Below are positions 1 through 64,000 of a stretch of DNA of 64,000 nucleotides, piece by piece. The translations under genes were made by a program, and so were the position numbers. The DNA lies in IMG/VR virus record IMGVR_UViG_3300023184_000027, positions 1 through 64,000 of that record; one strand, written 5' to 3'. Below the pieces are notes generated by a model that saw only the letters and a program-made list of their open reading frames with translations, made no database searches and was not told the DNA's origin. How positions within the stretch are numbered: the stretch's first letter is position 1; the number at the start of each line of letters is the position of its first letter.

Positions 1-344
1 ATAAGATTATGGAAAATATGTGTAGTAATTGCGGTTTTTATAAAACCCCTCCTTTATTTTGGGGTGGAAGTACAGAACCATCATTGTGTGATTGTCCAAA
101 AGAAAGAAGTTATAGTGAGGAAGAAGTTAACAAGATGTTTGATACGTTAAAAATAAATTCAGTTGATAACGTAGCAACAATCCATAACGTAGACTTGTTT
201 ATTAGTAGTTGGAAACAAGAATTTAAAAATAAATAAGATATGGATAAAACAGGTAAGTTAATTATTTGGGCAATGCTAATTAGTTTTTTACTTGGCATAC
301 TAATGGGAGTTGCAATAATGCAGTAATTAAAAAAAAATAAGATT

Positions 345-686
345 ATGAAATCACACTTTAGAAAAACGGAGTATTACACCTCCCACAACGCAAACGCTCC
401 GGTAGAGTTAGACAGCGAAAAATTCCCCGACTTTAAGGGAGAAACAGAAGAAGAGTTTTTACAATACATCTTTGATAATTTAGATGGATGGGTTGAGGGA
501 GATGATGAATTACCATTTGATGAAGAAACTCAAAACGCATTAGGTGAATTACAATATGGGTCAATGACAGAATATTGGGGTTCTTATCAAAATTATTTTG
601 AAGGAGACCTTCAGATAGGTAAATCAACACCTGATGAGAATTATAAACAAGGTAATTTTGAAATTAACCATTCATTATCCATTTAA
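345..686 (+). CDS. Acidic hypothetical protein (PVEL..FP..G.T family, paralogue of 5198-5419 and 7114-7407)
   Basis: ORF; shared motif PVELDSEKFPDFKGETEEEFLQYI. Confidence 0.7.
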   Translation: MKSHFRKTEYYTSHNANAPVELDSEKFPDFKGETEEEFLQYIFDNLDGWVEGDDELPFDEETQNALGELQYGSMTEYWGSYQNYFEGDLQIGKSTPDENYKQGNFEINHSLSI

Positions 687-694
687 TAACAAAT

Positions 695-726
695 AAAAAC
701 CCTCACTTAACGGTGGGGGTTTCTTT
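695..726. terminator. Bidirectional intrinsic terminator between convergent genes
   Basis: AAAAACCCTCAC-TTAACG-GTGGGGGTTTCTTTT hairpin flanked by A/T runs. Confidence 0.7.
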
Positions 727-1038
727 TTAAAATAAATTGAGGGATGTAATTCGTTTATCCGTAATTTTTTCAACAACTTCAGTCATCAAAGATTTTAATC
801 TTTTATAATCAATACCTAATTGATTTGTGATATCACTAATGGTTTTAATACTAAACGCCATATCATCACCTATTTCATCATAAATAATGATAATATCACC
901 ATTTCTTAACGAAACCCATTGTTCTTCTTCACCATAGGTATCGTTTCGTCTCATTTTAGATACCACTTTTTTCTCTAATGGACCAATAAATTTGATGATA
1001 ACATCAATTAATTTATTTTCAGTAATCAATACTTTCAT
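727..1038 (-). CDS. Hypothetical protein with MKxxITE leader
   Basis: N-terminus MKVLITENKL; GTATTTAAT upstream. Confidence 0.7.
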   Translation of the reverse strand: MKVLITENKLIDVIIKFIGPLEKKVVSKMRRNDTYGEEEQWVSLRNGDIIIIYDEIGDDMAFSIKTISDITNQLGIDYKRLKSLMTEVVEKITDKRITSLNLF

Positions 1039-1134
1039 ACTATTAAATACTATTATTTTCCATTATAATGTAATATAACCCAATATTAAGACATTTTTTT
1101 CCACTAAAAGTGGTATTTTGGCAAATATTTTCCA

Positions 1135-1527
1135 CTATTCTATTGTTTTAACAGGAATATTAAAGTTATCCCAAAACCAATCAATAAATGGTTTGTGCCA
1201 TCTATGACCAAATAAACCATTTAATTGGTCTAGTTTATCAGTGTCTTCAAACTCTAATATTGGAGATTTTTCAATCATTTCTTTTAAAAAAACAGGACTT
1301 AAAGTTTCGGTTTCTTCACTACGCCAATAATCCTCACCATACCATCTGAATAGAGTGTTATCGCCACCATCTTCATAATCATCTGTATAGAATTCTATTG
1401 CATAATCAACTTCATTACCCCAATCATCTATGCCTGGTGTCCATCCAATATTATCAACATCAAACATACTATTAATATATTTGAGTATTAAATCATACAC
1501 TTTATCTTCAGTTATTATAATTTTCAT
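1135..1527 (-). CDS. Hypothetical protein, ITE leader + WF..N..PVK C-terminal family
   Basis: MKIIITEDKV; C-terminal WFWDNFNIPVKTIE. Confidence 0.75.
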   Translation of the reverse strand: MKIIITEDKVYDLILKYINSMFDVDNIGWTPGIDDWGNEVDYAIEFYTDDYEDGGDNTLFRWYGEDYWRSEETETLSPVFLKEMIEKSPILEFEDTDKLDQLNGLFGHRWHKPFIDWFWDNFNIPVKTIE

Positions 1528-1538
1528 ATTTATAAATA

Positions 1539-2384
1539 TTAAATTAAATCGGATAAGGGTAAAATATCAATAGAATTATCACCATAATTGGTAACAATAA
1601 CATTAGTATCATTTGACGCTATCCCATGAGGAAAACTAAATCCGGGGATTGTTTTAATAAAACTTAACTTATCGTCGATTAGTTTAAAATGTAATAATGA
1701 ATCTTGAGCTTGTAAGGTTATAAAACCATCCTCACCACTCAAACAAACCGCGTCAGTCTGACCATAAAAAGTTAATTCATCTATTTGTTTTAAACTAGGA
1801 TATTCAAATAAATATAAAATAGAATCGGTCACAGTAACTTTATTTGTCGCCGATGGTCGGCTACTTGAAGATGAGATTAATATTCTATCGTTGATGATTA
1901 AAATATCTTTAGGGTAATGCTTGAAATTATTAAATTGACGAACATAACCACTGTTAATATTCACATAGAAACATCCCCTATATGTATTATTACTTGTATT
2001 AGTAACAATCACATTATCATTATCAATGATTCTACACCCGTGTATTTGGTCTATTTGTTTTTTAACAATATCTTTAACAAAAACAATTTTATTATCAATT
2101 AAATTAAAAATAGAAATAACACCATATCCATTACCGGTTGATATTATTAACCCATCTTTATAATCAATTAAATCAGGACAATAATTTGTGGTAATTTCAT
2201 CTATGATGGTAAAATCGCCATTCTCAATGGTAATTAAATATATTTTTTTATTTAAAAATGATGCCACCAAAATTAAATTATCAGTCACAAATGAAACCGA
2301 TGTTGCCGTCGCATGTCTTTTATTTTGTCCAGCAAAAACTGTTGGGTATTTTTCTAAATTAAAATCCGGTAATTTAAATTTCAT
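1539..2384 (-). CDS. Beta-propeller-like protein (YncE/NHL-like)
   Basis: Repeated beta blades, PHGI/IHG motifs, VTNYGDNSI. Confidence 0.55.
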   Translation of the reverse strand: MKFKLPDFNLEKYPTVFAGQNKRHATATSVSFVTDNLILVASFLNKKIYLITIENGDFTIIDEITTNYCPDLIDYKDGLIISTGNGYGVISIFNLIDNKIVFVKDIVKKQIDQIHGCRIIDNDNVIVTNTSNNTYRGCFYVNINSGYVRQFNNFKHYPKDILIINDRILISSSSSRPSATNKVTVTDSILYLFEYPSLKQIDELTFYGQTDAVCLSGEDGFITLQAQDSLLHFKLIDDKLSFIKTIPGFSFPHGIASNDTNVIVTNYGDNSIDILPLSDLI

Positions 2385-2385
2385 A

Positions 2386-3093
2386 TTAATTAATTTTATA
2401 GTATTCTTTTATTTCTTTAATGGGGTTTGTCCATTTCCTTAAATATTTTTTTTTAGCAAATGCTTTCACATATACCGACCTTAATTTAGATGATAGATTT
2501 GTCTCTTTATCCACAGTTAGATTAACAGTGTGGATTCTTCTGTGAAATTGAGGTTCTTTAATTAACACAGATTTAATTTTATTATGTTTTAATCTATAGG
2601 AAAATTCAACATCTGCATGACATATCCAATTTTCAAAACCGATTAAATTATTAAATAATGTTTTCTTAATCCCTAAGATTGCAAAAGCGGTTTCCTCACC
2701 CTTAATTGTTTTAATATCATCAACTATTTTAAAATTTAAAAATTTAAAATTAACAACATCAAATGATTCAATATTCTCATAAAAATTATTTAACATCCCA
2801 TCAATCATTAAATCATCAGAGTCAAAAAATAAAACATACTCAAACATTGATTCATTAATTAAATTATTTTTAATAATGTAAGGACCAACATTCTCATTGA
2901 AATGGAAAACTTTTATGTCCCGATAAAACTCCTCGTTTTCTTGTATATGTTTTAATGTTTCTTCACAATTATCTATCCCCACAATTATCTCAACATCAAA
3001 ATTAACATTTTGAGATTGGATGGATTGAATACATTCTTTTAAATATTCAGGGACTTTATGTGTTGGTATTATTATTGAAATTCCGTTAGTCAT
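2386..3093 (-). CDS. Glycosyltransferase family 2
   Basis: ISIIIPTH...ECIQSI..Q, N.GPY..KN, FFDSDD (DxD). Confidence 0.85.
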   Translation of the reverse strand: MTNGISIIIPTHKVPEYLKECIQSIQSQNVNFDVEIIVGIDNCEETLKHIQENEEFYRDIKVFHFNENVGPYIIKNNLINESMFEYVLFFDSDDLMIDGMLNNFYENIESFDVVNFKFLNFKIVDDIKTIKGEETAFAILGIKKTLFNNLIGFENWICHADVEFSYRLKHNKIKSVLIKEPQFHRRIHTVNLTVDKETNLSSKLRSVYVKAFAKKKYLRKWTNPIKEIKEYYKIN

Positions 3094-3116
3094 ACTATTA
3101 AATAATGTTTATATTA

Positions 3117-3142
3117 AAAATCCCCTCTAATTGAGGGGATTA
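3117..3142. terminator. Intrinsic terminator
   Basis: AATCCCCTC-TAATT-GAGGGGATT hairpin. Confidence 0.7.
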
Positions 3143-3144
3143 AA

Positions 3145-3597
3145 TTATATTTCTTCACCAAATAAATCATCTGTCCATCGTTCAGGGACAAGAACCACAA
3201 TATAACCTTTTGTTACATTAACAGCGGATGTTGGTAATAAGTTATTGATTTCTTCTAATAGTTCCTCATTTTCCTTAAAAACGATTCGTAATTTACCATC
3301 TTCAGCGGTATCAACAACTTTATGCTTATTATTTTCCATAATGGACTTGAAGTTTTCAATATCACCAAATTTATCTTCGGTTTCAATATCCAAATCACCA
3401 GTTAAAAATCTTTCAGGGACACTACTTTCACCTCCAGTTTTTAAATATTTAATTTCTTCGTCTGTCATTCCTTCAAGACCAACCTCATTATATAAATCCA
3501 AGATACTATCGTAATAATCGGTATCAAATTGTTCCGTCATAATTAATTTAATAATATCTTTTAATTCAGATTCTGTTAATTTTATAATCTTTGCCAT
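3145..3597 (-). CDS. Acidic hypothetical protein with KLTESEL leader
   Basis: MAKIIKLTESELKDIIKLIMTEQ; ATATTTATA upstream. Confidence 0.7.
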   Translation of the reverse strand: MAKIIKLTESELKDIIKLIMTEQFDTDYYDSILDLYNEVGLEGMTDEEIKYLKTGGESSVPERFLTGDLDIETEDKFGDIENFKSIMENNKHKVVDTAEDGKLRIVFKENEELLEEINNLLPTSAVNVTKGYIVVLVPERWTDDLFGEEI

Positions 3598-3796
3598 AAT
3601 TAGTTTTATCTATAAATATCTAATGAAATCGTTTATCCATTTTATAACACTTTTTTTAATGTTATATAAATTAGATGTGTTAAAAATATTACCGATATTA
3701 AGATAATAAATCCCAATAATATAAGACCTCCGGTTATTAAAAATTTTAAAAAAGTTTCCATATATTAAATTTAATAAAAGTTAAATAACAAATCAA

Positions 3797-3828
3797 TTTG
3801 ATTGTCTCAAAATTAATAATTATATTTG
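3797..3828 (+). promoter_or_regulatory. Bacteroidetes-type sigma-A promoter (-33 TTTG / -7 TAnnTTTG)
   Basis: TTTG-N20-TATATTTG just upstream of ATG 3833. Confidence 0.7.
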
Positions 3829-3832
3829 GGTT

Positions 3833-5056
3833 ATGGAAGAAATAATTAACAAACTAATAAAATATCATATAAAGGGTGTGGATACTTACACTTACAATGA
3901 CTCCACTTGGTTAATCTTTACGAAGACCAAACAATGGGTGATAGAATTAACCGATGGAAAAACTCTATGGTATAATTATAGTTTTTTTAATACCGTATTT
4001 TCTTTTGTATCGTTGGAGGTTGTTCAAAACCAACACCTCATTACAAAATGGGTGGAAGATAATGTGATAAATAAAGTAGAAGACATTTATTTTAGAGATG
4101 CCCGAGATAAAAAACAACAATTTGAAGACACCCTTGAATATGGGGTGAAACGAACCTTAAACGCTGTTGGAGACCCTAAACTTTTAATTGAAGACACTAT
4201 TGAAAATGGGGTGAAAAACATTAGAAATGTAAGGGTTAAACGGTTAGATTCTGTTGAAGACACAATTCAAAATGGGGTTAAGACTACCTACGCTTATCCT
4301 GACACATCCAAAGTTGGTGTTAATGACACCATACAAAATGGTGTGAAGAGTACCAAACCTTATGATTATGAACAAATCCCCGATGTTAATTATGTTATTG
4401 AAAATGGTGTTAAAGAAACACAATTTAACACTTACGAAAATAAAAGTTGGATTGAAGGCATTATTAAAGAAGGTGTAAAACAAACCTTACCTGAAGTGGG
4501 AAAATATATTAACGATGTTGAAGAGGTAATTCAAGAGGGGATAAATCATACTCAACCTCATCTTATAAAAAATAGATATATCGTTGAAGAGGTAATTGAA
4601 GATGGTGTTAAAAGTTCTCACCCACTCCAATATATCTCAAAAGAGATAATTGATGGGGTGGTTAATGATGGTATAATAGAAACCCACGATGATACATACC
4701 ACCACAAAGGAAGAATAGATGGCGTAATTAAGAATGGAGTTAAAGAAACTAAAACAACCGGTAATGATGACCTTACAGCAACTTTTCAATGGATGGATGA
4801 AAATAAAACCGATGATGTTCCCAAAATGATTGATGATATAATTGAGAATGGTATTAAAAAAACAAAACCCGCTAATGGTGACCTTGTATCCGCTATTGAA
4901 TGGATGGATGAAAATAAAACTTTGAATGTCCCCAAAATGATTGATGATATAATTGAGAATGGGGAAAAGATAAATGGAACTTATGCTGGTGGTCAACGTC
5001 AAAGTGAAAAATGTAAATCCGTTGTTGAATATGGAATAAAAAACCCCACCGATTAG
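3833..5056 (+). CDS. Tandem-repeat protein (about 22-aa I.NGVK repeats)
   Basis: About 13 repeats ending IENGVK/IQNGVK; near-exact DNA duplication 4789-4850 vs 4900-4961. Confidence 0.75.
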   Translation: MEEIINKLIKYHIKGVDTYTYNDSTWLIFTKTKQWVIELTDGKTLWYNYSFFNTVFSFVSLEVVQNQHLITKWVEDNVINKVEDIYFRDARDKKQQFEDTLEYGVKRTLNAVGDPKLLIEDTIENGVKNIRNVRVKRLDSVEDTIQNGVKTTYAYPDTSKVGVNDTIQNGVKSTKPYDYEQIPDVNYVIENGVKETQFNTYENKSWIEGIIKEGVKQTLPEVGKYINDVEEVIQEGINHTQPHLIKNRYIVEEVIEDGVKSSHPLQYISKEIIDGVVNDGIIETHDDTYHHKGRIDGVIKNGVKETKTTGNDDLTATFQWMDENKTDDVPKMIDDIIENGIKKTKPANGDLVSAIEWMDENKTLNVPKMIDDIIENGEKINGTYAGGQRQSEKCKSVVEYGIKNPTD

Positions 5057-5071
5057 GATGGGATTTTTTTT
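5039..5071. terminator. Bidirectional terminator
   Basis: AAAAACCCCACC...GGATGGGATTTTTTTT. Confidence 0.6.
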
Positions 5072-5186
5072 ACATCTCAGATTTTAATCTTCTGATAATT
5101 TCGTTGTTTTTATTAATTATTTTTAATTTCTTAACAACATTTACTCTGTTTTTTTTAGGTTTCCCTAGTTTTTTTGATTTAGACAT
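5070..5186 (-). CDS. Small lysine-rich protein (38 aa, not in ORF track)
   Basis: Translated by eye: MSKSKKLGKPKKNRVNVVKKLKIINKNNEIIRRLKSEM. Confidence 0.5.
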   Translation of the reverse strand: MSKSKKLGKPKKNRVNVVKKLKIINKNNEIIRRLKSEM

Positions 5187-5197
5187 AATAATAAAAT

Positions 5198-5419
5198 TTA
5201 AATAAGTGTGGCGGCAATATTATCGTCCCACATCCCAAACCCTTCAGCTGAGTTTTCATTAATATAATCCAACACTTCGTGATAACTTTTTCCTTCTAAT
5301 TGAGGAAACTCACTTAAATAAAATGAGATATTAGATGTTAAAGTGATAAGAGACAAACCATCCTCTTCCATTCTTTCAAATTGATTGGGTGTTTGTACAA
5401 TAGTTAATTCTTCTTCCAT
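5198..5419 (-). CDS. Small acidic protein (FPQLEG family)
   Basis: SEFPQLEGKSYHEVLDYINEN resembles 345-686 and 7114-7407. Confidence 0.6.
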   Translation of the reverse strand: MEEELTIVQTPNQFERMEEDGLSLITLTSNISFYLSEFPQLEGKSYHEVLDYINENSAEGFGMWDDNIAATLI

Positions 5420-5479
5420 AATATAGTTTTTTATTATAAATATCTAGATTATTAAAAAAATTGGATTATATGATTTTTA

Positions 5480-5851
5480 TTACCAAGTTCTACACGCCCA
5501 ATATCTCGCTTTCCATCTTGGACCAGGAGTATCACAATTCATTCTTGCTCTAAAAGATTTTCTTCTTGCTGGATTATTCTTTTTGATTACCATTCTTTTA
5601 CCTTTGGCGGATTTTCCTCCAAATCCAAAATTTACCTTAACAACATTTCCTTTGTCGTTCTTAACATACACTTTAAACTTTTTTATATCGCCTTGCATAA
5701 TTTTACCAAGTTGGACTTTTCGTCCCTGATATTCAGCTTCCGTTAGTAAATCACCAACAACAAAGTTGGTTTCCTCAACGGAGCCATAAAAACTATCGTC
5801 TATATTGTTAAATAGTTTTTCGTACTGTGATTCTGTAATTATTAATTTCAT
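5480..5851 (-). CDS. Basic phage protein with ITE leader
   Basis: MKLIITESQY...LLTE then EAEYQGRKV...KVNFG...RKSFRARMNC...ARYWAC, a motif set I recognise from large-phage hypothetical proteins. Confidence 0.75.
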   Translation of the reverse strand: MKLIITESQYEKLFNNIDDSFYGSVEETNFVVGDLLTEAEYQGRKVQLGKIMQGDIKKFKVYVKNDKGNVVKVNFGFGGKSAKGKRMVIKKNNPARRKSFRARMNCDTPGPRWKARYWACRTW

Positions 5852-5946
5852 TTCTTTTCGTAATGAGTCATCGTTGGTTTATTCTCACCTTCGGCTAAAT
5901 AACCCTCCAATATCGTTTCTTGTCTTTCAGTAATTATAAGTTTCAT
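5848..5946 (-). CDS. Leader-only mini-ORF (32 aa, not in ORF track)
   Basis: MKLIITERQETILEGYLAEGENKPTMTHYEKK; stop overlaps next start (ATGA); ATATTTAT upstream. Confidence 0.55.
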   Translation of the reverse strand: MKLIITERQETILEGYLAEGENKPTMTHYEKK

Positions 5947-5966
5947 ATAAATAAATATCCCCCAAT

Positions 5967-6218
5967 TCAAAAAGAGAAGGGGATTACATATAATTTATAT
6001 TTCTCGGAGAACCATTTTCCCACCACTTTATGATAATTTCCTGACCCAAACCAATTTACTAAATCTAAATGAACCTTACCTACTACACCAATTTGATTAA
6101 GACTTTTATGATATATCAAAACACCATTAATACCAATAGATTTTTCACTTTCATACACTTCTCTATTACCATAGGTAAGTTCCAAATATTTTAGTATAAC
6201 TTTTTCTTTCTTATCCAT
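5967..6218 (-). CDS. Small protein of WF.EKY.L family
   Basis: C-terminal WFSEKYKLYV. Confidence 0.7.
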   Translation of the reverse strand: MDKKEKVILKYLELTYGNREVYESEKSIGINGVLIYHKSLNQIGVVGKVHLDLVNWFGSGNYHKVVGKWFSEKYKLYVIPFSF

Positions 6219-6475
6219 TACAAAACCATTAATACCGGTAAATTATACTTCTCTTTAAACCACTCACCCAAATAATCCTGAAATTCTTTTCTTTCAATAC
6301 CAAACATTGCCGAAACCTCGTCAAGTAAATTACCACCATAAAACACAATTTCAGTCTCAGGCGAATATCCAAATCCTTTTTTATTATTGGGTTTTAACCA
6401 ACCAGGGTCGTTAACATCCGGAATTAGTTCCCCATAATAAAACACATCAAAATATTTGAATATTGACTTTTTCAT
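6218..6475 (-). CDS. Small protein of WF.EKY.LPV family
   Basis: C-terminal WFKEKYNLPV; TATCTTTG promoter at 6480-6487 (minus). Confidence 0.7.
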   Translation of the reverse strand: MKKSIFKYFDVFYYGELIPDVNDPGWLKPNNKKGFGYSPETEIVFYGGNLLDEVSAMFGIERKEFQDYLGEWFKEKYNLPVLMVL

Positions 6476-6499
6476 TTGGCAAAGATAATAAAAAAATAT

Positions 6500-6895
6500 T
6501 TACCGACCAAACAATTCAAAAAATTTGTCCTGATTAGTTTTTTCTGGTGGGATAATTAATGATTCAACCTTAAATGTTACAAAGTCCATACCAGTATAGG
6601 TCATCTTAAAATAATCATTTAACATTAATTCATAACTTGTCTTATCACCCAAAACCAAAATATTCTCGTGACAAAATATATTAACACCAACAAGAAATTT
6701 TTTAATAGGTTCAAAATTATGGGGGTCATACATAGTTGTTATCCTAAATCCAGCCGACACAATGTCTCTAATCTCAGGACGAGTCTTTAAGATAACCGAT
6801 TTAAAATTATCAGGTATTTCAATTTCCCTATTTTGTAGAGAGTTCTCGTATAATACCCGAATCTCATCCATACTTAAATTATATTCATTTTCCAT
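6500..6895 (-). CDS. Hypothetical protein
   Basis: ORF co-oriented with neighbours. Confidence 0.6.
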   Translation of the reverse strand: MENEYNLSMDEIRVLYENSLQNREIEIPDNFKSVILKTRPEIRDIVSAGFRITTMYDPHNFEPIKKFLVGVNIFCHENILVLGDKTSYELMLNDYFKMTYTGMDFVTFKVESLIIPPEKTNQDKFFELFGR

Positions 6896-7113
6896 AACCT
6901 ATTTCTTTTTAACAAATTCAATAACTAATCTTATTATAAGTCCGGCAATAATACCAAACAAAGCAAATATAGTTTCTCTCATAACTTTTATTTTTATACA
7001 AGTATAATAAATAAAAAACCCCCAATCAAGGGGGTTAAATTTTATTCTTCTTCTTCGTCGTCATCGGGATTCTAATAATCCAAAACTGAGTTTTTTTGGT
7101 GCTTCTGACATAA

Positions 7114-7407
7114 TTAAAACATTTTAGCTACAGCGTTAATTTCTTGGGTCTCATTCGTAATTTTATCTCTACGAATATCCATATCGTTAAGTTGTTCCTC
7201 AAGTGAATCATAACCAAATTCATCATTGGTTGGTTTCATTTCCGAAGCGTTGGATTCAACATAATCAATAGCTTGTTCTTTAGTCATACCTTCCAATTCA
7301 GGATAATCTTCAAGGTTTAATTCCACCGGTTCTTTTGTAATTGATGTTTCATAATATTCTCTAGCGAATACTGCAATTGTTTTTGGGTTTTCTGTTTGTT
7401 CTGACAT
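7114..7407 (-). CDS. Acidic protein (PVEL..YPELEG family)
   Basis: PVELNLEDYPELEGMTKEQAIDYV. Confidence 0.7.
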   Translation of the reverse strand: MSEQTENPKTIAVFAREYYETSITKEPVELNLEDYPELEGMTKEQAIDYVESNASEMKPTNDEFGYDSLEEQLNDMDIRRDKITNETQEINAVAKMF

Positions 7408-7471
7408 AATGTTTAAGTTTTTTTATAAAGATACAAATAAAAAACCCCACTGTCAAGGTGGGGAGTTAAAT

Positions 7472-7777
7472 TTAATGTTTTATTTGTGTTTGTAAAAAAT
7501 AATTTTCTATTCTTTTCATATCTTCTTCCAATCTTTTAATTCTGGTGGATTGTTCCACATCCATAGGCCAAGCGTTATGTCCGTTAGCACTTTCTTCTAT
7601 CGCCACATTGGTTCTGTCTGATTTATCTTTTAACATTTCATAACTATGTTCCAAGTTAGTTAATCTACCACTAACCTCCGAATACGCCCACACAGCCATA
7701 GAAACAGCTATAACAATTTGAATTAACCACTTAATATTTAAGTTTATTTCCGTTGAATCATTTAATTTATTTTCCAT
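7472..7777 (-). CDS. Membrane-anchored coiled-coil protein
   Basis: N-terminal hydrophobic segment WLIQIVIAVSMAVWAY followed by heptad-like region. Confidence 0.55.
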   Translation of the reverse strand: MENKLNDSTEINLNIKWLIQIVIAVSMAVWAYSEVSGRLTNLEHSYEMLKDKSDRTNVAIEESANGHNAWPMDVEQSTRIKRLEEDMKRIENYFLQTQIKH

Positions 7778-7821
7778 ATATATAAATATTTGAAAAGTAA
7801 ATAGAATTCACTAAATTTAAA

Positions 7822-8100
7822 TTATTCTGAAATATCTTCAATACCGGCATCAGGAAAATTATCTTGAAGGTATCTCAACATTAAATCATTTGAGTTTCCC
7901 CCAAAGAAATCCTCCAACTCATCTTCCATATCATAACTTGCAAATATAAAACTACTTTTATTTTTCCATCCAAAAACATCCCCGTAACTCTTTAAATTTT
8001 GAAACTCCTTATGTTCGGGGTCATAAATTAAATTTGTTCGGTGATTAATATATTTAACGAACGCATCGTACATTCTACTTTCGGTGATTAGTATTTTCAT
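7822..8100 (-). CDS. Hypothetical protein with ITE leader
   Basis: MKILITESRM. Confidence 0.7.
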   Translation of the reverse strand: MKILITESRMYDAFVKYINHRTNLIYDPEHKEFQNLKSYGDVFGWKNKSSFIFASYDMEDELEDFFGGNSNDLMLRYLQDNFPDAGIEDISE

Positions 8101-8101
8101 A

Positions 8102-8425
8102 TTAATAATTTAAATCTGATATATAAAATCGTGAGTTAGTTAATTTGGGTTGGTCAAATTTATCGGCAACATATTCTTTACAAATACTCACCAATTCAGG
8201 GATGGATATACTAAACATATTTTTGACGATACCAAAGTCATCACCATTAAAGTTAATAATTTCAGTTTCTGTATCATAATCAAATGCAACACGACCATCA
8301 CCATTCATATATTCTAATAGAACATGGGGAGCCCTCATACTCATCCTTCGTCTCCCGTGTTTTTCATAACCTTTGAGAACCATATCAAAATATCTAAACA
8401 CAAGTTGTTTTATATTATTCATCAA
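8102..8425 (-). CDS. Hypothetical protein (WF-family-like)
   Basis: VFRYFD...MFSI...YVADKF pattern shared with 6218-6475. Confidence 0.6.
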   Translation of the reverse strand: MMNNIKQLVFRYFDMVLKGYEKHGRRRMSMRAPHVLLEYMNGDGRVAFDYDTETEIINFNGDDFGIVKNMFSISIPELVSICKEYVADKFDQPKLTNSRFYISDLNY

Positions 8426-8775
8426 GCAAAGTTATTTATGATATAATTTAGCCCAATACCCAAATGTTTAATACCAAGAATATTTAAAAAATCGGATTCC
8501 TCTATTTTACGATTTTGTTTTTCACTTAAAACCAATACACCATATTCTTTTTGAGGTTGGGCATAATAATTATTACCATCAATATGAAACAAATACATTG
8601 GACCAAAATTGTTAAGTAACCATCTAAACTCCTCTCTACCATCAGAGAACAAGTATTGACCTTTAGGTCCTAACTCAATCCAATTTGTAATCACTTCAAT
8701 ATGGTCAGACAAATCATATCCCACCTCCTTGGTAATTAAATCTTTTATTTTATTCTCCGTAATTATAAATTTCAT
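8422..8775 (-). CDS. Hypothetical protein with ITE leader
   Basis: MKFIITENKI. Confidence 0.7.
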   Translation of the reverse strand: MKFIITENKIKDLITKEVGYDLSDHIEVITNWIELGPKGQYLFSDGREEFRWLLNNFGPMYLFHIDGNNYYAQPQKEYGVLVLSEKQNRKIEESDFLNILGIKHLGIGLNYIINNFA

Positions 8776-8792
8776 ATTAATAAAAGGGGGGT

Positions 8793-9314
8793 TTAAAATT
8801 TTACTTTTGTTTTGATTGACTCTAAACCTTTACCAATAGCCTCAACCCATTTGTTTTGTCCTTTTAAACTATAGTAGTATTTTCCATTCTCTAACTTATA
8901 ATCATATGACTTATCATTGGTTGTATTTATCTTACTTGTCTGTAATTTACCACTATCTTGTTCCATTACCGATTTAAAACGACCAAGGTCTTTAGTTGTG
9001 ATTTCACCGGCGGAATCATCATGACAATAACCATCCCCTTTCTTACAAACCCAAATTGGAATGTTTTTTTCCTTAAGGTATCTTCCCATAGTATTATTAA
9101 AATCAACATTTGTCCAATTACCATCCAAAGGTAAATTAAGTTTGTAATATTTGTTAAAAAAAGCAGCTAGTTCTTTTGTCTCTTGAGATTTCGGTGAAGA
9201 CAATGCTTGAGGACTTAAAGTTTGCTGTTTTAATGCTTGTTCAGATAACATTTGTTTCTCCAATCTCATATTAGCTTCTTGGATATGTCTGATTTTACTA
9301 AAACTTCTATTCAT
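8793..9314 (-). CDS. Leader-bearing protein, possible peptidoglycan-binding-like domain
   Basis: MNRSFSKIRHIQEAN...LSEQ; L..DG.W motif (LPLDGNW). Confidence 0.5.
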   Translation of the reverse strand: MNRSFSKIRHIQEANMRLEKQMLSEQALKQQTLSPQALSSPKSQETKELAAFFNKYYKLNLPLDGNWTNVDFNNTMGRYLKEKNIPIWVCKKGDGYCHDDSAGEITTKDLGRFKSVMEQDSGKLQTSKINTTNDKSYDYKLENGKYYYSLKGQNKWVEAIGKGLESIKTKVKF

Positions 9315-9347
9315 AATATTATTTTAATATAAATATATCAACATTCC

Positions 9348-9405
9348 AAAAAAAGGGGGCGGGGGGATTTGAATACGACCGGAGGGAGTTCGGGTTATGT
9401 AATAG
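9348..9405 (+). repeat. Intergenic G-rich hairpin repeat, copy 1
   Basis: AAAAAGGGGGCGGGGGGATTTGAATACGACCGGAGGGAGTTCGGGTTATGTAATAG. Confidence 0.85.
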
Positions 9406-9441
9406 GCATAAAAAAACCCACTCGTTAAAGTGGGGTTTAAA

Positions 9442-10572
9442 TTATTTTATTTTTTTACTAATAGTGAGGATTTTATCTGTTGGTGAATAAACTGGTGGTT
9501 CAGGACTTTCCCAAGATTCACGACCTTGTATTATTTTATAATTACGGTATATCGGACCATTTGATATTAAAATAAAATCTGACTTATATGATAATTTAGG
9601 TGGTTTAACCCTTTTTGAAAATGGAATATAATACTTATCATCTAATTTATATATTCCCTCATTTTTGGCGTTAACCGGTTGGAAAATAATCCGTTTACCC
9701 TCATCTTCAACAACAACTACTTCAGAATAATCTGTTTTTGTTGAGGGACAAAAATTTTGAACAACTTTTGAATTAGGTAAGAATTTTTTAATATGAGGTT
9801 CATAATTACTTTTTGACATAAAAGTTGGTTTATAACTAATATTTTTGAGTAATGTATTTAAAAATTCACCTTTAAATAATTTATCTTTACTATCGTATAC
9901 CCATTGAACAAAATCATTATGTTCAAAAGTTTTCATTTGTTTAATATATGATTTAATAATTAAACTTATTGGGTCATTTTCAAATATAATGTAATTAAGT
10001 TTTGACCAACTAACACCTTTTTCATTAATAGAATTTGGTAGGGAATAAATATTTAAAAACCCTTCAGTTTTATCACAATACTTTGAATTGTAAACTCCGT
10101 AATTATCACTATAAATTTCTTTCAATGATTTTTCAATAATATTACGAAGGTCTTTACATTGATTGTTATCACAATAACCTTTGTTAGACCTATAAGCTTT
10201 AGAGCGTTCAAAAAATAATCGTTCCGTTTCTTTCTCAGATAACTTACCAATATGTCGTTCAAACTTTTCATCAAAATTAATATTATATTTTCTTCTAATA
10301 TCAGACAAATTCATATAAAAATTTGAATTACCTGATTTTTGAACCAAATCAGCATCAAATATATATTCTTTTCCTGTAGTTATATCAGTGAATATAAACA
10401 CTTCAGTTTCCGGTTTTTTTTCAAATCGTCCGGTTGATTTAAATTGTACCATATGAATACCAAATTGAGGTAATAGATGAGGTTCACTAAATCCATTAAA
10501 ATCAATATCCTGTGTTTGTTCCTCAGTTTCCTTTAATATTCTATACTGTTGTTCTGTTATAATAAATTTCAT
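9442..10572 (-). CDS. Large hypothetical protein with ITE leader
   Basis: MKFIITEQQYRILKE; ATATTTATT upstream. Confidence 0.75.
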   Translation of the reverse strand: MKFIITEQQYRILKETEEQTQDIDFNGFSEPHLLPQFGIHMVQFKSTGRFEKKPETEVFIFTDITTGKEYIFDADLVQKSGNSNFYMNLSDIRRKYNINFDEKFERHIGKLSEKETERLFFERSKAYRSNKGYCDNNQCKDLRNIIEKSLKEIYSDNYGVYNSKYCDKTEGFLNIYSLPNSINEKGVSWSKLNYIIFENDPISLIIKSYIKQMKTFEHNDFVQWVYDSKDKLFKGEFLNTLLKNISYKPTFMSKSNYEPHIKKFLPNSKVVQNFCPSTKTDYSEVVVVEDEGKRIIFQPVNAKNEGIYKLDDKYYIPFSKRVKPPKLSYKSDFILISNGPIYRNYKIIQGRESWESPEPPVYSPTDKILTISKKIK

Positions 10573-10590
10573 ATTAATAAATATACCATC

Positions 10591-10626
10591 ATTCCAAAAA
10601 AGGGGGAGTTCGGTTTATGTGATGAG
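10591..10626 (+). repeat. Intergenic repeat, internally deleted copy 2
   Basis: ATTCCAAAAAAGGGGGAGTTCGGTTTATGT joins both ends of copy 1 and lacks the hairpin. Confidence 0.7.
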
Positions 10627-11382
10627 TTAAAACTGAAGGGGTAATCCACTACGATTTCGTGGGTACATTATTTGTTTATATTGGGGTAAATTTAATAATA
10701 ACACATCATTTAAACCATTTATTAACACTTCTTTCATAAATCTATCCCTAAATTCTTCAGTCCTTCCACATAAATGAACAAACACCCCATTCTGAATAGG
10801 ATAAAATTGTTCGGTGCAATTAAGAATATACGGGTCGTGTATAACTATTCTATCTAAATTTTCCGGTATAATTTTCTCAACCATCACTTTTTGTTCATAT
10901 GGGAATTTCTTCCATATCTCATCATCCCGTAATTCCCAAATATCCGACTCAATTTTAATTGCCTCACGACTTACAAATTTTACACCGGTATTCACTTTAT
11001 TTTCGGTTTCTATATCATACTTAAAATCCCATACTCTATGATTGACCTCATTAGGTTTTTCATAAAATAAATGGTATAGTATATTTGTGTCCGATAAGTC
11101 AATAACCGATTCTAACCTAACCTCCATACGATTTACAAAAACATCGGTATCCAACCAAACATACCAGGACGCATTCGGAAATCTTAAAGAGGCTCGTTTT
11201 AAGATTTCACATCTTCTATAATGTAGATGATGAACATCTTTATCAATGGGTTCAACCTCATCATAATAAAAATCATAATTATGTAGGGAACAATAATACT
11301 CAATGGTTTTTTTGGTATTTACCGCAAACTTAACATCCAACGGCCAATGACCGCTAACCAACACAATATCCGATTCTTTCAT
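10627..11382 (-). CDS. Glycosyltransferase (GT34/MNN10-like); probable start MKESDIV at 11382
   Basis: YC..HNYDF, WYVWLDTDVF (DxD), NTGV, YEQ, VHLCG. Confidence 0.7.
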   Translation of the reverse strand: MKESDIVLVSGHWPLDVKFAVNTKKTIEYYCSLHNYDFYYDEVEPIDKDVHHLHYRRCEILKRASLRFPNASWYVWLDTDVFVNRMEVRLESVIDLSDTNILYHLFYEKPNEVNHRVWDFKYDIETENKVNTGVKFVSREAIKIESDIWELRDDEIWKKFPYEQKVMVEKIIPENLDRIVIHDPYILNCTEQFYPIQNGVFVHLCGRTEEFRDRFMKEVLINGLNDVLLLNLPQYKQIMYPRNRSGLPLQF

Positions 11383-11451
11383 GTAAATAAATATACATTG
11401 CCAATAAAAAAGGGTCGGTGTGGTATAACACAAATAAAAATTCCCCAGAGT

Positions 11452-11483
11452 ATTGACTGGGAAAATTAAGTTTACTATCTTTG
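11452..11483 (+). promoter_or_regulatory. Bacteroidetes-type promoter
   Basis: ATTG-N20-TATCTTTG upstream of 11503. Confidence 0.6.
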
Positions 11484-11502
11484 TAGTATAAAACAATTAA
11501 AT

Positions 11503-11934
11503 ATGGAAAAGATTAAAAAATTATTAAACGAACATTACGATGAATTCATGGATTTGGTAGATTTATTTTACGATGAAAAATATCCATCAAAGAAACCAAA
11601 GACCATATGTTTTTTGACCGTATTGGGAAAAAAATATGACAGCAAAGTATTTGCAAACAACTACAGGGAGTTTTTACACGACCTATCAACAATGGTGGGA
11701 GGGAAAGTATTTAAACATGTATTAGGAAATTATGTGAAATTTATTCCAAATGAATTCTCTAAATCAATACTTAAAAAAAATCAATACGACAACATTAACA
11801 ATGTGTTCTATGTGTCAACCTATACAGACACCGAAAGAAAAATAAATCATGTAAAAGATTTATGTGAATTCTTAGATATTAAAATAGAATTGGAATATCC
11901 AAAACCTCATCATACAGAGATGGAAGTTGTATAA
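11503..11934 (+). CDS. Hypothetical protein, possible SeqA-C-like DNA-binding domain
   Basis: FYVSTYTDTERKINHVKDL resembles SeqA C-terminal WVITNTNTGRK. Confidence 0.4.
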   Translation: MEKIKKLLNEHYDEFMDLVDLFYDEKYPSKKPKTICFLTVLGKKYDSKVFANNYREFLHDLSTMVGGKVFKHVLGNYVKFIPNEFSKSILKKNQYDNINNVFYVSTYTDTERKINHVKDLCEFLDIKIELEYPKPHHTEMEVV

Positions 11935-11972
11935 TAATAAACCCCCTTAATTGGGGGTTTTATTTTATACTT

Positions 11973-12018
11973 AAAAAGGGGGCGGGGGGATTTGAACACG
12001 ACCGAAGGGAGTTCGGGT
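11973..12018 (+). repeat. Intergenic G-rich hairpin repeat, copy 3
   Basis: AAAAAGGGGGCGGGGGGATTTGAACACGACCGAAGGGAGTTCGGGT. Confidence 0.85.
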
Positions 12019-12033
12019 CCGGAGAGATTCGAA

Positions 12034-13548
12034 TTATTTTGGAAAAAACTCATCAATATACCCTAATCTTATTGCACTACCATGACCACCCGGATATTTT
12101 TTAGCAAACTCTGTTCTATTCCTACATTCGGCCGCCTTTTCTTTTATTAATTCATATGACCAAGATATTCTTGGGGTAAAAAATTCATTCATAACACCAT
12201 TTTTATTTAACCAATGAAAAGCTCCAAAATACTTTTTTTGTAATTCTGATTTACCTTTACATTCTAACAATTTTTCTTTAACTAACTCAAATGTCCATTC
12301 ATTATACATTATTCTTGATTTCGTCATATCCGAAATTAATTCTTCCCACCATCCATTTTGAATAGCAATAGTTTTAGCGGATTTTGAAATTTTTTCAATG
12401 TATTCTTCTCTAGTTTTACATCCTTCCTTCATTTTTATAAAATACCTGTAAGGATATTTTGGTTTACGAGTACCACCTAACGAACCTGCACCATTTTTAT
12501 TTAATAACACATAACCCATATCACGATATTTTTCCATCCACATTGCCTCACTAATTATAGAATCTTCTTCTTTGAGAATAGGTGTTAAAATTTTAAATTC
12601 CGGAAACATATTCACCTCATTAATTTTTCGGAAAACCGGTGATTTACCACGAGAACCATAGAAATGTGATTTCTTTCTCTGTTCAATCTTACAAGTTAAC
12701 CCAACATAGGCAAATTTTGGGGTTGTATTATTAAATTCACAAACATAAATAACTCTTTCTTTAAGAGTCAATTGTCTTTCCATACGGTCAAGTAAATTAT
12801 TCCATTTATTTTTACGAATTATACCAGCAAGGGTTTTATAATCGTTCTCAAAATCCATAAGAACCGAATAGTTTTTAGTTATTTCTTCACATTTTTCATA
12901 AGTCCAATAACCTTTTGGTTTGGATAAATATTCCATATGTTCTATACAATGTAACCGAAATTCTTTATCCTCAACACTCTCGGATAAGTGACTAAAACTA
13001 TTAAATACCGAAGGTTCGTTTAGTCTCCAATCTCTTTGATTTTCATATTTTAATGCTGATTCAAATATTTCTTCTTTTGTATGTCGTTTTTTTCGTTTTT
13101 TTCGCTCAATATGTGAACAAACTTCATCAAGAATACCTTTTCTTATTGCAGAATTGTAATGACCTGAACTATTTTTGGAAAATTCGGTTCTATTATTATA
13201 TTTTAACGCTTCAGTTCTGATTTCATCATCCTCAATTATTTTTGATTTATTTCTGACTAAATGAAGAGTTAATTCATCATACCAACCATTCTTACATATA
13301 GTACTTAATAAAGTAGTACCTTGTAATTCAGATATATTAGTTAATTTAGAAATTTCTTCTTTACATTTCTCGTATGTCCATTTTGGATTTGTTATTGAGT
13401 AAGGCATTTCCCAATGAGATAATAAATCAAACCATTTATTTTTTCTTATAGTTTCAATGGCTGACCGGTCAGTTTGAATAAATTCACTATAACTATTGTA
13501 TTTAGAAACTTCTTCTTTACATTTTTCATACGTTAATTTTCTTCTCAC
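12034..13548 (-). CDS. GIY-YIG endonuclease with multiple W-T-Y-E helical repeats (homing-endonuclease-like)
   Basis: IYVCEF...AYVGLT...R...H...E...LLN; repeated WTYEKC.E...Y..R.EF units; promoter TATCTTTG at 13569-13576 (minus). Confidence 0.75.
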   Translation of the reverse strand: MRRKLTYEKCKEEVSKYNSYSEFIQTDRSAIETIRKNKWFDLLSHWEMPYSITNPKWTYEKCKEEISKLTNISELQGTTLLSTICKNGWYDELTLHLVRNKSKIIEDDEIRTEALKYNNRTEFSKNSSGHYNSAIRKGILDEVCSHIERKKRKKRHTKEEIFESALKYENQRDWRLNEPSVFNSFSHLSESVEDKEFRLHCIEHMEYLSKPKGYWTYEKCEEITKNYSVLMDFENDYKTLAGIIRKNKWNNLLDRMERQLTLKERVIYVCEFNNTTPKFAYVGLTCKIEQRKKSHFYGSRGKSPVFRKINEVNMFPEFKILTPILKEEDSIISEAMWMEKYRDMGYVLLNKNGAGSLGGTRKPKYPYRYFIKMKEGCKTREEYIEKISKSAKTIAIQNGWWEELISDMTKSRIMYNEWTFELVKEKLLECKGKSELQKKYFGAFHWLNKNGVMNEFFTPRISWSYELIKEKAAECRNRTEFAKKYPGGHGSAIRLGYIDEFFPK

Positions 13549-13617
13549 ACTTATTTCTTTAATAATGACAAAGATAATACAATTTATTTAATTACCAAAT
13601 TTATTTTATTTTTTTTC

Positions 13618-13676
13618 AAAAAAAAGGGGGCGGGGGGATTGAAACACGACCGGAGGGAGTTCGGGTTATGTAATAG
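13618..13676 (+). repeat. Intergenic G-rich hairpin repeat, copy 4
   Basis: AAAAAGGGGGCGGGGGGATTGAAACACGACCGGAGGGAGTTCGGGTTATGTAATAG. Confidence 0.85.
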
Positions 13677-13717
13677 ACACATTTGATTCCCCCAATCTTA
13701 TTCACTATATTTAACCC

Positions 13718-14203
13718 ATGAACTTATACGAACAATACTTACAAGCGTCAAAAACAAAAGATTTAGATGAACAAGAAAAAGTCATCATTAACCTTATGAA
13801 AGAATACCGAAAAATTATACCCTCTTTTTTTAATAGAGCAGCAACTCGTTTTGGACCTCATAAAGTATATGTGGTACATATGACAGTGGATGGGGTGGAT
13901 ATGGTTAAAGTTGGTTATACCAAAAATTCCATTAAAGATAGATACAAAGAAAAAAGATGGAAGGATTACGGCAAAATAGAAATCATCAAAATATATAGAC
14001 AAGAAATTCTTCAAGGATTAGGTGCGTTTAATTTTGAAAATGAACTTAAATCACAATGCTTGGAATATTTAATAAATTCAAATTTGGAACAACCGGGTAA
14101 AGGAGAGTTTATGGATTTCAAACATTTAGATATGGTTCTAAACCTATATGATAGTTTAATACCACAATATGAAAATGTAATAGGTCTTAAACGAACAAAT
14201 TAA
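13718..14203 (+). CDS. GIY-YIG-like (T5orf172/MUG113-type) nuclease
   Basis: VYVVHM...KVGYT...R...FE..LK...GEF. Confidence 0.6.
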   Translation: MNLYEQYLQASKTKDLDEQEKVIINLMKEYRKIIPSFFNRAATRFGPHKVYVVHMTVDGVDMVKVGYTKNSIKDRYKEKRWKDYGKIEIIKIYRQEILQGLGAFNFENELKSQCLEYLINSNLEQPGKGEFMDFKHLDMVLNLYDSLIPQYENVIGLKRTN

Positions 14204-14212
14204 AAAACCCCA

Positions 14213-15211
14213 CTAATTGAAGTGGGGGATTGGTTTAACTTTTATATCAACATTATTTTCAGAATCAATAGATACTTCAAAATAAGGAAACTTTTCTTTA
14301 AGATAACCTTCTGGTGTCATTTGATTACCCTTCTTCAAATTATCATCAGCCCATAATGGTTGAAAATTAGTATAATGACATAACCTCTTAACATCTTCAA
14401 GTGTCTTAGCCAACGATATTGGAATAATGTGGTCAATATGCCAACCATATATCCCATAATTATCCCAACTCATTCCTTTTAAAAATCTATTTTCTAAATA
14501 TTTCCTAAACTCATCCGGAGTACAACCAATTATCTTAAACATTGAACTATCCTTTTTAACACCTATCTGTTTTAAATAAGATGATGTCCTTGTACGAAGA
14601 TTACATATTGCACGATAAAAAGGGTCTCTCTGTCTTCTTAATTTGACATGTTTCTTCTTAGATTTTTTATATGTTTCCTGATTATTATCTTTCCATTTCT
14701 TTTTAGTGGTCTTAACCTTTGTCGGATGCTCAAGTCGATAAATCCTCATTCTCTCTTTCTCACATTCCCCACACTTTGTGATTGTACCTTCGTAAAATTC
14801 AGAAATAGGTTTAGTTAACCCACATTTACCACAAGTACTCTCCGTTAAGGTTTCCCTAAGTAATTTTATTTTTTTATTATATATTATTCTTTTTTCCTTA
14901 ACACTGAGTTTAACCTTAACTATATTTTCAAAACTAAATGTCTCCGTAGGATAATACCATATAACATTAGAGTATTTATTCTTCTTAACCTTACCCCGAT
15001 TATTATATTCTATAATCTTATCAGGGTTATTCTCACGATATTTTTTTTTGGATTCCCTAACCTTATCCGGATTATTCTCACGATATATTTTTTTATCAAT
15101 ATTACAACATTCCCGACAACAATAATTTAGACCATCCGATGAACTCTTAAGATTATTAAATTCCGATAATTCCTTATCAATACCACATTTTGAACATTTC
15201 TTTAATCCCAT
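14213..15211 (-). CDS. HNH endonuclease with Zn-finger repeats (probable start MGLKKC)
   Basis: KKCSKC...CREC, CGKC...CGEC, WHIDHIIP...HYTNFQPLW..DNLKK. Confidence 0.8.
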   Translation of the reverse strand: MGLKKCSKCGIDKELSEFNNLKSSSDGLNYCCRECCNIDKKIYRENNPDKVRESKKKYRENNPDKIIEYNNRGKVKKNKYSNVIWYYPTETFSFENIVKVKLSVKEKRIIYNKKIKLLRETLTESTCGKCGLTKPISEFYEGTITKCGECEKERMRIYRLEHPTKVKTTKKKWKDNNQETYKKSKKKHVKLRRQRDPFYRAICNLRTRTSSYLKQIGVKKDSSMFKIIGCTPDEFRKYLENRFLKGMSWDNYGIYGWHIDHIIPISLAKTLEDVKRLCHYTNFQPLWADDNLKKGNQMTPEGYLKEKFPYFEVSIDSENNVDIKVKPIPHFN

Positions 15212-15299
15212 AAAGATAATAATAACAAACTTTTTTTCTTTGTCAAGTTTTTTCACTATCCGGAAATTTTCCGGATTATCAACCATTATTTCCGGATAC

Positions 15300-15605
15300 C
15301 CCAAAATGGGGGGATTTTTTCCCAAAAATTTTTCCAGAATTTTTTAGAAAAATTTTCTATAAAAGTTTTTTTTACCCATACACAATGTAGAGAGGATTAT
15401 CCCCCCTTTTTGGATATAGATATGGGGGGGAGCCAAGGGAGGATACGCCCCCGGTAGGGGGTATGGGGGGTATATAGGGGGGGATGGGAGGGTGTATGGA
15501 CAAAAAACCCCCCTGTAAATAGATAAGGGGGGAGGGGGTATATTTGATTTATCCTAATGAATGGGGGAAAAGTTATCAACATGACATGGTGTCAGTTGTT
15601 AATAA
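15300..15605. other. Non-coding G-run-rich tract with palindromic DnaA-box-like site
   Basis: Many G4-G7 runs on + strand (15424-15538); TTATCAACA-TGACATGGTGTCA-GT-TGTTAATAA at 15573-15605. Confidence 0.6.
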
Positions 15606-15607
15606 GT

Positions 15608-16057
15608 TTATTCATTGTAGACAATAAAGTTATGAACACTTGGTTGAGCGGGATATAGTTTATCGGGATTACCATACTCTGACTCATAGGTATAAAATCT
15701 TTTGAGTTCATCGGGGATGTATGAGTAGGCTGTCTTATAGTGGCTGTCTATCTTAGTTCTGAAGTTGTACATCTCTTTATCTTGGTTTGCGTATAGTTCT
15801 TGGAAGAATCCCCCAATTGAGTAAGTGGAGTTATATTCATTGTTTGGGTCCTTAAGTCTTATGGCCCAATAGTCCTCGAGGGGAATGTTGAGGTAATCGG
15901 ATAACATATAGAAATCAATGTATAGGTCAATGACAGTAATACCACCATACTTCTTATAGTCTTCCCCATATTTCCATCCTTTAATGAATGGGTATTTCTT
16001 TGATACAGCTTTGGTTGTTATATCAAACCCTTTAGTTATTAATTTATTTTCTTCCAT
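15608..16057 (-). CDS. Hypothetical protein
   Basis: 149-aa ORF with ATATTTATA upstream. Confidence 0.7.
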   Translation of the reverse strand: MEENKLITKGFDITTKAVSKKYPFIKGWKYGEDYKKYGGITVIDLYIDFYMLSDYLNIPLEDYWAIRLKDPNNEYNSTYSIGGFFQELYANQDKEMYNFRTKIDSHYKTAYSYIPDELKRFYTYESEYGNPDKLYPAQPSVHNFIVYNE

Positions 16058-16082
16058 ATGATATAAATATATTGAAATAATG

Positions 16083-16114
16083 TTTGTGTATGTAATATAT
16101 TATTTGTATCTTTG
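16083..16114 (+). promoter_or_regulatory. Bacteroidetes-type promoter with no downstream ORF
   Basis: TTTG-N20-TATCTTTG. Confidence 0.6.
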
Positions 16115-16119
16115 TACCA

Positions 16120-16195
16120 CAGAATCGGTAATCACTCCGGATGGGGGCGCGACGATAGGGTTGGAAGAGTAGACTCCAACCTGCTTTATATTTTT
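16120..16195 (+). ncRNA. Candidate small RNA (about 70 nt)
   Basis: GC-rich island between the promoter and a GGTTGGA/TCCAACC hairpin followed by a T-tract. Confidence 0.4.
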
Positions 16196-16277
16196 TTATA
16201 TAAATCCCCCCGTTTACTGAGAATATGATAATCGAGTATATATGGTTTTGAAAATTATTCTTAGTGAATCCCCCGTT

Positions 16278-16562
16278 TTACTGAGAATCCCTAATATATT
16301 CCTCTACACACCCTAATGAATGGTTGCGTATCTCCATATTCAGGTTCTTATAATCCCCCTCGTTTAGTGGGGTCTCTAAATTAATACTCTCTATTACCTT
16401 CCACATATCACAATTGACAAGTAGAAGTACATTCTGTTTGATTCTTCTACCCACCTGTTTATAGGTATATACACATTCCCCAATCCCATAATCCACTATA
16501 TATAATTCATCTGACACTATGACAGTGGGGGTAAACCCGGTTAAGTAAGTTCTTGGTACCAT
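16278..16562 (-). CDS. Hypothetical protein
   Basis: 94-aa ORF in gene-poor region. Confidence 0.45.
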   Translation of the reverse strand: MVPRTYLTGFTPTVIVSDELYIVDYGIGECVYTYKQVGRRIKQNVLLLVNCDMWKVIESINLETPLNEGDYKNLNMEIRNHSLGCVEEYIRDSQ

Positions 16563-17455
16563 AATTGTTAATAAGTTTTTCTAAATATAGTTATTAACAA
16601 TTGAGTTGTACACACTCTCAGAGGGGATTGTTAATAACTTTTTATGTTAAATTTCTTGTTTTTGACAAAATGTCAGTCTCTCTTTACGATGGGGATAATC
16701 CTTTCCCCCCACTTTTAACCCCACACACTTACCATCTTCTACCACATATTCCCACCGAATATGGTTCTGTGGATAGTTAAACATCACTTTTTCCCCTCTG
16801 AGAGTAGTGTGAGGGACAATTAATTCACTATATACATTCCCCAGTGATTTATGTCAGTTATGGTACATAACGCGTGAGAACACGTAGTGTGTTAGGATGA
16901 TTACTTCAACGACCCGTCAGGGGGTATTTAATTGACTACTAATGGACGAACTTAATGGTTATGGAATGGGACACTACAGAGACAGATAATACCATTAAAA
17001 CTTACCTTTCGTATCAGTCCTGTGAGTTTTAAACTGACTACAGTGATACAAAACATAAGTTATTATATATCCCCTCATTGTTCATTTCATTTGATGGTTC
17101 ATGCACAATGAACTGAAACTAATAATGAACACCATACCGGATAACTAATCCTGTCTGTAGTTTGTCCCCCCTTAAAAGGGGATTAGTTAAATGGGGGGTA
17201 AAATGTATATATGATGAGTAAAACAATTATAGTGTATAATGTTTGGGGTAAAATGATTATATGTATAAATTATTGAGTTTTTTATACATATGGAAGTTGA
17301 TGTGTATAAATAAATGGATTTCTTATACATATACGTATTTATCCGTATATATACGATTGGTTATACGAATGAAAAATAGTAAAGGATGGAACTATGAGTG
17401 AAATTCCGGAACGGTAGTGTAGGAATGATAACGAATGGTTTTATCGTTTAGTATT
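16563..17455. other. Long non-coding region; putative replication origin or genome-end region
   Basis: TGTTAATAA/TTATTAACA at 16566, 16591, 16629; TGACAAAATGTCA at 16663; hairpins at 16879-16893, 16909-16925, 17403-17426; TGTATA/TATACA repeats at 17200-17370. Confidence 0.5.
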
Positions 17456-17812
17456 TTATTCACACTCTTTAATAAATTTTGGGAATATATCTACCGGATG
17501 TCCTGTGAAATCATATATTATATTCCACACCTCATCTATTAAATTATCGTATCTAATCTGTACCGCTTGGGTTTGAGGCCAAAACTTGGTTCCTATTCCC
17601 CCGATAAATGTTATATCCACCCTGTAGTGTTCGTGTTCATAAATATTCTCCGGTAGTTTCGTCCTATTACTTGGATGTTTAACTTTTACACCACAGATGA
17701 TATCTTGGTTATCCTTAACCAACATCTTATTTAATAACTTCTCTAATATTGGGGACAAATCCTTATTTACTTCCTCCATTATTATTCTTCTTATGGTTGT
17801 TTGTAAGTTCAT
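17456..17812 (-). CDS. Hypothetical protein with MNLQ..IRRII.EE leader
   Basis: MNLQTTIRRIIMEE. Confidence 0.7.
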   Translation of the reverse strand: MNLQTTIRRIIMEEVNKDLSPILEKLLNKMLVKDNQDIICGVKVKHPSNRTKLPENIYEHEHYRVDITFIGGIGTKFWPQTQAVQIRYDNLIDEVWNIIYDFTGHPVDIFPKFIKECE

Positions 17813-17818
17813 AGTATC

Positions 17819-18382
17819 TTAATAGAATGTTTTTAGTTTCATATAGGGTTCTAAACCATATTTGTCTATTATTTGTTTGAAGATTTGTTGTCTGTGTCTT
17901 AAACCTAATGTATTTTTTTGAGTAATAAAACCATAACCAAATCCTGAATCCCCACTTAACCCCACAACTTTATAATAGGGTTGGTTATGAAGTTTTATTG
18001 GGTATAATCTTGCGGTGAACTTATACATCATATGGTCTTTGGCTCCGAATCTAAAATCCCCCAATTCTTTTTCACCACGATGTTGTAGTCGTGTATTATT
18101 ATTTAACCCAAGTTTTTCAACCAACGCGTCATGTAAATATAAAGACTTTTTGTCTACCGACATATATGCAAGTGGTGTATGAGTATCTTCACTGAACTTC
18201 ATAATATCACCATCATAAAGAACACTTATTAAATAATCAATCCCACCGATTAATTTAGATGTTACATCTATCCCTAATTTTTTTAACATTGATTTCATAG
18301 AATCTTTTTTTGATTCAGATTCTTCGGATATAACCCCACCCATCATTTGTTTTATCCTGTTTGTTTGTTCTTGTAAGTTCAT
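17819..18382 (-). CDS. Hypothetical protein with MNLQE leader (start corrected to 18382)
   Basis: MNLQEQTNRIKQMMGGVISEE; ATATTTAT directly upstream. Confidence 0.75.
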   Translation of the reverse strand: MNLQEQTNRIKQMMGGVISEESESKKDSMKSMLKKLGIDVTSKLIGGIDYLISVLYDGDIMKFSEDTHTPLAYMSVDKKSLYLHDALVEKLGLNNNTRLQHRGEKELGDFRFGAKDHMMYKFTARLYPIKLHNQPYYKVVGLSGDSGFGYGFITQKNTLGLRHRQQIFKQIIDKYGLEPYMKLKTFY

Positions 18383-18432
18383 ACATATAAATATAAAAAA
18401 AAGGGAAAATATTACTTTTCCCTCTTTTAATT

Positions 18433-18714
18433 TTATCTCCCCTCGTATTGCCATAGAACCGCATTACAATAAGCATGTACCGCTCCTTCAGTCATATTTG
18501 TCTTATGACAATGTTGTAGATGAATTGGGTAATTTAAAAATCCCTCCGGAAACAATCGCCAATTGATTGGATTCTTTGTTATTCTTTCAGGTGCAACCTC
18601 ATCTAATGTCTCCCCACAATACATACATAGATTATCCTGTTCCTTAATATATTGTATTCTAACCTCTCTTCGTTGTTGAGGTTTTAATTTTGTATAATCT
18701 GTTGGTAATTTCAT
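18433..18714 (-). CDS. Small endonuclease VII/HNH-like protein
   Basis: Q...CMYC...HLQHCH.T....G..H..CN. Confidence 0.6.
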   Translation of the reverse strand: MKLPTDYTKLKPQQRREVRIQYIKEQDNLCMYCGETLDEVAPERITKNPINWRLFPEGFLNYPIHLQHCHKTNMTEGAVHAYCNAVLWQYEGR

Positions 18715-18715
18715 A

Positions 18716-19282
18716 TTATTGAAGTCTTACAGGTATCTTATGTTTTGTTCCATCGGTTCTTGAATATACAGCATATTGTGGTGTCATTATCATTTCATTA
18801 TGCTCATCACCCAACATATTAATATAATCATTACCTTTGCCAGGTTTAAGATATGCAATAGTCATATGTGGATGATAGTCAGGGTAATCACTTGTGAATG
18901 GAAATTGTTTTAATTCCTCGTTTGTATCATTTAGATTATCCCCCATTATATCATACTTTAATACATCATACTTTGGGCTGTTGAAACAAGATAGGTTATG
19001 AGCTTTACAATTTGTATAACTATACTTATTTAACACATTTATTATGTCGTCAATACTCACCTCGTTATCGTGTAATCCGTATAATAATGTACAATGTGAA
19101 TCCGGTTCTAAACCAAACCCCTCTTCTTCGGTGTATAAGTCATCAGGGTTTATCTTATTGTGTAATTCCGTAATAGAATCAGGGTTAAAATATAACATCG
19201 CACAAGAATATGGATATGTTTGTTTGTTCTCATTTATCCCCATCATTGTTTTGATTTTTGTTAGCTGTTCGTTTAATTCCAT
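18716..19282 (-). CDS. 2H phosphoesterase, Acb1/T4 57B-like, with leader
   Basis: Two HxT motifs (HCTLLYG, YHPHMTIAY); leader MELNEQLTKIKTMMGINE. Confidence 0.75.
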   Translation of the reverse strand: MELNEQLTKIKTMMGINENKQTYPYSCAMLYFNPDSITELHNKINPDDLYTEEEGFGLEPDSHCTLLYGLHDNEVSIDDIINVLNKYSYTNCKAHNLSCFNSPKYDVLKYDIMGDNLNDTNEELKQFPFTSDYPDYHPHMTIAYLKPGKGNDYINMLGDEHNEMIMTPQYAVYSRTDGTKHKIPVRLQ

Positions 19283-19411
19283 AGTATATCTGTTTGGTAA
19301 TGAATAGGTGATTCCCCCCGATTAATCAAGCGTTTGTTTTTTGTCTATTAATAGTAAATAGTCAAAACATAACCATAATAAGCTATAGATGTATTCTATA
19401 ACTTATTATGG

Positions 19412-19546
19412 CTATAAGGTTTGGGACTTATATTGTGGGTTTATAAGGTTTGGAACTTATATTACACATTTTGGTAATATGTGGTGAATTATACTTATCT
19501 TTGGTGAATTGTGGTTATATTAATCACCCGATGGTGAAATATACTT
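19412..19546. repeat. Short degenerate direct repeats in intergenic DNA
   Basis: TATAAGGTTTGGRACTTATATT x2; TGGTGAAWT x3. Confidence 0.6.
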
Positions 19547-20009
19547 ATTTGTAATAGTTTAATGTGTCAAGCATAAATAGGAAAACATCATTTAATGTGT
19601 GATTATCAAAATTTTTGTATTTCTCCTCAAAATCTGATTTATGATAACCCTCGTAGTAAACATCTATTACAGCAGATTCCGGGCCAAAATACTCTATCTG
19701 TCGTACCTCATCGCCTGATATACTATATGGGACAGGACTTAAACCTAATTCATATATAGAAATTCCGATTGTATTATAAGGTTTTGCTAAATGTTGGACT
19801 GAATCTTTAATGAAATCAATCTTATCTTCTTTTGTTAAATTAAAACTATCACCATACATATTCTTAATAGTGTCATAACCACCGAAAAGTTTAATGGTGT
19901 AATATAACCCCATTTTATCAATGATTTTTTGTATCTTTGCGGACTTATCGTCCTCATTGATAACCCCCATCATTTGGTGGATTCTATGTATATTCTCTTG
20001 TAAGTTCAT
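19545..20009 (-). CDS. Hypothetical protein with MNLQE leader (start corrected to 20009)
   Basis: MNLQENIHRIHQMMGVINE; N-terminal domain resembles 17819-18382. Confidence 0.75.
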   Translation of the reverse strand: MNLQENIHRIHQMMGVINEDDKSAKIQKIIDKMGLYYTIKLFGGYDTIKNMYGDSFNLTKEDKIDFIKDSVQHLAKPYNTIGISIYELGLSPVPYSISGDEVRQIEYFGPESAVIDVYYEGYHKSDFEEKYKNFDNHTLNDVFLFMLDTLNYYK

Positions 20010-20010
20010 A

Positions 20011-20784
20011 TTATTTTTCTTCCGGTAATTTTGTATCTTTGATAAACTTCTTATGTGAATCCTTATATGATTTTTGTGTCTCATCATTCACATTTTTTGT
20101 ATATTGCCAGTTCCAATACAAGTCATCGTTTGGTTTGAATCCGTAGAACTCATGAACTTCTTTTTGTGTTTCACTTACAACCTCACCATTCCAATTCTGA
20201 CCAACACAGATGAATCCTGTCTCAATATCCTCAACAAGGTTTGATTCCCCCAATGTTGCATGTCTATTCTCAATCCAAGTCAATCTCTCAATTAAGTTTT
20301 GGTAGAACATATTGGTTTGTCCCCATCTTACCGAACTAAAGAATATAACTGCGTCTGACTCAAATAACTCTTTGGATATCTTCCATAGTTCGTCTTTAGG
20401 ATTATTAATACTTGCCCAACATCTATGGTCTCCGGATGGATTCTTTTTCTTATCTTTGAGCATTGACTTTAATATCCCACAACTGTTTCCGTCTTTTCTT
20501 GAAACATTCCCCTCACAAGGAACAATATTAAGTTCGGAAACATCAATTAGGACCGATGTATCTTTTAACTCATCGTTAAGATACATTGCAATCATCTTTG
20601 ATTTTGGTATGTCAAGGTTTTTTTCATCCCAATTATATCTATTGGAACAACTCAATAACAATACCTTTTTCTTTTTCTTTAGAATGTCTAATGTTTTCTT
20701 TATTGATTTCCATGCGTCCGATTGAACCATCTCCTCAGCAATCATCATTTCCCTTATTCTAATTATATTTTCCTGTAAGTTCAT
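20011..20784 (-). CDS. Flavodoxin-fold protein (NADPH-FMN reductase / iron-sulfur flavoprotein-like) with leader
   Basis: LLLSCSNR, LNIVPCEG..S..C...C, SDAVIFFSSVRWG, LIERL; leader MNLQENIIRIREMMIAEE. Confidence 0.75.
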   Translation of the reverse strand: MNLQENIIRIREMMIAEEMVQSDAWKSIKKTLDILKKKKKVLLLSCSNRYNWDEKNLDIPKSKMIAMYLNDELKDTSVLIDVSELNIVPCEGNVSRKDGNSCGILKSMLKDKKKNPSGDHRCWASINNPKDELWKISKELFESDAVIFFSSVRWGQTNMFYQNLIERLTWIENRHATLGESNLVEDIETGFICVGQNWNGEVVSETQKEVHEFYGFKPNDDLYWNWQYTKNVNDETQKSYKDSHKKFIKDTKLPEEK

Positions 20785-20800
20785 AATAATAAATATATTG

Positions 20801-20832
20801 TTTGGTAGAATAGTTTTTATTTCTTATCTTTG
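20801..20832 (+). promoter_or_regulatory. Bacteroidetes-type promoter
   Basis: TTTG-N20-TATCTTTG upstream of 20854. Confidence 0.7.
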
Positions 20833-20853
20833 CGTTCTAAATAAATTAGTCTT

Positions 20854-21633
20854 ATGAAAAACATACACTTATTACCAACAAAATCAAAAACAAGATTATT
20901 TTTATCTAACTATGGTAAAATACTTAATTTAGCAAGTTATCCTACAACATTTTATACTACAGGTCAAAACATCTACATCACTTCTAATGAAGATATTAAT
21001 GAAAATGATTATATAATAATTTTAAACAAAAAAGTTATTCAAGTATCTTATATTTTATTAGAAGAGGTTGCGAATGGTAAAAAAATAATCCTAACCACAG
21101 ACCAACAACTTATTAAAGATGGTGTACAAGCTATTGATGATGAGTTTTTAAAATGGTTTGTTAAGAATCCAAGTTGTGAGGAGGTTGATTTTGAGGTTGT
21201 TGATGATAATATACAATGGTATAAAATAATCAATCCAAGAAAGAATTTCTATTGTGGTGATGAAGTTGATTATGGTGATAAATGTTCAGAGCAATGTGCC
21301 CAATGTGTAAACGCCACCGGTGTTGATTACGGATATCTTCCGAAAGAACATGTTGAATTTATTAATGATAATATTGATGAATTTGATGAAAAGATTAAGG
21401 AGTTCAAACACGAATGTAAAGTGTTAACCACAGAAGAAGTTATGGAAGGACGAAGTAGTGCATATAACTTTATTGATTTTGATAAACAAGAAACACTTGA
21501 AGATATTAAACTTGAAGAAGTGGTTGGGAGTAGTCATTGTCGATATTCCGTCATCGAAAATAAGTTATCAGCACTCTATAGAAATCAAGAACAAATTTTA
21601 AAAGCCATTAAAATGTTAAACAACGGAAAATGA
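20854..21633 (+). CDS. Hypothetical early protein
   Basis: 259-aa ORF after host-type promoter; small Cys cluster. Confidence 0.7.
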   Translation: MKNIHLLPTKSKTRLFLSNYGKILNLASYPTTFYTTGQNIYITSNEDINENDYIIILNKKVIQVSYILLEEVANGKKIILTTDQQLIKDGVQAIDDEFLKWFVKNPSCEEVDFEVVDDNIQWYKIINPRKNFYCGDEVDYGDKCSEQCAQCVNATGVDYGYLPKEHVEFINDNIDEFDEKIKEFKHECKVLTTEEVMEGRSSAYNFIDFDKQETLEDIKLEEVVGSSHCRYSVIENKLSALYRNQEQILKAIKMLNNGK

Positions 21634-22034
21634 GACATAAATTAACTTCGACAAATATGGACGATAATTCTTATGCAATTAAAATAATTCCTTTGATGAG
21701 GAAAATCATTAAAAAACATCCGTGGTCCGGAGAATTAGAAGCCGAGAGGTGGTTTAAATATGATTATAAAATTGTTGGTATGACTTTTAACACCGATTAC
21801 TATGAACCAAAATTATTAATTCACATTGAGATTAGTAATTTTAGAATATGCCGATACGACAGGAAAACTGATACTAAAAAATGGGAGAACCCTAAATTTC
21901 GGTATTGGTCATCAATAAAAAGAAATGAATATGTTAGAACTTGGGGTTTAACGGAAATGAAATTATTTGTTAAATTGTTTTCATTCCCACATAGAATTGA
22001 AATTGGGAAAATTAAATTAGTCGATGATGAATAA
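21630..22034 (+). CDS. Hypothetical protein
   Basis: ATGA overlap with previous gene. Confidence 0.65.
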   Translation: MRHKLTSTNMDDNSYAIKIIPLMRKIIKKHPWSGELEAERWFKYDYKIVGMTFNTDYYEPKLLIHIEISNFRICRYDRKTDTKKWENPKFRYWSSIKRNEYVRTWGLTEMKLFVKLFSFPHRIEIGKIKLVDDE

Positions 22035-22347
22035 TAAAATGTCCTCCTTAATTATTAAATACCTCAATCTTACTTACCCCAATAAACTCACATTTAGTCA
22101 ATCCAACTATCATAATAAATCAATTGTGTTTAGGCATGGTGACACTGAAATTGGAATAACGCGGTCGGATATGGACAATTTTATTAGAATTAATAACCGA
22201 ATACATATGGACATATCAAAATGGTTTGGTGATAATTTTGATAAAGGATTTATCAACGAATGTATAATTAAATGGTTATTGATGAAGTATAACTCTAATA
22301 ATGCTGGAGAAATACTTATGTCGGAATGGTTTGGAGTTAACAATTAA
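22024..22347 (+). CDS. Hypothetical protein (WF-family-like)
   Basis: IIKYLNLTY...IHMDISKWFG matches ILKYLELTY...VHLDLVNWFG of 5967-6218. Confidence 0.65.
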   Translation: MMNNKMSSLIIKYLNLTYPNKLTFSQSNYHNKSIVFRHGDTEIGITRSDMDNFIRINNRIHMDISKWFGDNFDKGFINECIIKWLLMKYNSNNAGEILMSEWFGVNN

Positions 22348-22395
22348 CATTGATTAATGTTTGTGTATCTTAAACTTATATCGTATCTTTACACT

Positions 22396-22686
22396 ATGAA
22401 ACTACTTAAATATTTGATTATCCGGACAACAACAAAGGGTTCTAATGAGGCAATTAGTGTATATAATACATTATACAACACCAATGTGGTTACGACCCCT
22501 ATAAAACCCTTATCCGTTGTTAAACCTAATGTGACCGTTCATAACTCCCCACTGAAACCTACAGATAAGAAACAGGAGATGATAGATTCTTTAGAATACC
22601 TTAAAGGTAAAATTGTGAAGACAAAAAAAGACAAGGAATCAATCTCTATGTTGGAAGCTATCTTGAAGAATATGTTAGATAGATAA
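22396..22686 (+). CDS. Small basic hypothetical protein (probable start MKLLKY)
   Basis: ORF after TATCTTTA promoter-like site. Confidence 0.55.
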   Translation: MKLLKYLIIRTTTKGSNEAISVYNTLYNTNVVTTPIKPLSVVKPNVTVHNSPLKPTDKKQEMIDSLEYLKGKIVKTKKDKESISMLEAILKNMLDR

Positions 22687-23076
22687 ATAATCGTCTGTTA
22701 TTTGTTTAACTTCTAATCCCGTATTTTCTTCAAACCATTGTTTAAATATTGGTTTCCACAAATCCCCAAATAAAGACGTTAGTTTTCTACCAACCACAGG
22801 ATATATGTGTAATAAAGGACAGTCATAGTTGTGTAAACGACCATAACCCGCAAAGTATTCATCTTCCGGACCAGCGTTTGCATTACAACCATAATAAATG
22901 TAAGAATCATCATCATTTATGAAAAAAACAATGTCTCCAAATCTATCAACATCATCTTGGTAAGTGCCAGCTGTCGTCCTCATATTCTCATACCACCCAT
23001 AATCCGGAATAAATTCACTATCCAAATACTTACGAATTATCTTATCAATCTTATTTTCCGTTATTACTATTTTCAT
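22675..23076 (-). CDS. ITE-leader protein of WF family
   Basis: MKIVITENKI...LFGDLWKPIFKQWFEENTGLEVK; paralogue of 1135-1527. Confidence 0.75.
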   Translation of the reverse strand: MKIVITENKIDKIIRKYLDSEFIPDYGWYENMRTTAGTYQDDVDRFGDIVFFINDDDSYIYYGCNANAGPEDEYFAGYGRLHNYDCPLLHIYPVVGRKLTSLFGDLWKPIFKQWFEENTGLEVKQITDDYLSI

Positions 23077-23326
23077 ATAAATAAATATCCCATAAATGAA
23101 AAACCCCCATTAATCTTGGGGGTTATCTTTTTCTTTATTATGTACCACATAAAAATTATGTCCAAAGTGAGGTAAATCAATATTGTCACCAAACCCCAAT
23201 GTCTCAACCATATTTTCAAGGTCTCTATTGGACATCTTATTTAGGACATCCACACCAACCTTTAATAGTATCAGTTCTATAACCTCATCTCTACTAATTT
23301 CTACTGTTGATTTCCACCCCATATTT

Positions 23327-24016
23327 TTAATTTATATATTCGTTAATTAAACATTCTGTCAGATAAGCGTCAATTCCTTTACATTCAAAAATTGATTCCA
23401 ATTTACAATTATGGTTTGACCCAATATAAAATTCAACCAATAATAAATTATGTTTACCTTCATAAAGGTCAGTACCTAATAAAGTTTTATTATATAAATA
23501 TTCATCGTTTAATGTTTTAATATGGTCAGATGTTGTCCACCAATAATTCCCACTAAAATGGGGATGATAACCAACATGTGTATCATATCTAACATTACAT
23601 CCAACAGCATCCGCACCATTATCTAATTTACGGACACACTCTTTAAACCTGTAGATTATATTATAATCCATACTCATTCTCCAAAGAATTGTCCTAATAT
23701 CAAATTCTTTATTACCCACACCTTTTGTATGGAAATACATCACATAACAATCATTATCTTTACAATAATTTGTTAAAAATTTCATTGTATCAAATTCACC
23801 GTCATTTGTTGGGTGAACGATTACTTTAAATTTAGAGTAATTTAATAGTAAAGATTTAAACCAATCAACTTCATCAATATTATGATAGTTTATCCCAACA
23901 TAAATCATTTCACATTCATCATATAAACCTGAAGTAAATAATTTGGTCATTTGGTCTTGAACAATAACCTTATAATCATTTACCAAGTAAGTGTGCCAAA
24001 ATATAACTTTATTCAT
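23327..24016 (-). CDS. Putative glycosyltransferase-like protein
   Basis: YFHTKG, WR..M, HFSGNYWW motifs typical of large-virus GT-like proteins. Confidence 0.55.
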   Translation of the reverse strand: MNKVIFWHTYLVNDYKVIVQDQMTKLFTSGLYDECEMIYVGINYHNIDEVDWFKSLLLNYSKFKVIVHPTNDGEFDTMKFLTNYCKDNDCYVMYFHTKGVGNKEFDIRTILWRMSMDYNIIYRFKECVRKLDNGADAVGCNVRYDTHVGYHPHFSGNYWWTTSDHIKTLNDEYLYNKTLLGTDLYEGKHNLLLVEFYIGSNHNCKLESIFECKGIDAYLTECLINEYIN

Positions 24017-24223
24017 AATTATTTACTTTTAGCTTTACCCACAAATTCTATTAATTCATTCGCCAATCGTATCGCCTCATCATAGGACATATACAATCTT
24101 GCGTCAACACTTTTGTCCTGTCTTTCCACCACTCGTAGTACAATTGAATCTTGTCCTTCACTTTCTTGGATAACAGCTTCTTGATACCCACCATCCATTA
24201 TTATTTTTGTTTCTACCCACATA

Positions 24224-24604
24224 TCACTTAATTGAATTAGTTAATTTATCTCTATACTCCTGAGATTCTTTCTCAATATGGTATTTTGTCATCACACTCA
24301 TTGCTTTACGTAACCTTGAAGATTTTTTATTAAACGGATTGTAATACATCCAAAACGGTATTTCCCAAGCAAATTTACCATCAATATAAGCACTAACAAA
24401 ATCTCTATCAGAAAAAGATAGTGTTCCTTCATTTGTTGTTGGATATTTCGGACTATAATAATCCACAAAACAACCATCCATTCCACACATCTCGTTTCTT
24501 TCCCAAAGTTCTTTGTCATTCTCTAATAACCCAATAACACGATTAACATATCTCTCGTTAATCTCCTTCATAGTCAATTTTTCACTCATAATCATAATTA
24601 TCAA
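24224..24604 (-). CDS. Hypothetical protein
   Basis: Co-oriented ORF in operon. Confidence 0.6.
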   Translation of the reverse strand: MIIMIMSEKLTMKEINERYVNRVIGLLENDKELWERNEMCGMDGCFVDYYSPKYPTTNEGTLSFSDRDFVSAYIDGKFAWEIPFWMYYNPFNKKSSRLRKAMSVMTKYHIEKESQEYRDKLTNSIK

Positions 24605-25094
24605 AATATTTATTCATCGGTATTGGTTTTTCATAACCTCCGATTTTTTTTAATTGCTTTTTCATTTCCGATATATCATCTTTAGTGTAATGTGGTGGAA
24701 AAGTTGGTTTCATTCCATATGGCATGTTATGTCTCTCTTCCCAAATTTTCAACCTGTGTTCAGCAGTTGATATCTCGTTAGCTAATTCCGTCCCTGATAC
24801 CCATTTATCATACTCATCTTTAGATTTAATAAGCATTATATCACCACCATAATTGGTGATTTTAGCATCCGGATTGGTTGTATAAACATTTACAATACCA
24901 TCTTGACCATTGTAATCCTCACATAAATCATTCACCGCAAGTTCATTGGTTAATGTGTTTTTCCATTTACTACCATATGACCTAACCTCACAGATATATA
25001 TAAACCCATCTTCACGAGTTTGTAAATAATTACCTATCTTGTTTTGAAGTTCTCTTAATTCTTCTACCGAGTATTTAATAAAATCTATTTCCAT
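24582..25094 (-). CDS. Hypothetical early protein
   Basis: TTTG-N20-TATATTTG promoter at 25099-25130 (minus). Confidence 0.65.
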   Translation of the reverse strand: MEIDFIKYSVEELRELQNKIGNYLQTREDGFIYICEVRSYGSKWKNTLTNELAVNDLCEDYNGQDGIVNVYTTNPDAKITNYGGDIMLIKSKDEYDKWVSGTELANEISTAEHRLKIWEERHNMPYGMKPTFPPHYTKDDISEMKKQLKKIGGYEKPIPMNKYFDNYDYE

Positions 25095-25147
25095 AAGGCA
25101 AATATAGGCATAAAAAAAGGAACTACCAAATAGTTCCCTTATTTTTT

Positions 25148-25483
25148 TTAACTTAAATCTTCTTTATCTTCCATATAATGAACAATTTTAACCGGTAATT
25201 TAAATTTATCTTCAAACCAATGTTTTACTAACAATTTACTTTCATCCATTGTATAACCGAACCAAACTATAGGTAAGAGAATATCATAACAAATTGATAA
25301 AGTATTTAAATTTGGATTGTACACCATTATAATACCACCACCATTTATATAATTAACCAGAAAAACCTCCTTCCCTTGACCATTTCTAATCTGTTTAGTT
25401 TTATTATACATTTTAGAAAATGTTTTATTCAAGTTTTTTATAGCTAATTCGTCTCTACGACTTTCCTTTATTAATAATTTCAT
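25148..25483 (-). CDS. IKE-leader WF-family protein (tandem paralogue)
   Basis: MKLLIKESRRDELA...WFEDKFKLPVK. Confidence 0.75.
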   Translation of the reverse strand: MKLLIKESRRDELAIKNLNKTFSKMYNKTKQIRNGQGKEVFLVNYINGGGIIMVYNPNLNTLSICYDILLPIVWFGYTMDESKLLVKHWFEDKFKLPVKIVHYMEDKEDLS

Positions 25484-25498
25484 ATGTTATTTTATTTT

Positions 25499-25828
25499 TT
25501 AATTTAAAACACCTTTTTGTGTGTGATGAGTAATTTTAACCGGTAATTCAAACTTATCTTCAAACCAATTTTTTACTAACATTTTACTTTCATGTGGTGT
25601 ATAACTGAAATAAACTATGGGAGCAAGAATATCATCACAAATGTATAAAGTTTTCGCCCTTTCACCGTAAATCATTATAACACCATCACCATTTCTATAA
25701 TCAATTCTCCTATGTGACCCTGTTGAATCTGTAATATAATCAACATCAATATACATATTGGAAAATGCTTTATCCAACTCTTTTTTTGCCAATTCGTCTC
25801 TACGACTTTCTTTTATTACTATTCTCAT
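25499..25828 (-). CDS. IKE-leader WF-family protein (tandem paralogue)
   Basis: MRIVIKESRRDELA...WFEDKFELPVK. Confidence 0.75.
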   Translation of the reverse strand: MRIVIKESRRDELAKKELDKAFSNMYIDVDYITDSTGSHRRIDYRNGDGVIMIYGERAKTLYICDDILAPIVYFSYTPHESKMLVKNWFEDKFELPVKITHHTQKGVLN

Positions 25829-26430
25829 ACGTCATTTGATTTTATGTTATAAACACTTCTGTATCTACTCTTTAAATCATAATCACTTAAATCTTCCAAT
25901 TCACTAATCCTGTACAATGAATTTTTATGAAGATAATTAATCATTTCTCCTCTACTTATATTATCAGTATTAACCATCTGATAACATTTACGCCAATCAT
26001 CCGATTCGTGAGTTTCATCAATCTCTATTTCCGGATGACCAATTTCTTGTCCAAACTTGGTTGTATATTTTTCATCATACCATTCAGTTATCACATTAAA
26101 TATAAAAGATTTTCTAACCTGTAACATTGTTGATAAATAATCAATCTCATCTGTATCAACAAATAAATCACCAGCATAAAACTTTTCATCTCCATCATCC
26201 TCATCCTCATCACCCATAAAATTATACCTCGCCTCAATAATAATTTTATCCCCTTTACACCATTCCTCATTATAGTTTCCATAATTCTCTTCAGTAGGTG
26301 GAGTGACTCTTGTTGTATTAGAGATAATTTTCTCCATATGTTTAATGATAATCGATTTAGCTGCGTCTGTACCTCTAATAAATCGTTTATTAACCTCTTC
26401 TCTTAATATCTTTTTAATTAAATCTTTCAT
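25825..26430 (-). CDS. Hypothetical protein with MKDLIKKILREE leader
   Basis: Leader plus ITEWYDEKY. Confidence 0.7.
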   Translation of the reverse strand: MKDLIKKILREEVNKRFIRGTDAAKSIIIKHMEKIISNTTRVTPPTEENYGNYNEEWCKGDKIIIEARYNFMGDEDEDDGDEKFYAGDLFVDTDEIDYLSTMLQVRKSFIFNVITEWYDEKYTTKFGQEIGHPEIEIDETHESDDWRKCYQMVNTDNISRGEMINYLHKNSLYRISELEDLSDYDLKSRYRSVYNIKSNDV

Positions 26431-26431
26431 A

Positions 26432-27040
26432 TTATTTAATAATTCTGAACCTTAATAATGGTTTACCATTTATTGTTATATCACCTTTTTCATTCTTATC
26501 TATTGTTTTAACAACAACCTTTTTGTTTTTGAATTTCCCACCCATTATGGTATCACCAACTTTAATATCCAATTTAATCATTTCACTTAATGTTAATTCT
26601 CTATTATCATCTTGAGTGTTCCAAATATCTTGTCCGGTTCCCTTGTGAATTAATTTAATTGAGTCTCTTGGTATATCATCAAAGGTAACAATATGTTTAT
26701 ACTTATCATCAAAATGAGCATCTTTATACCATTGAACATTTGATTTTTCTGTATCTATCACCCATATGTCATCGTCATAAGTTGAATCAAACATATCTTT
26801 TTTCTTTAAACTATTGGTAGCAAATACTGCAGGGACACATTCTTCATCATCACTGTATTCACTGGCTGCGTGAGTTAAATAACAATCACCTAACACCGCT
26901 CTAATCCCATAGTCCATAATACTATCTCGGTTAGACTTATTAGAGGAATGAACAACATATTTCCCGGGAGTAATCTCATCTCCCTTAACCCTTTGTTCTT
27001 GCAACAATTTATATTGTAATTCTGTTATAATTATTTTCAT
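26432..27040 (-). CDS. ITE-leader protein with ADP-ribosyltransferase/Tpt1-like domain plus small basic C-terminal domain
   Basis: YVVHSS...SI...GI, AVFAT, IWVID, IP.DSIKL; second LSE site before IKLDIKVGD.. domain. Confidence 0.5.
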   Translation of the reverse strand: MKIIITELQYKLLQEQRVKGDEITPGKYVVHSSNKSNRDSIMDYGIRAVLGDCYLTHAASEYSDDEECVPAVFATNSLKKKDMFDSTYDDDIWVIDTEKSNVQWYKDAHFDDKYKHIVTFDDIPRDSIKLIHKGTGQDIWNTQDDNRELTLSEMIKLDIKVGDTIMGGKFKNKKVVVKTIDKNEKGDITINGKPLLRFRIIK

Positions 27041-27041
27041 G

Positions 27042-27419
27042 TTATTCTAAAGCCCTATCTAAAAATCTAACCTCTTCTATCTCGTTATTACCATAAATAC
27101 TTGGGTATCTACTAGTATATATTTTAAAAATTCTTCTAATCAAATCTTCTCTTATTGTATTATAAATGTTACGGGAACCAAAAATTGGACTAACTAAATC
27201 ATAAAAATAGTCATCAGACACTCTAATAAGAGTGTTGTTATCAAATCCGTAATAATCAGCTATTACATATTTTCTTGTTCCCGGAGTTAAAAATTGAACT
27301 TTATATCCGTTCATTCTTGATTGGAAGGCTCTTATTAAGTTATCCTCATCAATACCAAGACTACTAATAATAATATCTTTTAATTTTTCTATTTTTTCTT
27401 CACTAATCTTAATATCCAT
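27042..27419 (-). CDS. Hypothetical protein with IKISEE leader
   Basis: MDIKISEEKI; ATATTTATA upstream. Confidence 0.65.
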   Translation of the reverse strand: MDIKISEEKIEKLKDIIISSLGIDEDNLIRAFQSRMNGYKVQFLTPGTRKYVIADYYGFDNNTLIRVSDDYFYDLVSPIFGSRNIYNTIREDLIRRIFKIYTSRYPSIYGNNEIEEVRFLDRALE

Positions 27420-27533
27420 ATGTATAAATATAACACGAGAGTAAAAATTACTCCCATCTTTTGAACGAAGGTAATTTTGAGTTTTTTTTACTCTCGTTTA
27501 ATTCTTTTCATTAAATAGTAAATCTTATAAGAA

Positions 27534-28214
27534 TCATAAATCAGACGATTTATTTATAACATGATATTTTAATTTACTTTCTAAATAAGCGGTTTTAGCC
27601 TCAAGTTCTGTGTTAAAAACACCTAAATAAATTGATTCCCCTTTAATTCGTAAACAACCAACCCATTTATTAAGATTTTTTCTATACGAATAACCTTTCG
27701 CACCTCTATTAAATGTGTTTTCTTGATTAGAAACATATCTCAAATTTTCTAATTTATTATTTTTAGGATTTCTATCAATATGGTCAACTAATAAATTTGA
27801 TGGACCAACAAATGATAACATAACTAATCTATGTACCGAAAATAACGTGGGTTTATTATTTTCAGATAAATTTACTTGATAATACCCTCTATTACTAAAA
27901 CGAGGCGATAATATTTTCCCCTTATATTTTTGAATTTGACCCTTTTTATTTTCAATAATTCTATTTAAACTTTTTACTCTTCCCATATTACTTACTTGGT
28001 AAATATTTTCATAATTAGGGATATCTTTCCACTCTTCATCAAGTAAATTATTTTCAAGGTCTTTTTTAATTGAATAGTATTCATCTAAAGCCTCGATTAT
28101 TCTTTCTTGCGTTAATGGTTCTCCGGAGAGTCTTTCATTAAAAAATTCTTTTGATGTCATAATATTATTATATTGGTTTATAATAAAAATACACAATGTG
28201 TAATTAGTTGTCAA
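27534..28214 (-). CDS. NUMOD4-HNH homing endonuclease with AP2-like C-terminus
   Basis: EEWKDIPNYENIYQVSNMGRVKS, VHRLV, DHIDRNPKNNKLENL, IYLGVFNTELEA. Confidence 0.9.
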   Translation of the reverse strand: MTTNYTLCIFIINQYNNIMTSKEFFNERLSGEPLTQERIIEALDEYYSIKKDLENNLLDEEWKDIPNYENIYQVSNMGRVKSLNRIIENKKGQIQKYKGKILSPRFSNRGYYQVNLSENNKPTLFSVHRLVMLSFVGPSNLLVDHIDRNPKNNKLENLRYVSNQENTFNRGAKGYSYRKNLNKWVGCLRIKGESIYLGVFNTELEAKTAYLESKLKYHVINKSSDL

Positions 28215-28310
28215 TTAAATGAAATATATTACCAATCACCGCAAGATGAACCCCAATTTTTAGGGTTTATATTACCACCAAAAGTAATAAACCCCCAACA
28301 ATGTGAGGGT

Positions 28311-28478
28311 TTATTTTTTTTTCATTATTTCTCTTATTTCCATCTGTAATTCATGTAGTTCAGGGTCAGTCATGAGTAAATAACGAGACTTAATATCCCG
28401 ATAATTATTCCGGATATCATTAGTCGTCCACTTTAGGAACAGAATCATCAAATCAATTTTTATTTTCAGTTTTCTCAT
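28311..28478 (-). CDS. Small protein (55 aa, not in ORF track)
   Basis: MRKLKIKIDLMILFLKWTTNDIR...; a paralogous copy exists at 29077-29201. Confidence 0.5.
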   Translation of the reverse strand: MRKLKIKIDLMILFLKWTTNDIRNNYRDIKSRYLLMTDPELHELQMEIREIMKKK

Positions 28479-29076
28479 CTCTAAAGATATCGCAAATTGT
28501 TAAAACACAAAAAATAACCAACAATAAAATAAACCCATACAATGGGAATATTGGTTCAGATATCACGACTTTTATGTTTATAGATTAGGGAAGATTAGTA
28601 TATCTTCATCCGATAAATACTCCTCATCATCAATTTGTTCCATTTTTTGTGATATTATTTTAAGTTTTTTACTATTTTTATGTTTTTTTATCTAATATTA
28701 CCTTTTTTTGATTAAAATATAACAGAAAGAACCCCATATATTACCAAAAACACAACAAAACCGGCAACACAACCTTTATAAAATTCATTACTTGAATTAA
28801 CATCTAAAGGAATTTTACCCTTCCATTTTTGTCCATCACATAAAACATTCCAATAATTTTTAATCATTTCATCAACAACAAAATCATCATTGTTTTTTAC
28901 TTTTTTATCCATAACTTTTATTTTTTAGACTCCCCAATAACTAAAAAAACAATAATACCTAACACGAACCATACATTAACAAAATATGTTAACCCCGAGC
29001 ACAATATTGTTAAAATATCATATTTATTTTTTAATATAAATTGTTTTATTTTATTCATTAACCTTAAATTGTATTG

Positions 29077-29201
29077 TTATTCTTTTATATCCAAACCAAC
29101 CATCAACAACAACAGTTCTAAATTCAATTCTTTCGTATATCATTGATTGTCCATTTTAAAAATAGAGTAATTAAGTCAATTTTTATTTTTAGGTTTCTCA
29201 T
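29077..29201 (-). pseudogene. Frameshifted paralogue of 28311-28478
   Basis: MRNLKIKIDLITLF* then KWTINDIR in a shifted frame (one T missing). Confidence 0.55.
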
Positions 29202-29219
29202 CTCTTAATATATCGTAAT

Positions 29220-29810
29220 TTAATTATGCACAAATAAAACTTTATTTATTTTAACCGGATTAGTTTTTGCTGCAATTTTTTCAACATAATATCCATCTGC
29301 TTCCGGTGCATATATATTATCCCAAGGAGTACTATTTATAATATCCATTCTTGTCATAAAACTTCCCTGGTCGATGTTGCTAACGATAGGATAGGAATCT
29401 AAAACTTGATAATTAAAACCATTATGAATTAGATTGCAATAAACCATCCCGCTATTATTTGATATTGCTGCATTTATCATTTCTTCTAAAAATACTGGCA
29501 TGTGATAATTATCATCATTAGCGTAAACAATCCAGTCCGCTTGTGGTTCTATTATTGCAGTTGCATGTCTATACGGATTTCCCCACCATTGAAGTCTTTC
29601 ACCATCATCAATAACAGTTATTTTATCACTGAGTTTTTCTAATTTATCTTTTAGTCCATCTATTAAAAAAGGCCCATCATGCCGTATAAATATTTCAAAA
29701 TTTTGATAAGTCTGAGCAAGTATAGAATGCACACTACAAAAAAGACTATTTAATCTATCCTCATTTTCATTTATATATGTTGTAAGAACAACTCTTATTT
29801 TATTATCCAT
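29220..29810 (-). CDS. Glycosyltransferase family 2
   Basis: SILAQTYQNFEIFIRHDG, YANDDNY. Confidence 0.8.
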   Translation of the reverse strand: MDNKIRVVLTTYINENEDRLNSLFCSVHSILAQTYQNFEIFIRHDGPFLIDGLKDKLEKLSDKITVIDDGERLQWWGNPYRHATAIIEPQADWIVYANDDNYHMPVFLEEMINAAISNNSGMVYCNLIHNGFNYQVLDSYPIVSNIDQGSFMTRMDIINSTPWDNIYAPEADGYYVEKIAAKTNPVKINKVLFVHN

Positions 29811-30176
29811 TTATTATTATATTGTTTTATTTGTTTCACACACACAGTTTCCGTCACCCCCTTTAGCTGGGTTGCAAACGCATTCTTTTTTTTCTTTAAC
29901 TACTCCGGTAATTAGAGTATATCCCTTGAATATCTCTAATAAAGATTTTATTTCATCAACTCTACCTTCACTATTGTGAATGGTGATAGTTTTATCTTCG
30001 TGATTTATAGTATGTCTCATGTCAAAATTATTATATATAGAATAATAATGAATATAATCTCACCAATCAATATTTTGGAAGCCAATCTACATTGTTTCCC
30101 TAATCTAAAATATTCCGCTCTTGTCATCTTACAATAAATTGAGTACAAAGATATTCATTTATTTTTAATTATCAAA

Positions 30177-30893
30177 TTATTTATGGAACTCTATTATCTT
30201 CCATTTACCTTTACGAGTTTCAACAAGAGCCGTACAATTCTCACACCAATCCCCACTATTCATATAATTACCCTTAAGTTCCGGTTGGTGTATATGCCCA
30301 CACACAGCAACATCACATTTTTTTTTGTAAGCCAATAAGATTGCGTTATGTTCAAAATCATTTATGAAATTAACGGCTTTCTTAACACCATTTTTTATAT
30401 CTTTGGAGATGGAATAATAAGGTAATTTTCTCATCTCTCGATATTTGTTGTATATTCTGTTCATCCATAGAGCAAAGTCATAACCCATTGAACCAATCTT
30501 CGCCAACCATTTTGCTTTGGTAATAAACACATCTAACACATCTCCGTGAAACACATACATTTTACGACCATCAACCGATGTGAATGTATAGTCCTCATCT
30601 ATTGTGATGTTAGATAATTTGAATGGTATAAAATCTTTAATAAAATCATCGTGATTACCTCTGAGCCAAACTACATTCACATCTTTCTCACTCATCTTCA
30701 TTATCTTTCTCAACACTTTGGTATGACTTTCTTTCCATTTCCCCCCTCTATTTAGAGCCCAACCATCAATGATATCACCATTCAATATTAATGTCTCTGT
30801 GGTGTTCTTTTCAAGGAATGCGATAACATCATTGGCTCTACTTGATTTGGAACCCAAGTGTATGTCCGATAGAATTATTGTTTTATATTTCAT
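30177..30893 (-). CDS. Calcineurin-like metallophosphoesterase (PlcP / UDP-2,3-diacylglucosamine diphosphatase-like)
   Basis: SDIHLG, GDIIDGW, GNHDD, HGD, CGHIH, NSGDWCENCTALVE. Confidence 0.85.
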   Translation of the reverse strand: MKYKTIILSDIHLGSKSSRANDVIAFLEKNTTETLILNGDIIDGWALNRGGKWKESHTKVLRKIMKMSEKDVNVVWLRGNHDDFIKDFIPFKLSNITIDEDYTFTSVDGRKMYVFHGDVLDVFITKAKWLAKIGSMGYDFALWMNRIYNKYREMRKLPYYSISKDIKNGVKKAVNFINDFEHNAILLAYKKKCDVAVCGHIHQPELKGNYMNSGDWCENCTALVETRKGKWKIIEFHK

Positions 30894-31603
30894 TATGTCC
30901 AGTAATTATGTTCCTTTGTGAAGAACTCATCATTATTTCTATTAAACCAAGATTTAATCATCATCTTAACCATATAGAATAATCCTTTATTCTTAAATCT
31001 TCTTGATGTGGTATAAACAATTTCGTTATCCACATAAAACTTATTTGGTGTTATTTTTGAACTTAAATGGTAATCCTCGGCGAACTTATCATCCGGATTA
31101 AATCCTCCTAATGAATTAAATGCCTCTAAATTAAATAACATAAATCCCCCTACAGCAAATGGTGTGGTGAATTTGGTTAAGTATTGGATAACATCAAATG
31201 ATTTATATACATAATTGTAATGTCCATCATCTGTTCTCATTTTAGTTGTGGATAAATGATAATCGTTGTTTTCCATTATCTCAATCATATGAGATAATAA
31301 ATTAAAGTCGGTAATGAATATATCAGCATCCAAAAATAAAACATAAGGAGTTTTTATCTTTTTGGTTCCGTTGTTTCTGGCTTCAGCTGGAAATCCACCT
31401 TTAACTATTTTTACATTAATGTTATTATGAAATGAATGAAGAATACAATTCTGTGTGAATCCGTTGTCTGTTGAAGAGTCGGCAACCATTACATTCACAC
31501 CTTTGATATTATTTTGCAGGTTTAACAATCCTAAAGTTTTCTTTATGATTAAACCCTCGTTTTTACAGGGTATTACTATCGTTAAATCCTTACTTAAACT
31601 CAT
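30893..31603 (-). CDS. Glycosyltransferase family 2
   Basis: IVIPCKNE, DSSTD, ARNNG, FLDAD, GGF....AED, TSRRF. Confidence 0.9.
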   Translation of the reverse strand: MSLSKDLTIVIPCKNEGLIIKKTLGLLNLQNNIKGVNVMVADSSTDNGFTQNCILHSFHNNINVKIVKGGFPAEARNNGTKKIKTPYVLFLDADIFITDFNLLSHMIEIMENNDYHLSTTKMRTDDGHYNYVYKSFDVIQYLTKFTTPFAVGGFMLFNLEAFNSLGGFNPDDKFAEDYHLSSKITPNKFYVDNEIVYTTSRRFKNKGLFYMVKMMIKSWFNRNNDEFFTKEHNYWT

Positions 31604-33192
31604 ATACTAATATCATCTAATCTGTAATTAACATTTTCATTTACTACATCATAATCAGGTGATGGATACCATCTATCATCAGGACTATAATCAGGTTTTT
31701 CTATATAATCTTCTGAAATTAATGTATCAAGGACACCTTCTAAATTATAACTCCTATCTCTATTTAGATTATCTTCAAATATTACATCAATATCTTCATC
31801 ATCAACATCAACTAAACTACTTAAATCAATTTGGATTTTGGCTCCATCACTATTAAAGAAAAACACATTACCATAAAACTCTAACGCCGATTTTATTTCA
31901 TCCTGTAAATGATTAACATAATCATCAGCATCAGCATCATTTATTGCACTACCAATAGCATTTTTAATTTCATAATCATTATCAACCTCATTTATCGCAT
32001 CCTCTAAATCTAATTCCTCATCTAATTCTACACCATCTCTTTGAGCCATGTCTCTAACAATCGCCCATATCTTTTCTTCGGTTGGTTTATCCATTACATA
32101 TTGGAAATAAGAACCCAAATCTTCATTATCGTGATTACCCCATAAATTCCAAGCATCACCTTCCATTATCTCTTCAAAAATACTAACCCTTTTTACCACA
32201 CCTGTTGTTCTATTGGTATAACTATTGTAAGTTCCCCCATCAATATACCTGTGAAAATCATCCGGAGTAATATCTAATACTAATGTTGTTGAGAGTGGTT
32301 GGATATCAACAATTCCCATCTTACCTAACAATCGTTGCATGGCTCTTGATGAGAATAACTCCGGTCTATTTTGATATAAATCTTTGATTGTTTGTTCAGG
32401 TAAATCGGATAATTTAAAGTCCTGTTCTGATGCGTATTCCGTTCCAAATCCCTCAATTAAATATCTTGTACCAGGTTCAGGTTCTCCTCTCTCATAAAAT
32501 AAGGGTAAAATATATTGATGATATTCATCTTTTGGTTTAGAGTTCTTAACACCCTTTAATTGATATAAAATACCATCCTCACCGATTGCGGCAGTTAAAA
32601 CCGATTTATTTAATTTATATTTGTTGTTAATTGGAATTACTTGTCTTAATGAATAAAGATATCCGTAAGAACTTCTACCACAGTGTCCCATTCTTTCACA
32701 CTCTTCTTCAGAATTTTTTGTATCTAAATCTGCCCAATAAAATCCATTACCATCTTCATCTGTAAAATCTATTAGTGTTGGATGTGTCTCTTTATAATTA
32801 ATGGAACCCTGACCTACTTCTAAACTATCGTGCCATTCTTTTGATTTTTCGTATAATTCTTTGAATGGTAAATTTTGATATTCTTTTACATTACCATTAA
32901 GACCTACTCTAACCCAATCCATAACAGATTGTATCTTACTACGTTGCCCATCAATAAATCTATTAGTATTCATTTGAGTTATTAATTCCTGCCCTTGTTT
33001 AGCAATATTACCCCAATTTGCACTAAATTGTTGTTGATATTCCATCATTTTTTTACCCATCCAAACAGATAAAGGACCACATAACCTATCCAATAGTTCA
33101 GCATTTTCTTCGTTAAACCCAATCTTATCCAATAAGATTTGTTTCTTGGATGCTTCAGATATAATTTGTTTTATACTTTCTATTAATTTCAT
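31600..33192 (-). CDS. Leader-bearing protein with PcfJ-like segment and acidic C-terminal domain
   Basis: MKLIESIKQIISE; EWH...EECERMGHCG...YSLR...QLKG..N. Confidence 0.6.
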   Translation of the reverse strand: MKLIESIKQIISEASKKQILLDKIGFNEENAELLDRLCGPLSVWMGKKMMEYQQQFSANWGNIAKQGQELITQMNTNRFIDGQRSKIQSVMDWVRVGLNGNVKEYQNLPFKELYEKSKEWHDSLEVGQGSINYKETHPTLIDFTDEDGNGFYWADLDTKNSEEECERMGHCGRSSYGYLYSLRQVIPINNKYKLNKSVLTAAIGEDGILYQLKGVKNSKPKDEYHQYILPLFYERGEPEPGTRYLIEGFGTEYASEQDFKLSDLPEQTIKDLYQNRPELFSSRAMQRLLGKMGIVDIQPLSTTLVLDITPDDFHRYIDGGTYNSYTNRTTGVVKRVSIFEEIMEGDAWNLWGNHDNEDLGSYFQYVMDKPTEEKIWAIVRDMAQRDGVELDEELDLEDAINEVDNDYEIKNAIGSAINDADADDYVNHLQDEIKSALEFYGNVFFFNSDGAKIQIDLSSLVDVDDEDIDVIFEDNLNRDRSYNLEGVLDTLISEDYIEKPDYSPDDRWYPSPDYDVVNENVNYRLDDISI

Positions 33193-33253
33193 ATCACTAT
33201 AAATATATCAAAATTAAATAATAGGTTAATATATTTATTATAAAATAACCTTT

Positions 33254-33844
33254 ATGAAAATCCTTACACTATTATTACTTACTCTAATTACATTCACATC
33301 ATTCTCACAAAAAAAATTAAGAGATAGTGTTGTAATTAAAACTTCAATGTTTGAGATTGTTTATTCTGAGAAATTAGAACAACCTAAATTCATTCGTTAC
33401 ATCGTTCAGTGTTCAAATGGAACCGCCTCAAGAATCGGAATGGACTTCTATGTTTGTGACTCAATCAAAACATCCGACAATGGTGACTACGAGAACAATC
33501 AGTTTGATAAGGGTCATCTCGCTCCCGCCGCAGATTTTAATTGTGATAAAAAAACTTTATTCAAAACTTTTACCTATCTAAATTGTTCTCTACAACAAGA
33601 AAACTTAAACAGAACCACTTGGAGATTACTTGAGGTGAGAGAAAGAGAATTATCTAAAACAAGTAAAGTAGTTCAAGTAGAAATTAGATGTATTTTTGGA
33701 CCACAATCAATTAAATTACCATCCGGAGCAACAATACCAACAGCATATAGGAAAACAATAAAATACGATGGGAAAACAGAAGTATATTACTTCAAAAACG
33801 AAAAACCATTATCAACCGACTTTACCAAATATAAAGTAAAATAA
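33254..33844 (+). CDS. DNA/RNA non-specific endonuclease with signal peptide
   Basis: DKGHLAPAADF, TF.YLN..LQ...LNR..W..LE; hydrophobic N-terminus. Confidence 0.9.
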   Translation: MKILTLLLLTLITFTSFSQKKLRDSVVIKTSMFEIVYSEKLEQPKFIRYIVQCSNGTASRIGMDFYVCDSIKTSDNGDYENNQFDKGHLAPAADFNCDKKTLFKTFTYLNCSLQQENLNRTTWRLLEVRERELSKTSKVVQVEIRCIFGPQSIKLPSGATIPTAYRKTIKYDGKTEVYYFKNEKPLSTDFTKYKVK

Positions 33845-33874
33845 AAAAACCCCCTGAAATGGGGGTTTTGTTTT
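33843..33874. terminator. Bidirectional terminator
   Basis: AAAAAAACCCCC-TGAAAT-GGGGGTTTT. Confidence 0.75.
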
Positions 33875-34673
33875 ATATATTAAAGGAGAAGTGATTAGTC
33901 CCATCAAAATCAAAATACGCAATCACATCATCATGACCCCACACAAGTCGGATATATAAACTAATATCAGGATATAAATTACCGGAGTTCCCCGGAAATG
34001 TAATGGTGAGTTTTGTTTTATAACCTCTCATCCCACCAACATAACCTATCGTAGGAATATCATAATCACACTCAATTAATGTGCTAATAGACACGGAATT
34101 AACATACTTCGGATGGTATCGTTTTAATATCATCATAAAACTTTTGACTCCTGATACCATTATTTTATTTCCTTATCAAAGAAAACACCTTTCATATTTT
34201 TTAAGAACATAAGGATATTACTACGAAATAAAATCACAGGGCTTACCAACCAAAAAGTTAATGTTATAATACCAATACATAATAATCTAACATCGGATTG
34301 ATTTATAAAATATATTGACATATCAATTAATCCAACCCAAACAAGAAGGCAATATAGAACCCCAATAAATTTTAATACATTTTTCATCTTACTTTTCAAT
34401 TAACATATTTGTATTCGCCACCGGAACTCTTAATACCGGAATTACTGAAATCCCCGATTTTTGCATTACTTCGTAATACCCATTCTCAATCCTTACCGTT
34501 GGTACATTATCAAAGTAATATAATTTCTGCCCTTCAAATGCGGTTAAAAGGGTTACTGTTTTTTCTGTGCTATTAAATAGCAATACTTGATTCATCATTT
34601 TAATTTGTTTTTACAAAGATAACATAATTATCCCAATAATAAAACATTTTCACAAAAAAATAGATTAGAAGTT

Positions 34674-35279
34674 TTACCCAATTTTAGGTTGTAGTGGCGG
34701 GTCTAATAAAAATTTATCATTAATCCAATGTCTCAATTCGTTCTCAACAAAATATTCAGGGACTTCCTCGTCTTCTGATTTTTCTGTTGCTAACTCACTA
34801 ATATGTTTAGCGAATTTAATTTTATATTTATCGTCCAACATAGTCATTAATCCGTCAGATATGAAAAATATTTTAGAAAATGGGTCATCTAAATGTATTT
34901 CACCTTCAGCTACTTGGAAAGCCTTTAATATTAATCTACCCCAAAAAGTTTTATAACTTTCTGTTTCAGTTAAACTTGGTCGTAAAAGTTTGTTAACCGC
35001 TCTCATTGTACCGGCAATAATTCCCGGAATCATAAGTTGGGGTAAGAACCACGGCAATAATCTAATAGTTGTTTTTACACCACCTTCACCAACATGCTTA
35101 AACACTCTTCGTTTTGTTGCACTATCAACAATAGCCTTTAATTGTCCAAAAGTTATCTTACCTTGACTACTACAAAATCTCTCACTATCACAAATATTTT
35201 TAATGGTTGTTTTTGACGGATGTACATCTACAGTTTCAAATAATTTAATATATTGGGTTTCATTTACTATAATTCTCAT
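34674..35279 (-). CDS. Leader-bearing protein with hydrophobic segment (start corrected to 35279)
   Basis: MRIIVNETQYIKLFE; GTATTTATA upstream. Confidence 0.7.
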   Translation of the reverse strand: MRIIVNETQYIKLFETVDVHPSKTTIKNICDSERFCSSQGKITFGQLKAIVDSATKRRVFKHVGEGGVKTTIRLLPWFLPQLMIPGIIAGTMRAVNKLLRPSLTETESYKTFWGRLILKAFQVAEGEIHLDDPFSKIFFISDGLMTMLDDKYKIKFAKHISELATEKSEDEEVPEYFVENELRHWINDKFLLDPPLQPKIG

Positions 35280-35310
35280 ATTTATAAATACATTCATACT
35301 TTAAAATAAA

Positions 35311-36138
35311 ATGGAAAAAGATAGATTATTAAAACTTGTTAGTAGAAGCTCTAAATCATTCAAAGAGTTAACACCAACCCAAATTTATAATAAAATACAA
35401 TCAGACTCAATGTTTGAACCTTTGTTGTCTATATTACAACCTAACGATATTGTATTATATTGTTTTTTAGTTAATCAAAACCAATTAAAAAAAGATATTG
35501 ATGAGATGTATGACCGAATAACTAGTGGTCTATACGCTGTTCAAATTGCTGAAATAGATGAACAAAACCCTGAAGTGGATTGCTCATATTGTGACGCAGG
35601 TCTTACTAATTGTAGTAATTGTGATTCATCAGGTGTTATCCCTTGTAGTCAATGTGATGAAACCGGTGAAGTTCCTTGTCATTATTGTGAAGGGACTGGT
35701 TATGAAGATGATGATACCGAATGTGAATATTGTAAAGGTAGTGGTAATGAAACTTGCGATAAGTGTGATGGAGATGGTGAAGATGGTTGTCACTGGTGTG
35801 ATGATGGTTATAATCTTTGTGATGATTGTGGTGGAAGTGGTGAAATACCCGACTATGATTTAACATCAGTTGTCTATTCAGAGTTTGTATCTTGGAGCGA
35901 AGGTTGGAGAAATAATTTTGATACTTATGTTTCAGATGAAATCATTGATGACGATGATTACCACAATTTTATTGAGAATAATCAAACTTTATTACTTCAC
36001 TATGTTACACTCAAGAGCGAACATTATAAAGACTTTGAAGTTGGCGAATTACTTTTTGATGAATTAATATTTCAACCGACAGTCAGTCGAGCAGGAACAA
36101 TAGGAAATAAACTAGTAGTTAAAAACTTTAGACATTAA
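35311..36138 (+). CDS. Protein with DnaJ-type zinc-finger repeats
   Basis: Eight CxxC(xGxG) repeats. Confidence 0.8.
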   Translation: MEKDRLLKLVSRSSKSFKELTPTQIYNKIQSDSMFEPLLSILQPNDIVLYCFLVNQNQLKKDIDEMYDRITSGLYAVQIAEIDEQNPEVDCSYCDAGLTNCSNCDSSGVIPCSQCDETGEVPCHYCEGTGYEDDDTECEYCKGSGNETCDKCDGDGEDGCHWCDDGYNLCDDCGGSGEIPDYDLTSVVYSEFVSWSEGWRNNFDTYVSDEIIDDDDYHNFIENNQTLLLHYVTLKSEHYKDFEVGELLFDELIFQPTVSRAGTIGNKLVVKNFRH

Positions 36139-36139
36139 A

Positions 36140-36787
36140 ATGGAAAAACTTATTGGAATGTATTACAAATCCCTTAAAAAGCCAACAAACATAAATGGTC
36201 TTTTACTTTATCCATTCATGGAAGATGGGAATATAAGGTGGGAATATGATAACCAAAATAATGCATCATTTAATATTGATACAGTAGAAGGATATTTAGA
36301 ACAATTAATTTATGATTTTTTTAAATTAGTGGGTCTTGAACCTGATTTCAGAGAACTAACCCCAAAATATTGTAAAATAGATTCCCCTAAAATTTTATAT
36401 ATTACTAATGAATTAAAATCAAAACTTGAAAAGTCATTATCTAAAATAAATAAGATAAATCTTTTTGATGGTGGTCAATTTTTTAAATGTGATTCACAAA
36501 TGATTAATTGGGAATTAAAAAGACAGGACACCGAATCAGTATCTCTTTATGTTAGTTTTAAAATTTACAACTCATCTATAGATGAAAAACTTGTTAATAA
36601 TATTAATGCAAGTGAGTGGTTACAAGAATTTACTTATTCTGATGAGGCAATGGAAAGTGAAGAAGATGTGATACACGAAGCGACAAGTATCATATACAAT
36701 GAAAAAAATATATATGATAGTGATTATATGTATGTTAATACGGTACTAGATTATTATGATACTGAAGGTAATCCAATGCTTCGTTAA
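36140..36787 (+). CDS. Hypothetical protein
   Basis: 215-aa ORF coupled to the upstream gene. Confidence 0.65.
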   Translation: MEKLIGMYYKSLKKPTNINGLLLYPFMEDGNIRWEYDNQNNASFNIDTVEGYLEQLIYDFFKLVGLEPDFRELTPKYCKIDSPKILYITNELKSKLEKSLSKINKINLFDGGQFFKCDSQMINWELKRQDTESVSLYVSFKIYNSSIDEKLVNNINASEWLQEFTYSDEAMESEEDVIHEATSIIYNEKNIYDSDYMYVNTVLDYYDTEGNPMLR

Positions 36788-37149
36788 GTGAAATCAATAT
36801 CAACACAAACCATTGGTAACCATTTCTCAATTTCATCAAGAATATTATCCTTAATATCGTCTCCAATCCAACTTGGTAAATCTGTAATGTATTTCAAATA
36901 CTCCCAATCATCTTCAAAACCAACCTTAATTTCAATTGGTTCTACATAGATAGTTCCACTATATTTACAATTATTATATTTTTCAGTTTCCCAAATATTA
37001 ACACGGTCAATCTTATAAATCACAGACCAATCAACATAATCGTTACCAGTAGAATATGGCATCATATATTGTCCCTTAATAGTTATAACCTTACCAAATA
37101 ATCTAATGATTAACTTTTTAATTTTTTCTATTTTTTCTTCAGGATTCAT
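36784..37149 (-). CDS. Hypothetical protein
   Basis: ORF in operon. Confidence 0.6.
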   Translation of the reverse strand: MNPEEKIEKIKKLIIRLFGKVITIKGQYMMPYSTGNDYVDWSVIYKIDRVNIWETEKYNNCKYSGTIYVEPIEIKVGFEDDWEYLKYITDLPSWIGDDIKDNILDEIEKWLPMVCVDIDFT

Positions 37150-38183
37150 TATATGTAGTCAGGAAATATTTCATTTATATTTTCATTAATGTTATTATAA
37201 TCCGGATAATCAGGGATTCTAAAATCAAGACGAGGTTCTCCACCATCATCCATTAGTTCATTCATCATAGTTAACCAATTCCCTATATAATCAATATTAT
37301 ACTCATAACTTCCCCACAAATTTCTATCCCCAACATATTTTTTAATTGAGTTCTTAACTTCATTGGGGTTAAATTTGATATAATAATATTCAATAAGTTG
37401 GTCAGGATAATTTCTTTTAGGTTCTGATAACCATTGTGTTGAATTAGTATCAAAAAAAGTCTCTAATTCATTCATAACCATATCGTAAATTTCAGATTCT
37501 AACGCGTTATTATAAGCATTGTTATGAATGTTATATAATTCACTTTCTAAATCCTCTAAATAACCTTCATTCATCAAATAGTTCATTGATTCCTCATCAC
37601 CTATAACATCACCAACATTATCAGATTCTAAATAAAAAACACCCTCATCATCTACATAATTTTTAAATAAATCCGGACTATCGTCATCAACCTCAACCTT
37701 CCAATTGGTTAATATATCTAAAATATATGTTTTTAATAAGTTAACATTACTAGGATTTAATTCACTAATAACATCACGATAAACATCATCTGTTGTATTA
37801 TCATATGGATGCCAACTATCTTCACCCAATACCGATATTACTATCTGAGCTGTAGTTAAATCTCTACCTCTATCATCAAATAATACCGATAAATCTTCTC
37901 GGTCACCCATTTTTAAATAATAACCATCTTCTTTTTGAACAATATTTGATAATTGTTTTATACATTTTTGAAGAACCTCCTCACTACCTAATGTGTTAAT
38001 CATATAGTCAAGTAATTCTAGTTGTTCGTCCTCTAATTCACCAATAAATGGGTCAATTAAATGAATTAAGTTTTTAGTTTTGAAGAATCTTAATACACTA
38101 TTTATATCACCAAATATATCAACAAGATTATTAATTTCTCCTCCATTAAATTCCTCAACATATTTTAATAATTTATCTGCCAT
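37149..38183 (-). CDS. Acidic hypothetical protein, C-terminus similar to 31600-33192
   Basis: PDYNNINENIN vs PDYDVVNENVN. Confidence 0.7.
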   Translation of the reverse strand: MADKLLKYVEEFNGGEINNLVDIFGDINSVLRFFKTKNLIHLIDPFIGELEDEQLELLDYMINTLGSEEVLQKCIKQLSNIVQKEDGYYLKMGDREDLSVLFDDRGRDLTTAQIVISVLGEDSWHPYDNTTDDVYRDVISELNPSNVNLLKTYILDILTNWKVEVDDDSPDLFKNYVDDEGVFYLESDNVGDVIGDEESMNYLMNEGYLEDLESELYNIHNNAYNNALESEIYDMVMNELETFFDTNSTQWLSEPKRNYPDQLIEYYYIKFNPNEVKNSIKKYVGDRNLWGSYEYNIDYIGNWLTMMNELMDDGGEPRLDFRIPDYPDYNNINENINEIFPDYI

Positions 38184-38712
38184 AATATCTTTTCCTTTTA
38201 CTCGTATATTCCGGTGTTCCGTAGATAACTTTTATTCCAGTGTTTGTTGTTATGTTATCTTTAAAATAATCATTTATACCCCAATCTACCTCATCTCTTA
38301 TTTCCCACCCAAAAATATCATCATTTAATGCGTCCTCTAATGTCCTTTCTCCACCACCCAAATTAACACTACCCGACATATCATCTACCTTTATTCTAAC
38401 AACAACAAATGGTTCATCATCGTCTAAACCCCAATTATCAATATCCACAACCTCAAAAAAGAAATCATAATTACCATAATCATCTATATGATGGGGATTT
38501 TGAAGTAATAAAGATTTTGCTAACTCTTTTGCTTGGTCATTACCTCTAAACTCAACTAAATATTTATATGCTTGGTCATAAGTAACCATTGGGTTACCAC
38601 TATCCAACCCGAACAAACTAATAAAAGTCTTATCTACCTTCCATTTTCCGGTCTTATCCCAATATTTGAAAAAGATGTTCTTTAATTTGGATTCTGTCAG
38701 TATAAATTTCAT
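38173..38712 (-). CDS. Hypothetical protein with LTE leader
   Basis: MKFILTESKL. Confidence 0.7.
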   Translation of the reverse strand: MKFILTESKLKNIFFKYWDKTGKWKVDKTFISLFGLDSGNPMVTYDQAYKYLVEFRGNDQAKELAKSLLLQNPHHIDDYGNYDFFFEVVDIDNWGLDDDEPFVVVRIKVDDMSGSVNLGGGERTLEDALNDDIFGWEIRDEVDWGINDYFKDNITTNTGIKVIYGTPEYTSKRKRYYGR

Positions 38713-38768
38713 TGATTAATTGTCTCGTTAAATTATAATTATAATGATAAATAGTTAAAACTACAGAA

Positions 38769-39119
38769 ATGGCACATCCAATATTACATTCTAAATCATC
38801 CGCCAAAAAGTTTGGTGGTATATGGGAAGATTATATTCACCTACATAATTGGTTAGATGAGACCAAGGCGTGGTACGGACACTCATTACATAGAATTTTC
38901 AGACATCATTCAGAAGGTATTTTTGAGATGGAGCAGAAGTTTGGAGCATCCTTTACAAATAGTGATGGGAAAATTGTTTATACCCGATATGTGGGGGAAC
39001 AACATATTAAAGAAGATTGTTATAATTATATTCCCACAGCCCGTGAGTGGTTACAAGCGTTAGAAAATAAAGAAAAACCCATGTGGATGATAAGAACTTT
39101 AGATATTAATGTAGATTAA
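38769..39119 (+). CDS. DUF6915-like His-rich protein
   Basis: MAHPILHSKSSAKKFGG..EDY..LH.WLDETK...HR..RHH.EG...EQHIKED. Confidence 0.75.
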   Translation: MAHPILHSKSSAKKFGGIWEDYIHLHNWLDETKAWYGHSLHRIFRHHSEGIFEMEQKFGASFTNSDGKIVYTRYVGEQHIKEDCYNYIPTAREWLQALENKEKPMWMIRTLDINVD

Positions 39120-39143
39120 CATATTTATAATAAAAAACAGATT

Positions 39144-39842
39144 ATGCAACCAGAAATAACAGAAGACCAATTAAAATCCCTTAAATTATTCGCAATCTAT
39201 TGTAGAGGTTATGGAGCCGATGAAGTTAATTACACCATATACACAATGAATTGTGAGGAAGATTGGAGAGACGATAGATTTTATCCAACTAACGGGGTTA
39301 GTAGTATAGAAGGATATGATAGAATTAATGAAGTTCTTGACCAAATTATTGACCAAAACGAGTTATTTGAAAATAGTGTTACTGATTGTGAAAATAGAGG
39401 ACAATTAGTGTTTAACATTGATTGTAAAGAAAGAACATTAACTATAAACGCTTGGGAATGGCTATATGGTTATAACGAATCTTCAGCATCTTGGACATTA
39501 GAAGAACTTAAAAAGGATGATGAAAACTATTATAACGAAGTTGTACAAGTATTTGAAATGTTGGGTGATGATAGAACCGCAAGTGTTAGTTTTGAAGGAA
39601 GTGGTGATTCAGGTTCTTTAGATAATTATATGGATATTGAGGGTCAAAGTGAAGATATTTCAGCCGGTCTTGAAGATTTATTGTATAGATTATTAGAAAA
39701 TCATTATGGTGGTTGGGAAAATAACGAAGGTGGTAGAGGAGATTTTATATTTAATCCCTCCGATGGTGAGATACAATTAGAATTCCTTGAAAATACCGAA
39801 GAAGAAGTTTCAGTCCCACTAAATTTCACAATAAAGTTTTAA
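39144..39842 (+). CDS. Protein with DUF6878-like C-terminal domain
   Basis: FEGSGDSG...GWENNEGGRG. Confidence 0.7.
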   Translation: MQPEITEDQLKSLKLFAIYCRGYGADEVNYTIYTMNCEEDWRDDRFYPTNGVSSIEGYDRINEVLDQIIDQNELFENSVTDCENRGQLVFNIDCKERTLTINAWEWLYGYNESSASWTLEELKKDDENYYNEVVQVFEMLGDDRTASVSFEGSGDSGSLDNYMDIEGQSEDISAGLEDLLYRLLENHYGGWENNEGGRGDFIFNPSDGEIQLEFLENTEEEVSVPLNFTIKF

Positions 39843-39843
39843 T

Positions 39844-39872
39844 AAAAAACCCCACCGAAAGATGGGGTTTTT
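39844..39872. terminator. Bidirectional terminator
   Basis: AAAAAACCCCA-CCGAAAGA-TGGGGTTTTT. Confidence 0.7.
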
Positions 39873-39881
39873 ATTTATGAT

Positions 39882-40634
39882 TTAAATCATTTTAAGGATG
39901 ATTTCGGTTTTACCTTCCCACTTTATGATTTTAGATTTTGGTATCCAAAATTCCATCTCACCAATCTCATCAACCTTTTTTAGATACTCCTCTCTAAATC
40001 TTTCAGTCTGACTTCTGTCAGTGATGTAAGGAATACCCATATGTTTAGAACATAACTTACCAACTCCGGTTAACATAGAGAACTCATCGGTCAATGTTTT
40101 AGCACAACATCTACAAATATTACCTCGTTTAATTGTCATTTTACCCTCAAATTTAACCGCTTTTGGTGAAACACCCAATACTTTAGTAATATCAATTAAA
40201 ATTGGGTTAAACTTTAATCCGTATTTTTCTTTCAAATCCTGACCGATTGTTCTACCAATTTTAAGAGTCTCACCAGGAGTAGGAATTTTTAATTGGATGG
40301 TTCGTTTCTTATCAGATTCTTTTTGAATTTGATTTAGTGCCGCTCTAACTTGACTATCGGTTAAAGTACCATATGACATCAATTTATTTTTAATGTCAGT
40401 CATAAATACATTAGTACCTTCGTATTTAGCGATTTTTTGTAAGTCTTCAGACATATTCTCAATTTTAACTGACTGAATACCTTTAAGAGCCTTTTCCGCT
40501 GACTCAAGTTGTTTTGGGGTTAGATTACCCCATTTTTTTAATGAAGCTTTAAGATTTAAAAGAAATGGAGTAGTACCTTCGTAGTTTCTTACTCTTGAGA
40601 AAATAGTCGATGTTGATGTAGTTGTAGTTGTCAT
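39882..40634 (-). CDS. Early protein with DUF6011-like zinc finger
   Basis: CRCCAKTLTDEFS..TGVG..C; promoter TATCTTTG at 40657-40664 (minus). Confidence 0.65.
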   Translation of the reverse strand: MTTTTTSTSTIFSRVRNYEGTTPFLLNLKASLKKWGNLTPKQLESAEKALKGIQSVKIENMSEDLQKIAKYEGTNVFMTDIKNKLMSYGTLTDSQVRAALNQIQKESDKKRTIQLKIPTPGETLKIGRTIGQDLKEKYGLKFNPILIDITKVLGVSPKAVKFEGKMTIKRGNICRCCAKTLTDEFSMLTGVGKLCSKHMGIPYITDRSQTERFREEYLKKVDEIGEMEFWIPKSKIIKWEGKTEIILKMI

Positions 40635-40727
40635 AGGATGTTTGTTTTTGTGAGTACAAAGATAAGCCTTTATTTCATATAACCAAACTTTTTATAAAAA
40701 AAAAAAGGAACAAAATGTTCCTTTAAT

Positions 40728-41666
40728 TTAATATATAAATTCAAATGTAGAATTATCCTCTGATAAATACTTTTCATTACTTGAGATTATTTGTCGTTTT
40801 ATCCCATTTTCAACCTCTTCAACAAATCCCGGAATATTTTGGTAGTCATTATCAACAACCATTTTATTATTAACAACTTTACCGGCTTTAATTATTTTAA
40901 CAATAATTTTAATTTTCCCATCTTCTTCTTTAATATCTGTAATAGTAAAACTTACTTTTTTTGCTGTATCACCATAACCTAAAGTCAATAATTTTTTAGA
41001 ACCAATTAATTCAGATTTAATTTTTGTTGTAAAATTTACCACTCTTTTATTATTGATATCCTCTAAAGTATAATCACCGTTCATAATTCCTTTAATTTCG
41101 TCTTGAGTAGCTCTTATAACATTACTCTTTAAATCCGAACTATAACTTATCGGATTAACCTGAGACATTTGTTTTGCAGTCGCCATCGAATATGTATCAG
41201 AGGATTTAAACCATTTATCATTAATAAATAAATAAACCGGGTACCAGCCATATGATGTTATAACATAATACCATTCATTTTTTTTATTAACATCCCACTT
41301 ACCTTCAATATTTGAACCCTTAAAAGGAATTTTAGCTGAACTATATTCTGACGCTTTATTATTTGGAGTCTTACTTTGTTTAAATAATCTATAATCTTTG
41401 AAGTTCTCTTTGGTTAAATTTTCATAGTCCCCATCTTCCCTAAAATTCGCCGTATAAACCTCATAGTAGAATAACGCATCTTTAGATGGTAACCCAAAAA
41501 CATCCATCATCGATTTAATTAAATCAATTAATACTTTTTTAGTTTTTGTTTGATGTTTGTGTTTGTTAAGGTATTTGAAAAGTAATATTTCTTTTTTTGA
41601 TAAAGGATTTTCATTTTCACCACCCTCAAGTTGTTCTTTTAATATTTTCTTAATTAAATCTCTCAT
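40728..41666 (-). CDS. Hypothetical protein with MRDLIKKILKE leader (start corrected to 41666)
   Basis: MRDLIKKILKEQ. Confidence 0.7.
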   Translation of the reverse strand: MRDLIKKILKEQLEGGENENPLSKKEILLFKYLNKHKHQTKTKKVLIDLIKSMMDVFGLPSKDALFYYEVYTANFREDGDYENLTKENFKDYRLFKQSKTPNNKASEYSSAKIPFKGSNIEGKWDVNKKNEWYYVITSYGWYPVYLFINDKWFKSSDTYSMATAKQMSQVNPISYSSDLKSNVIRATQDEIKGIMNGDYTLEDINNKRVVNFTTKIKSELIGSKKLLTLGYGDTAKKVSFTITDIKEEDGKIKIIVKIIKAGKVVNNKMVVDNDYQNIPGFVEEVENGIKRQIISSNEKYLSEDNSTFEFIY

Positions 41667-41667
41667 T

Positions 41668-42267
41668 TTAGAAATAAGTTTGCTCAAAATATAATACTTG
41701 GAATTTATCGTTCTTGTCAATTAAATTACTAGCGTTGATTAAATCATTGTATTCTACAACCGCATTTTTTTGAAATTTTCTAAATTTAGTTAAAACATCA
41801 AAAGTTGTAATATCATCATTAAATAATGATTGTGAGTTTTTATTATACTCATTCATTAAACCTAACTCCATTTTATATGCTCCGTGAACAATATCAATTA
41901 GATTAGAAAAATCGTGTTTAGTTGGAGCTTGGGGTATTTCCGGTTGAACATTAAAGTCTACCATATATTCTTGTAGAGTCTGAGCATGTGTTAATTCATC
42001 TGACGCCTCATTTGTGAAAAATTCTGCCGCTTTCTTATAATTCATATCCTGACACCAATTAGCCGCCGCTCTATAAAAATAATGTGCTGTGTATTCATCT
42101 TTAATTCTATCAGTAAGAATTTTGATTGTTTTTGTATCTAATTTATATAAGGTAACCTTACTAATTTTATTTAATGTGTTATCACTTTCAACAATCACTT
42201 CGTTATTGGATAATTCCATATTCTTAATATTTTGAAACATTTTATCGGTTAATGTATTTTTTTCCAT
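41668..42267 (-). CDS. Ferritin-like protein
   Basis: DEYTAHYFY...WC...FF...ASDELTHA ferroxidase-type residues; probable start 42267. Confidence 0.85.
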   Translation of the reverse strand: MEKNTLTDKMFQNIKNMELSNNEVIVESDNTLNKISKVTLYKLDTKTIKILTDRIKDEYTAHYFYRAAANWCQDMNYKKAAEFFTNEASDELTHAQTLQEYMVDFNVQPEIPQAPTKHDFSNLIDIVHGAYKMELGLMNEYNKNSQSLFNDDITTFDVLTKFRKFQKNAVVEYNDLINASNLIDKNDKFQVLYFEQTYF

Positions 42268-42286
42268 CTTTTTAATCTTAATTATT

Positions 42287-42601
42287 TTATTTACCAATTA
42301 TTATATCACTATAATCTAATTTACTCATACCATCAATTTCTTTCTCGTCAACAACCTCATCATACATAAATGCTTTTACAACAGATGTCACACTTTCTTC
42401 AGATTGAGCAATTTTACTCTCCATCCAATCCTCAAGTTGTTCTCCATCTTCTAAATGTTCCCACATTTTATGAGCTAAAGTCGCTATTATAAATAATTGT
42501 TGTTTAGCCATATAAGAACCTTTACCATCGTTTTCTTTAATGGTTTTCATTTTTGTTACCAATTTTTCAAATTGTTTTTCAGTAAGTATAATGTTTTTCA
42601 T
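42287..42601 (-). CDS. Small phage protein with LTE leader (start corrected to 42601)
   Basis: MKNIILTEKQF...IKE; MAKQQL...LEDWMESKI. Confidence 0.7.
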   Translation of the reverse strand: MKNIILTEKQFEKLVTKMKTIKENDGKGSYMAKQQLFIIATLAHKMWEHLEDGEQLEDWMESKIAQSEESVTSVVKAFMYDEVVDEKEIDGMSKLDYSDIIIGK

Positions 42602-42710
42602 ATTCAGTTTATTTATAAATATATCATAAAACAAAAAACCCCCACTATTGTGAGGGTTAATTTTGGACCGACAGATGTCGGCGACTCCACCATCCTATTT
42701 TTAAAGAGAA

Positions 42711-43214
42711 TCAGGAAAACTCCGCACTTGTTGATACTCTGAGACCATCAACATTTTTATCATAATAACTTGACATATTAAATGAACTAGGTCTGTAATT
42801 AGGTTTCTTGCGTTGTTCTTCCATATAATTATCATCCAACACATAACCATCCGGTTGACCCCACTCTAAAGCCATCTTAATAAACTCTTCGGTGTCTTGT
42901 AATTCACCATATTCATCAATGATTCTACCTGACCGGATGAACTTCAAAAGTTCTTCTTTGTTAGTGTAAAACTTATTATCTTGGAAGTTCCAAAGGAATT
43001 TCCAACCTCCACTTCTCTTTCCAATATGGATTCTCATATCGTCCAAGAACACATCCCAAGGTGATAGGTTATCAAACCCTCTCTGTGTAGTTCTAAAGTC
43101 ATTTCTTATGTTATCCGGACACCATATATCTAAATTAGATATTTCATCAACCAGCTTAAGGTATTTCTCTCTAACCTCAGTTGCTTTTGGTATTTTATAG
43201 TAATTAGTGGACAT
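42711..43214 (-). CDS. Hypothetical phage protein
   Basis: MSTNYY...HIGKRSGGWKF...IIDEYGE. Confidence 0.7.
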   Translation of the reverse strand: MSTNYYKIPKATEVREKYLKLVDEISNLDIWCPDNIRNDFRTTQRGFDNLSPWDVFLDDMRIHIGKRSGGWKFLWNFQDNKFYTNKEELLKFIRSGRIIDEYGELQDTEEFIKMALEWGQPDGYVLDDNYMEEQRKKPNYRPSSFNMSSYYDKNVDGLRVSTSAEFS

Positions 43215-43429
43215 AGTTATCTTTCTTGTTTATAAATGAATAAAGTATCAATTGTTTTTCCGTCAGTTGTTAATCTTTTTTCCGGTTGGATTCTTTTATC
43301 TGTATGAATTTCTATTGAAGTATCTTTGTTAACTATCATAAACAAAACCACCGCTGTCATCATTCCAATAAACCATCCAATAAAAAATGTTCCTACATCA
43401 GGTGTATTATCTGTTGAGCTCATAATAAT

Positions 43430-43819
43430 TTAATTAAAATATTCTATGGAATCTTTAAAACTTTCATTGGTAAATATTCGGAGAGCGGTTTCAAATAGTT
43501 GTAAGTAAACTACATTACCCTTATCTTTATTTATACACTTAACCACTTGGTATTTACTACCATTATTAGTGGCACCTGTCTCAACTTTACCGGAACTGTA
43601 TAATAATACTTTACTTTCACCAAAATACAAACCGATATCTGTGCTGTTACTCTCATTATACACAACAGTGGTTAAACCGTATTGAGCCGCTTCGGGGACA
43701 TCATTCCTTGTAATAATGTATTTTGTGTATTTTCTAACAAAAGTATCATTCTTAATACTTTCTTGACCAAACATTGATAATGATACAACAATCATTAAAC
43801 CTAACAGTAATTTTTTCAT
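43430..43819 (-). CDS. Secreted/periplasmic protein
   Basis: Bacteroidetes-style signal peptide MKKLLLGLMIVVSLSMFG|Q. Confidence 0.65.
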   Translation of the reverse strand: MKKLLLGLMIVVSLSMFGQESIKNDTFVRKYTKYIITRNDVPEAAQYGLTTVVYNESNSTDIGLYFGESKVLLYSSGKVETGATNNGSKYQVVKCINKDKGNVVYLQLFETALRIFTNESFKDSIEYFN

Positions 43820-44028
43820 AATTTTTTTTTGTTTTTATTTATCTTTAATATCCAAGTAACCCACTATTGCTCCCACACCAGTTATACTAGCCACCGTATA
43901 TACAGCCTCAGCTTTACCTATTGGTTCCCAATTACACTGAAGTGCTTTTATAATACACTTAACCTCTCCCACAATCAAAACTACCACAATCAATATCGCT
44001 ATGATTCCTGTTTTCATAATATTCATTT

Positions 44029-44304
44029 TTATTTAGTTACTAACGCCTCTACTTTACTTCTCATATGGTCTGCCAAATCATAATCATTAACTGATGTTAC
44101 GATAATGGAATCTACCAAATATTTGTGGGGGATGTGGATTAGAAAATCCATCCCGTTGAAGAACGACAAATCATTCTTTAATTCAATACATCCTTGAATC
44201 ATCTTCAAAAATAACTTGAATTGTGTGGTATCCACGAATGTTTCGTGTAATAGTTTTCCGAACTTCTCGTTCTCAATTCTGATAGTGTGAGTGTTTGTCG
44301 TCAT
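44029..44304 (-). CDS. Hypothetical early protein
   Basis: TTTG-N19-TATCTTTG promoter at 44325-44355 (minus). Confidence 0.65.
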   Translation of the reverse strand: MTTNTHTIRIENEKFGKLLHETFVDTTQFKLFLKMIQGCIELKNDLSFFNGMDFLIHIPHKYLVDSIIVTSVNDYDLADHMRSKVEALVTK

Positions 44305-44362
44305 ATGTTTTAGTTTCTATGGTACAAAGATAATTCTTTTTTTGATAATACCAAATATATTT

Positions 44363-44617
44363 TTAATATTTTTCAATATTATATGAACCACAGATTCTGT
44401 GCTCTCTATTATACTCATCTTTGAATGTAATACATCCGTTTTTCTCCACATATGTATTAGTGAAAAAATTTGTGTTCTGAGTTCTATTACCCGAAATGGT
44501 AATTTCATAATAGTGACCATTTATTGAGACACGACTTACCATATACATTCTGTGTCCAATAATAACAAATACAAATAAAAAAATAACACCCACCAAAGTC
44601 AATAACTTATTTACCAT
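44363..44617 (-). CDS. Small membrane-anchored early protein
   Basis: N-terminal TM segment; promoter at 44641-44671 (minus). Confidence 0.6.
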   Translation of the reverse strand: MVNKLLTLVGVIFLFVFVIIGHRMYMVSRVSINGHYYEITISGNRTQNTNFFTNTYVEKNGCITFKDEYNREHRICGSYNIEKY

Positions 44618-44778
44618 ATTAATTTAATTTAAATTCCCGACAAAGATAATACTATTATTTATATAAACAAAAAAAACCTCAACAAATTTTACTCTGTTGA
44701 GGTTTTTATTATAACAGCTAAAAAGAAAGGGGGCTGTTGGCTGAATGAATATATAAATATGTTGTAAAATTAGAAAAG

Positions 44779-45204
44779 TTAATCTTTTTTTAACAATCTC
44801 GTAATTAATTTACATAATTGGTCTGATTTATTATCAAATGGTAAGGTATCAAGGTTAAAATATCCACATTCGCTATGTTCATCACCATCAATTGCGTTTT
44901 CTAAATCCGGATTTATTGGTTCGTCTGTTTCCACCATAAAAACATACATCAGTCCTTTAATCTCAGAACCATCACGATTATATCTCTTAACAAATCCAAT
45001 TAATTTTAAATTATTATCTAATGTATAGTTAGTTTCTTCCTTAAATTCTCGTTTCACTCCATCCATAGGGTGTTCCCCCTTTTCCAAATGACCACAAGGA
45101 ATACTCCATTGTCCTGGTAACTCACCTGTCGCATTTCTTTTGCAAAGCAATACCTCATCACCACATTTAACTATTACCCCGGAATATCGTTTAACCTCTT
45201 TCAT
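44779..45204 (-). CDS. Nudix hydrolase
   Basis: Nudix box GHLEKGEHPMDGVKREFKEETN. Confidence 0.9.
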   Translation of the reverse strand: MKEVKRYSGVIVKCGDEVLLCKRNATGELPGQWSIPCGHLEKGEHPMDGVKREFKEETNYTLDNNLKLIGFVKRYNRDGSEIKGLMYVFMVETDEPINPDLENAIDGDEHSECGYFNLDTLPFDNKSDQLCKLITRLLKKD

Positions 45205-45231
45205 TTTATTAAATTTATGATATTTATCTAT

Positions 45232-45573
45232 ATGATTATAAATATAGGTAATTCAGAATTCAAAGTCAAAGTAGTTTTTTCAAAAAAAGATACATCAAAT
45301 GGTATGATGGGTAAAAGATTTGATAAAACTTTTAATGGTATGTTATTTTTAATGTCCGATGGACAACACGGATTTTGGATGAAAGATTGTATAATACCTT
45401 TAGATATAATTTTCATATCCGATAATGTAATTACAAAAATATACCATAACTGCCCACCTTGTAATACCAAAGAATGTAAATCATATATTGGTGAAGGAGA
45501 CACAATTCTTGAAGTTCAAGGGAACACCTGTAAAAAATTAGGTATTAAAATTGGTGATAAAATATCCGCATAA
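45232..45573 (+). CDS. DUF192 family protein
   Basis: GMM...GMLF...FWMKD..IPLDIIFI...PPC...LEV.G. Confidence 0.85.
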   Translation: MIINIGNSEFKVKVVFSKKDTSNGMMGKRFDKTFNGMLFLMSDGQHGFWMKDCIIPLDIIFISDNVITKIYHNCPPCNTKECKSYIGEGDTILEVQGNTCKKLGIKIGDKISA

Positions 45574-45603
45574 AAAATGAATCATTATAGGTCATCTCTT
45601 ATT

Positions 45604-47013
45604 TTATTTTTTTGTTTCAATTTTACTTTGTAATACTTTCACAAACTCATTCTGAATCATTTTAACAAACTTTACATAAGGAGAATCGTCAGAATCCGGA
45701 TTGTATTTATAATCACCTTTTGGTGGACGAGCGCTTCTACCCATAAAATTTAATCCCGATATATTTGTAATACATTTGTGTCCTCCACTATTAGATTGGA
45801 TAAAGTCCCAAGCATTTACTTTAATATCATCCAACATCTTTCTATGTTCTTCAGGTAATTCAGAAAAAGGTTTTTCCATCATCTCACCAATGTGAACTAA
45901 TTTTCCCTTACCATCTTCCATTGTCTTATATTCTTTACCATATAAAGCAACAAAATCTTTAAAAGTAAACCCAACTGATTCTCCACTAAAATCTTTTGAC
46001 GATTCCGATATCCATTTAATCGTTGATAATGGAATTTCTCTTTGTTTTAATTGGTCTTCCCATTTAGATAAAACTTCTTGAGCTATCTCACCTAAATTAA
46101 CACCTTTTAATTCTCTTTCTTTTTTGAATGGATTACAAGATGCTTGAACTAATCCTAATGGCCAAGCAATAACTATAAAGTCAGCATCAGGATTATTTTT
46201 AAATGGAGTATATCTATCGTAAGAACCTGGTTTAAACATTGACCCACCACCATACTGAACAATAATATTACCCAATACTTTAACATTGGGATTGGTTTTC
46301 ATTGACTCAACATAATCTTCTTTATTTTTTTCAAGTTGTTCAGGTTTTGCATATCCTTTCTCAACCATTATTCTTTTGATGTTGTGTAATATGTTTAACA
46401 ATGATGGAGTTGATTTCATAACCAACTCATCTAAAAACCCAGGTTTGTTTTTAAACGCTAACAACAATTTATTAGCAACTAATCCCATCGCCGTTTTATT
46501 TTTAGATAATGATTTTTCTTTATCTAATCTAAATAAATAAGAAATTACTTGGTCAACACTAATATCATTTATTGAGTAATTAGCAGAATCCACAGTAGAA
46601 ATAAGTAATATATCCTCATTTGGAAATATATCTCGTGGAGAGACTATTTGAGATAATGTTTCAACATTTGACCTAGAAGGTCTAAAAGATGTTGATGTTG
46701 TTTCTTCCGCACCAGCTTGTCTATCGTGGTGGTCCGTGTGAATCATAAACATTGGTTTACCGTGAGCAAAATCTACTAATACCGGCATAATCTCACCACT
46801 AGCGTCAGGTTTTTTAACTGCAAATTCTTTATCACCGTATTGGATAATTTCACAATCAACAACTTTAATACCATTACTTTCAAGATATTGTTTCATAGCA
46901 ATTGCTGAAACAACACCATCAAGGTCCATATGATAATATATCTTAGCCTTCTGATATCTTTTAGCGAGAGATTTTATTTCCCTTAAACCACTTTCTTTAA
47001 TTAATTTTTTCAT
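45604..47013 (-). CDS. DHH-family phosphoesterase with IKE leader
   Basis: HMDLDG, VDFAH, TDHH, DSA, GGH (DHHA1); MKKLIKESGLRE. Confidence 0.8.
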   Translation of the reverse strand: MKKLIKESGLREIKSLAKRYQKAKIYYHMDLDGVVSAIAMKQYLESNGIKVVDCEIIQYGDKEFAVKKPDASGEIMPVLVDFAHGKPMFMIHTDHHDRQAGAEETTSTSFRPSRSNVETLSQIVSPRDIFPNEDILLISTVDSANYSINDISVDQVISYLFRLDKEKSLSKNKTAMGLVANKLLLAFKNKPGFLDELVMKSTPSLLNILHNIKRIMVEKGYAKPEQLEKNKEDYVESMKTNPNVKVLGNIIVQYGGGSMFKPGSYDRYTPFKNNPDADFIVIAWPLGLVQASCNPFKKERELKGVNLGEIAQEVLSKWEDQLKQREIPLSTIKWISESSKDFSGESVGFTFKDFVALYGKEYKTMEDGKGKLVHIGEMMEKPFSELPEEHRKMLDDIKVNAWDFIQSNSGGHKCITNISGLNFMGRSARPPKGDYKYNPDSDDSPYVKFVKMIQNEFVKVLQSKIETKK

Positions 47014-47014
47014 A

Positions 47015-47962
47015 TTATATCAAACCCTTCACCGCATTTCCTAACAATGGTGCCAATAATGTTGTTATTGGGTCAGACCCTGTTTTAGGTTGAGTTGGAG
47101 GTGTTGCTTTCATTTCCTGATTTTCACCACCAAATTCACTATTAAATAATTCTTGATTTTTTGAGTCACTATTAAATTTTGCAACTTTTTGTTCTACATC
47201 CGGAACCTTTTGTTCCAATTCATCCGGACCAACAAAATTATGAATACCTAATGTATCTAATAACGCCAAATACCACTTACTTCTTCTCATCAATGACCTT
47301 GTCGCCGCATTACCACCAATTCTTGGGACACCACCAACAAGTCTATTAAGGAAGGATGGTTTTAACGCCTCATAACCTCTGAAAGCCTTGAATTTACCTG
47401 TCGTACCCATTTCTTTACTTGCTTTAGTAAATAATTTCACATATTCTTCCAATAAATTAACAAATCTACTACCTAAATAAGGAACTTTACCAATAGAAGA
47501 CCTTAATGTAGTTATTAATTTCTCACCCCAAGCCGGAGATTTTTCTACCATTTTAGCAATTGGTCCACCAACTGATTTGGCAGCACCAGCAACTTTAACA
47601 GCATCACCAGTAAGTGTCGCCGCTTTAAATGCTTTAGCTCCTTCACCACCTAATTTCATAACACCCACAACCGGTTTAGCTATAATATCACCAAAAATAG
47701 GTAAAGCAGCTATAAAAGATAAAATTGCAAACAATTTATCTCCTTGTCTCCAATAACTAATACCATTAACTAAATCCACAACACCTGTTGGGTCGAATAT
47801 ACCCGCAATATCACCAACGGTATTATACCATTTTGATTCTGAAAGTAATTTTTTCTTTTCAGGGTAAAGAGTTTTCATTACCTCAACAACAAAAATTTTC
47901 TCACCACGAGTTAAACCTTCCCACTTTTCAGTTAACTCATTAATTTGATTTGATTTTTTCAT
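47015..47962 (-). CDS. Leader-bearing protein with pre-toxin TG (PT-TG)-like hydrophobic hairpin
   Basis: INE/LSE sites, then DIAGIFDPTGVVDLVNGISYWRQGDKLFAILSFIAALPIFGD. Confidence 0.55.
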   Translation of the reverse strand: MKKSNQINELTEKWEGLTRGEKIFVVEVMKTLYPEKKKLLSESKWYNTVGDIAGIFDPTGVVDLVNGISYWRQGDKLFAILSFIAALPIFGDIIAKPVVGVMKLGGEGAKAFKAATLTGDAVKVAGAAKSVGGPIAKMVEKSPAWGEKLITTLRSSIGKVPYLGSRFVNLLEEYVKLFTKASKEMGTTGKFKAFRGYEALKPSFLNRLVGGVPRIGGNAATRSLMRRSKWYLALLDTLGIHNFVGPDELEQKVPDVEQKVAKFNSDSKNQELFNSEFGGENQEMKATPPTQPKTGSDPITTLLAPLLGNAVKGLI

Positions 47963-47964
47963 AA

Positions 47965-48324
47965 TTAATCTAACCCCAAGAAATGAATACCTTTATCAAT
48001 AATACTACCTTCTTGAGATACACAACTTTTGAATATTTGAACATCCGAGTCAGGCATTTTACTTTGTGTTGAAGGTCCCCAAATACCGTCCACAGGATAA
48101 ACACCAATTTTAGATTGGTATTTACTCAATGCTTGTTTAACACTATCACCCAAAAGACCATCAACTTTTAGTGGTTGATTCTTATCATCTCTGTGTCCTT
48201 TTTTATTTAAAAAACATTGAATACCCTTCTTTAATTCAGGACTTTCATTTTGTTCAGTAACCAATCCGTATATAGAACGGATGTCACTTTTTTCTTCTTC
48301 GGAAATTATAAATCTTTTTGCCAT
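47965..48324 (-). CDS. Peptidoglycan-binding-domain protein with ISEE leader
   Basis: IQCFLNKKG...VDGLLG...AL..YQ..IG...DGIWGP.T. Confidence 0.8.
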   Translation of the reverse strand: MAKRFIISEEEKSDIRSIYGLVTEQNESPELKKGIQCFLNKKGHRDDKNQPLKVDGLLGDSVKQALSKYQSKIGVYPVDGIWGPSTQSKMPDSDVQIFKSCVSQEGSIIDKGIHFLGLD

Positions 48325-48367
48325 AATAAATCATTTAGTTATAAATATACGGAAAACAAAAAAGAGG

Positions 48368-50275
48368 TTATAACACCTCTTCTTTTAATTCTAATTTTGT
48401 TTGTTTCCTTTCATCAATGAATGCTTGAACTCTTTTCCGAGCAACTTCCGTATAATCCGGAGATAACTCAATTCCAATCCATCGTCTCTCTAACACTTCT
48501 GCCGCCACAGCTGATGTTCCACTTCCCATGAAGGGGTCAAGAACAATATCATCCTTATATGTAAGTATCTTAATCGCCTTCCCTGGTATATCCATACTAA
48601 AGGTCGCCTTGGTTAAGGATTTAGTATCAGCAAAGTATTCCCACCTTCCAAACACCAAGTTCATAAACTCTTTCTTATCCTCATCCTTATAAACCATCTT
48701 ATTTTTGATAGTTCCATCTTCCTGAATTACTTTAGTTGGTTCTCCCGTCCATTGAGATTCACCTTTGAGTAATTTCTTACTTGTCTTCTTATATGCTAAA
48801 ATAATACACTCTTTTGGATTATAGATATAAGGACTTGATGCTGACATCCATGAGTTACCACACCACACTAATTGTCCTGATTTTTCAACTAATAATGTTT
48901 TATTAGGTACTGACACACAATAAACTTTATCATCATAATCAATTGTGGTAACATTTTTTTTCTTTATATAACTTTGTTCTTTGTTGAGGATTTGAATTGT
49001 TGTCATTGGGTAATTAGATTTTATTAATTTACCATTCCAAAGTCTATCTTTTGCAAAATAACTATATAATGAACAAATTCTCCCCGATTCAAATAATAAT
49101 CTAAGAATTTGGTCTTTCATTATTTCACTACATACAGAAATTTTCCACAATTCATTGTCTTTAGTAAAAGACCCATCACCATAAAATATCCATAATAATA
49201 ATATTTCTTTCTGTCTTTTAGACATATTAAAAACATAATCAGGTATTGTTCTTAAATTTTTACTTTTTGTATCAAGTAAAAACGACGCTAATTGTTTTGA
49301 ACAACAAAAATATTCGTTTTTTTGTTTTTTATATTCAAAATTAAATGGTAATCTCTCCAACAATTCTTCAATTTCTTTTAAAAATTTTATTTTTGTTTGA
49401 TAAATAGATATTTTGTATATACCTCGTTTAACATCATATGTTAATGAACCATCTGTTAGAAAAATACCTAAAAATCTCACCCAATCATCCGCATCAACAA
49501 TTACCGAATCTCCATTTCTATATATCTTTTTACTTCTTAACCCATACTCTACAGGAGGTATTACTACAGTTTCTACATCCACAACATTATTTAACCCATT
49601 ATGACTTCTAGGTATTGTGAAAACATCTTGAGTTATCTCATTAAATGGTATAACATCTATTTTAGAGTTGTCTACTCTAACCATATTATGGTTTTCTGTT
49701 ATAGTAAGATTAACCGAACGAGTTTTAATATTTACTAATTTACCTTTAAATGGTTTTTCAATATAATCAAAAGCCTTTTGATACTCAATTTCTTTAGTTG
49801 TAGGATTTAATGTCATAAATAAATCCGTCTTAATATCAACATCTTTAAAAAATTTAAGACCATTATTTGTCATAACTTTAGTTTCATTATCATAACAACC
49901 CCAAGCTGTTTGTCTCACTCTATGTGGAGAATCTTCAGTTAAATCAACCATCCCGTAAAATTTAAAACCAACTTCCTTCATCTTCATCCAAAATTCAGCA
50001 TTGAATAATATTCTTCCACCTCTTTCTTGAACATTCACTTCTATTGGAACATTGATGGCAATTCTTCCGTCATCCTTTAATACTCTATAAGCTTCAGTTA
50101 ACCATTTTGTTGTAAAATCCCAATACTCATCCATTGGAATACTATCGTTATAGACATCGTATTTGATGTTAACCCCGTATGGAGGACTAGTTACAACTAA
50201 ATCAACACAACCTTCAGGAAATGTCTTCATAACCTCAACACACTCACCATTTATAATCTTTCCTGTCTCTATCAT
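48368..50275 (-). CDS. Beta-class N4-C/N6-A DNA methyltransferase containing an intein
   Basis: TSPPY (motif IV) N-terminal, DPFMGSGT (motif I) C-terminal. Confidence 0.9.
   Translation of the reverse strand: MIETGKIINGECVEVMKTFPEGCVDLVVTSPPYGVNIKYDVYNDSIPMDEYWDFTTKWLTEAYRVLKDDGRIAINVPIEVNVQERGGRILFNAEFWMKMKEVGFKFYGMVDLTEDSPHRVRQTAWGCYDNETKVMTNNGLKFFKDVDIKTDLFMTLNPTTKEIEYQKAFDYIEKPFKGKLVNIKTRSVNLTITENHNMVRVDNSKIDVIPFNEITQDVFTIPRSHNGLNNVVDVETVVIPPVEYGLRSKKIYRNGDSVIVDADDWVRFLGIFLTDGSLTYDVKRGIYKISIYQTKIKFLKEIEELLERLPFNFEYKKQKNEYFCCSKQLASFLLDTKSKNLRTIPDYVFNMSKRQKEILLLWIFYGDGSFTKDNELWKISVCSEIMKDQILRLLFESGRICSLYSYFAKDRLWNGKLIKSNYPMTTIQILNKEQSYIKKKNVTTIDYDDKVYCVSVPNKTLLVEKSGQLVWCGNSWMSASSPYIYNPKECIILAYKKTSKKLLKGESQWTGEPTKVIQEDGTIKNKMVYKDEDKKEFMNLVFGRWEYFADTKSLTKATFSMDIPGKAIKILTYKDDIVLDPFMGSGTSAVAAEVLERRWIGIELSPDYTEVARKRVQAFIDERKQTKLELKEEVL
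48854..49897 (-). mobile_element. Intein (348 aa) with LAGLIDADG homing endonuclease
   Basis: WG|CYDNETKV...TENH...FLGIFLTDGS...FYGDGS...VYCVSVPN...WCGN|S. Confidence 0.9.
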
Positions 50276-50276
50276 A

Positions 50277-50576
50277 TTATTTTGCGTGGTATTCCCACTC
50301 GTTTTCTTTATTTTTAATTGGTTCTAAACTTTGGTCTAAAAACACAGCATTTTGTTCTCCAGCATATAAACCTAATATGTTATAGTCATAGAACTCTTCA
50401 GCCTCACCCATAGTCATTAGGTCTCGTTCTTGCAGAATTTCAAGGATTCTCTGTTTTGAGTATAGAACTCTATTACCATTACCAAACTCTTGAACAATTC
50501 CAACAATAGCACTTTCTAACCCGTCTAATAGAACCGCACCTTCCGCGTACTCATCAATATCAACTAACACTTTCAT
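50277..50576 (-). CDS. Hypothetical phage protein
   Basis: LDGLE.AIVG...EAEEFYDYNI.G.YAGE. Confidence 0.7.
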   Translation of the reverse strand: MKVLVDIDEYAEGAVLLDGLESAIVGIVQEFGNGNRVLYSKQRILEILQERDLMTMGEAEEFYDYNILGLYAGEQNAVFLDQSLEPIKNKENEWEYHAK

Positions 50577-50797
50577 TATTTATTTTCTAAATTTTCTATT
50601 CTACGATTAAGATACCAAGCCGCCTTGAGTAAATCTTCCAATTCTTTCTCCGGATATTTCTTACCCGCTCTTGAGATATATTTCACCGTATTACCCAAAT
50701 GAAACCCTAAATCCCAATTTTCTATCACCTTAATAGCCTCATATGGATTATCTACACCCCCATAATGGTCGGGGTTTTTCACCATTTCTTTACTCAT
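50576..50797 (-). CDS. DUF3310 family protein
   Basis: NPDHY...EAIKVIE...GN.VKYI.RAGKK...EDL.KA.WYL. Confidence 0.85.
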   Translation of the reverse strand: MSKEMVKNPDHYGGVDNPYEAIKVIENWDLGFHLGNTVKYISRAGKKYPEKELEDLLKAAWYLNRRIENLENK

Positions 50798-51367
50798 AAT
50801 TTTACCAAATAATATTTACCTAATTTTATACTCTTTCTATAACCCTGTCTAACAGAAAACAATGGTTTTGTTGTTATTTTAAACCCAACCCCACTCTTAC
50901 CTGAAGTAATATAAAACTGACTTTTAGATTTACCTATTAAGAGGGGAAAGTTAAATATTCTAATCACTGTTTGACTACAACCACTACCAATATGATATGT
51001 TTTTTTAGATAACCACATAATAATCTTTCGCTGTTTTACTTTCTACAATAATACCGGATTCTATCAAAAAATCCAGCTCTTTTTTTGTTTCTTCAATATT
51101 CTTTTTAAGAATATACTTTGAAATGTAATTAATGTGGATTGGTTGTCTTAATTTACCAATCAAATTACTAATTTGTTTTTCGTCCATAATTAAGTTTTTC
51201 TTTAATTTTATCTTCAGTCAATCCTTTCATATACCATTTATAAACTTTGGACGATATTTTATCTGATAGAATCAACATATCCGATTTAAACAGCAAAGTT
51301 AATCCTAAATCATTATTAAAACAATTTTTTATTGATTTTTTATCAATTATTTTTTTGTTAAATCCCA

Positions 51368-52138
51368 TTAAGACAATAATCTTTTATTTTGTTTTCCACT
51401 TTGACTTATATACGCTAATATTTTCCTTTTAAAGATTGGTACTAATGTTTCCTCTAACGGAAAAATATCACTACAAAAAACTTCAAATAATGGATGTGAT
51501 TCTTCATTATTCTTTTCATAAGTTTTAGAAAATTTAGATATAATTTGGGGAATTGTCAAATCGTCTTGGATACCTTCGTAAACTAATTTTAACGATGTTT
51601 TAGTTTGATTCTTTGTTTTGTAAATTTTTCTTGTAGTATATTGCCAAATATATAATTTATCCGGTAATTTGTAGTAAAAAAACCCTGACTTGTTTGATAA
51701 ATTATTTTTGTTTTTTTTCATCACAACATCTATGGAATCATAAACAATACTCCAAATAGATTTTGCAAAATTAAAATAGTCGTATAATTGGGGTTGACTA
51801 TTTTTTAAAATTTTTCGGTATTCAATTACTTCTTCGTCCGCTAGCACGGGAATATCTTTAACTTTTAAATCTGAAAAAATTAATTCATCATCTTTTGATG
51901 ATAATTTTTTATCAATATAAAGTATTTTGTTTTGTGTCAATAAGGTTTGCATATTACCCAAATGTAATGAAAGCTCAATAAACATTGGGTAAACCTCCAT
52001 TCTCTCAAGATGTTTATTCATCTTTTGAAAATAGTCTAATAAGACATATTGTTTTTGTTCTGCATCAAGCACACCATCAAATAACCAATCGGTATTCATT
52101 ATAAATGATGTCTTTTTATTTTTTTGTTTCTTTTCCAT
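51368..52138 (-). CDS. Hypothetical protein
   Basis: 256-aa ORF heading the MTase operon. Confidence 0.7.
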   Translation of the reverse strand: MEKKQKNKKTSFIMNTDWLFDGVLDAEQKQYVLLDYFQKMNKHLERMEVYPMFIELSLHLGNMQTLLTQNKILYIDKKLSSKDDELIFSDLKVKDIPVLADEEVIEYRKILKNSQPQLYDYFNFAKSIWSIVYDSIDVVMKKNKNNLSNKSGFFYYKLPDKLYIWQYTTRKIYKTKNQTKTSLKLVYEGIQDDLTIPQIISKFSKTYEKNNEESHPLFEVFCSDIFPLEETLVPIFKRKILAYISQSGKQNKRLLS

Positions 52139-52187
52139 ATATTATTATATTAATTATATGAAAATATATTAAAGAAATGAATAGTTT

Positions 52188-53546
52188 TTAACCAACTCTC
52201 ATAACATAATATCTAGTATTGTTAACAACTACATCATCATATGTACCATCGTATCCATTCATCATACCCCAACCATCATCATCAACTAATCCTTGAGCTA
52301 AAGCATCTTTATCAATATAATCCTCAATACTTAATCCAAAATCACTCATATAAGATGTAATATTATTCTCAACATCTTTTAACATTGAGTCTACCTTATT
52401 ATCAATCATATCTTGGGATGGTTCCATATCAACCTCAATATTATCTAATTCTTCTTGAAGATAGTCTATGTGGTCTTGTGTTTGTTCATATTCTGTTGAG
52501 TCCGAATCATCTATATTTCTTAATCTTTCTTCATATTCTTCAATTTCAGATTCAAGTTGTTCTTTCCTTTCTTCTTGTTCTGAGGTTAACTCAAAATCAT
52601 CATCACTAAAATAGACATCCGGTTCGTTAGATATATCATTTTCATAAAATTCTCTAAAATAATCAAGAACCTCATCTTCGTTAATATAATAATCAATAAA
52701 ACCACTTCTAAACCCCTCAACACCTATTTCATCAATTAAATTTTTTGCGTAATCTAACGCAGAACTTTCCATCTCATCTTCATCACCAACAGAATATTCT
52801 CTACCTTTAAATCCTGGTAGTAAAACCTCAAATTGGGATAAACCATAATAACTGTAATCACCAGGGTACATATCGTAAACATCCGCAACATCTTCTGTTA
52901 ACCCATCAATTTCTTCTTGAACTTCCTCAATAGTATTTAATATTTCAACATTTTCATCGGGGTCACCTTCTCTATCTTCATCTTCATATTGAGCTTCAAG
53001 GTCTTCTTTCTTTTTTATTAATACCGATAATTTTTCTTTATCATCCTCATCTAAAACTTTTACATCACCCTCTTGTTCTAAATATTCTAATAACGCTTGA
53101 GCCTTCATACCTAACTCGTCTTCCTGTTCAAGGTTCCAATCATCACCATCTCTATATTCATTCATTGTTTGTTTCTTATGATTCAATTCCTCCAATTCTC
53201 GTCTTTTTTCTCGAGGTGAACCGTAATCAGTAGTATAACTCTGAACCTTTATATTTGAAATATCAGACACCATAGTATTACTGATATTTAAATAACCATC
53301 AATATAACCAATATTACCTAATGAGGTTGTTGGAGTATTCGCAAGATTTAAGTCATCAGTTATCCATAATGGTTTTCCTCCAAATTTTTTAAGATTCGTT
53401 ATAGCTTTTCCATTATAACTAGTTAAAACCATTAAATCCGTATATTCTTTAGGCGTCATTTTATAATAATCGTCCTCAACTTGTTCAACAATTGTTTTAA
53501 TAAAACGAAATAACCCTTCTTCTGTAAGTCTAATTTTTCTGCTCAT
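52188..53546 (-). CDS. Very acidic coiled-coil protein with RLTEE leader
   Basis: MSRKIRLTEEGL...IVEQ; GTATTTATA upstream. Confidence 0.75.
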   Translation of the reverse strand: MSRKIRLTEEGLFRFIKTIVEQVEDDYYKMTPKEYTDLMVLTSYNGKAITNLKKFGGKPLWITDDLNLANTPTTSLGNIGYIDGYLNISNTMVSDISNIKVQSYTTDYGSPREKRRELEELNHKKQTMNEYRDGDDWNLEQEDELGMKAQALLEYLEQEGDVKVLDEDDKEKLSVLIKKKEDLEAQYEDEDREGDPDENVEILNTIEEVQEEIDGLTEDVADVYDMYPGDYSYYGLSQFEVLLPGFKGREYSVGDEDEMESSALDYAKNLIDEIGVEGFRSGFIDYYINEDEVLDYFREFYENDISNEPDVYFSDDDFELTSEQEERKEQLESEIEEYEERLRNIDDSDSTEYEQTQDHIDYLQEELDNIEVDMEPSQDMIDNKVDSMLKDVENNITSYMSDFGLSIEDYIDKDALAQGLVDDDGWGMMNGYDGTYDDVVVNNTRYYVMRVG

Positions 53547-53635
53547 AATTATAAATACCCAAAATTAAAAAAAAATCTTTACATATTACTATTATAACAG
53601 ATATTTATTGATATAAACATTTAAAAAATTTTATC

Positions 53636-53782
53636 ATGGGATGCGGTTGCAAGGGAAATTCAAATCAAACACAAACAACTCAACAAACGAGCCAGTCTCA
53701 ACCTAAAGCTCCTGAGCCTAAAACTCAGCCTATACAAGAGTCAATTCGTAAAGTTGTTGAGAAATATTATAATAAAAAATAA
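53636..53782 (+). CDS. Small MGCGCK protein (48 aa, not in ORF track)
   Basis: MGCGCKGNSNQ...IRKVVEKYYNKK; ATATTTATT upstream, hairpin terminator downstream. Confidence 0.6.
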   Translation: MGCGCKGNSNQTQTTQQTSQSQPKAPEPKTQPIQESIRKVVEKYYNKK

Positions 53783-53883
53783 TATTTATTGTGTTAAAAA
53801 TCTGAGGGACTTTATGTCCCTTTTTTTATTTTCTATTTAGAATTAATATAATTTTAATTATTAATTGGTATAAGTTTAAAATT

Positions 53884-54708
53884 ATGAAATATATTAACGA
53901 AAAATCAAATAGAGGTATTGTGAATTTATTCTCCGATTACCTATTAAAAGAATTAACTAAAGAAAATAATATTGATGCAGTTATAGAAGTAACCGATTGT
54001 GGTAAATTTTTTATCGTTAACGGATTAACTAATTCAAATAAGATATTAGATATGACTAAATTAAAATCTTCTTTCTTGGAAGAATATAAAGAACTATTAT
54101 CTGAATTTGGTTATACACAAATAAACATTATTGATGTAATTACTTATGGTCAAGAATTAGTTAAAAAATCTGAATATACTTACGATTTTTATGATTCAGT
54201 TAGACCAATATACCCACAATCAATTATTAATTATGTATCGAATGATACTCAAGGATTAAAATACCATTCTATTTCTGATATTAATGGTTTAACCCTTGAA
54301 TTAGATTATTCTGAAGAGAATACTAAAGATTTAACAACTTTTAATTACTCACCTTTGAATATCACATCTGAGTTCCCACACGGGTATAGTTTAGATATGG
54401 GTAGATTAGAATTTTATTATTCAGAATATATCGCTAATCATTTATTTTGTCACTCAATCACCGATAAAATACAATTCAAATATTCTAACATTAAAAATAA
54501 TGATGACGATTATATGATTAACATTAATACAACATCTGTCCATAATAATGAATCTATCGTTTCAATGGTATTAGATGTGTTTGATTTTGATATGTTGAAA
54601 TTTAAGTCTACAATAAAATCATACGATATAATAGAAGACTTGACAAAACCTTTTGATAAAAAACCTTGGTTAGTGAAAGACCGAATAAAAGATTTGGTTA
54701 TTTTTTAA
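53884..54708 (+). CDS. Hypothetical protein, N-terminus weakly MetK (SAM synthetase)-like
   Basis: IVNLFSDYLL...AVIEV...FIVNGLTNS parallels the MetK N-terminal pattern; catalytic GHPDK absent. Confidence 0.4.
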   Translation: MKYINEKSNRGIVNLFSDYLLKELTKENNIDAVIEVTDCGKFFIVNGLTNSNKILDMTKLKSSFLEEYKELLSEFGYTQINIIDVITYGQELVKKSEYTYDFYDSVRPIYPQSIINYVSNDTQGLKYHSISDINGLTLELDYSEENTKDLTTFNYSPLNITSEFPHGYSLDMGRLEFYYSEYIANHLFCHSITDKIQFKYSNIKNNDDDYMININTTSVHNNESIVSMVLDVFDFDMLKFKSTIKSYDIIEDLTKPFDKKPWLVKDRIKDLVIF

Positions 54709-54712
54709 AAAA

Positions 54713-57700
54713 TTAACAACTTGACACTGTTATACCTCCAGCAGTATTAACCCACGAAATTCTCCATCCTTTTGCTTTCATTTGAGTTAAACCACTACAA
54801 GTACCTGAATCCGACGAACTTGGAAATGAGATATAACTATAATTAGACACAGTATTAATATTTGTTGCCCATCCAAGTAAAGTACTGGTAAGATTAGCAG
54901 GTGTTAAATCAAAAGTATTTCTAGGTCTATTAGCATCACCTGTCGATAAAGACCAAAATGATGCTTGCGCTTGGGTTAAGGATGATAAATTCCACGAACT
55001 AAGATTTTGATTAAGAGAAAAACAATTTGAAAACATAGAATCCGCAGTACTAATTTTTGATGTATTCCAATTATTCATTGGTTGATTAAATAAATAACAC
55101 CTTGCAAACATTCCTTGGGAATTTGATAATCTTTGTAGATTCCAAGTATTAACCGAACCATTAAATTTACGACAACTTCCAAACATAAAAAATGTATCGG
55201 TTATCCATTGCATTGTAGAACCAACTCTTTCCCAATTTGAACAATCTTGATTAAATTCATAACAATATTGGAACATGTAGGTAGTTCCCGATACTTTAGT
55301 AAAATTAAAATTGGTTAATGGTTGATTAAATGTAGTTGCGGAATAGAACATACTTGCTACATAAACAACACTAGATGTGTTCCAATTCTTAATTGAGTCA
55401 CTACCACCATTATTAAAATTAGTTGCCTCATAAAACATATATGTCATATCAGTAACACCTGTTACATTCCAATTACCAACATTGTGATTAAGTCTTGACG
55501 ACATATACATTTCATCCATGTATGTAACATTACTTGTATTCCAAGAACTAAGGTCTTGAGGAAGAGGAGCTGGCGTATTTACTGACCCTAAAATAGGTGA
55601 CGTTAAAGCAAACATTCTATACATTCCTATAATATTAGACACATTCCAATATTCTAACCCACCTACTTTACCTAATTTAGTACATCCATCAAAACAATTA
55701 TCAAGACTAGTTACCGTACCTAAATTAGGAGCATTCACACAAGTATCCATCGTTAAATTCACACAACCCATAAATAAAGCATCTGAATTACCAGGACTAA
55801 CATTATTTATAAATTTAATTGCTCCCCAATTATAAATTCTATCTAATAATTTCTTTTGGTCAGTAGATAAAGCCCTATAACTGAAACCATCAACTTGACC
55901 TGTTAATGTTATATCATAAGCCCATAATAAACTACTTGTTGTATATGTATGGAATCTTTGACTATAATTAGTTATTGTACTTGTTGTTCCATCACCCCAA
56001 TTAGCAACAAAATTATAAGTGCCATTACTAACTAAAGGTAATTCAATTGTTTTAGTGTTAACATAGTATGTACTATTACCCGCATTATTATTAACTCGCA
56101 AAGTCGCAACATTTGATACTAAATTTTGAGTTAAACAACTTGGAATTTGAGATGTGTCAACAATAAGTTTTCCAACATTACGACTATAACTAAGAGTATA
56201 CGGATAATTTAAATTAACCACATATGTTTTAGAGACTGGAGACACATCAGTTGTTGTTGACGATACATAAATATTATTGTTATATTGAAATAGACCCCAA
56301 GTATCTAAAGTATCTAAAGGTGGTATAAATAATTGAGTATCTACCTCTAATGTTCCTGTTAAGTAATCCCATTGAGTTAAATAACGATTAGAACCACTTA
56401 TATCCCTTGTAAGTGCTAAAAATTTATTAGTTGTTGTTTTATAAAAATCACCTGTAATCTCCCTATTTAACATTAACGAAAATTTAGTTGTCATAACCGC
56501 CGCTCCCGACACATCAATCTCAACCACTTTGTTAGGTGTGGTATTTGCGTTTACAGCTAAAATAACTGTGTCTGAAATCGATGCTAGTCCATTTGATTGG
56601 TAATAACCTGAAGGCCAAGGTATATCACGACTAAATGTCGTTACAAATGATGTTAACGATATGTTATATTCTTTAAACGAACTAGTATTATCACTTGAAC
56701 CCCAAAGTTTATTGCTCGTATGTGACATACCAGGTCCAATAGGAAAATTAGGAACTGTTAATTGTGTTGATGTATTTGCGGTAACATTATAATAAAAAAC
56801 ATTTCCGTTATTATCATTAAATAAAACACCACAAGTTGGTATAGCCGGATTACTACTTGGTGTTGGCGTTAGAGTTGGAGTTTGAGTATTTGTTTGAGTT
56901 ATTGTTGGTGTTGGCGTTGGTGTTGCTGGTAAATCTTGTATTAAACGAACTGACAGTCCCCAATTATAAGATGCTCCGACACCACCTGCAAATGCGTCAG
57001 TCGAACTAGAATTAATTGTAATGTAATAAGCTGTTGTAAGGTCGTACTCAGAAGAAGTCCACCAATAACCATTGGTACGAATACTACTGAATGTACCGAG
57101 ATTTGAGCGATAACCACCAGGAAGAGCCCTAAAACCACTATACGGTGTTAATATTGGATTAGGAGCGTTCCAATATGTTGTACCAGATAATTTCATCTTA
57201 CCTCCCGCAAATTGATATATTGTTGGAACTCCCGATTGAGTACCTAAAGATTCTATGACTGTAATCCATTCAGATTCTGTTGGTATATGATACCCTGATG
57301 GTGCTAACTTTTTTCTTAATGATGGGTTGGATGCTGACGCAGCATCATAGATACCTGCCACGGCATACCAATTATATAATTTTCCGTATGTGTTTCCAGT
57401 TATTGTGACATTATTATAATAACACCAAGCCCCTGTTGTTAACCCTGACCAAGCATTGACACCAGTTGTACCTGTCACTTGAGGTATTGAAGTACCATCG
57501 CTATAAGTCGTAACATTTAAATTACATACCGTCCAAATTTGAGTTCCAATAGTTACACCCGACTCTGGACAAAGATATGTTCTAGTCGGTGTCGGTGTAG
57601 GAGTTTTAGTTGATGTAGGAGTAGGTGAATTGGGTAATAACACCCCATTTATTTTATCTGTGTTTGCTTTAAGAGTATTGTTAGCACTTTTCATAGACGC

Positions 57701-57736
57701 TAACAATACATTATCAAATCTTTTAAGTAGTGCCAT
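54713..57736 (-). CDS. Large adhesin/fibre-like protein: FISUMP domain, PT linkers, PKD-like domain, DUF285/BspA-type repeats
   Basis: VTIGTQIW...NL...YGKLYNWYA...P.G.HIPT..EW...GF.ALPGG.R; TPTPT linkers; NWGDG; W(N/D)(T/V)S.VT.M..MF repeats. Confidence 0.8.
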   Translation of the reverse strand: MALLKRFDNVLLASMKSANNTLKANTDKINGVLLPNSPTPTSTKTPTPTPTRTYLCPESGVTIGTQIWTVCNLNVTTYSDGTSIPQVTGTTGVNAWSGLTTGAWCYYNNVTITGNTYGKLYNWYAVAGIYDAASASNPSLRKKLAPSGYHIPTESEWITVIESLGTQSGVPTIYQFAGGKMKLSGTTYWNAPNPILTPYSGFRALPGGYRSNLGTFSSIRTNGYWWTSSEYDLTTAYYITINSSSTDAFAGGVGASYNWGLSVRLIQDLPATPTPTPTITQTNTQTPTLTPTPSSNPAIPTCGVLFNDNNGNVFYYNVTANTSTQLTVPNFPIGPGMSHTSNKLWGSSDNTSSFKEYNISLTSFVTTFSRDIPWPSGYYQSNGLASISDTVILAVNANTTPNKVVEIDVSGAAVMTTKFSLMLNREITGDFYKTTTNKFLALTRDISGSNRYLTQWDYLTGTLEVDTQLFIPPLDTLDTWGLFQYNNNIYVSSTTTDVSPVSKTYVVNLNYPYTLSYSRNVGKLIVDTSQIPSCLTQNLVSNVATLRVNNNAGNSTYYVNTKTIELPLVSNGTYNFVANWGDGTTSTITNYSQRFHTYTTSSLLWAYDITLTGQVDGFSYRALSTDQKKLLDRIYNWGAIKFINNVSPGNSDALFMGCVNLTMDTCVNAPNLGTVTSLDNCFDGCTKLGKVGGLEYWNVSNIIGMYRMFALTSPILGSVNTPAPLPQDLSSWNTSNVTYMDEMYMSSRLNHNVGNWNVTGVTDMTYMFYEATNFNNGGSDSIKNWNTSSVVYVASMFYSATTFNQPLTNFNFTKVSGTTYMFQYCYEFNQDCSNWERVGSTMQWITDTFFMFGSCRKFNGSVNTWNLQRLSNSQGMFARCYLFNQPMNNWNTSKISTADSMFSNCFSLNQNLSSWNLSSLTQAQASFWSLSTGDANRPRNTFDLTPANLTSTLLGWATNINTVSNYSYISFPSSSDSGTCSGLTQMKAKGWRISWVNTAGGITVSSC

Positions 57737-57748
57737 TTTTATTTAAAT

Positions 57749-60700
57749 TTATGATATTTCAACCCAACTATTATCCGGACAGAAATATATTATATCATTT
57801 GTTGCGTCGGTACAATAACCAATGATTCTAACATTATTAAGTGATGCCGGTGGAGATGTTGAACTAAACGCTCCCGCAGTTGTTGATACATATAGTATAG
57901 AACCTAAAGTCGCTGAGGTAAATGATGTTGTACTAAATTTAGCATAACCTCTTAATAACATTCCACTACCAATTGTTGGCCCTAACGCCATACCTAATAA
58001 TCCTGTTGACCCAGAAACTGTTGTAGCATTTGCCAATGTCCAAGTACCACCAGTACTATAATAATAAACCGACCCGGCAGTTAATGTTGTACCTGTACCA
58101 AAATAAACAACTTCACCTGCACCTCCATTAACGGTAGGAACTGTATATATTTTATTTTTTTGAATATTAAGATTATTAACAAATGTTGTACAACTTGTTG
58201 TTGCTGTTAGAGAACTACCTATGATATGAACGTGTTGACAACTTACAGGTATTAAATTACATTTACCACCTAATATTGACGAATAAAATGCAGCGGTATC
58301 AATTTTATTACAATAACCACCAGAAATTGTAGATTCACTACCGTAATTCTTATTAAGACAACCACCACCAATATGTGAACAATTACCGCAAATCGTATTA
58401 GAATTACCACCACCGATAGAACCGTATGGTTGAGTGATACAATTACTATTACCACCTCCAATAAACCCTCCAGAAGATTTAATTATATTGAATAGACCAC
58501 CAGCAATTACAGAATTGTAATTAGTTGACTCAAATACACAATTAAAAGCACCCGCACCAATAAATGAATTAGAACCATTATTAGTATTTCGGTATCCACC
58601 ACCGATAACAGAATAACTACCACAAACAGTGTTTGCTAAACCTCCACCAATGAATGAAGAATCACCCCCTGGTAAACTTTTTGTTAAATTCCTAACAAAT
58701 GGAGTATTTCCAACACCGAAGTTTCCAACAGAAGCTGTTGCTCCGGTAACATTTACATATGTATATGAGCCGGTAAAAGTTGTTGCAGTCACCACAACAT
58801 TTCTAGAACAAGTAGAATCAAAAGTTAATAATAAGTCATTATTTGTAAAACAAGCAACACAATTACCAACAAACCTTAAACGACAAGCGGACATAACATA
58901 AGAACTCTCTATTGCTGGAGAATTACCCACCATATTTAAAACACCTCCATTAATATTTCCTTGACTACCACAAACAACATTTACTTGACCACCACCAACA
59001 AAACTAAAATTACTAGATACTTTATTATTATTACCTGAAACCATCCCTGAACCATAACCTATCGCACAATTACCACAACCACCTAAAATAGCCGCTCTAA
59101 CACCCGCAGTTTTATTAGAATTACCACCACCAATAACAGCGTCTTCACCACTATTAACAGCTCCCGCTATTGTATTAAATCTACCACCACCAATAAAACC
59201 TATTGTATTTGATATTGTATTATATCTACCACCACCAATTACCGAAGACTGACCACTCGCATTATTAGTATCACCACCACCAACAAACGAATAACTTCCA
59301 CTTATATTTTTACAACCACCCGCTATTGTTGAGTAAGAATTTAAAACACAATTTAAACGACCTCCGCTAATAGTTGATGAGGCTCCTGTTATACTATTAA
59401 GTACCCCACCACCAATTGTTGAATTACCATTAAGGATGTAATTACCAGAACCACCACCGATGGTTGAGTTACTCGATTTAACTGTATTTCCAAAACCACC
59501 ACTAATAGTTCCAAAAGTAATACTGTTACCAGATATTGCATTATCCTTACCACCACTAATGGTTGAATTACAATGGTCTGAACCATTAATTGTATTAGAA
59601 TATCCACCCCCGATAAATGAATTTTTTACTCGAACACCATAAATTGTATTGGATAACCCACCACTTACAGTATTGTCATATAAATAACGACTACTGGAAC
59701 CAAGACCTACTCTATTTAAATGACCACCACCAATAGTGTTACGTCCACTCGGATAAAGACTATTAGAGTTCATCATATTATTAGAACCACCCCCAATAAA
59801 AGACTCAAAATGCGAATACAACGAATTATCACATCCTCCACCAATAAATGAACAAGAAGAACACTCAACCTGATTGTTTCTACCACCCACGATTGTTCCA
59901 TGAGGAGATGAAGTATACACACAATTACAGTAACCACCTAAAGCCGCTGAATATACCCCATCTGCTTTATTACTAACACCACATCTAATGGATGAATTAG
60001 TACCACCACCTAATATGATAACGGGAGGATTAGGACTTGTTCCACTAGAACCCGCGGTACCCGATGAACCACTTGTTCCTGATGAACCACTAGCACCCGC
60101 AGCTCCTGATGTTCCTGAAGAACCACTAGTACCCGATGTTCCTTTAGTACCCGATGAACCACTAGTACCCGATGAGCCCGATACTCCTGTAACACCTGAC
60201 GTTCCTGATGAGCCCGATGCTCCTGTAACACCTGACGTTCCTGATGAACCACTTGTCCCACTAGACCCCGATGCTCCCGCAACCCCCGAAGTCCCTGATG
60301 AACCACTAGTTCCACTAGAACCTGATGTTCCTGATGTTCCACTAGAACCTGAAGTTCCCGATGTTCCACTAGAACCTGAAGTTCCCGATGTTCCTGAAGA
60401 ACCACTTGTCCCACTAGAACCTGATGTTCCTGAAGAACCACTCGTTCCGCTAGAACCTTTATCACCAGCTCTAGTAAAACTCACTATAACAGTATTTCCT
60501 GATATACTAGCTAATGACCCCGCATATGAAACGGAAGTAACACCAATTTGAGCATAACCAGCAGTTGTTGTAACACTTGTAATTTGATAATCACCATAAA
60601 GATTTACACCACCATAAGTTCTACCAAATCTTAAACTACCTTTTATTGTATTTGTACTTGCACCTAACGCTGTTAACCAAGATGTTGCAGTTCCACCTAT

Positions 60701-63700
60701 TCTATCCGTAAAACTAATTGATATTGTTGTTGTACCACTAAAATCCGGACCATTAAAATACATTTGACCTGAAGGTGGTGAACTTGGTCCAGTACTTAAT
60801 GCCGCTAAAGTCCATTCTAAACTATCACCACCATAATTACCATCTCTACCTGATGTTCCCGGTACGCCACTTGAGCCTGATGTTCCACTTGAACCCGATG
60901 TTCCTGAAGAACCCGACTCACCTGACGAACCACTAGTTCCCGATGAACCGCTAGTACCCGATGAACCACTTGTCCCTGATGTTCCTTTAGTTCCTGAAGA
61001 ACCTGAAGTTCCTGAAGAACCTGAAGACCCAGCAGCACCTGAAGCACCATTAATATTTGTTGTCCAACCCGTATAAGAACCTGAACCAGTTATATCAGTT
61101 ACTTTAACAGTTAAAAGTCCATTAGTAATATTGTAAACTTGAACTGTACCAATAAATGAACCTGAAGTATTCGCAATAATGATACTTTGACCTACAGTAT
61201 AAGACAATCCCAAAGATGTTGTTAATGATTGATTAGTATTAATAGATAAACTCGATAAATCTATAGGAGTTGTTGATTGACCTATAATTGCTAAACTAGT
61301 CCCCGATGAACCATCTCTACCCGCCGTTCCTGAAGAACCACTAGTCCCTGAAGTCCCTGAAGAACCACTTGTTCCACTAGAACCTGAAGTACCCGATGAA
61401 CCACTTGTTCCACTAGTTCCTGAAGAACCACTTGTCCCACTAGTCCCCGATGAACCTGAAGTACCTGAAGTACCTTTAGTTCCCGATGAACCACTTGTTC
61501 CACTAGAACCACTATTCCCACTAGTTCCTGATGTTCCACTAGACCCTGATGTTCCCGATGTACCACTAGAACCTGATGTTCCTGAAGAACCACTCGTTCC
61601 TGAAGTACCACTAGAACCACTTGTACCTGACGTTCCACTAGAACCACTTGTACCTGACGTTCCATTCGCACCTGATGAACCTGAAGTACCTGATGAACCA
61701 CTAGCACCTGAAGTTCCACTAGAACCTGACGTTCCTGATGAACCACTAGTTCCCGAAGAACCTGACGTTCCTGATGAACCCGATGCTCCTGCAACACCTG
61801 AAGTTCCTGATGAACCACTAGTCCCTGATGTTCCCGAAGAACCACTAGTCCCTGATGTTCCCGAAGAACCACTAGTCCCTGAAGAACCACTTGTTCCTGA
61901 TGTACCTTTAGTTCCTGAAGAACCACTTGTTCCACTAGAACCCGAAGACCCCGCAGCTCCTGATGTTCCTGAAGACCCCGCAGCACCTGATGTTCCTGAA
62001 GAACCACTAGTCCCTGATGAACCATTCTCACCTGATGAACCACTTGTCCCACTAGACCCCGATGCTCCCGCAACCCCTGAAGTCCCTGAAGTCCCTGATG
62101 AACCACTAGTTCCATTAGAACCTGAAGTCCCTGATGAACCACTAGTTCCACTAGAACCTGAAGTCCCTGATGTTCCACTAGAACCTGAAGTTCCCGATGT
62201 TCCTGAAGAACCACTTGTTCCACTAGAACCTGATGTTCCTGAAGAACCGCTAGTACCTGACGTACCACTAGAGCCGCTAGTACCTGACGTACCACTAGAG
62301 CCGCTAGTACCTGACGTACCACTAGAACCGCTAGCACCTGATGTTCCCGATGAACCACTTGTACCTGACGTTCCCGATGAACCGCTAGTTCCTGATGTTC
62401 CTTTAGTTCCTGAAGACCCTGACGTACCACTTGAACCTGATGTACCGCTTGAACCCGATGTACCACTAGTCCCTGAAGAACCACTTGTCCCTGATGTTCC
62501 TTTAGTTCCTGAAGAACCTGAAGTTCCTGAAGAACCTGAAGACCCAGCAGCACCTGAAGCACCATTAATATTTGTTGTCCAAGAGTTAAAATTTCCCGTT
62601 CCCGTTACACTAGTCACTAAAACAGTTAAAGTACCATCACCAATATTGTAAGCTTGAACTGTCCCGATAAATGAACCAGAAGGATTTGCAATAATTAAAC
62701 TCTGACCTACAGTATAAGACAATCCCGAATATGTTGTTAATAATTGAGGATTTCCAACCATTGAGGGTGATAAAGTTATAGGTGTTATTGATTGACCTAT
62801 AATAGCTAAACTTGTTCCCGATGAACCGTCCCTACCTGAAGACCCCGATGTCCCACTAGAACCTGTTGCCCCTGACGAACCACTTGTTCCACTAGAACCT
62901 GAAGTACCCGATGAACCACTCGCCCCACTAGAACCTGAAGACCCCGATGTCCCACTAGAACCTGTTGCCCCTGACGAACCACTTGTTCCACTAGAACCTG
63001 AAGTACCCGATGAACCACTCGCCCCACTAGAACCTGAAGTACCACTAGAACCACTAGTCCCTGATGTACCTGATGAACCACTAGTCCCTGATGTTCCACT
63101 TGACCCTGATGTTCCGCTTGACCCTGATGTTCCGCTTGACCCTGATGTTCCACTTGACCCTGATGTTCCACTTGACCCTGACGTTCCACTTGACCCTGAC
63201 GTTCCACTTGACCCTGACGTTCCACTTGACCCTGACGTTCCACTTGACCCTGACGTTCCACTAGTACCACTATTACCTGAAGAACCACTTGTTCCCGAAG
63301 AACCACTTGTTCCCGATGTTCCATTTGCTCCTGATGTCCCACTAGAACCGCTAGTTCCTGAAGAACCGCTAGTTCCTGAAGACCCTGACGTACCACTAGA
63401 ACCACTATTTCCTGAAGAACCACTTGTTCCTGAAGAACCACTTGTTCCTGATGTTCCACTTACCCCAGATGTTCCTGATGACCCTGAAGTTCCTGATGAA
63501 CCACTTGTTCCACTAGTTCCTGATGAACCACTTGTCCCACTAGTTCCTGATGAACCACTTGTCCCACTAGTCCCTGATGAACCACTAGTTCCTGACGTTC
63601 CTTTAGTTCCCGATGAACCACTTGTTCCACTAGAACCACTATTTCCACTTGTTCCTGATGAACCACTAGTCCCCGAAGAACCCGATGTTCCGCTAGACCC

Positions 63701-64000
63701 TGATATTCCTGATGTACCACTAGAACCTGATGTACCACTAGAACCTGACACCCCACTAGAACCTGATGTTCCTGAAGAACCTGATGTTCCACTAGAACCT
63801 TTATCACCAGCTCTAGCAAAACTCACTATTACCGTACCACCGGTTAAGTTTGAAGCACTACCATTAGATGAAACAGAAGTAACACCAATTTGTCCATAAC
63901 CATTTACTGTACTAGCACTAGTGATTTGATAATCACCATATATATTTGTTCCACCATAAGTTCGACTAATTCTTAAACCACCTTTTATTGTATTTGTACT
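57749..64000 (-). CDS. Giant collagen-like (Gly-Ser/Thr-Ser) tail-fibre-like protein, 5' end outside the window
   Basis: Hundreds of GSS/GTS triplets interrupted by repeated globular domains; IGGG..N repeats; frame stays open to base 64000. Confidence 0.8.
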   Translation of the reverse strand, partial: STNTIKGGLRISRTYGGTNIYGDYQITSASTVNGYGQIGVTSVSSNGSASNLTGGTVIVSFARAGDKGSSGTSGSSGTSGSSGVSGSSGTSGSSGTSGISGSSGTSGSSGTSGSSGTSGNSGSSGTSGSSGTKGTSGTSGSSGTSGTSGSSGTSGTSGSSGTSGTSGSSGTSGSSGTSGVSGTSGTSGSSGTSGSSGNSGSSGTSGSSGTSGSSGTSGSSGTSGANGTSGTSGSSGTSGSSGNSGTSGTSGSSGTSGSSGTSGSSGTSGSSGTSGSSGTSGSSGTSGSSGTSGSSGTSGSSGTSGTSGSSGTSGTSGSSGTSGSSGASGSSGTSGSSGTSGSSGATGSSGTSGSSGSSGASGSSGTSGSSGTSGSSGATGSSGTSGSSGRDGSSGTSLAIIGQSITPITLSPSMVGNPQLLTTYSGLSYTVGQSLIIANPSGSFIGTVQAYNIGDGTLTVLVTSVTGTGNFNSWTTNINGASGAAGSSGSSGTSGSSGTKGTSGTSGSSGTSGTSGSSGTSGSSGTSGSSGTKGTSGTSGSSGTSGTSGSSGTSGASGSSGTSGTSGSSGTSGTSGSSGTSGTSGSSGTSGSSGTSGSSGTSGTSGSSGTSGTSGSSGTSGSSGTSGSNGTSGSSGTSGTSGVAGASGSSGTSGSSGENGSSGTSGSSGTSGAAGSSGTSGAAGSSGSSGTSGSSGTKGTSGTSGSSGTSGSSGTSGTSGSSGTSGTSGSSGTSGVAGASGSSGTSGSSGTSGSSGTSGSSGTSGASGSSGTSGSSGANGTSGTSGSSGTSGTSGSSGTSGTSGSSGTSGSSGTSGTSGSSGTSGTSGNSGSSGTSGSSGTKGTSGTSGSSGTSGTSGSSGTSGTSGSSGTSGSSGTSGSSGTSGTSGSSGTAGRDGSSGTSLAIIGQSTTPIDLSSLSINTNQSLTTSLGLSYTVGQSIIIANTSGSFIGTVQVYNITNGLLTVKVTDITGSGSYTGWTTNINGASGAAGSSGSSGTSGSSGTKGTSGTSGSSGTSGSSGTSGSSGESGSSGTSGSSGTSGSSGVPGTSGRDGNYGGDSLEWTLAALSTGPSSPPSGQMYFNGPDFSGTTTISISFTDRIGGTATSWLTALGASTNTIKGSLRFGRTYGGVNLYGDYQITSVTTTAGYAQIGVTSVSYAGSLASISGNTVIVSFTRAGDKGSSGTSGSSGTSGSSGTSGSSGTSGTSGSSGTSGTSGSSGTSGTSGSSGTSGSSGTSGVAGASGSSGTSGSSGTSGVTGASGSSGTSGVTGVSGSSGTSGSSGTKGTSGTSGSSGTSGAAGASGSSGTSGSSGTAGSSGTSPNPPVIILGGGTNSSIRCGVSNKADGVYSAALGGYCNCVYTSSPHGTIVGGRNNQVECSSCSFIGGGCDNSLYSHFESFIGGGSNNMMNSNSLYPSGRNTIGGGHLNRVGLGSSSRYLYDNTVSGGLSNTIYGVRVKNSFIGGGYSNTINGSDHCNSTISGGKDNAISGNSITFGTISGGFGNTVKSSNSTIGGGSGNYILNGNSTIGGGVLNSITGASSTISGGRLNCVLNSYSTIAGGCKNISGSYSFVGGGDTNNASGQSSVIGGGRYNTISNTIGFIGGGRFNTIAGAVNSGEDAVIGGGNSNKTAGVRAAILGGCGNCAIGYGSGMVSGNNNKVSSNFSFVGGGQVNVVCGSQGNINGGVLNMVGNSPAIESSYVMSACRLRFVGNCVACFTNNDLLLTFDSTCSRNVVVTATTFTGSYTYVNVTGATASVGNFGVGNTPFVRNLTKSLPGGDSSFIGGGLANTVCGSYSVIGGGYRNTNNGSNSFIGAGAFNCVFESTNYNSVIAGGLFNIIKSSGGFIGGGNSNCITQPYGSIGGGNSNTICGNCSHIGGGCLNKNYGSESTISGGYCNKIDTAAFYSSILGGKCNLIPVSCQHVHIIGSSLTATTSCTTFVNNLNIQKNKIYTVPTVNGGAGEVVYFGTGTTLTAGSVYYYSTGGTWTLANATTVSGSTGLLGMALGPTIGSGMLLRGYAKFSTTSFTSATLGSILYVSTTAGAFSSTSPPASLNNVRIIGYCTDATNDIIYFCPDNSWVEIS

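Follow-up and report, generated by a model that had tools for sequence, protein, structure and literature searches.

Introduction

Several systems have been described in which short structured DNA elements lie between the genes of phages or mobile cassettes. The promoter-early stem-loop (PeSL) cassettes of T4-type myoviruses are short conserved composite motifs located in the intergenic spaces of hyperplastic regions full of ORFans, between the stop of one gene and the start of the next and next to a promoter. They contain a structure and G/C homopolymer tracts, occur in about 50 copies per genome, and constitute the end points of insertions, deletions and replacements between related phages (Arbiol et al. 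2010, PMC2839356; Comeau et al. 2014, PMC4122927). The early promoters of coliphage N4, which are read by the virion RNA polymerase (vRNAP), are template-strand hairpins with a 3-nt loop, in which a sheared G:A pair, the closing C:G pair and a purine at -11 are required, whereas the variable stem bases need only pair (PMC4496689). Integron attC sites, which are long imperfect palindromes of 57-141 nt with conserved R/L boxes and are conserved in structure but not in sequence, bound mostly promoterless single-gene cassettes, require an IntI integrase and are read as folded single strands with extrahelical or mismatched bases. Finally, DNA mini-hairpins of the d(GCGAAGC) type, studied by Hirao and colleagues, carry a C-GAA-G or C-GGA-G triloop with a sheared G.A pair, a motif reported to confer unusual thermal and nuclease stability on single-stranded DNA; this is a physical motif rather than a genetic system.

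We describe here a conserved intergenic sequence of about 52 bases, bearing a strand-specific mini-hairpin, that marks the borders of single-gene cassettes in a lineage of uncultured, mostly freshwater jumbo phages. The element is absent from cultured phages, and no description of it was found in the searchable literature.

Results

Copies of the element in the phage record

The window (the whole 64,000-nt stretch analysed, from a 207,952-bp phage record estimated to be 71% complete) contains the following features:

9342..9399 (+), full copy 1: A7 (9348-9354), G5CG6 (9355-9366), linker ATTTGAATA (9367-9375), hairpin CGACC-GGA-GGGAG (9376-9388), TTCGGGT tail (9389-9395); 69.1 bits
10596..10619 (+), internally deleted copy: A6-GGGGG joined directly to AGTTCGGTTTATG, without the rest of the G-run, the linker and the hairpin; 24 nt from the start codon of 9442-10572
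11965..12022 (+), full copy 2: hairpin 11999-12011, loop GAA; between the terminator of the + gene 11503-11934 and the stop of 12034-13548, with no gene downstream of it on the - strand
13612..13670 (+), full copy 3: hairpin 13647-13659, loop GGA; upstream, in gene orientation, of the Bacteroidota-type promoter TTTG-N19-TATCTTTG (13599-13569, - strand) of the 504-aa ORF
9329..9336 (-), ATATTTAT box between copy 1 and the ATG (9314) of 8793-9314
9442..10572 (-), 376-aa ORFan cassette bounded by copy 1 and the deleted copy
12034..13548 (-), 504-aa homing-endonuclease-like cassette with repeated W-TYEKCKEE modules, bounded by copies 2 and 3
9411..9440 (-), ordinary intrinsic terminator of 9442-10572 (CCCAC/GTGGG stem followed by a T-run), between the stop codon of that gene and copy 1

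The observation made in the earlier note, that three full copies and one internally deleted copy lie on the + strand in this region, was confirmed. The hairpin of copy 1 reads CGACCGGAGGGAG, and in the deleted copy the truncated G-run is followed directly by AGTTCGGTTT. The 15-nt core matched three times in the window, against 0.03 matches expected in shuffled sequences. A search of the whole record on both strands detected no further copy of the G-run, the core or the hairpin-only motif. The bracketing of genes is also as the note described: copy 1 and the deleted copy flank 9442-10572, and the copies that it placed at 11973 and 13618 flank the 504-aa ORF, although this ORF matched GIY-YIG only weakly (20.8 bits, below the cut-off of 22.6). 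By contrast, the sequence at 16909 that the note considered to be a variant of the element is not a member: it has no G.A tandem, was not hit by the model and belongs to a different conserved non-coding region. No match to Rfam was obtained in the window at the gathering score, and nothing was found at the element in six related loci at E values up to 1.

Conservation and covariation of the hairpin

Scans of viral sequences identified the element in about 15 IMG/VR contigs, and a single metagenome scan yielded at least 120 contigs, mostly from freshwater. Five large related genomes each contained one to three clustered, co-oriented copies. We investigated whether the hairpin was conserved by using scans whose patterns left it free; the positions that were fixed in these patterns (A4, G5CG6, TT and GTYCGG) are inflated in the conservation profile. 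The arrangement C-G-A-NN-G-R-A-N'N'-G-A-G was invariant in 189 of 197 distinct copies. The two inner pairs were CC/GG in 152 copies, GT/AC in 18, AC/GT in 17 and GG/CC in one, with a single mismatch, and none of 500 shuffles reached the observed level of covariation, whereas a competing hairpin did no better than shuffles. The loop was GAA in 129 copies and GGA in 60, and the closing pair was C-G in 170 of 189 copies, otherwise T-A or G-C. The linker had a fixed length of 8-9 nt, and different stem variants occurred on one contig. The outermost A-T pair included in the stem in the earlier note is not conserved in relatives (A/T 123, T/T 35, C/T 28). Nearest-neighbour folding, the parameters of which do not capture the stability of such mini-hairpins, gave no significant energy for either strand, and stability was not measured. 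The evidence for the hairpin, with its tandem G.A pairs and C-GRA-G triloop, is covariation rather than predicted stability.

The note had named random orientation of copies elsewhere, together with substitutions breaking the stem, as grounds for rejecting its proposal. Neither was observed: all 64 multi-copy contigs had their copies in the same orientation, and substitutions kept the stem.

Position relative to genes

Copies were typically spaced one gene apart, with a median spacing of 783 nt. Neighbouring ORFs lay on the strand opposite to the element in 150 of 167 and 144 of 174 cases, so that co-orientation follows gene direction and the G-rich hairpin strand is the template strand of about 90% of neighbouring ORFs. 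The next ATG was located at a median of 32 nt from the start of the A-run, and the previous stop at a median of 22 nt from the tail. Promoter-like boxes stood at a fixed distance from the element, consisting of either the ATATTTAT box or a Bacteroidota-type TTTG/TAnnTTTG promoter, and travelled with many copies. The ATATTTAT box also stands 4-20 nt before the ATG of at least 30 genes in the genome, and such boxes occur without the element.

An ordinary terminator preceded the element at 69 of 176 junctions. The remaining 107 junctions have none, so the element is probably transcribed, and it might conceivably act as RNA on the mRNA (C-rich) strand. In this view the 3'UTR or intercistronic RNA, made of hairpin, linker, C6GC5 and U7, would serve as a factor-dependent termination site (Rho-type loading site), a processing site or a stability signal between cassettes. 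Such an RNA would be strongly C-rich and G-poor within an AU-rich transcript and would end in a U-run, and Watson-Crick covariation supports either strand equally. We nevertheless consider this reading unlikely. On this strand the invariant tandem mismatches would be U.C/C.U and the loop UYC, which have no known stabilising geometry; no hairpin abuts the U-run, and folding showed nothing significant. The U-run follows an unpaired C-tract and the G-tract has no complement on the same strand, so that the element does not have the form of an intrinsic terminator. Element-free junctions also mostly lack terminators (6 of 29 have one), so the element does not fill a terminator's place. Furthermore, rut sites are not normally sequence-conserved.

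Gain, loss and exchange of cassettes

All copies are intergenic and lie in one variable region, and the cassettes fall into 69 clusters of small ORFans. We investigated whether relatives differ by genes lying exactly between copies, as had been suggested beforehand in the note. Three independent cases of [flank-element-cassette-element-flank] versus [flank-element-flank] were found, with the joint inside the element. Collinearity with the closest relative (93-97% nucleotide identity) breaks at the element, and the 1.2-kb stretch 9400-10606, bounded by copies, is 89.8% identical to the DNA of the complete related phage genome G004, against about 70-76% for neighbouring syntenic DNA. Of 331 alignment ends, 146 fell at +15 to +25, at the edges of the element, and 135 pairs of sites shared one flank only, against 48 sharing both. 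Co-orientation and edge-clustered breakpoints would, however, also arise for any conserved sequence sitting between variable genes, and no matched set of element-free junctions was analysed as a control, beyond the long unbroken collinearity with G003, one of the genomes compared. Homologues of the 504-aa ORF are also flanked by copies in other contigs, and half-copies exist, breaking at the G-run.

These results could also be accounted for by a dedicated recombination site, at which the hairpin and G-run would be recognised and cut by a structure- or sequence-specific enzyme, through attC-like recombination, a hairpin-guided HUH enzyme or one of the neighbouring homing endonucleases, with site-specific exchange rather than exchange by general homology. 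The bounding of cassettes by co-oriented copies with presence/absence polymorphisms, the half-copies, the existence of three endonuclease-like genes in or beside the cluster and the reading of attC sites as folded single strands are consistent with this possibility, which we nonetheless regard as doubtful. Profile searches of the record, 71% complete, revealed no tyrosine integrase (PF00589), no serine recombinase and no Y1 HUH transposase (PF01797) of the kind that reads subterminal hairpins in IS200/IS605-type or REP/RAYT elements. The linkage of the sub-parts of the element to the flanks decays from both sides, with no single crossover point, and the copies flanking the endonuclease gene are intact. 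Like integron cassettes, these cassettes are single genes bounded by co-oriented structured sites, but they carry their own promoter-like signals, and the element is not a long palindrome with variable sequence: its sequence is far more conserved, and its structure far smaller, than those of attC sites.

Discussion

Interpretation

The explanation we favour, with moderate confidence, is that the repeat is a portable regulatory and recombination junction module of about 52 bp, carried by a lineage of uncultured jumbo myophages whose hosts are probably Bacteroidota. Read in the direction of the flanking genes (the - strand here), each copy follows the stop codon of one gene and precedes the promoter-like signals of the next by a fixed short distance, in the order hairpin, linker of 8-9 nt, C6GC5, T-run, about 10 nt, ATATTTAT box or TTTG/TAnnTTTG promoter, and ATG. 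Two points are established by our analysis: the module contains a genuine secondary structure (C-G, G.A, A.G, two freely covarying Watson-Crick pairs and a G-R-A triloop), and the co-oriented copies are the points at which single-gene cassettes are gained, lost and exchanged between phages. The mechanism and the function are our inferences. Homologous recombination or template switching between copies would delete or duplicate the intervening cassette in cis and swap cassettes between co-infecting genomes, as described for PeSL cassettes. The strict sequence conservation and compensatory changes mean that the module also has a cis function read as structure, and, as different stem variants coexist in one genome, one reader would have to accept them all. 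This function is most likely tied to transcription of the early-gene array, as an insulator or an upstream control site, and would act on the G-rich template strand, which can form the stable mini-hairpin. There is no direct evidence for any transcriptional effect; no RNA data were examined, and the starts, ends and strand of transcripts are unknown. In addition, the hairpin is too small to be a classical terminator and is not followed by a T-run. The downstream genes carry promoter-like boxes that also occur without the element, and one junction works with a hairpin-less copy (10596-10619), so the element is not needed for expression.

The interpretation proposed in the earlier note was supported only in part. 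Its alternative of recombination sites for gene cassettes is backed by the data above, but nothing shows that the element acts as single-stranded DNA in priming, packaging or injection. Relative to the conserved non-coding, origin-like region at 16.6-17.4 kb, the hairpin strand would be the leading-strand template, which argues against lagging-strand priming.

Comparison with N4 promoters

The loop and closing pair, 5'-C-G-R-A-G-3' with a central purine, match the N4 vRNAP promoter hairpin, and the same mixture of invariant stem bases and stem bases that need only pair is seen here. The hairpin is likewise on the template strand of the flanking genes, a short fixed distance before them, in a few co-oriented, clustered copies. 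The element might thus be an N4-type initiation signal, extruded on the template strand and read by a phage RNA polymerase or primase, which would start synthesis a fixed distance away, in the linker, and transcribe or prime towards the A/G-run and the next gene. We consider this possible but unlikely. No T7-like RNA polymerase domain (PF00940) was detected, but the control genomes were also silent and the record is incomplete, leaving undecided whether the phage encodes such an enzyme. Whether transcription starts a fixed distance downstream of the loop, as it does from N4 promoters on single-stranded or supercoiled templates, was not examined. No DFDxD motif, DnaG zinc ribbon or Prim-Pol was found, and the giant ORFs gave no hits to Pfam, PHROGs, PDB sequences or the ESM Atlas. 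The phage is a sheath-bearing jumbo phage encoding its own sigma70-family factor, and the downstream genes have ordinary promoter-like boxes. Two of the five stem positions are G.A mismatches, and a conserved G5CG6 tract and A-run lie where N4 has its start site and A-ruler. Copy 2 faces no gene, the element points against the genes in one contig (L004), and in G004 the cluster lies 66-70 kb from the end, not at the terminus as the N4 promoters do.

What reads the hairpin was not identified: no suitable polymerase, primase, integrase or HUH transposase was found in this 71%-complete record. It nevertheless remains possible, although we consider it improbable, that the mini-hairpin is extruded from duplex DNA and read as structure by a dedicated, still unrecognised phage polymerase, primase or nicking enzyme. 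The junctions would then be true strand-specific single-stranded-DNA signals, and a second, independent instance of the N4 principle, in jumbo myophages of Bacteroidota and coupled to gene-cassette exchange.

Comparison with PeSL cassettes

The PeSL cassettes are the closest system in concept, sharing with the element its intergenic location in a variable region rich in ORFans, a structure accompanied by a homopolymer tract, and its use as the end point of indels and replacements between related phages. The conserved core is not itself a host-type promoter; the promoter-like signals following it at a fixed distance were not assayed for activity, and their presence leaves undecided whether the module includes a host sigma70-type early promoter as PeSLs do. 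The structure is a 13-nt mini-hairpin with tandem G.A pairs, not a terminator stem-loop, with no significant folding energy on the mRNA strand, although termination itself was not measured, and the poly-G tract has no poly-C partner. There are only one to four clustered copies per genome. Mini-circles were not examined. Unlike the situation in PeSLs, the sequence itself is nearly invariant across phages whose proteins are 40-70% identical.

The small number of copies in this genome (three or four, all within 4.3 kb) might suggest a neutral relic of local duplications or a chance similarity without function. This is very unlikely, being already contradicted by the conservation and covariation data: about 190 distinct copies in more than 130 contigs have near-invariant positions and compensatory stem changes while their flanks are unrelated, and one otherwise unrelated phage contig shares only the element.

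The repeat element in the 64-kb window and in other genomes

The window is the first 64 kb of a single-contig virus record of 207,952 bp, with a G+C content of 31.6% and a CheckV completeness of 71%, in which no tRNA gene and no Rfam match were found. The earlier note had reported three full copies and one internally deleted copy of an intergenic repeat, all on the + strand, and this observation was confirmed and extended. The copies are as follows:

9342-9399, + strand, full copy 1
10596-10619, + strand, deleted copy, with its A-run and five Gs joined directly to AGTTCGG
11965-12022, + strand, full copy 2
13612-13670, + strand, full copy 3

The core matched three times, against 0.03 matches expected in shuffled sequences, and the rest of the 208-kb record contained no further copy of the G-run, the core or the hairpin-only motif CGA-NN-GRA-N'N'-GAG on either strand.

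A scan of IMG/VR with the hairpin core identified nine true contigs, all of which also carried the A-run and the G-run, although these were not required by the pattern. A second scan, in which the G-run and the TTCGGG tail were fixed and the hairpin was left free, identified five more contigs. A metagenome scan, again with the hairpin left free, identified at least 120 contigs, including that of the window itself, most of them from freshwater-lake assemblies, with a few from marine and activated-sludge assemblies. By contrast, a scan of one genome for each of 185,579 prokaryote species gave a single hit, on a 2.5-kb contig of a Bacteroides MAG. The element is therefore a phage sequence rather than a host sequence. 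No match to the element was obtained in cultured phages, and the phage has no close cultured relative, its DNA polymerase being only about 23% identical to the best hit. No paper containing the motif was found in the literature library searched. Five large related records (115-308 kb) each carry one to three copies, clustered within a few kb on one strand.

Secondary structure and extent of the element

A profile search of all the loci retrieved gave 246 hits, corresponding to 197 distinct cores. In 189 of these cores, the string C-G-A-NN-G-R-A-N'N'-G-A-G is intact; the other eight are a chance match in a contig with 60% G+C, truncated copies and one copy with a variant G-run. The outer A-T pair proposed in the earlier note is not kept, whereas the inner pairs covary.

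Stem and loop variants among the 189 distinct copies
Inner two stem pairs: CC/GG, 152; GT/AC, 18; AC/GT, 17; GG/CC, 1; one mismatch (AC/GG), 1
Loop: GAA, 129; GGA, 60 (never a central pyrimidine)
Outer pair: A/T, 123; T/T, 35; C/T, 28

In the model-aligned set of 150 matches, none of 500 shuffles reached the observed covariation, and sliding of the 3' partner destroyed the pairing. The hairpin is therefore real. A competing hairpin (GACCGRA/TYCGGGTC), preferred by ViennaRNA for copy 2, did no better than shuffles and is broken in the stem variants. A G-quadruplex involving the GGG of the hairpin was also rejected, because the GGG is lost in the GT/AC and AC/GT variants. Different stem variants occur side by side on the same contig, as in contigs L024, L025, L047 and L089, so that whatever reads the site must accept all of them; this favours recognition of a paired structure over co-evolving half-sites of a duplex-binding dimer.

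The two G.A positions never change to Watson-Crick pairs, and on the complementary strand they would be U.C/C.U mismatches with a UYC loop. We therefore infer that the G-rich strand, as in d(CGACCGAAGGGAG), is the structured one, although Watson-Crick covariation alone does not distinguish between the strands. Nearest-neighbour folding gave no significant energy for either strand, as DNA or as RNA, but the parameters used do not model sheared G.A pairs or GNA triloops. No known RNA family was matched, and a signal in the RNA of the mRNA strand is considered a doubtful alternative.

Information content is high from about 27 nt before the hairpin to about 24 nt after it, giving an element of about 52 nt, which consists, in order, of an A-run; G4-6, one interrupting base and G5-7; a linker of 8-9 nt beginning ATT(T)GA; the 13-nt hairpin; and T-Y-C-G-G followed by a few tail classes. 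Positions fixed in the search patterns are inflated in this profile, but the hairpin interior was left free in the second IMG/VR scan and in the metagenome scan, and the G-run was left free in the first IMG/VR scan. The linker resembles a T-loop on the - strand (TTCAAATCC), but a tRNA fragment or att site was rejected, as no T-stem is possible and the linker varies. The linker often reads ATTGAAAC (e.g. at 13638-13645 in the window), like the 8-nt 5' handle of many CRISPR RNAs, or TTGACA/TTGACC, like a -35 box; we judged these resemblances to be coincidental, without testing them.

Position relative to genes

About 85% of the coding sequence of the genome is on the - strand. In 64 of 64 contigs with more than one copy, all the copies share one strand, with a median spacing of 783 nt (range 376-4217), which corresponds to one gene. 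Neighbouring ORFs lie on the strand opposite the G-rich strand in 150 of 167 cases on the A-run side and in 144 of 174 cases on the tail side. The start codon of the next gene is a median of 32 nt from the start of the A-run, and the stop of the previous gene is a median of 22 nt from the tail. There are exceptions to this orientation: copy 2 faces the terminator of a convergent gene, and in contig L004 the G-rich strand is the coding strand of both neighbours.

In gene orientation, the T-run is followed either by about 10 nt, a TATATTTAT box and an ATG 4-20 nt later, or by a Bacteroidota-type TTTG-N19-20-TATCTTTG promoter. An ATATTTAT box precedes at least 30 genes across the genome without the element. 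The box (on the - strand, e.g. at 9329-9336, 10577-10584 and 23080-23087 in the window) stands 4-20 nt before the ATG, which would give nearly leaderless mRNAs. The phage encodes a sigma70-family factor with regions 1.2, 2 and 4 (record positions 82431-83285, - strand), for which this box is a candidate promoter class. The downstream genes therefore have their own promoter-like signals. An ordinary terminator lies between the previous gene and the element at 69 of 176 junctions, and element-free ATATTTAT junctions have one in only 6 of 29 cases, indicating that the element does not simply replace a terminator.

Many otherwise unrelated small ORFs, in the window and in many related loci, share their first ~20 codons (MKIIITEEQY..., MKKVIRLTESDL..., MNRSYSKIRHIQE...), which could be a common N-terminal signal or recombination reaching into the start of the genes. 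In the window, these stretches lie at 982-1046, 1471-1535, 8044-8108, 8719-8783, 23020-23084 and 27363-27427.

Gain, loss and exchange of cassettes at the element

The closest relative (hereafter referred to as G003) is 93-97% identical over long stretches, but collinearity breaks at the element and resumes about 6 kb further on in the window. Stretch 9400-10606, which runs from the tail of copy 1 into the G-run of the deleted copy, is 89.8% identical to a second relative (G004), in which it also ends inside an element, whereas neighbouring syntenic DNA is about 70-76% identical. Across 135 sites with 700-nt flanks, the ends of long collinear alignments pile up at the edges of the element: 146 of 331 internal right ends fall at +15 to +25, and 32 left ends fall at the start of the A-run. 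Of the pairs of sites sharing at least one flank, 48 share both, 60 share only the promoter side and 75 share only the tail side.

In three independent cases, one contig has the arrangement flank-element-cassette(s)-element-flank and another has the same two flanks (88-99% identical) around a single element, which is a hybrid of the two parental copies.

Contigs with and without cassettes between the same flanks
L060, cassette(s) between two copies; L072, one copy
L112, cassette(s) between two copies; L149, L077 and L042, one copy
L047, cassette(s) between two copies; G003 (locus L023), one copy

Gene gain or loss exactly between copies is what the earlier note had asked relatives to show, and it is what these three cases show. 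Its interpretation was thus supported in part, for the alternative of recombination sites for gene cassettes. Half-copies also exist, consisting of an A-run and G-run alone or of a hairpin and tail alone. Linkage of the sub-parts of the element to the flanks decays from both sides, and no single, fixed crossover point was seen; although the test is coarse, this fits general homologous recombination or template switching better than a precise site-specific cut, and a dedicated recombination site is considered unlikely. L004 is a phage with different genes, sharing only one partial protein with this genome, and its genes next to the element have no homologues in the other loci; at the DNA level, only the 55-60-nt element is shared.

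The cassette genes fall into 69 clusters of small ORFans, one of which is the endonuclease-like gene flanked here by copies 2 and 3. This gene is the first of three endonuclease-like genes in a row in the window (12034-15325), none of which is present in G003:

12034-13548, weak GIY-YIG match, with repeated W-TYEKCKEE modules
13718-14203, weak endonuclease PHROG match
14213-15325, endonuclease VII / HNH PHROGs

Search for a protein reading the hairpin

No tyrosine integrase, serine recombinase, Y1 HUH transposase, DnaG zinc ribbon or Prim-Pol was found in this 71%-complete record, and neither were a T7-like RNAP domain (the control was silent in this search) and the DFDxD motif. The record does contain a tail sheath, a family-B DNA polymerase, a DnaB-like helicase, ribonucleotide reductase and an SbcC-like protein, together with SprB and Fib_succ_major domains, which are consistent with a Bacteroidota host. 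Three giant ORFs, of 1845, 2108 and 1663 aa, gave no match to Pfam, PHROGs or PDB sequences; their structures were not predicted, because without alignments the models would be poor. The Atlas search, run on the 1845-aa and 1663-aa ORFs, found only unannotated proteins, with no named look-alikes.

Comparison with known systems and interpretation

The closest concept is the PeSL of T4-type phages. PeSLs are composite terminator/promoter motifs of hyperplastic regions, in which indels and swaps end and which can form mini-circles (PMC2839356, PMC4122927). The present element shares with PeSLs the location, the association with ORFans and the recombinational role, but its conserved core is not a host promoter, its structure is a tiny G.A-containing hairpin rather than a terminator, it has few copies, and its sequence is nearly invariant across distant phages. 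The loop and closing pair of the hairpin (5'-CGRAG-3', central purine) match the promoter hairpin of the N4 virion polymerase, as does the mix of invariant and merely paired stem bases; the N4 hairpin is also on the template strand (PMC4496689). This resemblance is a lead rather than evidence of membership: the polymerase was not found in this 71%-complete record, the downstream genes have their own signals, and in the complete relative the cluster lies 66-70 kb from the genome end. An N4-type initiation signal is retained only as an unlikely alternative, albeit the least unlikely of the three considered here.

We regard the analysis as having demonstrated that the element is a conserved, structured junction of single-gene cassettes and that recombination uses it. 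That it also has a transcription-linked cis function on the template strand is our preferred inference, and the two statements combined are held with no more than moderate confidence; no RNA run was listed for the region, so expression data were not examined. How large phages acquire and shuffle their many orphan early genes is poorly understood outside the T4 group. The element is a sharply defined and easily searchable junction sequence, abundant in freshwater metagenomes and with clear before-and-after examples of cassette gain and loss. It can serve as a marker delimiting exchangeable gene cassettes in uncultured jumbo phages, for testing whether PeSL-type modular shuffling is general, and for asking why a structure identical in its loop to the N4 promoter hairpin is kept by selection. 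If a protein reads the hairpin as DNA, this would extend a mechanism known so far essentially from one phage family.

Other features of the window and the record

A stretch of 890 nt without ORFs (window 16563-17455) is about 75% conserved in G003, G004 and a third related record, G001. It has iteron-like GTATAA/TTATAC repeats at about 17200-17370, always lies 2.5-7 kb to the same side of the element cluster and may be an origin or an RNA gene. The hairpin at 16909, listed in the earlier note as a variant of the repeat, belongs to this stretch and shows its own compensatory change (CCC/GGG versus CCAC/GTGG).

A 2459-aa ORF (window 57749-64000, running to 65128) contains long arrays of period-9 repeats, where G+C content rises to 46%, and a second giant ORF at the far end of the record (201441-207821) has collagen repeats. 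Six 66-nt tandem repeats (window 4122-4612) lie inside a gene of 407 aa (3833-5056), the length of which differs between relatives (297-677 aa). Finally, two adjacent paralogous genes (window 25148-25853, two repeat families) are about 78% identical over about 300 nt.

What the first reader, a model, noticed from the sequence alone, without database searches (positions are those of the whole stretch)
18716..19282. Acb1-like 2H phosphoesterase carrying the putative packaging leader
Two HxT motifs (HCTLLYG, HPHMTIAY) fit the 2H family, which includes T4 Acb1, an enzyme that degrades CBASS cyclic nucleotides (established). The MELNEQLTKIKTMMGINE extension precedes the enzyme domain. Inference: a virion-delivered anti-CBASS enzyme active before any phage gene expression.
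Basis: partly seen in the sequence, partly recalled or inferred. Interest (0 to 1): 0.7.

Follow-up and report, generated by a model that had tools for sequence, protein, structure and literature searches.

The report
Acb1-like nuclease with capsid-targeting leader
An uncultured freshwater T4-like giant phage encodes a probable immune-signal-degrading enzyme that carries the same short N-terminal tag, ending in a head-protease cutting site, as many unrelated neighbouring genes, so it is probably packed into the phage head and injected with the DNA.

Summary
Window 18716-19282 (minus strand) encodes a 188-aa protein with two HxT motifs (H63-C-T65, H139-M-T141). It has a confident 2H-phosphoesterase fold from residue about 24. 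It passes Pfam's Acb1 threshold narrowly, and a solved phage Acb1 is the top Foldseek match.

Residues 1-18 (MELNEQLTKIKTMMGINE) lie outside the fold. The same kind of leader heads four other unrelated genes, all within 17456-20784.

The "packaging leader" reading gained strong comparative support.
- A near-identical complete relative has a T4 gp21-type prohead protease with the catalytic His and Ser conserved.
- That relative also has a gp23-type capsid protein whose predicted maturation site (…FLINE|A) is the tripeptide that ends the leader.
- The leader profile finds 551 protein clusters, nearly all matched at residue 1. They carry at least 46 unrelated cargo groups, including an ADP-ribosyltransferase, a lysozyme, GNAT and SET domains.
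- In other T4-superfamily lineages the same enzyme carries that lineage's own leader. It always ends in hydrophobic-x-Glu and is shared with neighbouring genes.

Packaging, cleavage and cyclic-nucleotide activity are all inferred, not shown. The fold alone cannot separate Acb1 from other 2H enzymes. I rate it a new variant of two known kinds: Acb1, and T4 internal-protein targeting.

The parts
18716..19282 (-). Whole gene: 188-aa precursor of an Acb1-like 2H phosphoesterase
   Evidence: ORF. Pfam Acb1 at E 6e-7, above the cut-off. 366 homologues. AF2 model with pLDDT 88.
19229..19282 (-). Leader, residues 1-18 (MELNEQLTKIKTMMGINE): a predicted capsid-targeting propeptide ending in I-N-E, with predicted cleavage between E18 and N19
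   Evidence: pLDDT is below 50 for residues 6-19. All structural matches start at model residue 19-26, mostly 21-25. The leader family is shared with 4 neighbours and 551 clusters. E18 is at least 90% conserved in orthologues. Phi-x-E is present in 56 of 58 orthologues.
18719..19228 (-). Predicted mature enzyme, residues 19-188 (2H phosphoesterase domain)
   Evidence: High-confidence fold from about residue 24. Foldseek and VIA matches to Acb1, Usb1, CPDase, LigT and penguinpox cGAMP PDE.
19088..19096 (-). First catalytic motif, H63-C-T65
   Evidence: Read from the sequence. Invariant in the alignments. Aligns with the first HxT of Burkholderia phage BCSR5 Acb1.
18860..18868 (-). Second catalytic motif, H139-M-T141
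   Evidence: Read from the sequence. Invariant. Aligns with T4 Acb1 PHITLSY.
20011..20784 (-). Leader-bearing neighbour, 257 aa (MNLQENIIRIREMMIAEE...); the cargo resembles an FMN reductase or flavodoxin
19545..20009 (-). Leader-bearing neighbour, 154 aa from the leader Met (MNLQENIHRIHQMMGVINE...); cargo unknown, and the commonest cargo family among the leader hits
17819..18382 (-). Leader-bearing neighbour, 187 aa from the leader Met (MNLQEQTNRIKQMMGGVISE...); cargo unknown
17456..17812 (-). Leader-bearing neighbour, 118 aa, with the short leader variant (MNLQTTIRRIIMEE...)
18433..18714 (-). Small leaderless endonuclease-VII/HNH-like ORF wedged between the leader genes (not cargo)
   Evidence: phrog_14729 at E 8e-31, with endonuclease VII families weaker. 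In L005 it lies on the other side of the Acb1-like gene.

Best explanation
The gene encodes a precursor made of two parts.

- Residues 1-18 are a capsid-targeting propeptide of the T4 internal-protein type. It is a short amphipathic helix (L3, L7, I10, M13/M14) followed by an I-N-E site.
- Residues about 19-188 are a 2H phosphoesterase of the Acb1 kind, with an HxT/HxT catalytic tetrad.

Proposed mechanism:
1. The precursor is made while proheads assemble.
2. The leader takes it into the scaffolding core.
3. The gp21-type prohead protease cuts after E18, as it cuts the major capsid protein at ...FLINE|A.
4. The mature enzyme stays in the head with the DNA and is injected into the next host.
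5. There it can hydrolyse cyclic oligonucleotide immune signals (CBASS-type, cleaving 3' of adenosine by metal-independent acid-base catalysis) from the first moment of infection.

Shown here:
- The ORF, the motifs and the fold.
- The leader lies outside the fold.
- The leader is shared by unrelated cargo.
- The Phi-x-E ending is conserved.
- The clade has a T4-type protease and capsid protein.
- The leader co-varies with lineage.

Inferred:
- Incorporation into proheads.
- Cleavage.
- Injection.
- Substrate.

My rough probabilities: 2H phosphoesterase 0.97; leader is a targeting or processing propeptide for the head 0.7; substrate is a cyclic oligonucleotide immune signal 0.55.
For: Enzyme:
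- Pfam Acb1 PF23474 scores 29.7 bits against a cut-off of 27. All 42 aligned relatives hit it.
- The AF2 model has pLDDT 88.
- The top Foldseek match is 9q2g, the Burkholderia phage BCSR5 Acb1 (E 9e-6). The FBB1 Acb1 entries 7t27 and 7t26 are also matched.
- H63, T65, H139 and T141 are invariant. They correspond to the HxT/HxT tetrad described for Acb1 (PMC9117128).

Leader:
- It lies outside the fold.
- In the own contig it occurs only on five clustered genes.
- The cluster recurs with gains and losses in relatives L003-L006.
- The leader profile finds 551 clusters at E<=1e-3 among 1.84 billion representatives. 138 of the 148 best hits in which the leader start could be located carry it at residue 1.
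- The 74 longest of those hits fall into 46 unrelated cargo groups. These include ART-PolyVal, phage lysozyme, GNAT and SET domains.
- Synonymous codon variation at conserved leader residues points to selection on the peptide.

Head machinery:
- Relative G001 is collinear with the window at 81-93% nucleotide identity.
- It encodes an S77 gp21-type protease (E 8e-25). T4's catalytic H85 and S140 are conserved in it.
- It also encodes a gp23-type capsid protein.
- In that capsid protein, SFLINE|A aligns with T4 SFLTE|A.
- gp21 cuts after Glu in I/L-x-E motifs (PMC12991175).
- T4 internal proteins are diverse defence proteins sharing only a CTS (PMC3012670). The T4 leaders end ...ITE|A and ...IAE|A.

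Lineage co-variation:
- 56 of 58 orthologues have Phi-x-E just before the domain.
- The leaders are lineage-specific. One type (MKHIKLFEEFVTE) resembles T4's MKTYQEFIAE.
- Each type is shared with neighbouring unrelated ORFs.
- In the complete genome G005 the exact pattern M-I-K-L-x-x-L-Phi-x-E marks 5 genes, one directly after the protease gene. The reversed-pattern control gave 0.
- 10 of 11 near-complete records carrying the enzyme have an S77 protease.
Against: - There is no experimental or proteomic evidence of packaging or cleavage, and no cultured relative carries the leader.
- The own contig is only 71% complete and lacks the head module. The protease and capsid protein are inferred from relatives.
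- The Acb1 assignment is weak. It clears the Pfam cut-off by only 2.7 bits. 39 of the 42 relatives also hit the generic 2_5_RNA_ligase2 model with similar E-values. Comparison with solved Acb1 sequences gives E 0.07, and hhalign against T4 Acb1 gives 35% probability.
- Usb1, CPDase and LigT score as high or higher than Acb1 by VIA Z.
- The Acb1 substrate-stacking aromatic residues and the C-terminal lid could not be mapped.
- No T4-type late promoter (TATAAATA) was seen directly upstream of the gene, so late expression is not shown.
- The protease-precursor complex prediction gave no answer.
- Maribacter phages Molly and Colly have a distant S77-like protease, yet their orthologue has no leader.
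- CBASS can be triggered late by gp21 itself (PMC12991175), so an advantage from early delivery is not self-evident.
Confidence: 0.55

Rival explanations
1. The enzyme is packaged and injected as proposed, but it is not an anti-CBASS nuclease. As a generic 2H phosphoesterase it would act on another substrate. Candidates are 2',3'-cyclic phosphate RNA ends (repair after anticodon nucleases, LigT/CPDase-like), 2'-5' linked oligonucleotides, or other cyclic signals such as those of type III CRISPR.
For: - 39 of 42 relatives also hit PF13563.
- PHROGs labels the family 'RNA ligase'.
- In Maribacter phage Molly, a HAD 'RNA repair' domain gene lies about 4 kb from the orthologue, within the same 10-kb stretch.
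Against: - The best Pfam model is Acb1, and it is the only one above its cut-off.
- The top Foldseek hit and the highest structural-alignment identities are Acb1 structures.
- The gene sits in a cluster of putative injected cargo, not among RNA repair genes.
Confidence: 0.22
2. The leader does not direct packaging. It would be a shared N-terminal module with another role, and the enzyme would act only in the cytoplasm of the producing cell. Possible roles are a pro-peptide that keeps cargo inactive until the prohead protease appears (zymogen gating), a stability or degradation tag, an oligomerisation helix, or a translation-initiation cassette spread by recombination.
For: - CBASS CD-NTases can be activated late by gp21 proteolysis (PMC12991175), so protease-timed activation of an anti-CBASS enzyme would make sense.
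- The first codons (ATG AAC TTA CAA) are nearly invariant at the nucleotide level.
- Hairpin-plus-motif cassettes flank some leader genes.
- Packaging has never been observed.
Against: - The same architecture in T4 (diverse clustered cargo, a shared leader, an I/L-x-E end) is experimentally a capsid-targeting system (PMC3012670).
- In G005 the leader is shared with a gene in the head module, next to the protease.
- The cargo includes ART-PolyVal and lysozyme, which are typical of injected proteins.
- Leader codons vary synonymously at conserved residues.
- Upstream DNA is not conserved among the paralogues.
Confidence: 0.18
3. The leader is an annotation artefact: translation really starts at M13/M14 (MMGINENK...) and there is no extension.
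For: Internal Met codons exist at residues 13 and 14. No experimental start-site data exist.
Against: - The upstream 12 residues are conserved as a peptide in orthologues at 45-96% identity and in 551 clusters. Nearly all matches begin at an annotated Met1.
- Other lineages have leaders without internal Met codons.
Confidence: 0.03

Closest known systems
Acb1 (T4 gp57B; Erwinia phage FBB1 and Burkholderia phage BCSR5 Acb1; Pfam PF23474)
   Same: - Phage-encoded 2H phosphoesterase with an HxT/HxT tetrad.
- Passes the Pfam Acb1 cut-off.
- Acb1 structures give the best Foldseek hit and the highest structural identities.
- It lies in a cluster of likely anti-defence or injected-protein genes, as T4 acb1 lies next to ipI.
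   Different: - Only about 16-21% identity, and only the second HxT region aligns with T4 Acb1 by sequence.
- It carries an 18-22-aa N-terminal leader. The solved FBB1 Acb1 has no residues matching model residues 1-23, and T4 Acb1 has only about 9 residues before the fold.
- The mature domain is longer (about 170 against about 150 aa).
- The lid and the base-stacking residues (Y12, W74, F107, W147, E141) were not verified.
- Activity is untested.
T4 internal proteins IPI/IPII/IPIII (and Alt): capsid-targeting sequence plus gp21 cleavage
   Same: - A short conserved N-terminal leader on otherwise unrelated, clustered, rapidly exchanged genes.
- The leader ends in I/L-x-E.
- The clade has a gp21-type protease and a gp23-type capsid protein with the same site.
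- The cargo set includes an ADP-ribosyltransferase, like Alt.
   Different: - The leader sequence and length differ (19 aa, MNLQE..RI..MMGxIxE, against the 10-aa MKTYQEFIAE).
- There is no detectable homology of the cargo.
- The scale is far larger (551 clusters).
- Packaging here is inferred only.
Other 2H phosphoesterases (Usb1, plant CPDase, LigT/2'-5' RNA ligase-like, penguinpox cGAMP PDE, coronavirus ns2 and rotavirus VP3 2'-5' PDE)
   Different: No sequence-family membership: those Pfam models fall below their cut-offs. None is known to carry a capsid-targeting leader.
Virion-delivered CBASS antagonist Gp15 of vibriophage ICP3 (ejectosome protein)
   Same: It sets a precedent for a virion protein that counters CBASS (bioRxiv 10.1101/2025.07.23.666291).
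   Different: Gp15 is an essential DNA-ejection protein that inhibits the effector CapV stoichiometrically. It neither degrades the signal nor has a cleavable targeting leader.

Membership tests
2H phosphoesterase superfamily | Two H-x-T/S motifs forming the catalytic tetrad | tested here: met
   H63-C-T65 and H139-M-T141 are invariant in the 26- and 42-sequence alignments.
2H phosphoesterase superfamily | Characteristic two-lobed alpha/beta fold | tested here: met
Acb1 (PF23474) | Score above Pfam's gathering threshold for the Acb1 model | tested here: met
   29.7 bits against a cut-off of 27, E 6e-7, covering residues 61-145. All 42 relatives hit it, best E 1.8e-8, but 39 also hit the generic PF13563. 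The margin is small.
Acb1 (PF23474) | Closest structural relatives are Acb1 rather than other 2H families | tested here: inconclusive
   Foldseek ranks 9q2g (BCSR5 Acb1) first. By VIA Z, however, Usb1, CPDase and ligase-like proteins score 12.7-13.7 against 11.3-12.2 for Acb1.
Acb1 (PF23474) | Base-stacking aromatic residues (Y12, W74, F107, W147), E141 and the C-terminal lid that closes over the cyclic nucleotide (PMC9117128) | not tested
   No residue-level structural alignment was available. Conserved aromatics exist (Y25, Y31, F32, F100, Y136, Y144, Y173), but their equivalence was not established.
Acb1 (PF23474) | Hydrolysis of 3'3'-cGAMP, cUA and cA3, and rescue from CBASS | not testable with these tools
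   Requires a biochemical assay.
T4-type capsid-targeted internal proteins | A conserved N-terminal leader shared by otherwise unrelated proteins of the same phage | tested here: met
   Five genes in the own contig. Six in the complete relative G001. 46 unrelated cargo groups among the top hits. Other lineages have their own shared leaders.
T4-type capsid-targeted internal proteins | The leader ends in the prohead-protease site (I/L-x-E) | tested here: met
   I-N-E at residues 16-18. 148 of 148 top leader hits (biased by the profile) and 56 of 58 orthologues have Phi-x-E. The specificity is quoted from PMC12991175.
T4-type capsid-targeted internal proteins | The phage has a gp21-type protease and a scaffolded gp23-type prohead | tested here: met
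   Not present on the incomplete own contig. Present in the collinear relative G001 and in 10 of 11 near-complete records. The catalytic His and Ser are conserved. The capsid protein site FLINE|A aligns with T4's.
T4-type capsid-targeted internal proteins | Sequence homology of the leader to the T4 CTS (MKTYQEFIAE) | tested here: not met
   No convincing alignment for the MNLQE-type leader. A different lineage's leader (MKHIKLFEEFVTE) does resemble it.
T4-type capsid-targeted internal proteins | Physical presence of the processed protein in virions, and injection | not testable with these tools
   No cultured phage carries the leader. The complex prediction gave no answer.

The most novel reading that the evidence does not exclude
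Uncultured freshwater T4-superfamily huge phages would use a previously undescribed, very large family of capsid-targeting leaders (consensus MNLQE[NQ]IxRI[KQH]xMMG[VIL][IL][NTS]E). These leaders would load dozens of unrelated enzymes into the head as an injected arsenal. The cargo would include the Acb1-like nuclease, an ADP-ribosyltransferase, a lysozyme, GNAT and SET enzymes, and an FMN-reductase-like protein. The Acb1-like nuclease would be a conserved member of this cargo across many T4-superfamily lineages, each using its own leader. Pre-loaded destruction of cyclic-nucleotide immune signals would then be an old and widespread strategy rather than a single fusion.
Probability: 0.5. Interest if true: 0.8.

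Novelty: new variant of a known kind. Interest (0 to 1): 0.7.

Why it matters
All characterised Acb1 enzymes are thought of as proteins made after infection. A version that is packed into the head and injected would be the first signal-degrading counter-defence enzyme delivered ready-made. It would change how the timing of the CBASS arms race is viewed.

The leader also gives a simple sequence handle for listing candidate injected effectors in uncultured huge phages, most of which have unknown function: a 19-residue tag found on 551 protein clusters.

The lineage-specific leader variants, each ending in the protease site, form a natural experiment on how capsid-targeting signals co-evolve with the prohead core. 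They could also serve as tags for packaging foreign proteins into non-model phages.

Tried and rejected
- Megablast of the locus against GenBank phages found no match. tblastn of the 23-aa leader against the same collection found no match at E<=10.
- The leader strings were searched in the literature and found in no paper.
- The upstream DNA of the five leader genes was aligned to test a DNA-level cassette. It is not conserved beyond the start codon region.
- The profile of the family against PDB sequences gave only E 0.07 to Acb1. hhalign against T4 Acb1 gave 35% probability over 20 columns. Pairwise BLASTP to T4 Acb1 aligned only the second HxT region.
- Prediction of a protease-precursor complex gave no answer (score 0.00). 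It counts neither for nor against.
- PHROGs on the head-module neighbours of the protease in G001 and G005 gave no annotation. The 'scaffold' label therefore rests on gene position only.
- PHROGs and Pfam gave nothing for the four other leader cargo proteins. The Atlas gave a lead only for the 257-aa one.
- The Maribacter phages were meant as a control lacking a protease, but they have a weak S77-like hit, so the control is not clean.
- Public RNA runs hold next to none of the locus. Expression timing could not be read and read laying was not used.
- The own contig has no S77 protease and no gp23. This is attributed to its 71% completeness.

Full report
**1. The observation.**

The ORF is at 18716..19282 on the minus strand, ATG-started and 188 aa long. 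It begins MELNEQLTKIKTMMGINE and contains HCTLLYG (residues 63-69) and HPHMTIAY (137-144). The two HxT motifs are H63-C-T65 (nt 19088-19096) and H139-M-T141 (nt 18860-18868).

The gene is clearly real. There are 366 homologues at E<=1e-3, ranging from 96% down to about 45% identity. H63, T65, H139 and T141 are invariant in them.

The window is the first 64 kb of a 207,952-bp IMG/VR viral contig. It has 31.6% G+C, is judged 71% complete, and comes from freshwater lake metagenomes.

**2. The enzyme.**

- Pfam's Acb1 model (PF23474) matches residues 61-145 at 29.7 bits, against a cut-off of 27. The generic 2'-5' RNA ligase and LigT models fall below their cut-offs.
- PHROGs places the protein in phrog_755, labelled 'RNA ligase'. 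T4 gene 57B, which is acb1, carries the same product name, 'RNA ligase', in the T4 GenBank record.
- All 42 aligned relatives hit PF23474, but 39 also hit PF13563 with similar E-values.
- The AlphaFold2 model is confident (pLDDT 88, pTM 0.80) from about residue 24 to the end. Residues 6-19 have pLDDT below 50.
- Foldseek against the PDB ranks the Burkholderia phage BCSR5 Acb1 first (9q2g, E 9e-6). Next come Usb1, the penguinpox cGAMP phosphodiesterase and the Erwinia phage FBB1 Acb1.
- Sequence similarity to solved Acb1 proteins is weak.

The 2H phosphoesterase assignment is therefore secure. 'Acb1 family' is the best available label but a marginal one. The substrate is inferred from what Acb1 does, namely metal-independent cleavage of 3'3'-cGAMP, cUA and cA3 using the HxT/HxT tetrad (PMC9117128).

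**3. The leader is an appendage shared by unrelated proteins.**

Structural matches start at model residue 19-26, mostly 21-25, and FBB1 Acb1 residue 1 aligns with model residue 24.

In the own contig a leader profile finds only five ORFs, all on the minus strand between 17456 and 20784. Besides the Acb1-like gene they are:
- 257 aa, resembling an FMN reductase;
- 154 aa;
- 187 aa;
- 118 aa.

Upstream DNA is not conserved among them. Conserved leader residues show synonymous codon variation at E5, R9, I10, G15 and E19, so selection acts on the peptide.

Close relatives keep the cluster, with cassettes gained and lost. The complete 322-kb relative G001 has five leader matches in the cluster and one leader gene elsewhere.

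The 31-position leader profile was searched against 1.84 billion representative proteins. It finds 551 clusters at E<=1e-3. Of the 148 best hits in which the leader start could be located, 138 carry it at residue 1. The consensus is M-N-L-Q-E-[NQ]-I-x-R-I-[KQH]-x-M-M-G-[VIL]-[IL]-[NTS]-E, and all similarity ends after it.

The 74 longest top hits fall into 46 unrelated cargo groups. These groups include the following domains:
- ART-PolyVal;
- phage lysozyme;
- a peptidoglycan-binding domain;
- GNAT;
- SET;
- an epimerase.

The leader string is absent from 50,697 GenBank phage records and from the searchable literature.

**4. Why it is probably a capsid-targeting, protease-cleaved propeptide.**

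[quoted passage not shown] The gp21 protease cuts after Glu in I/L-x-E motifs (PMC12991175). The T4 leaders read from the genome record are MKTYQEFIAE|A for IPII and IPIII, and MKTFKEFTSTTTPVSTITE|A for IPI.

The phage clade of this window belongs to the T4 superfamily:
- G001 is collinear with the window at 81-93% nucleotide identity.
- It encodes a Peptidase_S77 protein (E 8e-25) that is 31% identical to T4 gp21, with H85 and S140 conserved.
- It also encodes a gp23-type major capsid protein.
- The N-terminal region of that capsid protein aligns with T4 gp23 so that T4's maturation site ...GSFLTE|AEIGG corresponds to ...ASFLINE|ATSDG. T4's precursor is 521 aa and the mature form 456 aa. The predicted capsid cleavage tripeptide is therefore I-N-E, exactly the tripeptide that ends the leader of the Acb1-like protein (GINE|NK) and of its neighbour (VINE|DD).

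**5. Lineage co-variation, the strongest argument.**

- Of 58 orthologues recovered from viral contigs, 56 have hydrophobic-x-Glu within the last nine residues before the domain.
- The extension itself differs by lineage. Types seen are MELNEQ...GINE, MESQEFKRMQELAGIIVE, MIKLxDLLKE, MKLKTLLNSIKE and MKHIKLFEEFVTE. The last resembles T4's own CTS.
- In each lineage examined, the enzyme's leader type is shared with neighbouring unrelated ORFs.
- In the complete genome G005, the exact pattern M-I-K-L-x-x-L-Phi-x-E occurs on five genes, against 0 for the reversed-pattern control. These are the Acb1-like gene, three unrelated small genes, and the gene immediately after the protease gene in the head module.
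- Ten of eleven near-complete records that carry the enzyme have an S77 protease.
- The Maribacter phage orthologue has no leader, which shows that the extension is not needed for the fold.

**6. What is not shown.**

- No virion proteome, cleavage assay or enzyme assay exists.
- The protease-precursor complex prediction returned no answer.
- Late expression is not established. No TATAAATA lies directly upstream of the gene. What lies upstream is a 20-bp-stem hairpin at 19369-19415.
- Because gp21 itself can trigger CBASS late in infection, a rival reading is that the leader times activation by the protease rather than packaging. The diversity of the cargo and the T4 precedent make packaging more parsimonious.

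**7. Comparison with the known, and novelty.**

Hobbs et al. already noted that T4 acb1 lies next to ipI (confirmed). A virion protein that blocks a CBASS effector has also been reported. I found no description of an Acb1-type enzyme carrying a capsid-targeting leader, nor of this leader family.

It works like Acb1 plus a T4 internal protein. Membership of the 2H superfamily is met. Membership of Acb1 is met narrowly on sequence and is inconclusive on structure. The internal-protein architecture is met on all features testable in silico, except homology of the leader to the T4 CTS.

**Verdict.** New variant of a known kind, interest 0.7.

Noticed in passing
L100 (T4 NC_000866) 11592-12411; compare window 18716-19282: In T4, gene 57B (acb1) lies directly beside ipI on the same strand. 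The first nine residues of T4 Acb1 (MMEFKDFST) resemble the IPI leader (MKTFKEFTS). This might be a remnant of, or a relative of, a targeting leader on T4 Acb1 itself. The adjacency is already noted in PMC9117128; the N-terminal resemblance was not evaluated statistically.
   Followed up: partly
window 20785-20800, 18383-18396, 10573-10590, 11383-11400, 16058-16075, 27420-27435, 33193-33210; genome 119299, 185922: The motif TATATTTAT occurs 31 times in the 208-kb contig. Thirteen of these lie within 15 nt upstream of an ORF's first ATG, six at exactly 4 nt (plus the 187-aa leader gene at 18382, seen by eye). It precedes two leader genes and a gp25-like baseplate wedge gene. It may be a promoter for near-leaderless transcripts, and possibly a late-gene signal.
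   Followed up: partly
window 19369-19415 and 18397-18428 (minus strand): Terminator-like hairpins lie between leader genes: a 20-bp stem upstream of the Acb1-like gene, and a G+C-rich hairpin plus T-run immediately before TATATTTAT and the ATG of the 187-aa gene. The region holds 7 terminator-like sites against 1.6 expected. The layout recalls the stem-loop/promoter cassettes of hyperplastic regions in T4-type phages (the comparison is from memory).
   Followed up: no
window 18433-18714 (minus strand); L005 just upstream of 10001: A 93-aa endonuclease VII/HNH-like zinc-finger ORF (phrog_14729, E 8e-31) without a leader sits between leader genes. In relative L005 it lies on the other side of the Acb1-like gene, which suggests a mobile element that may drive cassette exchange.
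   Followed up: no
L003 7581-8081 and 15320-15754, compared with window 17456-20784: The 96%-identical relative L003 has two extra leader-bearing genes (166 aa and 144 aa) that the window lacks. The cluster therefore gains and loses cargo cassettes between very close genomes.
   Followed up: partly
window 20011-20784 (minus strand): The 257-aa leader-bearing protein resembles NADPH-dependent FMN reductase or flavodoxin-like proteins of phages (Atlas feature score 0.91-0.96; related models at TM 0.7-0.9). Pfam found nothing. A flavoprotein as putative injected cargo is unexpected.
   Followed up: partly
window 57749-64000 (the ORF continues to 65128 in the genome): A giant ORF (2,025 aa inside the window, up to 2,459 aa in the contig) is made largely of collagen triple-helix repeats (Pfam Collagen, E 2e-127). 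Local G+C is 45% against 30% elsewhere. A similar 2,126-aa ORF lies at the other end of the contig, at 201441-207821.
   Followed up: no
window 54713-57736 (minus strand): A 1,007-aa protein with Fib_succ_major and three DUF285 domains lies next to the collagen-like giant. It is probably a fibre or adhesin.
   Followed up: no
L091 2537-3472 (G005:137443 onward) and L091 745-1455: In G005 the gene directly after the prohead protease starts MIKLRQLINEE, the same leader type as that genome's Acb1-like gene. The gene before the protease starts MKITKEQFKKIVREVLTEE. Head-core proteins and cargo seem to share the N-terminal signal. No family annotation was found for either.
   Followed up: partly
P0121-P0270 (leader hits): Among leader-tagged proteins elsewhere are an ART-PolyVal ADP-ribosyltransferase, a phage lysozyme with a peptidoglycan-binding domain, GNAT acetyltransferases, a SET domain and a UDP-GlcNAc 2-epimerase. 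Most cargo has no Pfam family. A few proteins carry the leader internally or twice (P0121, P0123, P0140), which may reflect fused or mis-called genes.
   Followed up: no
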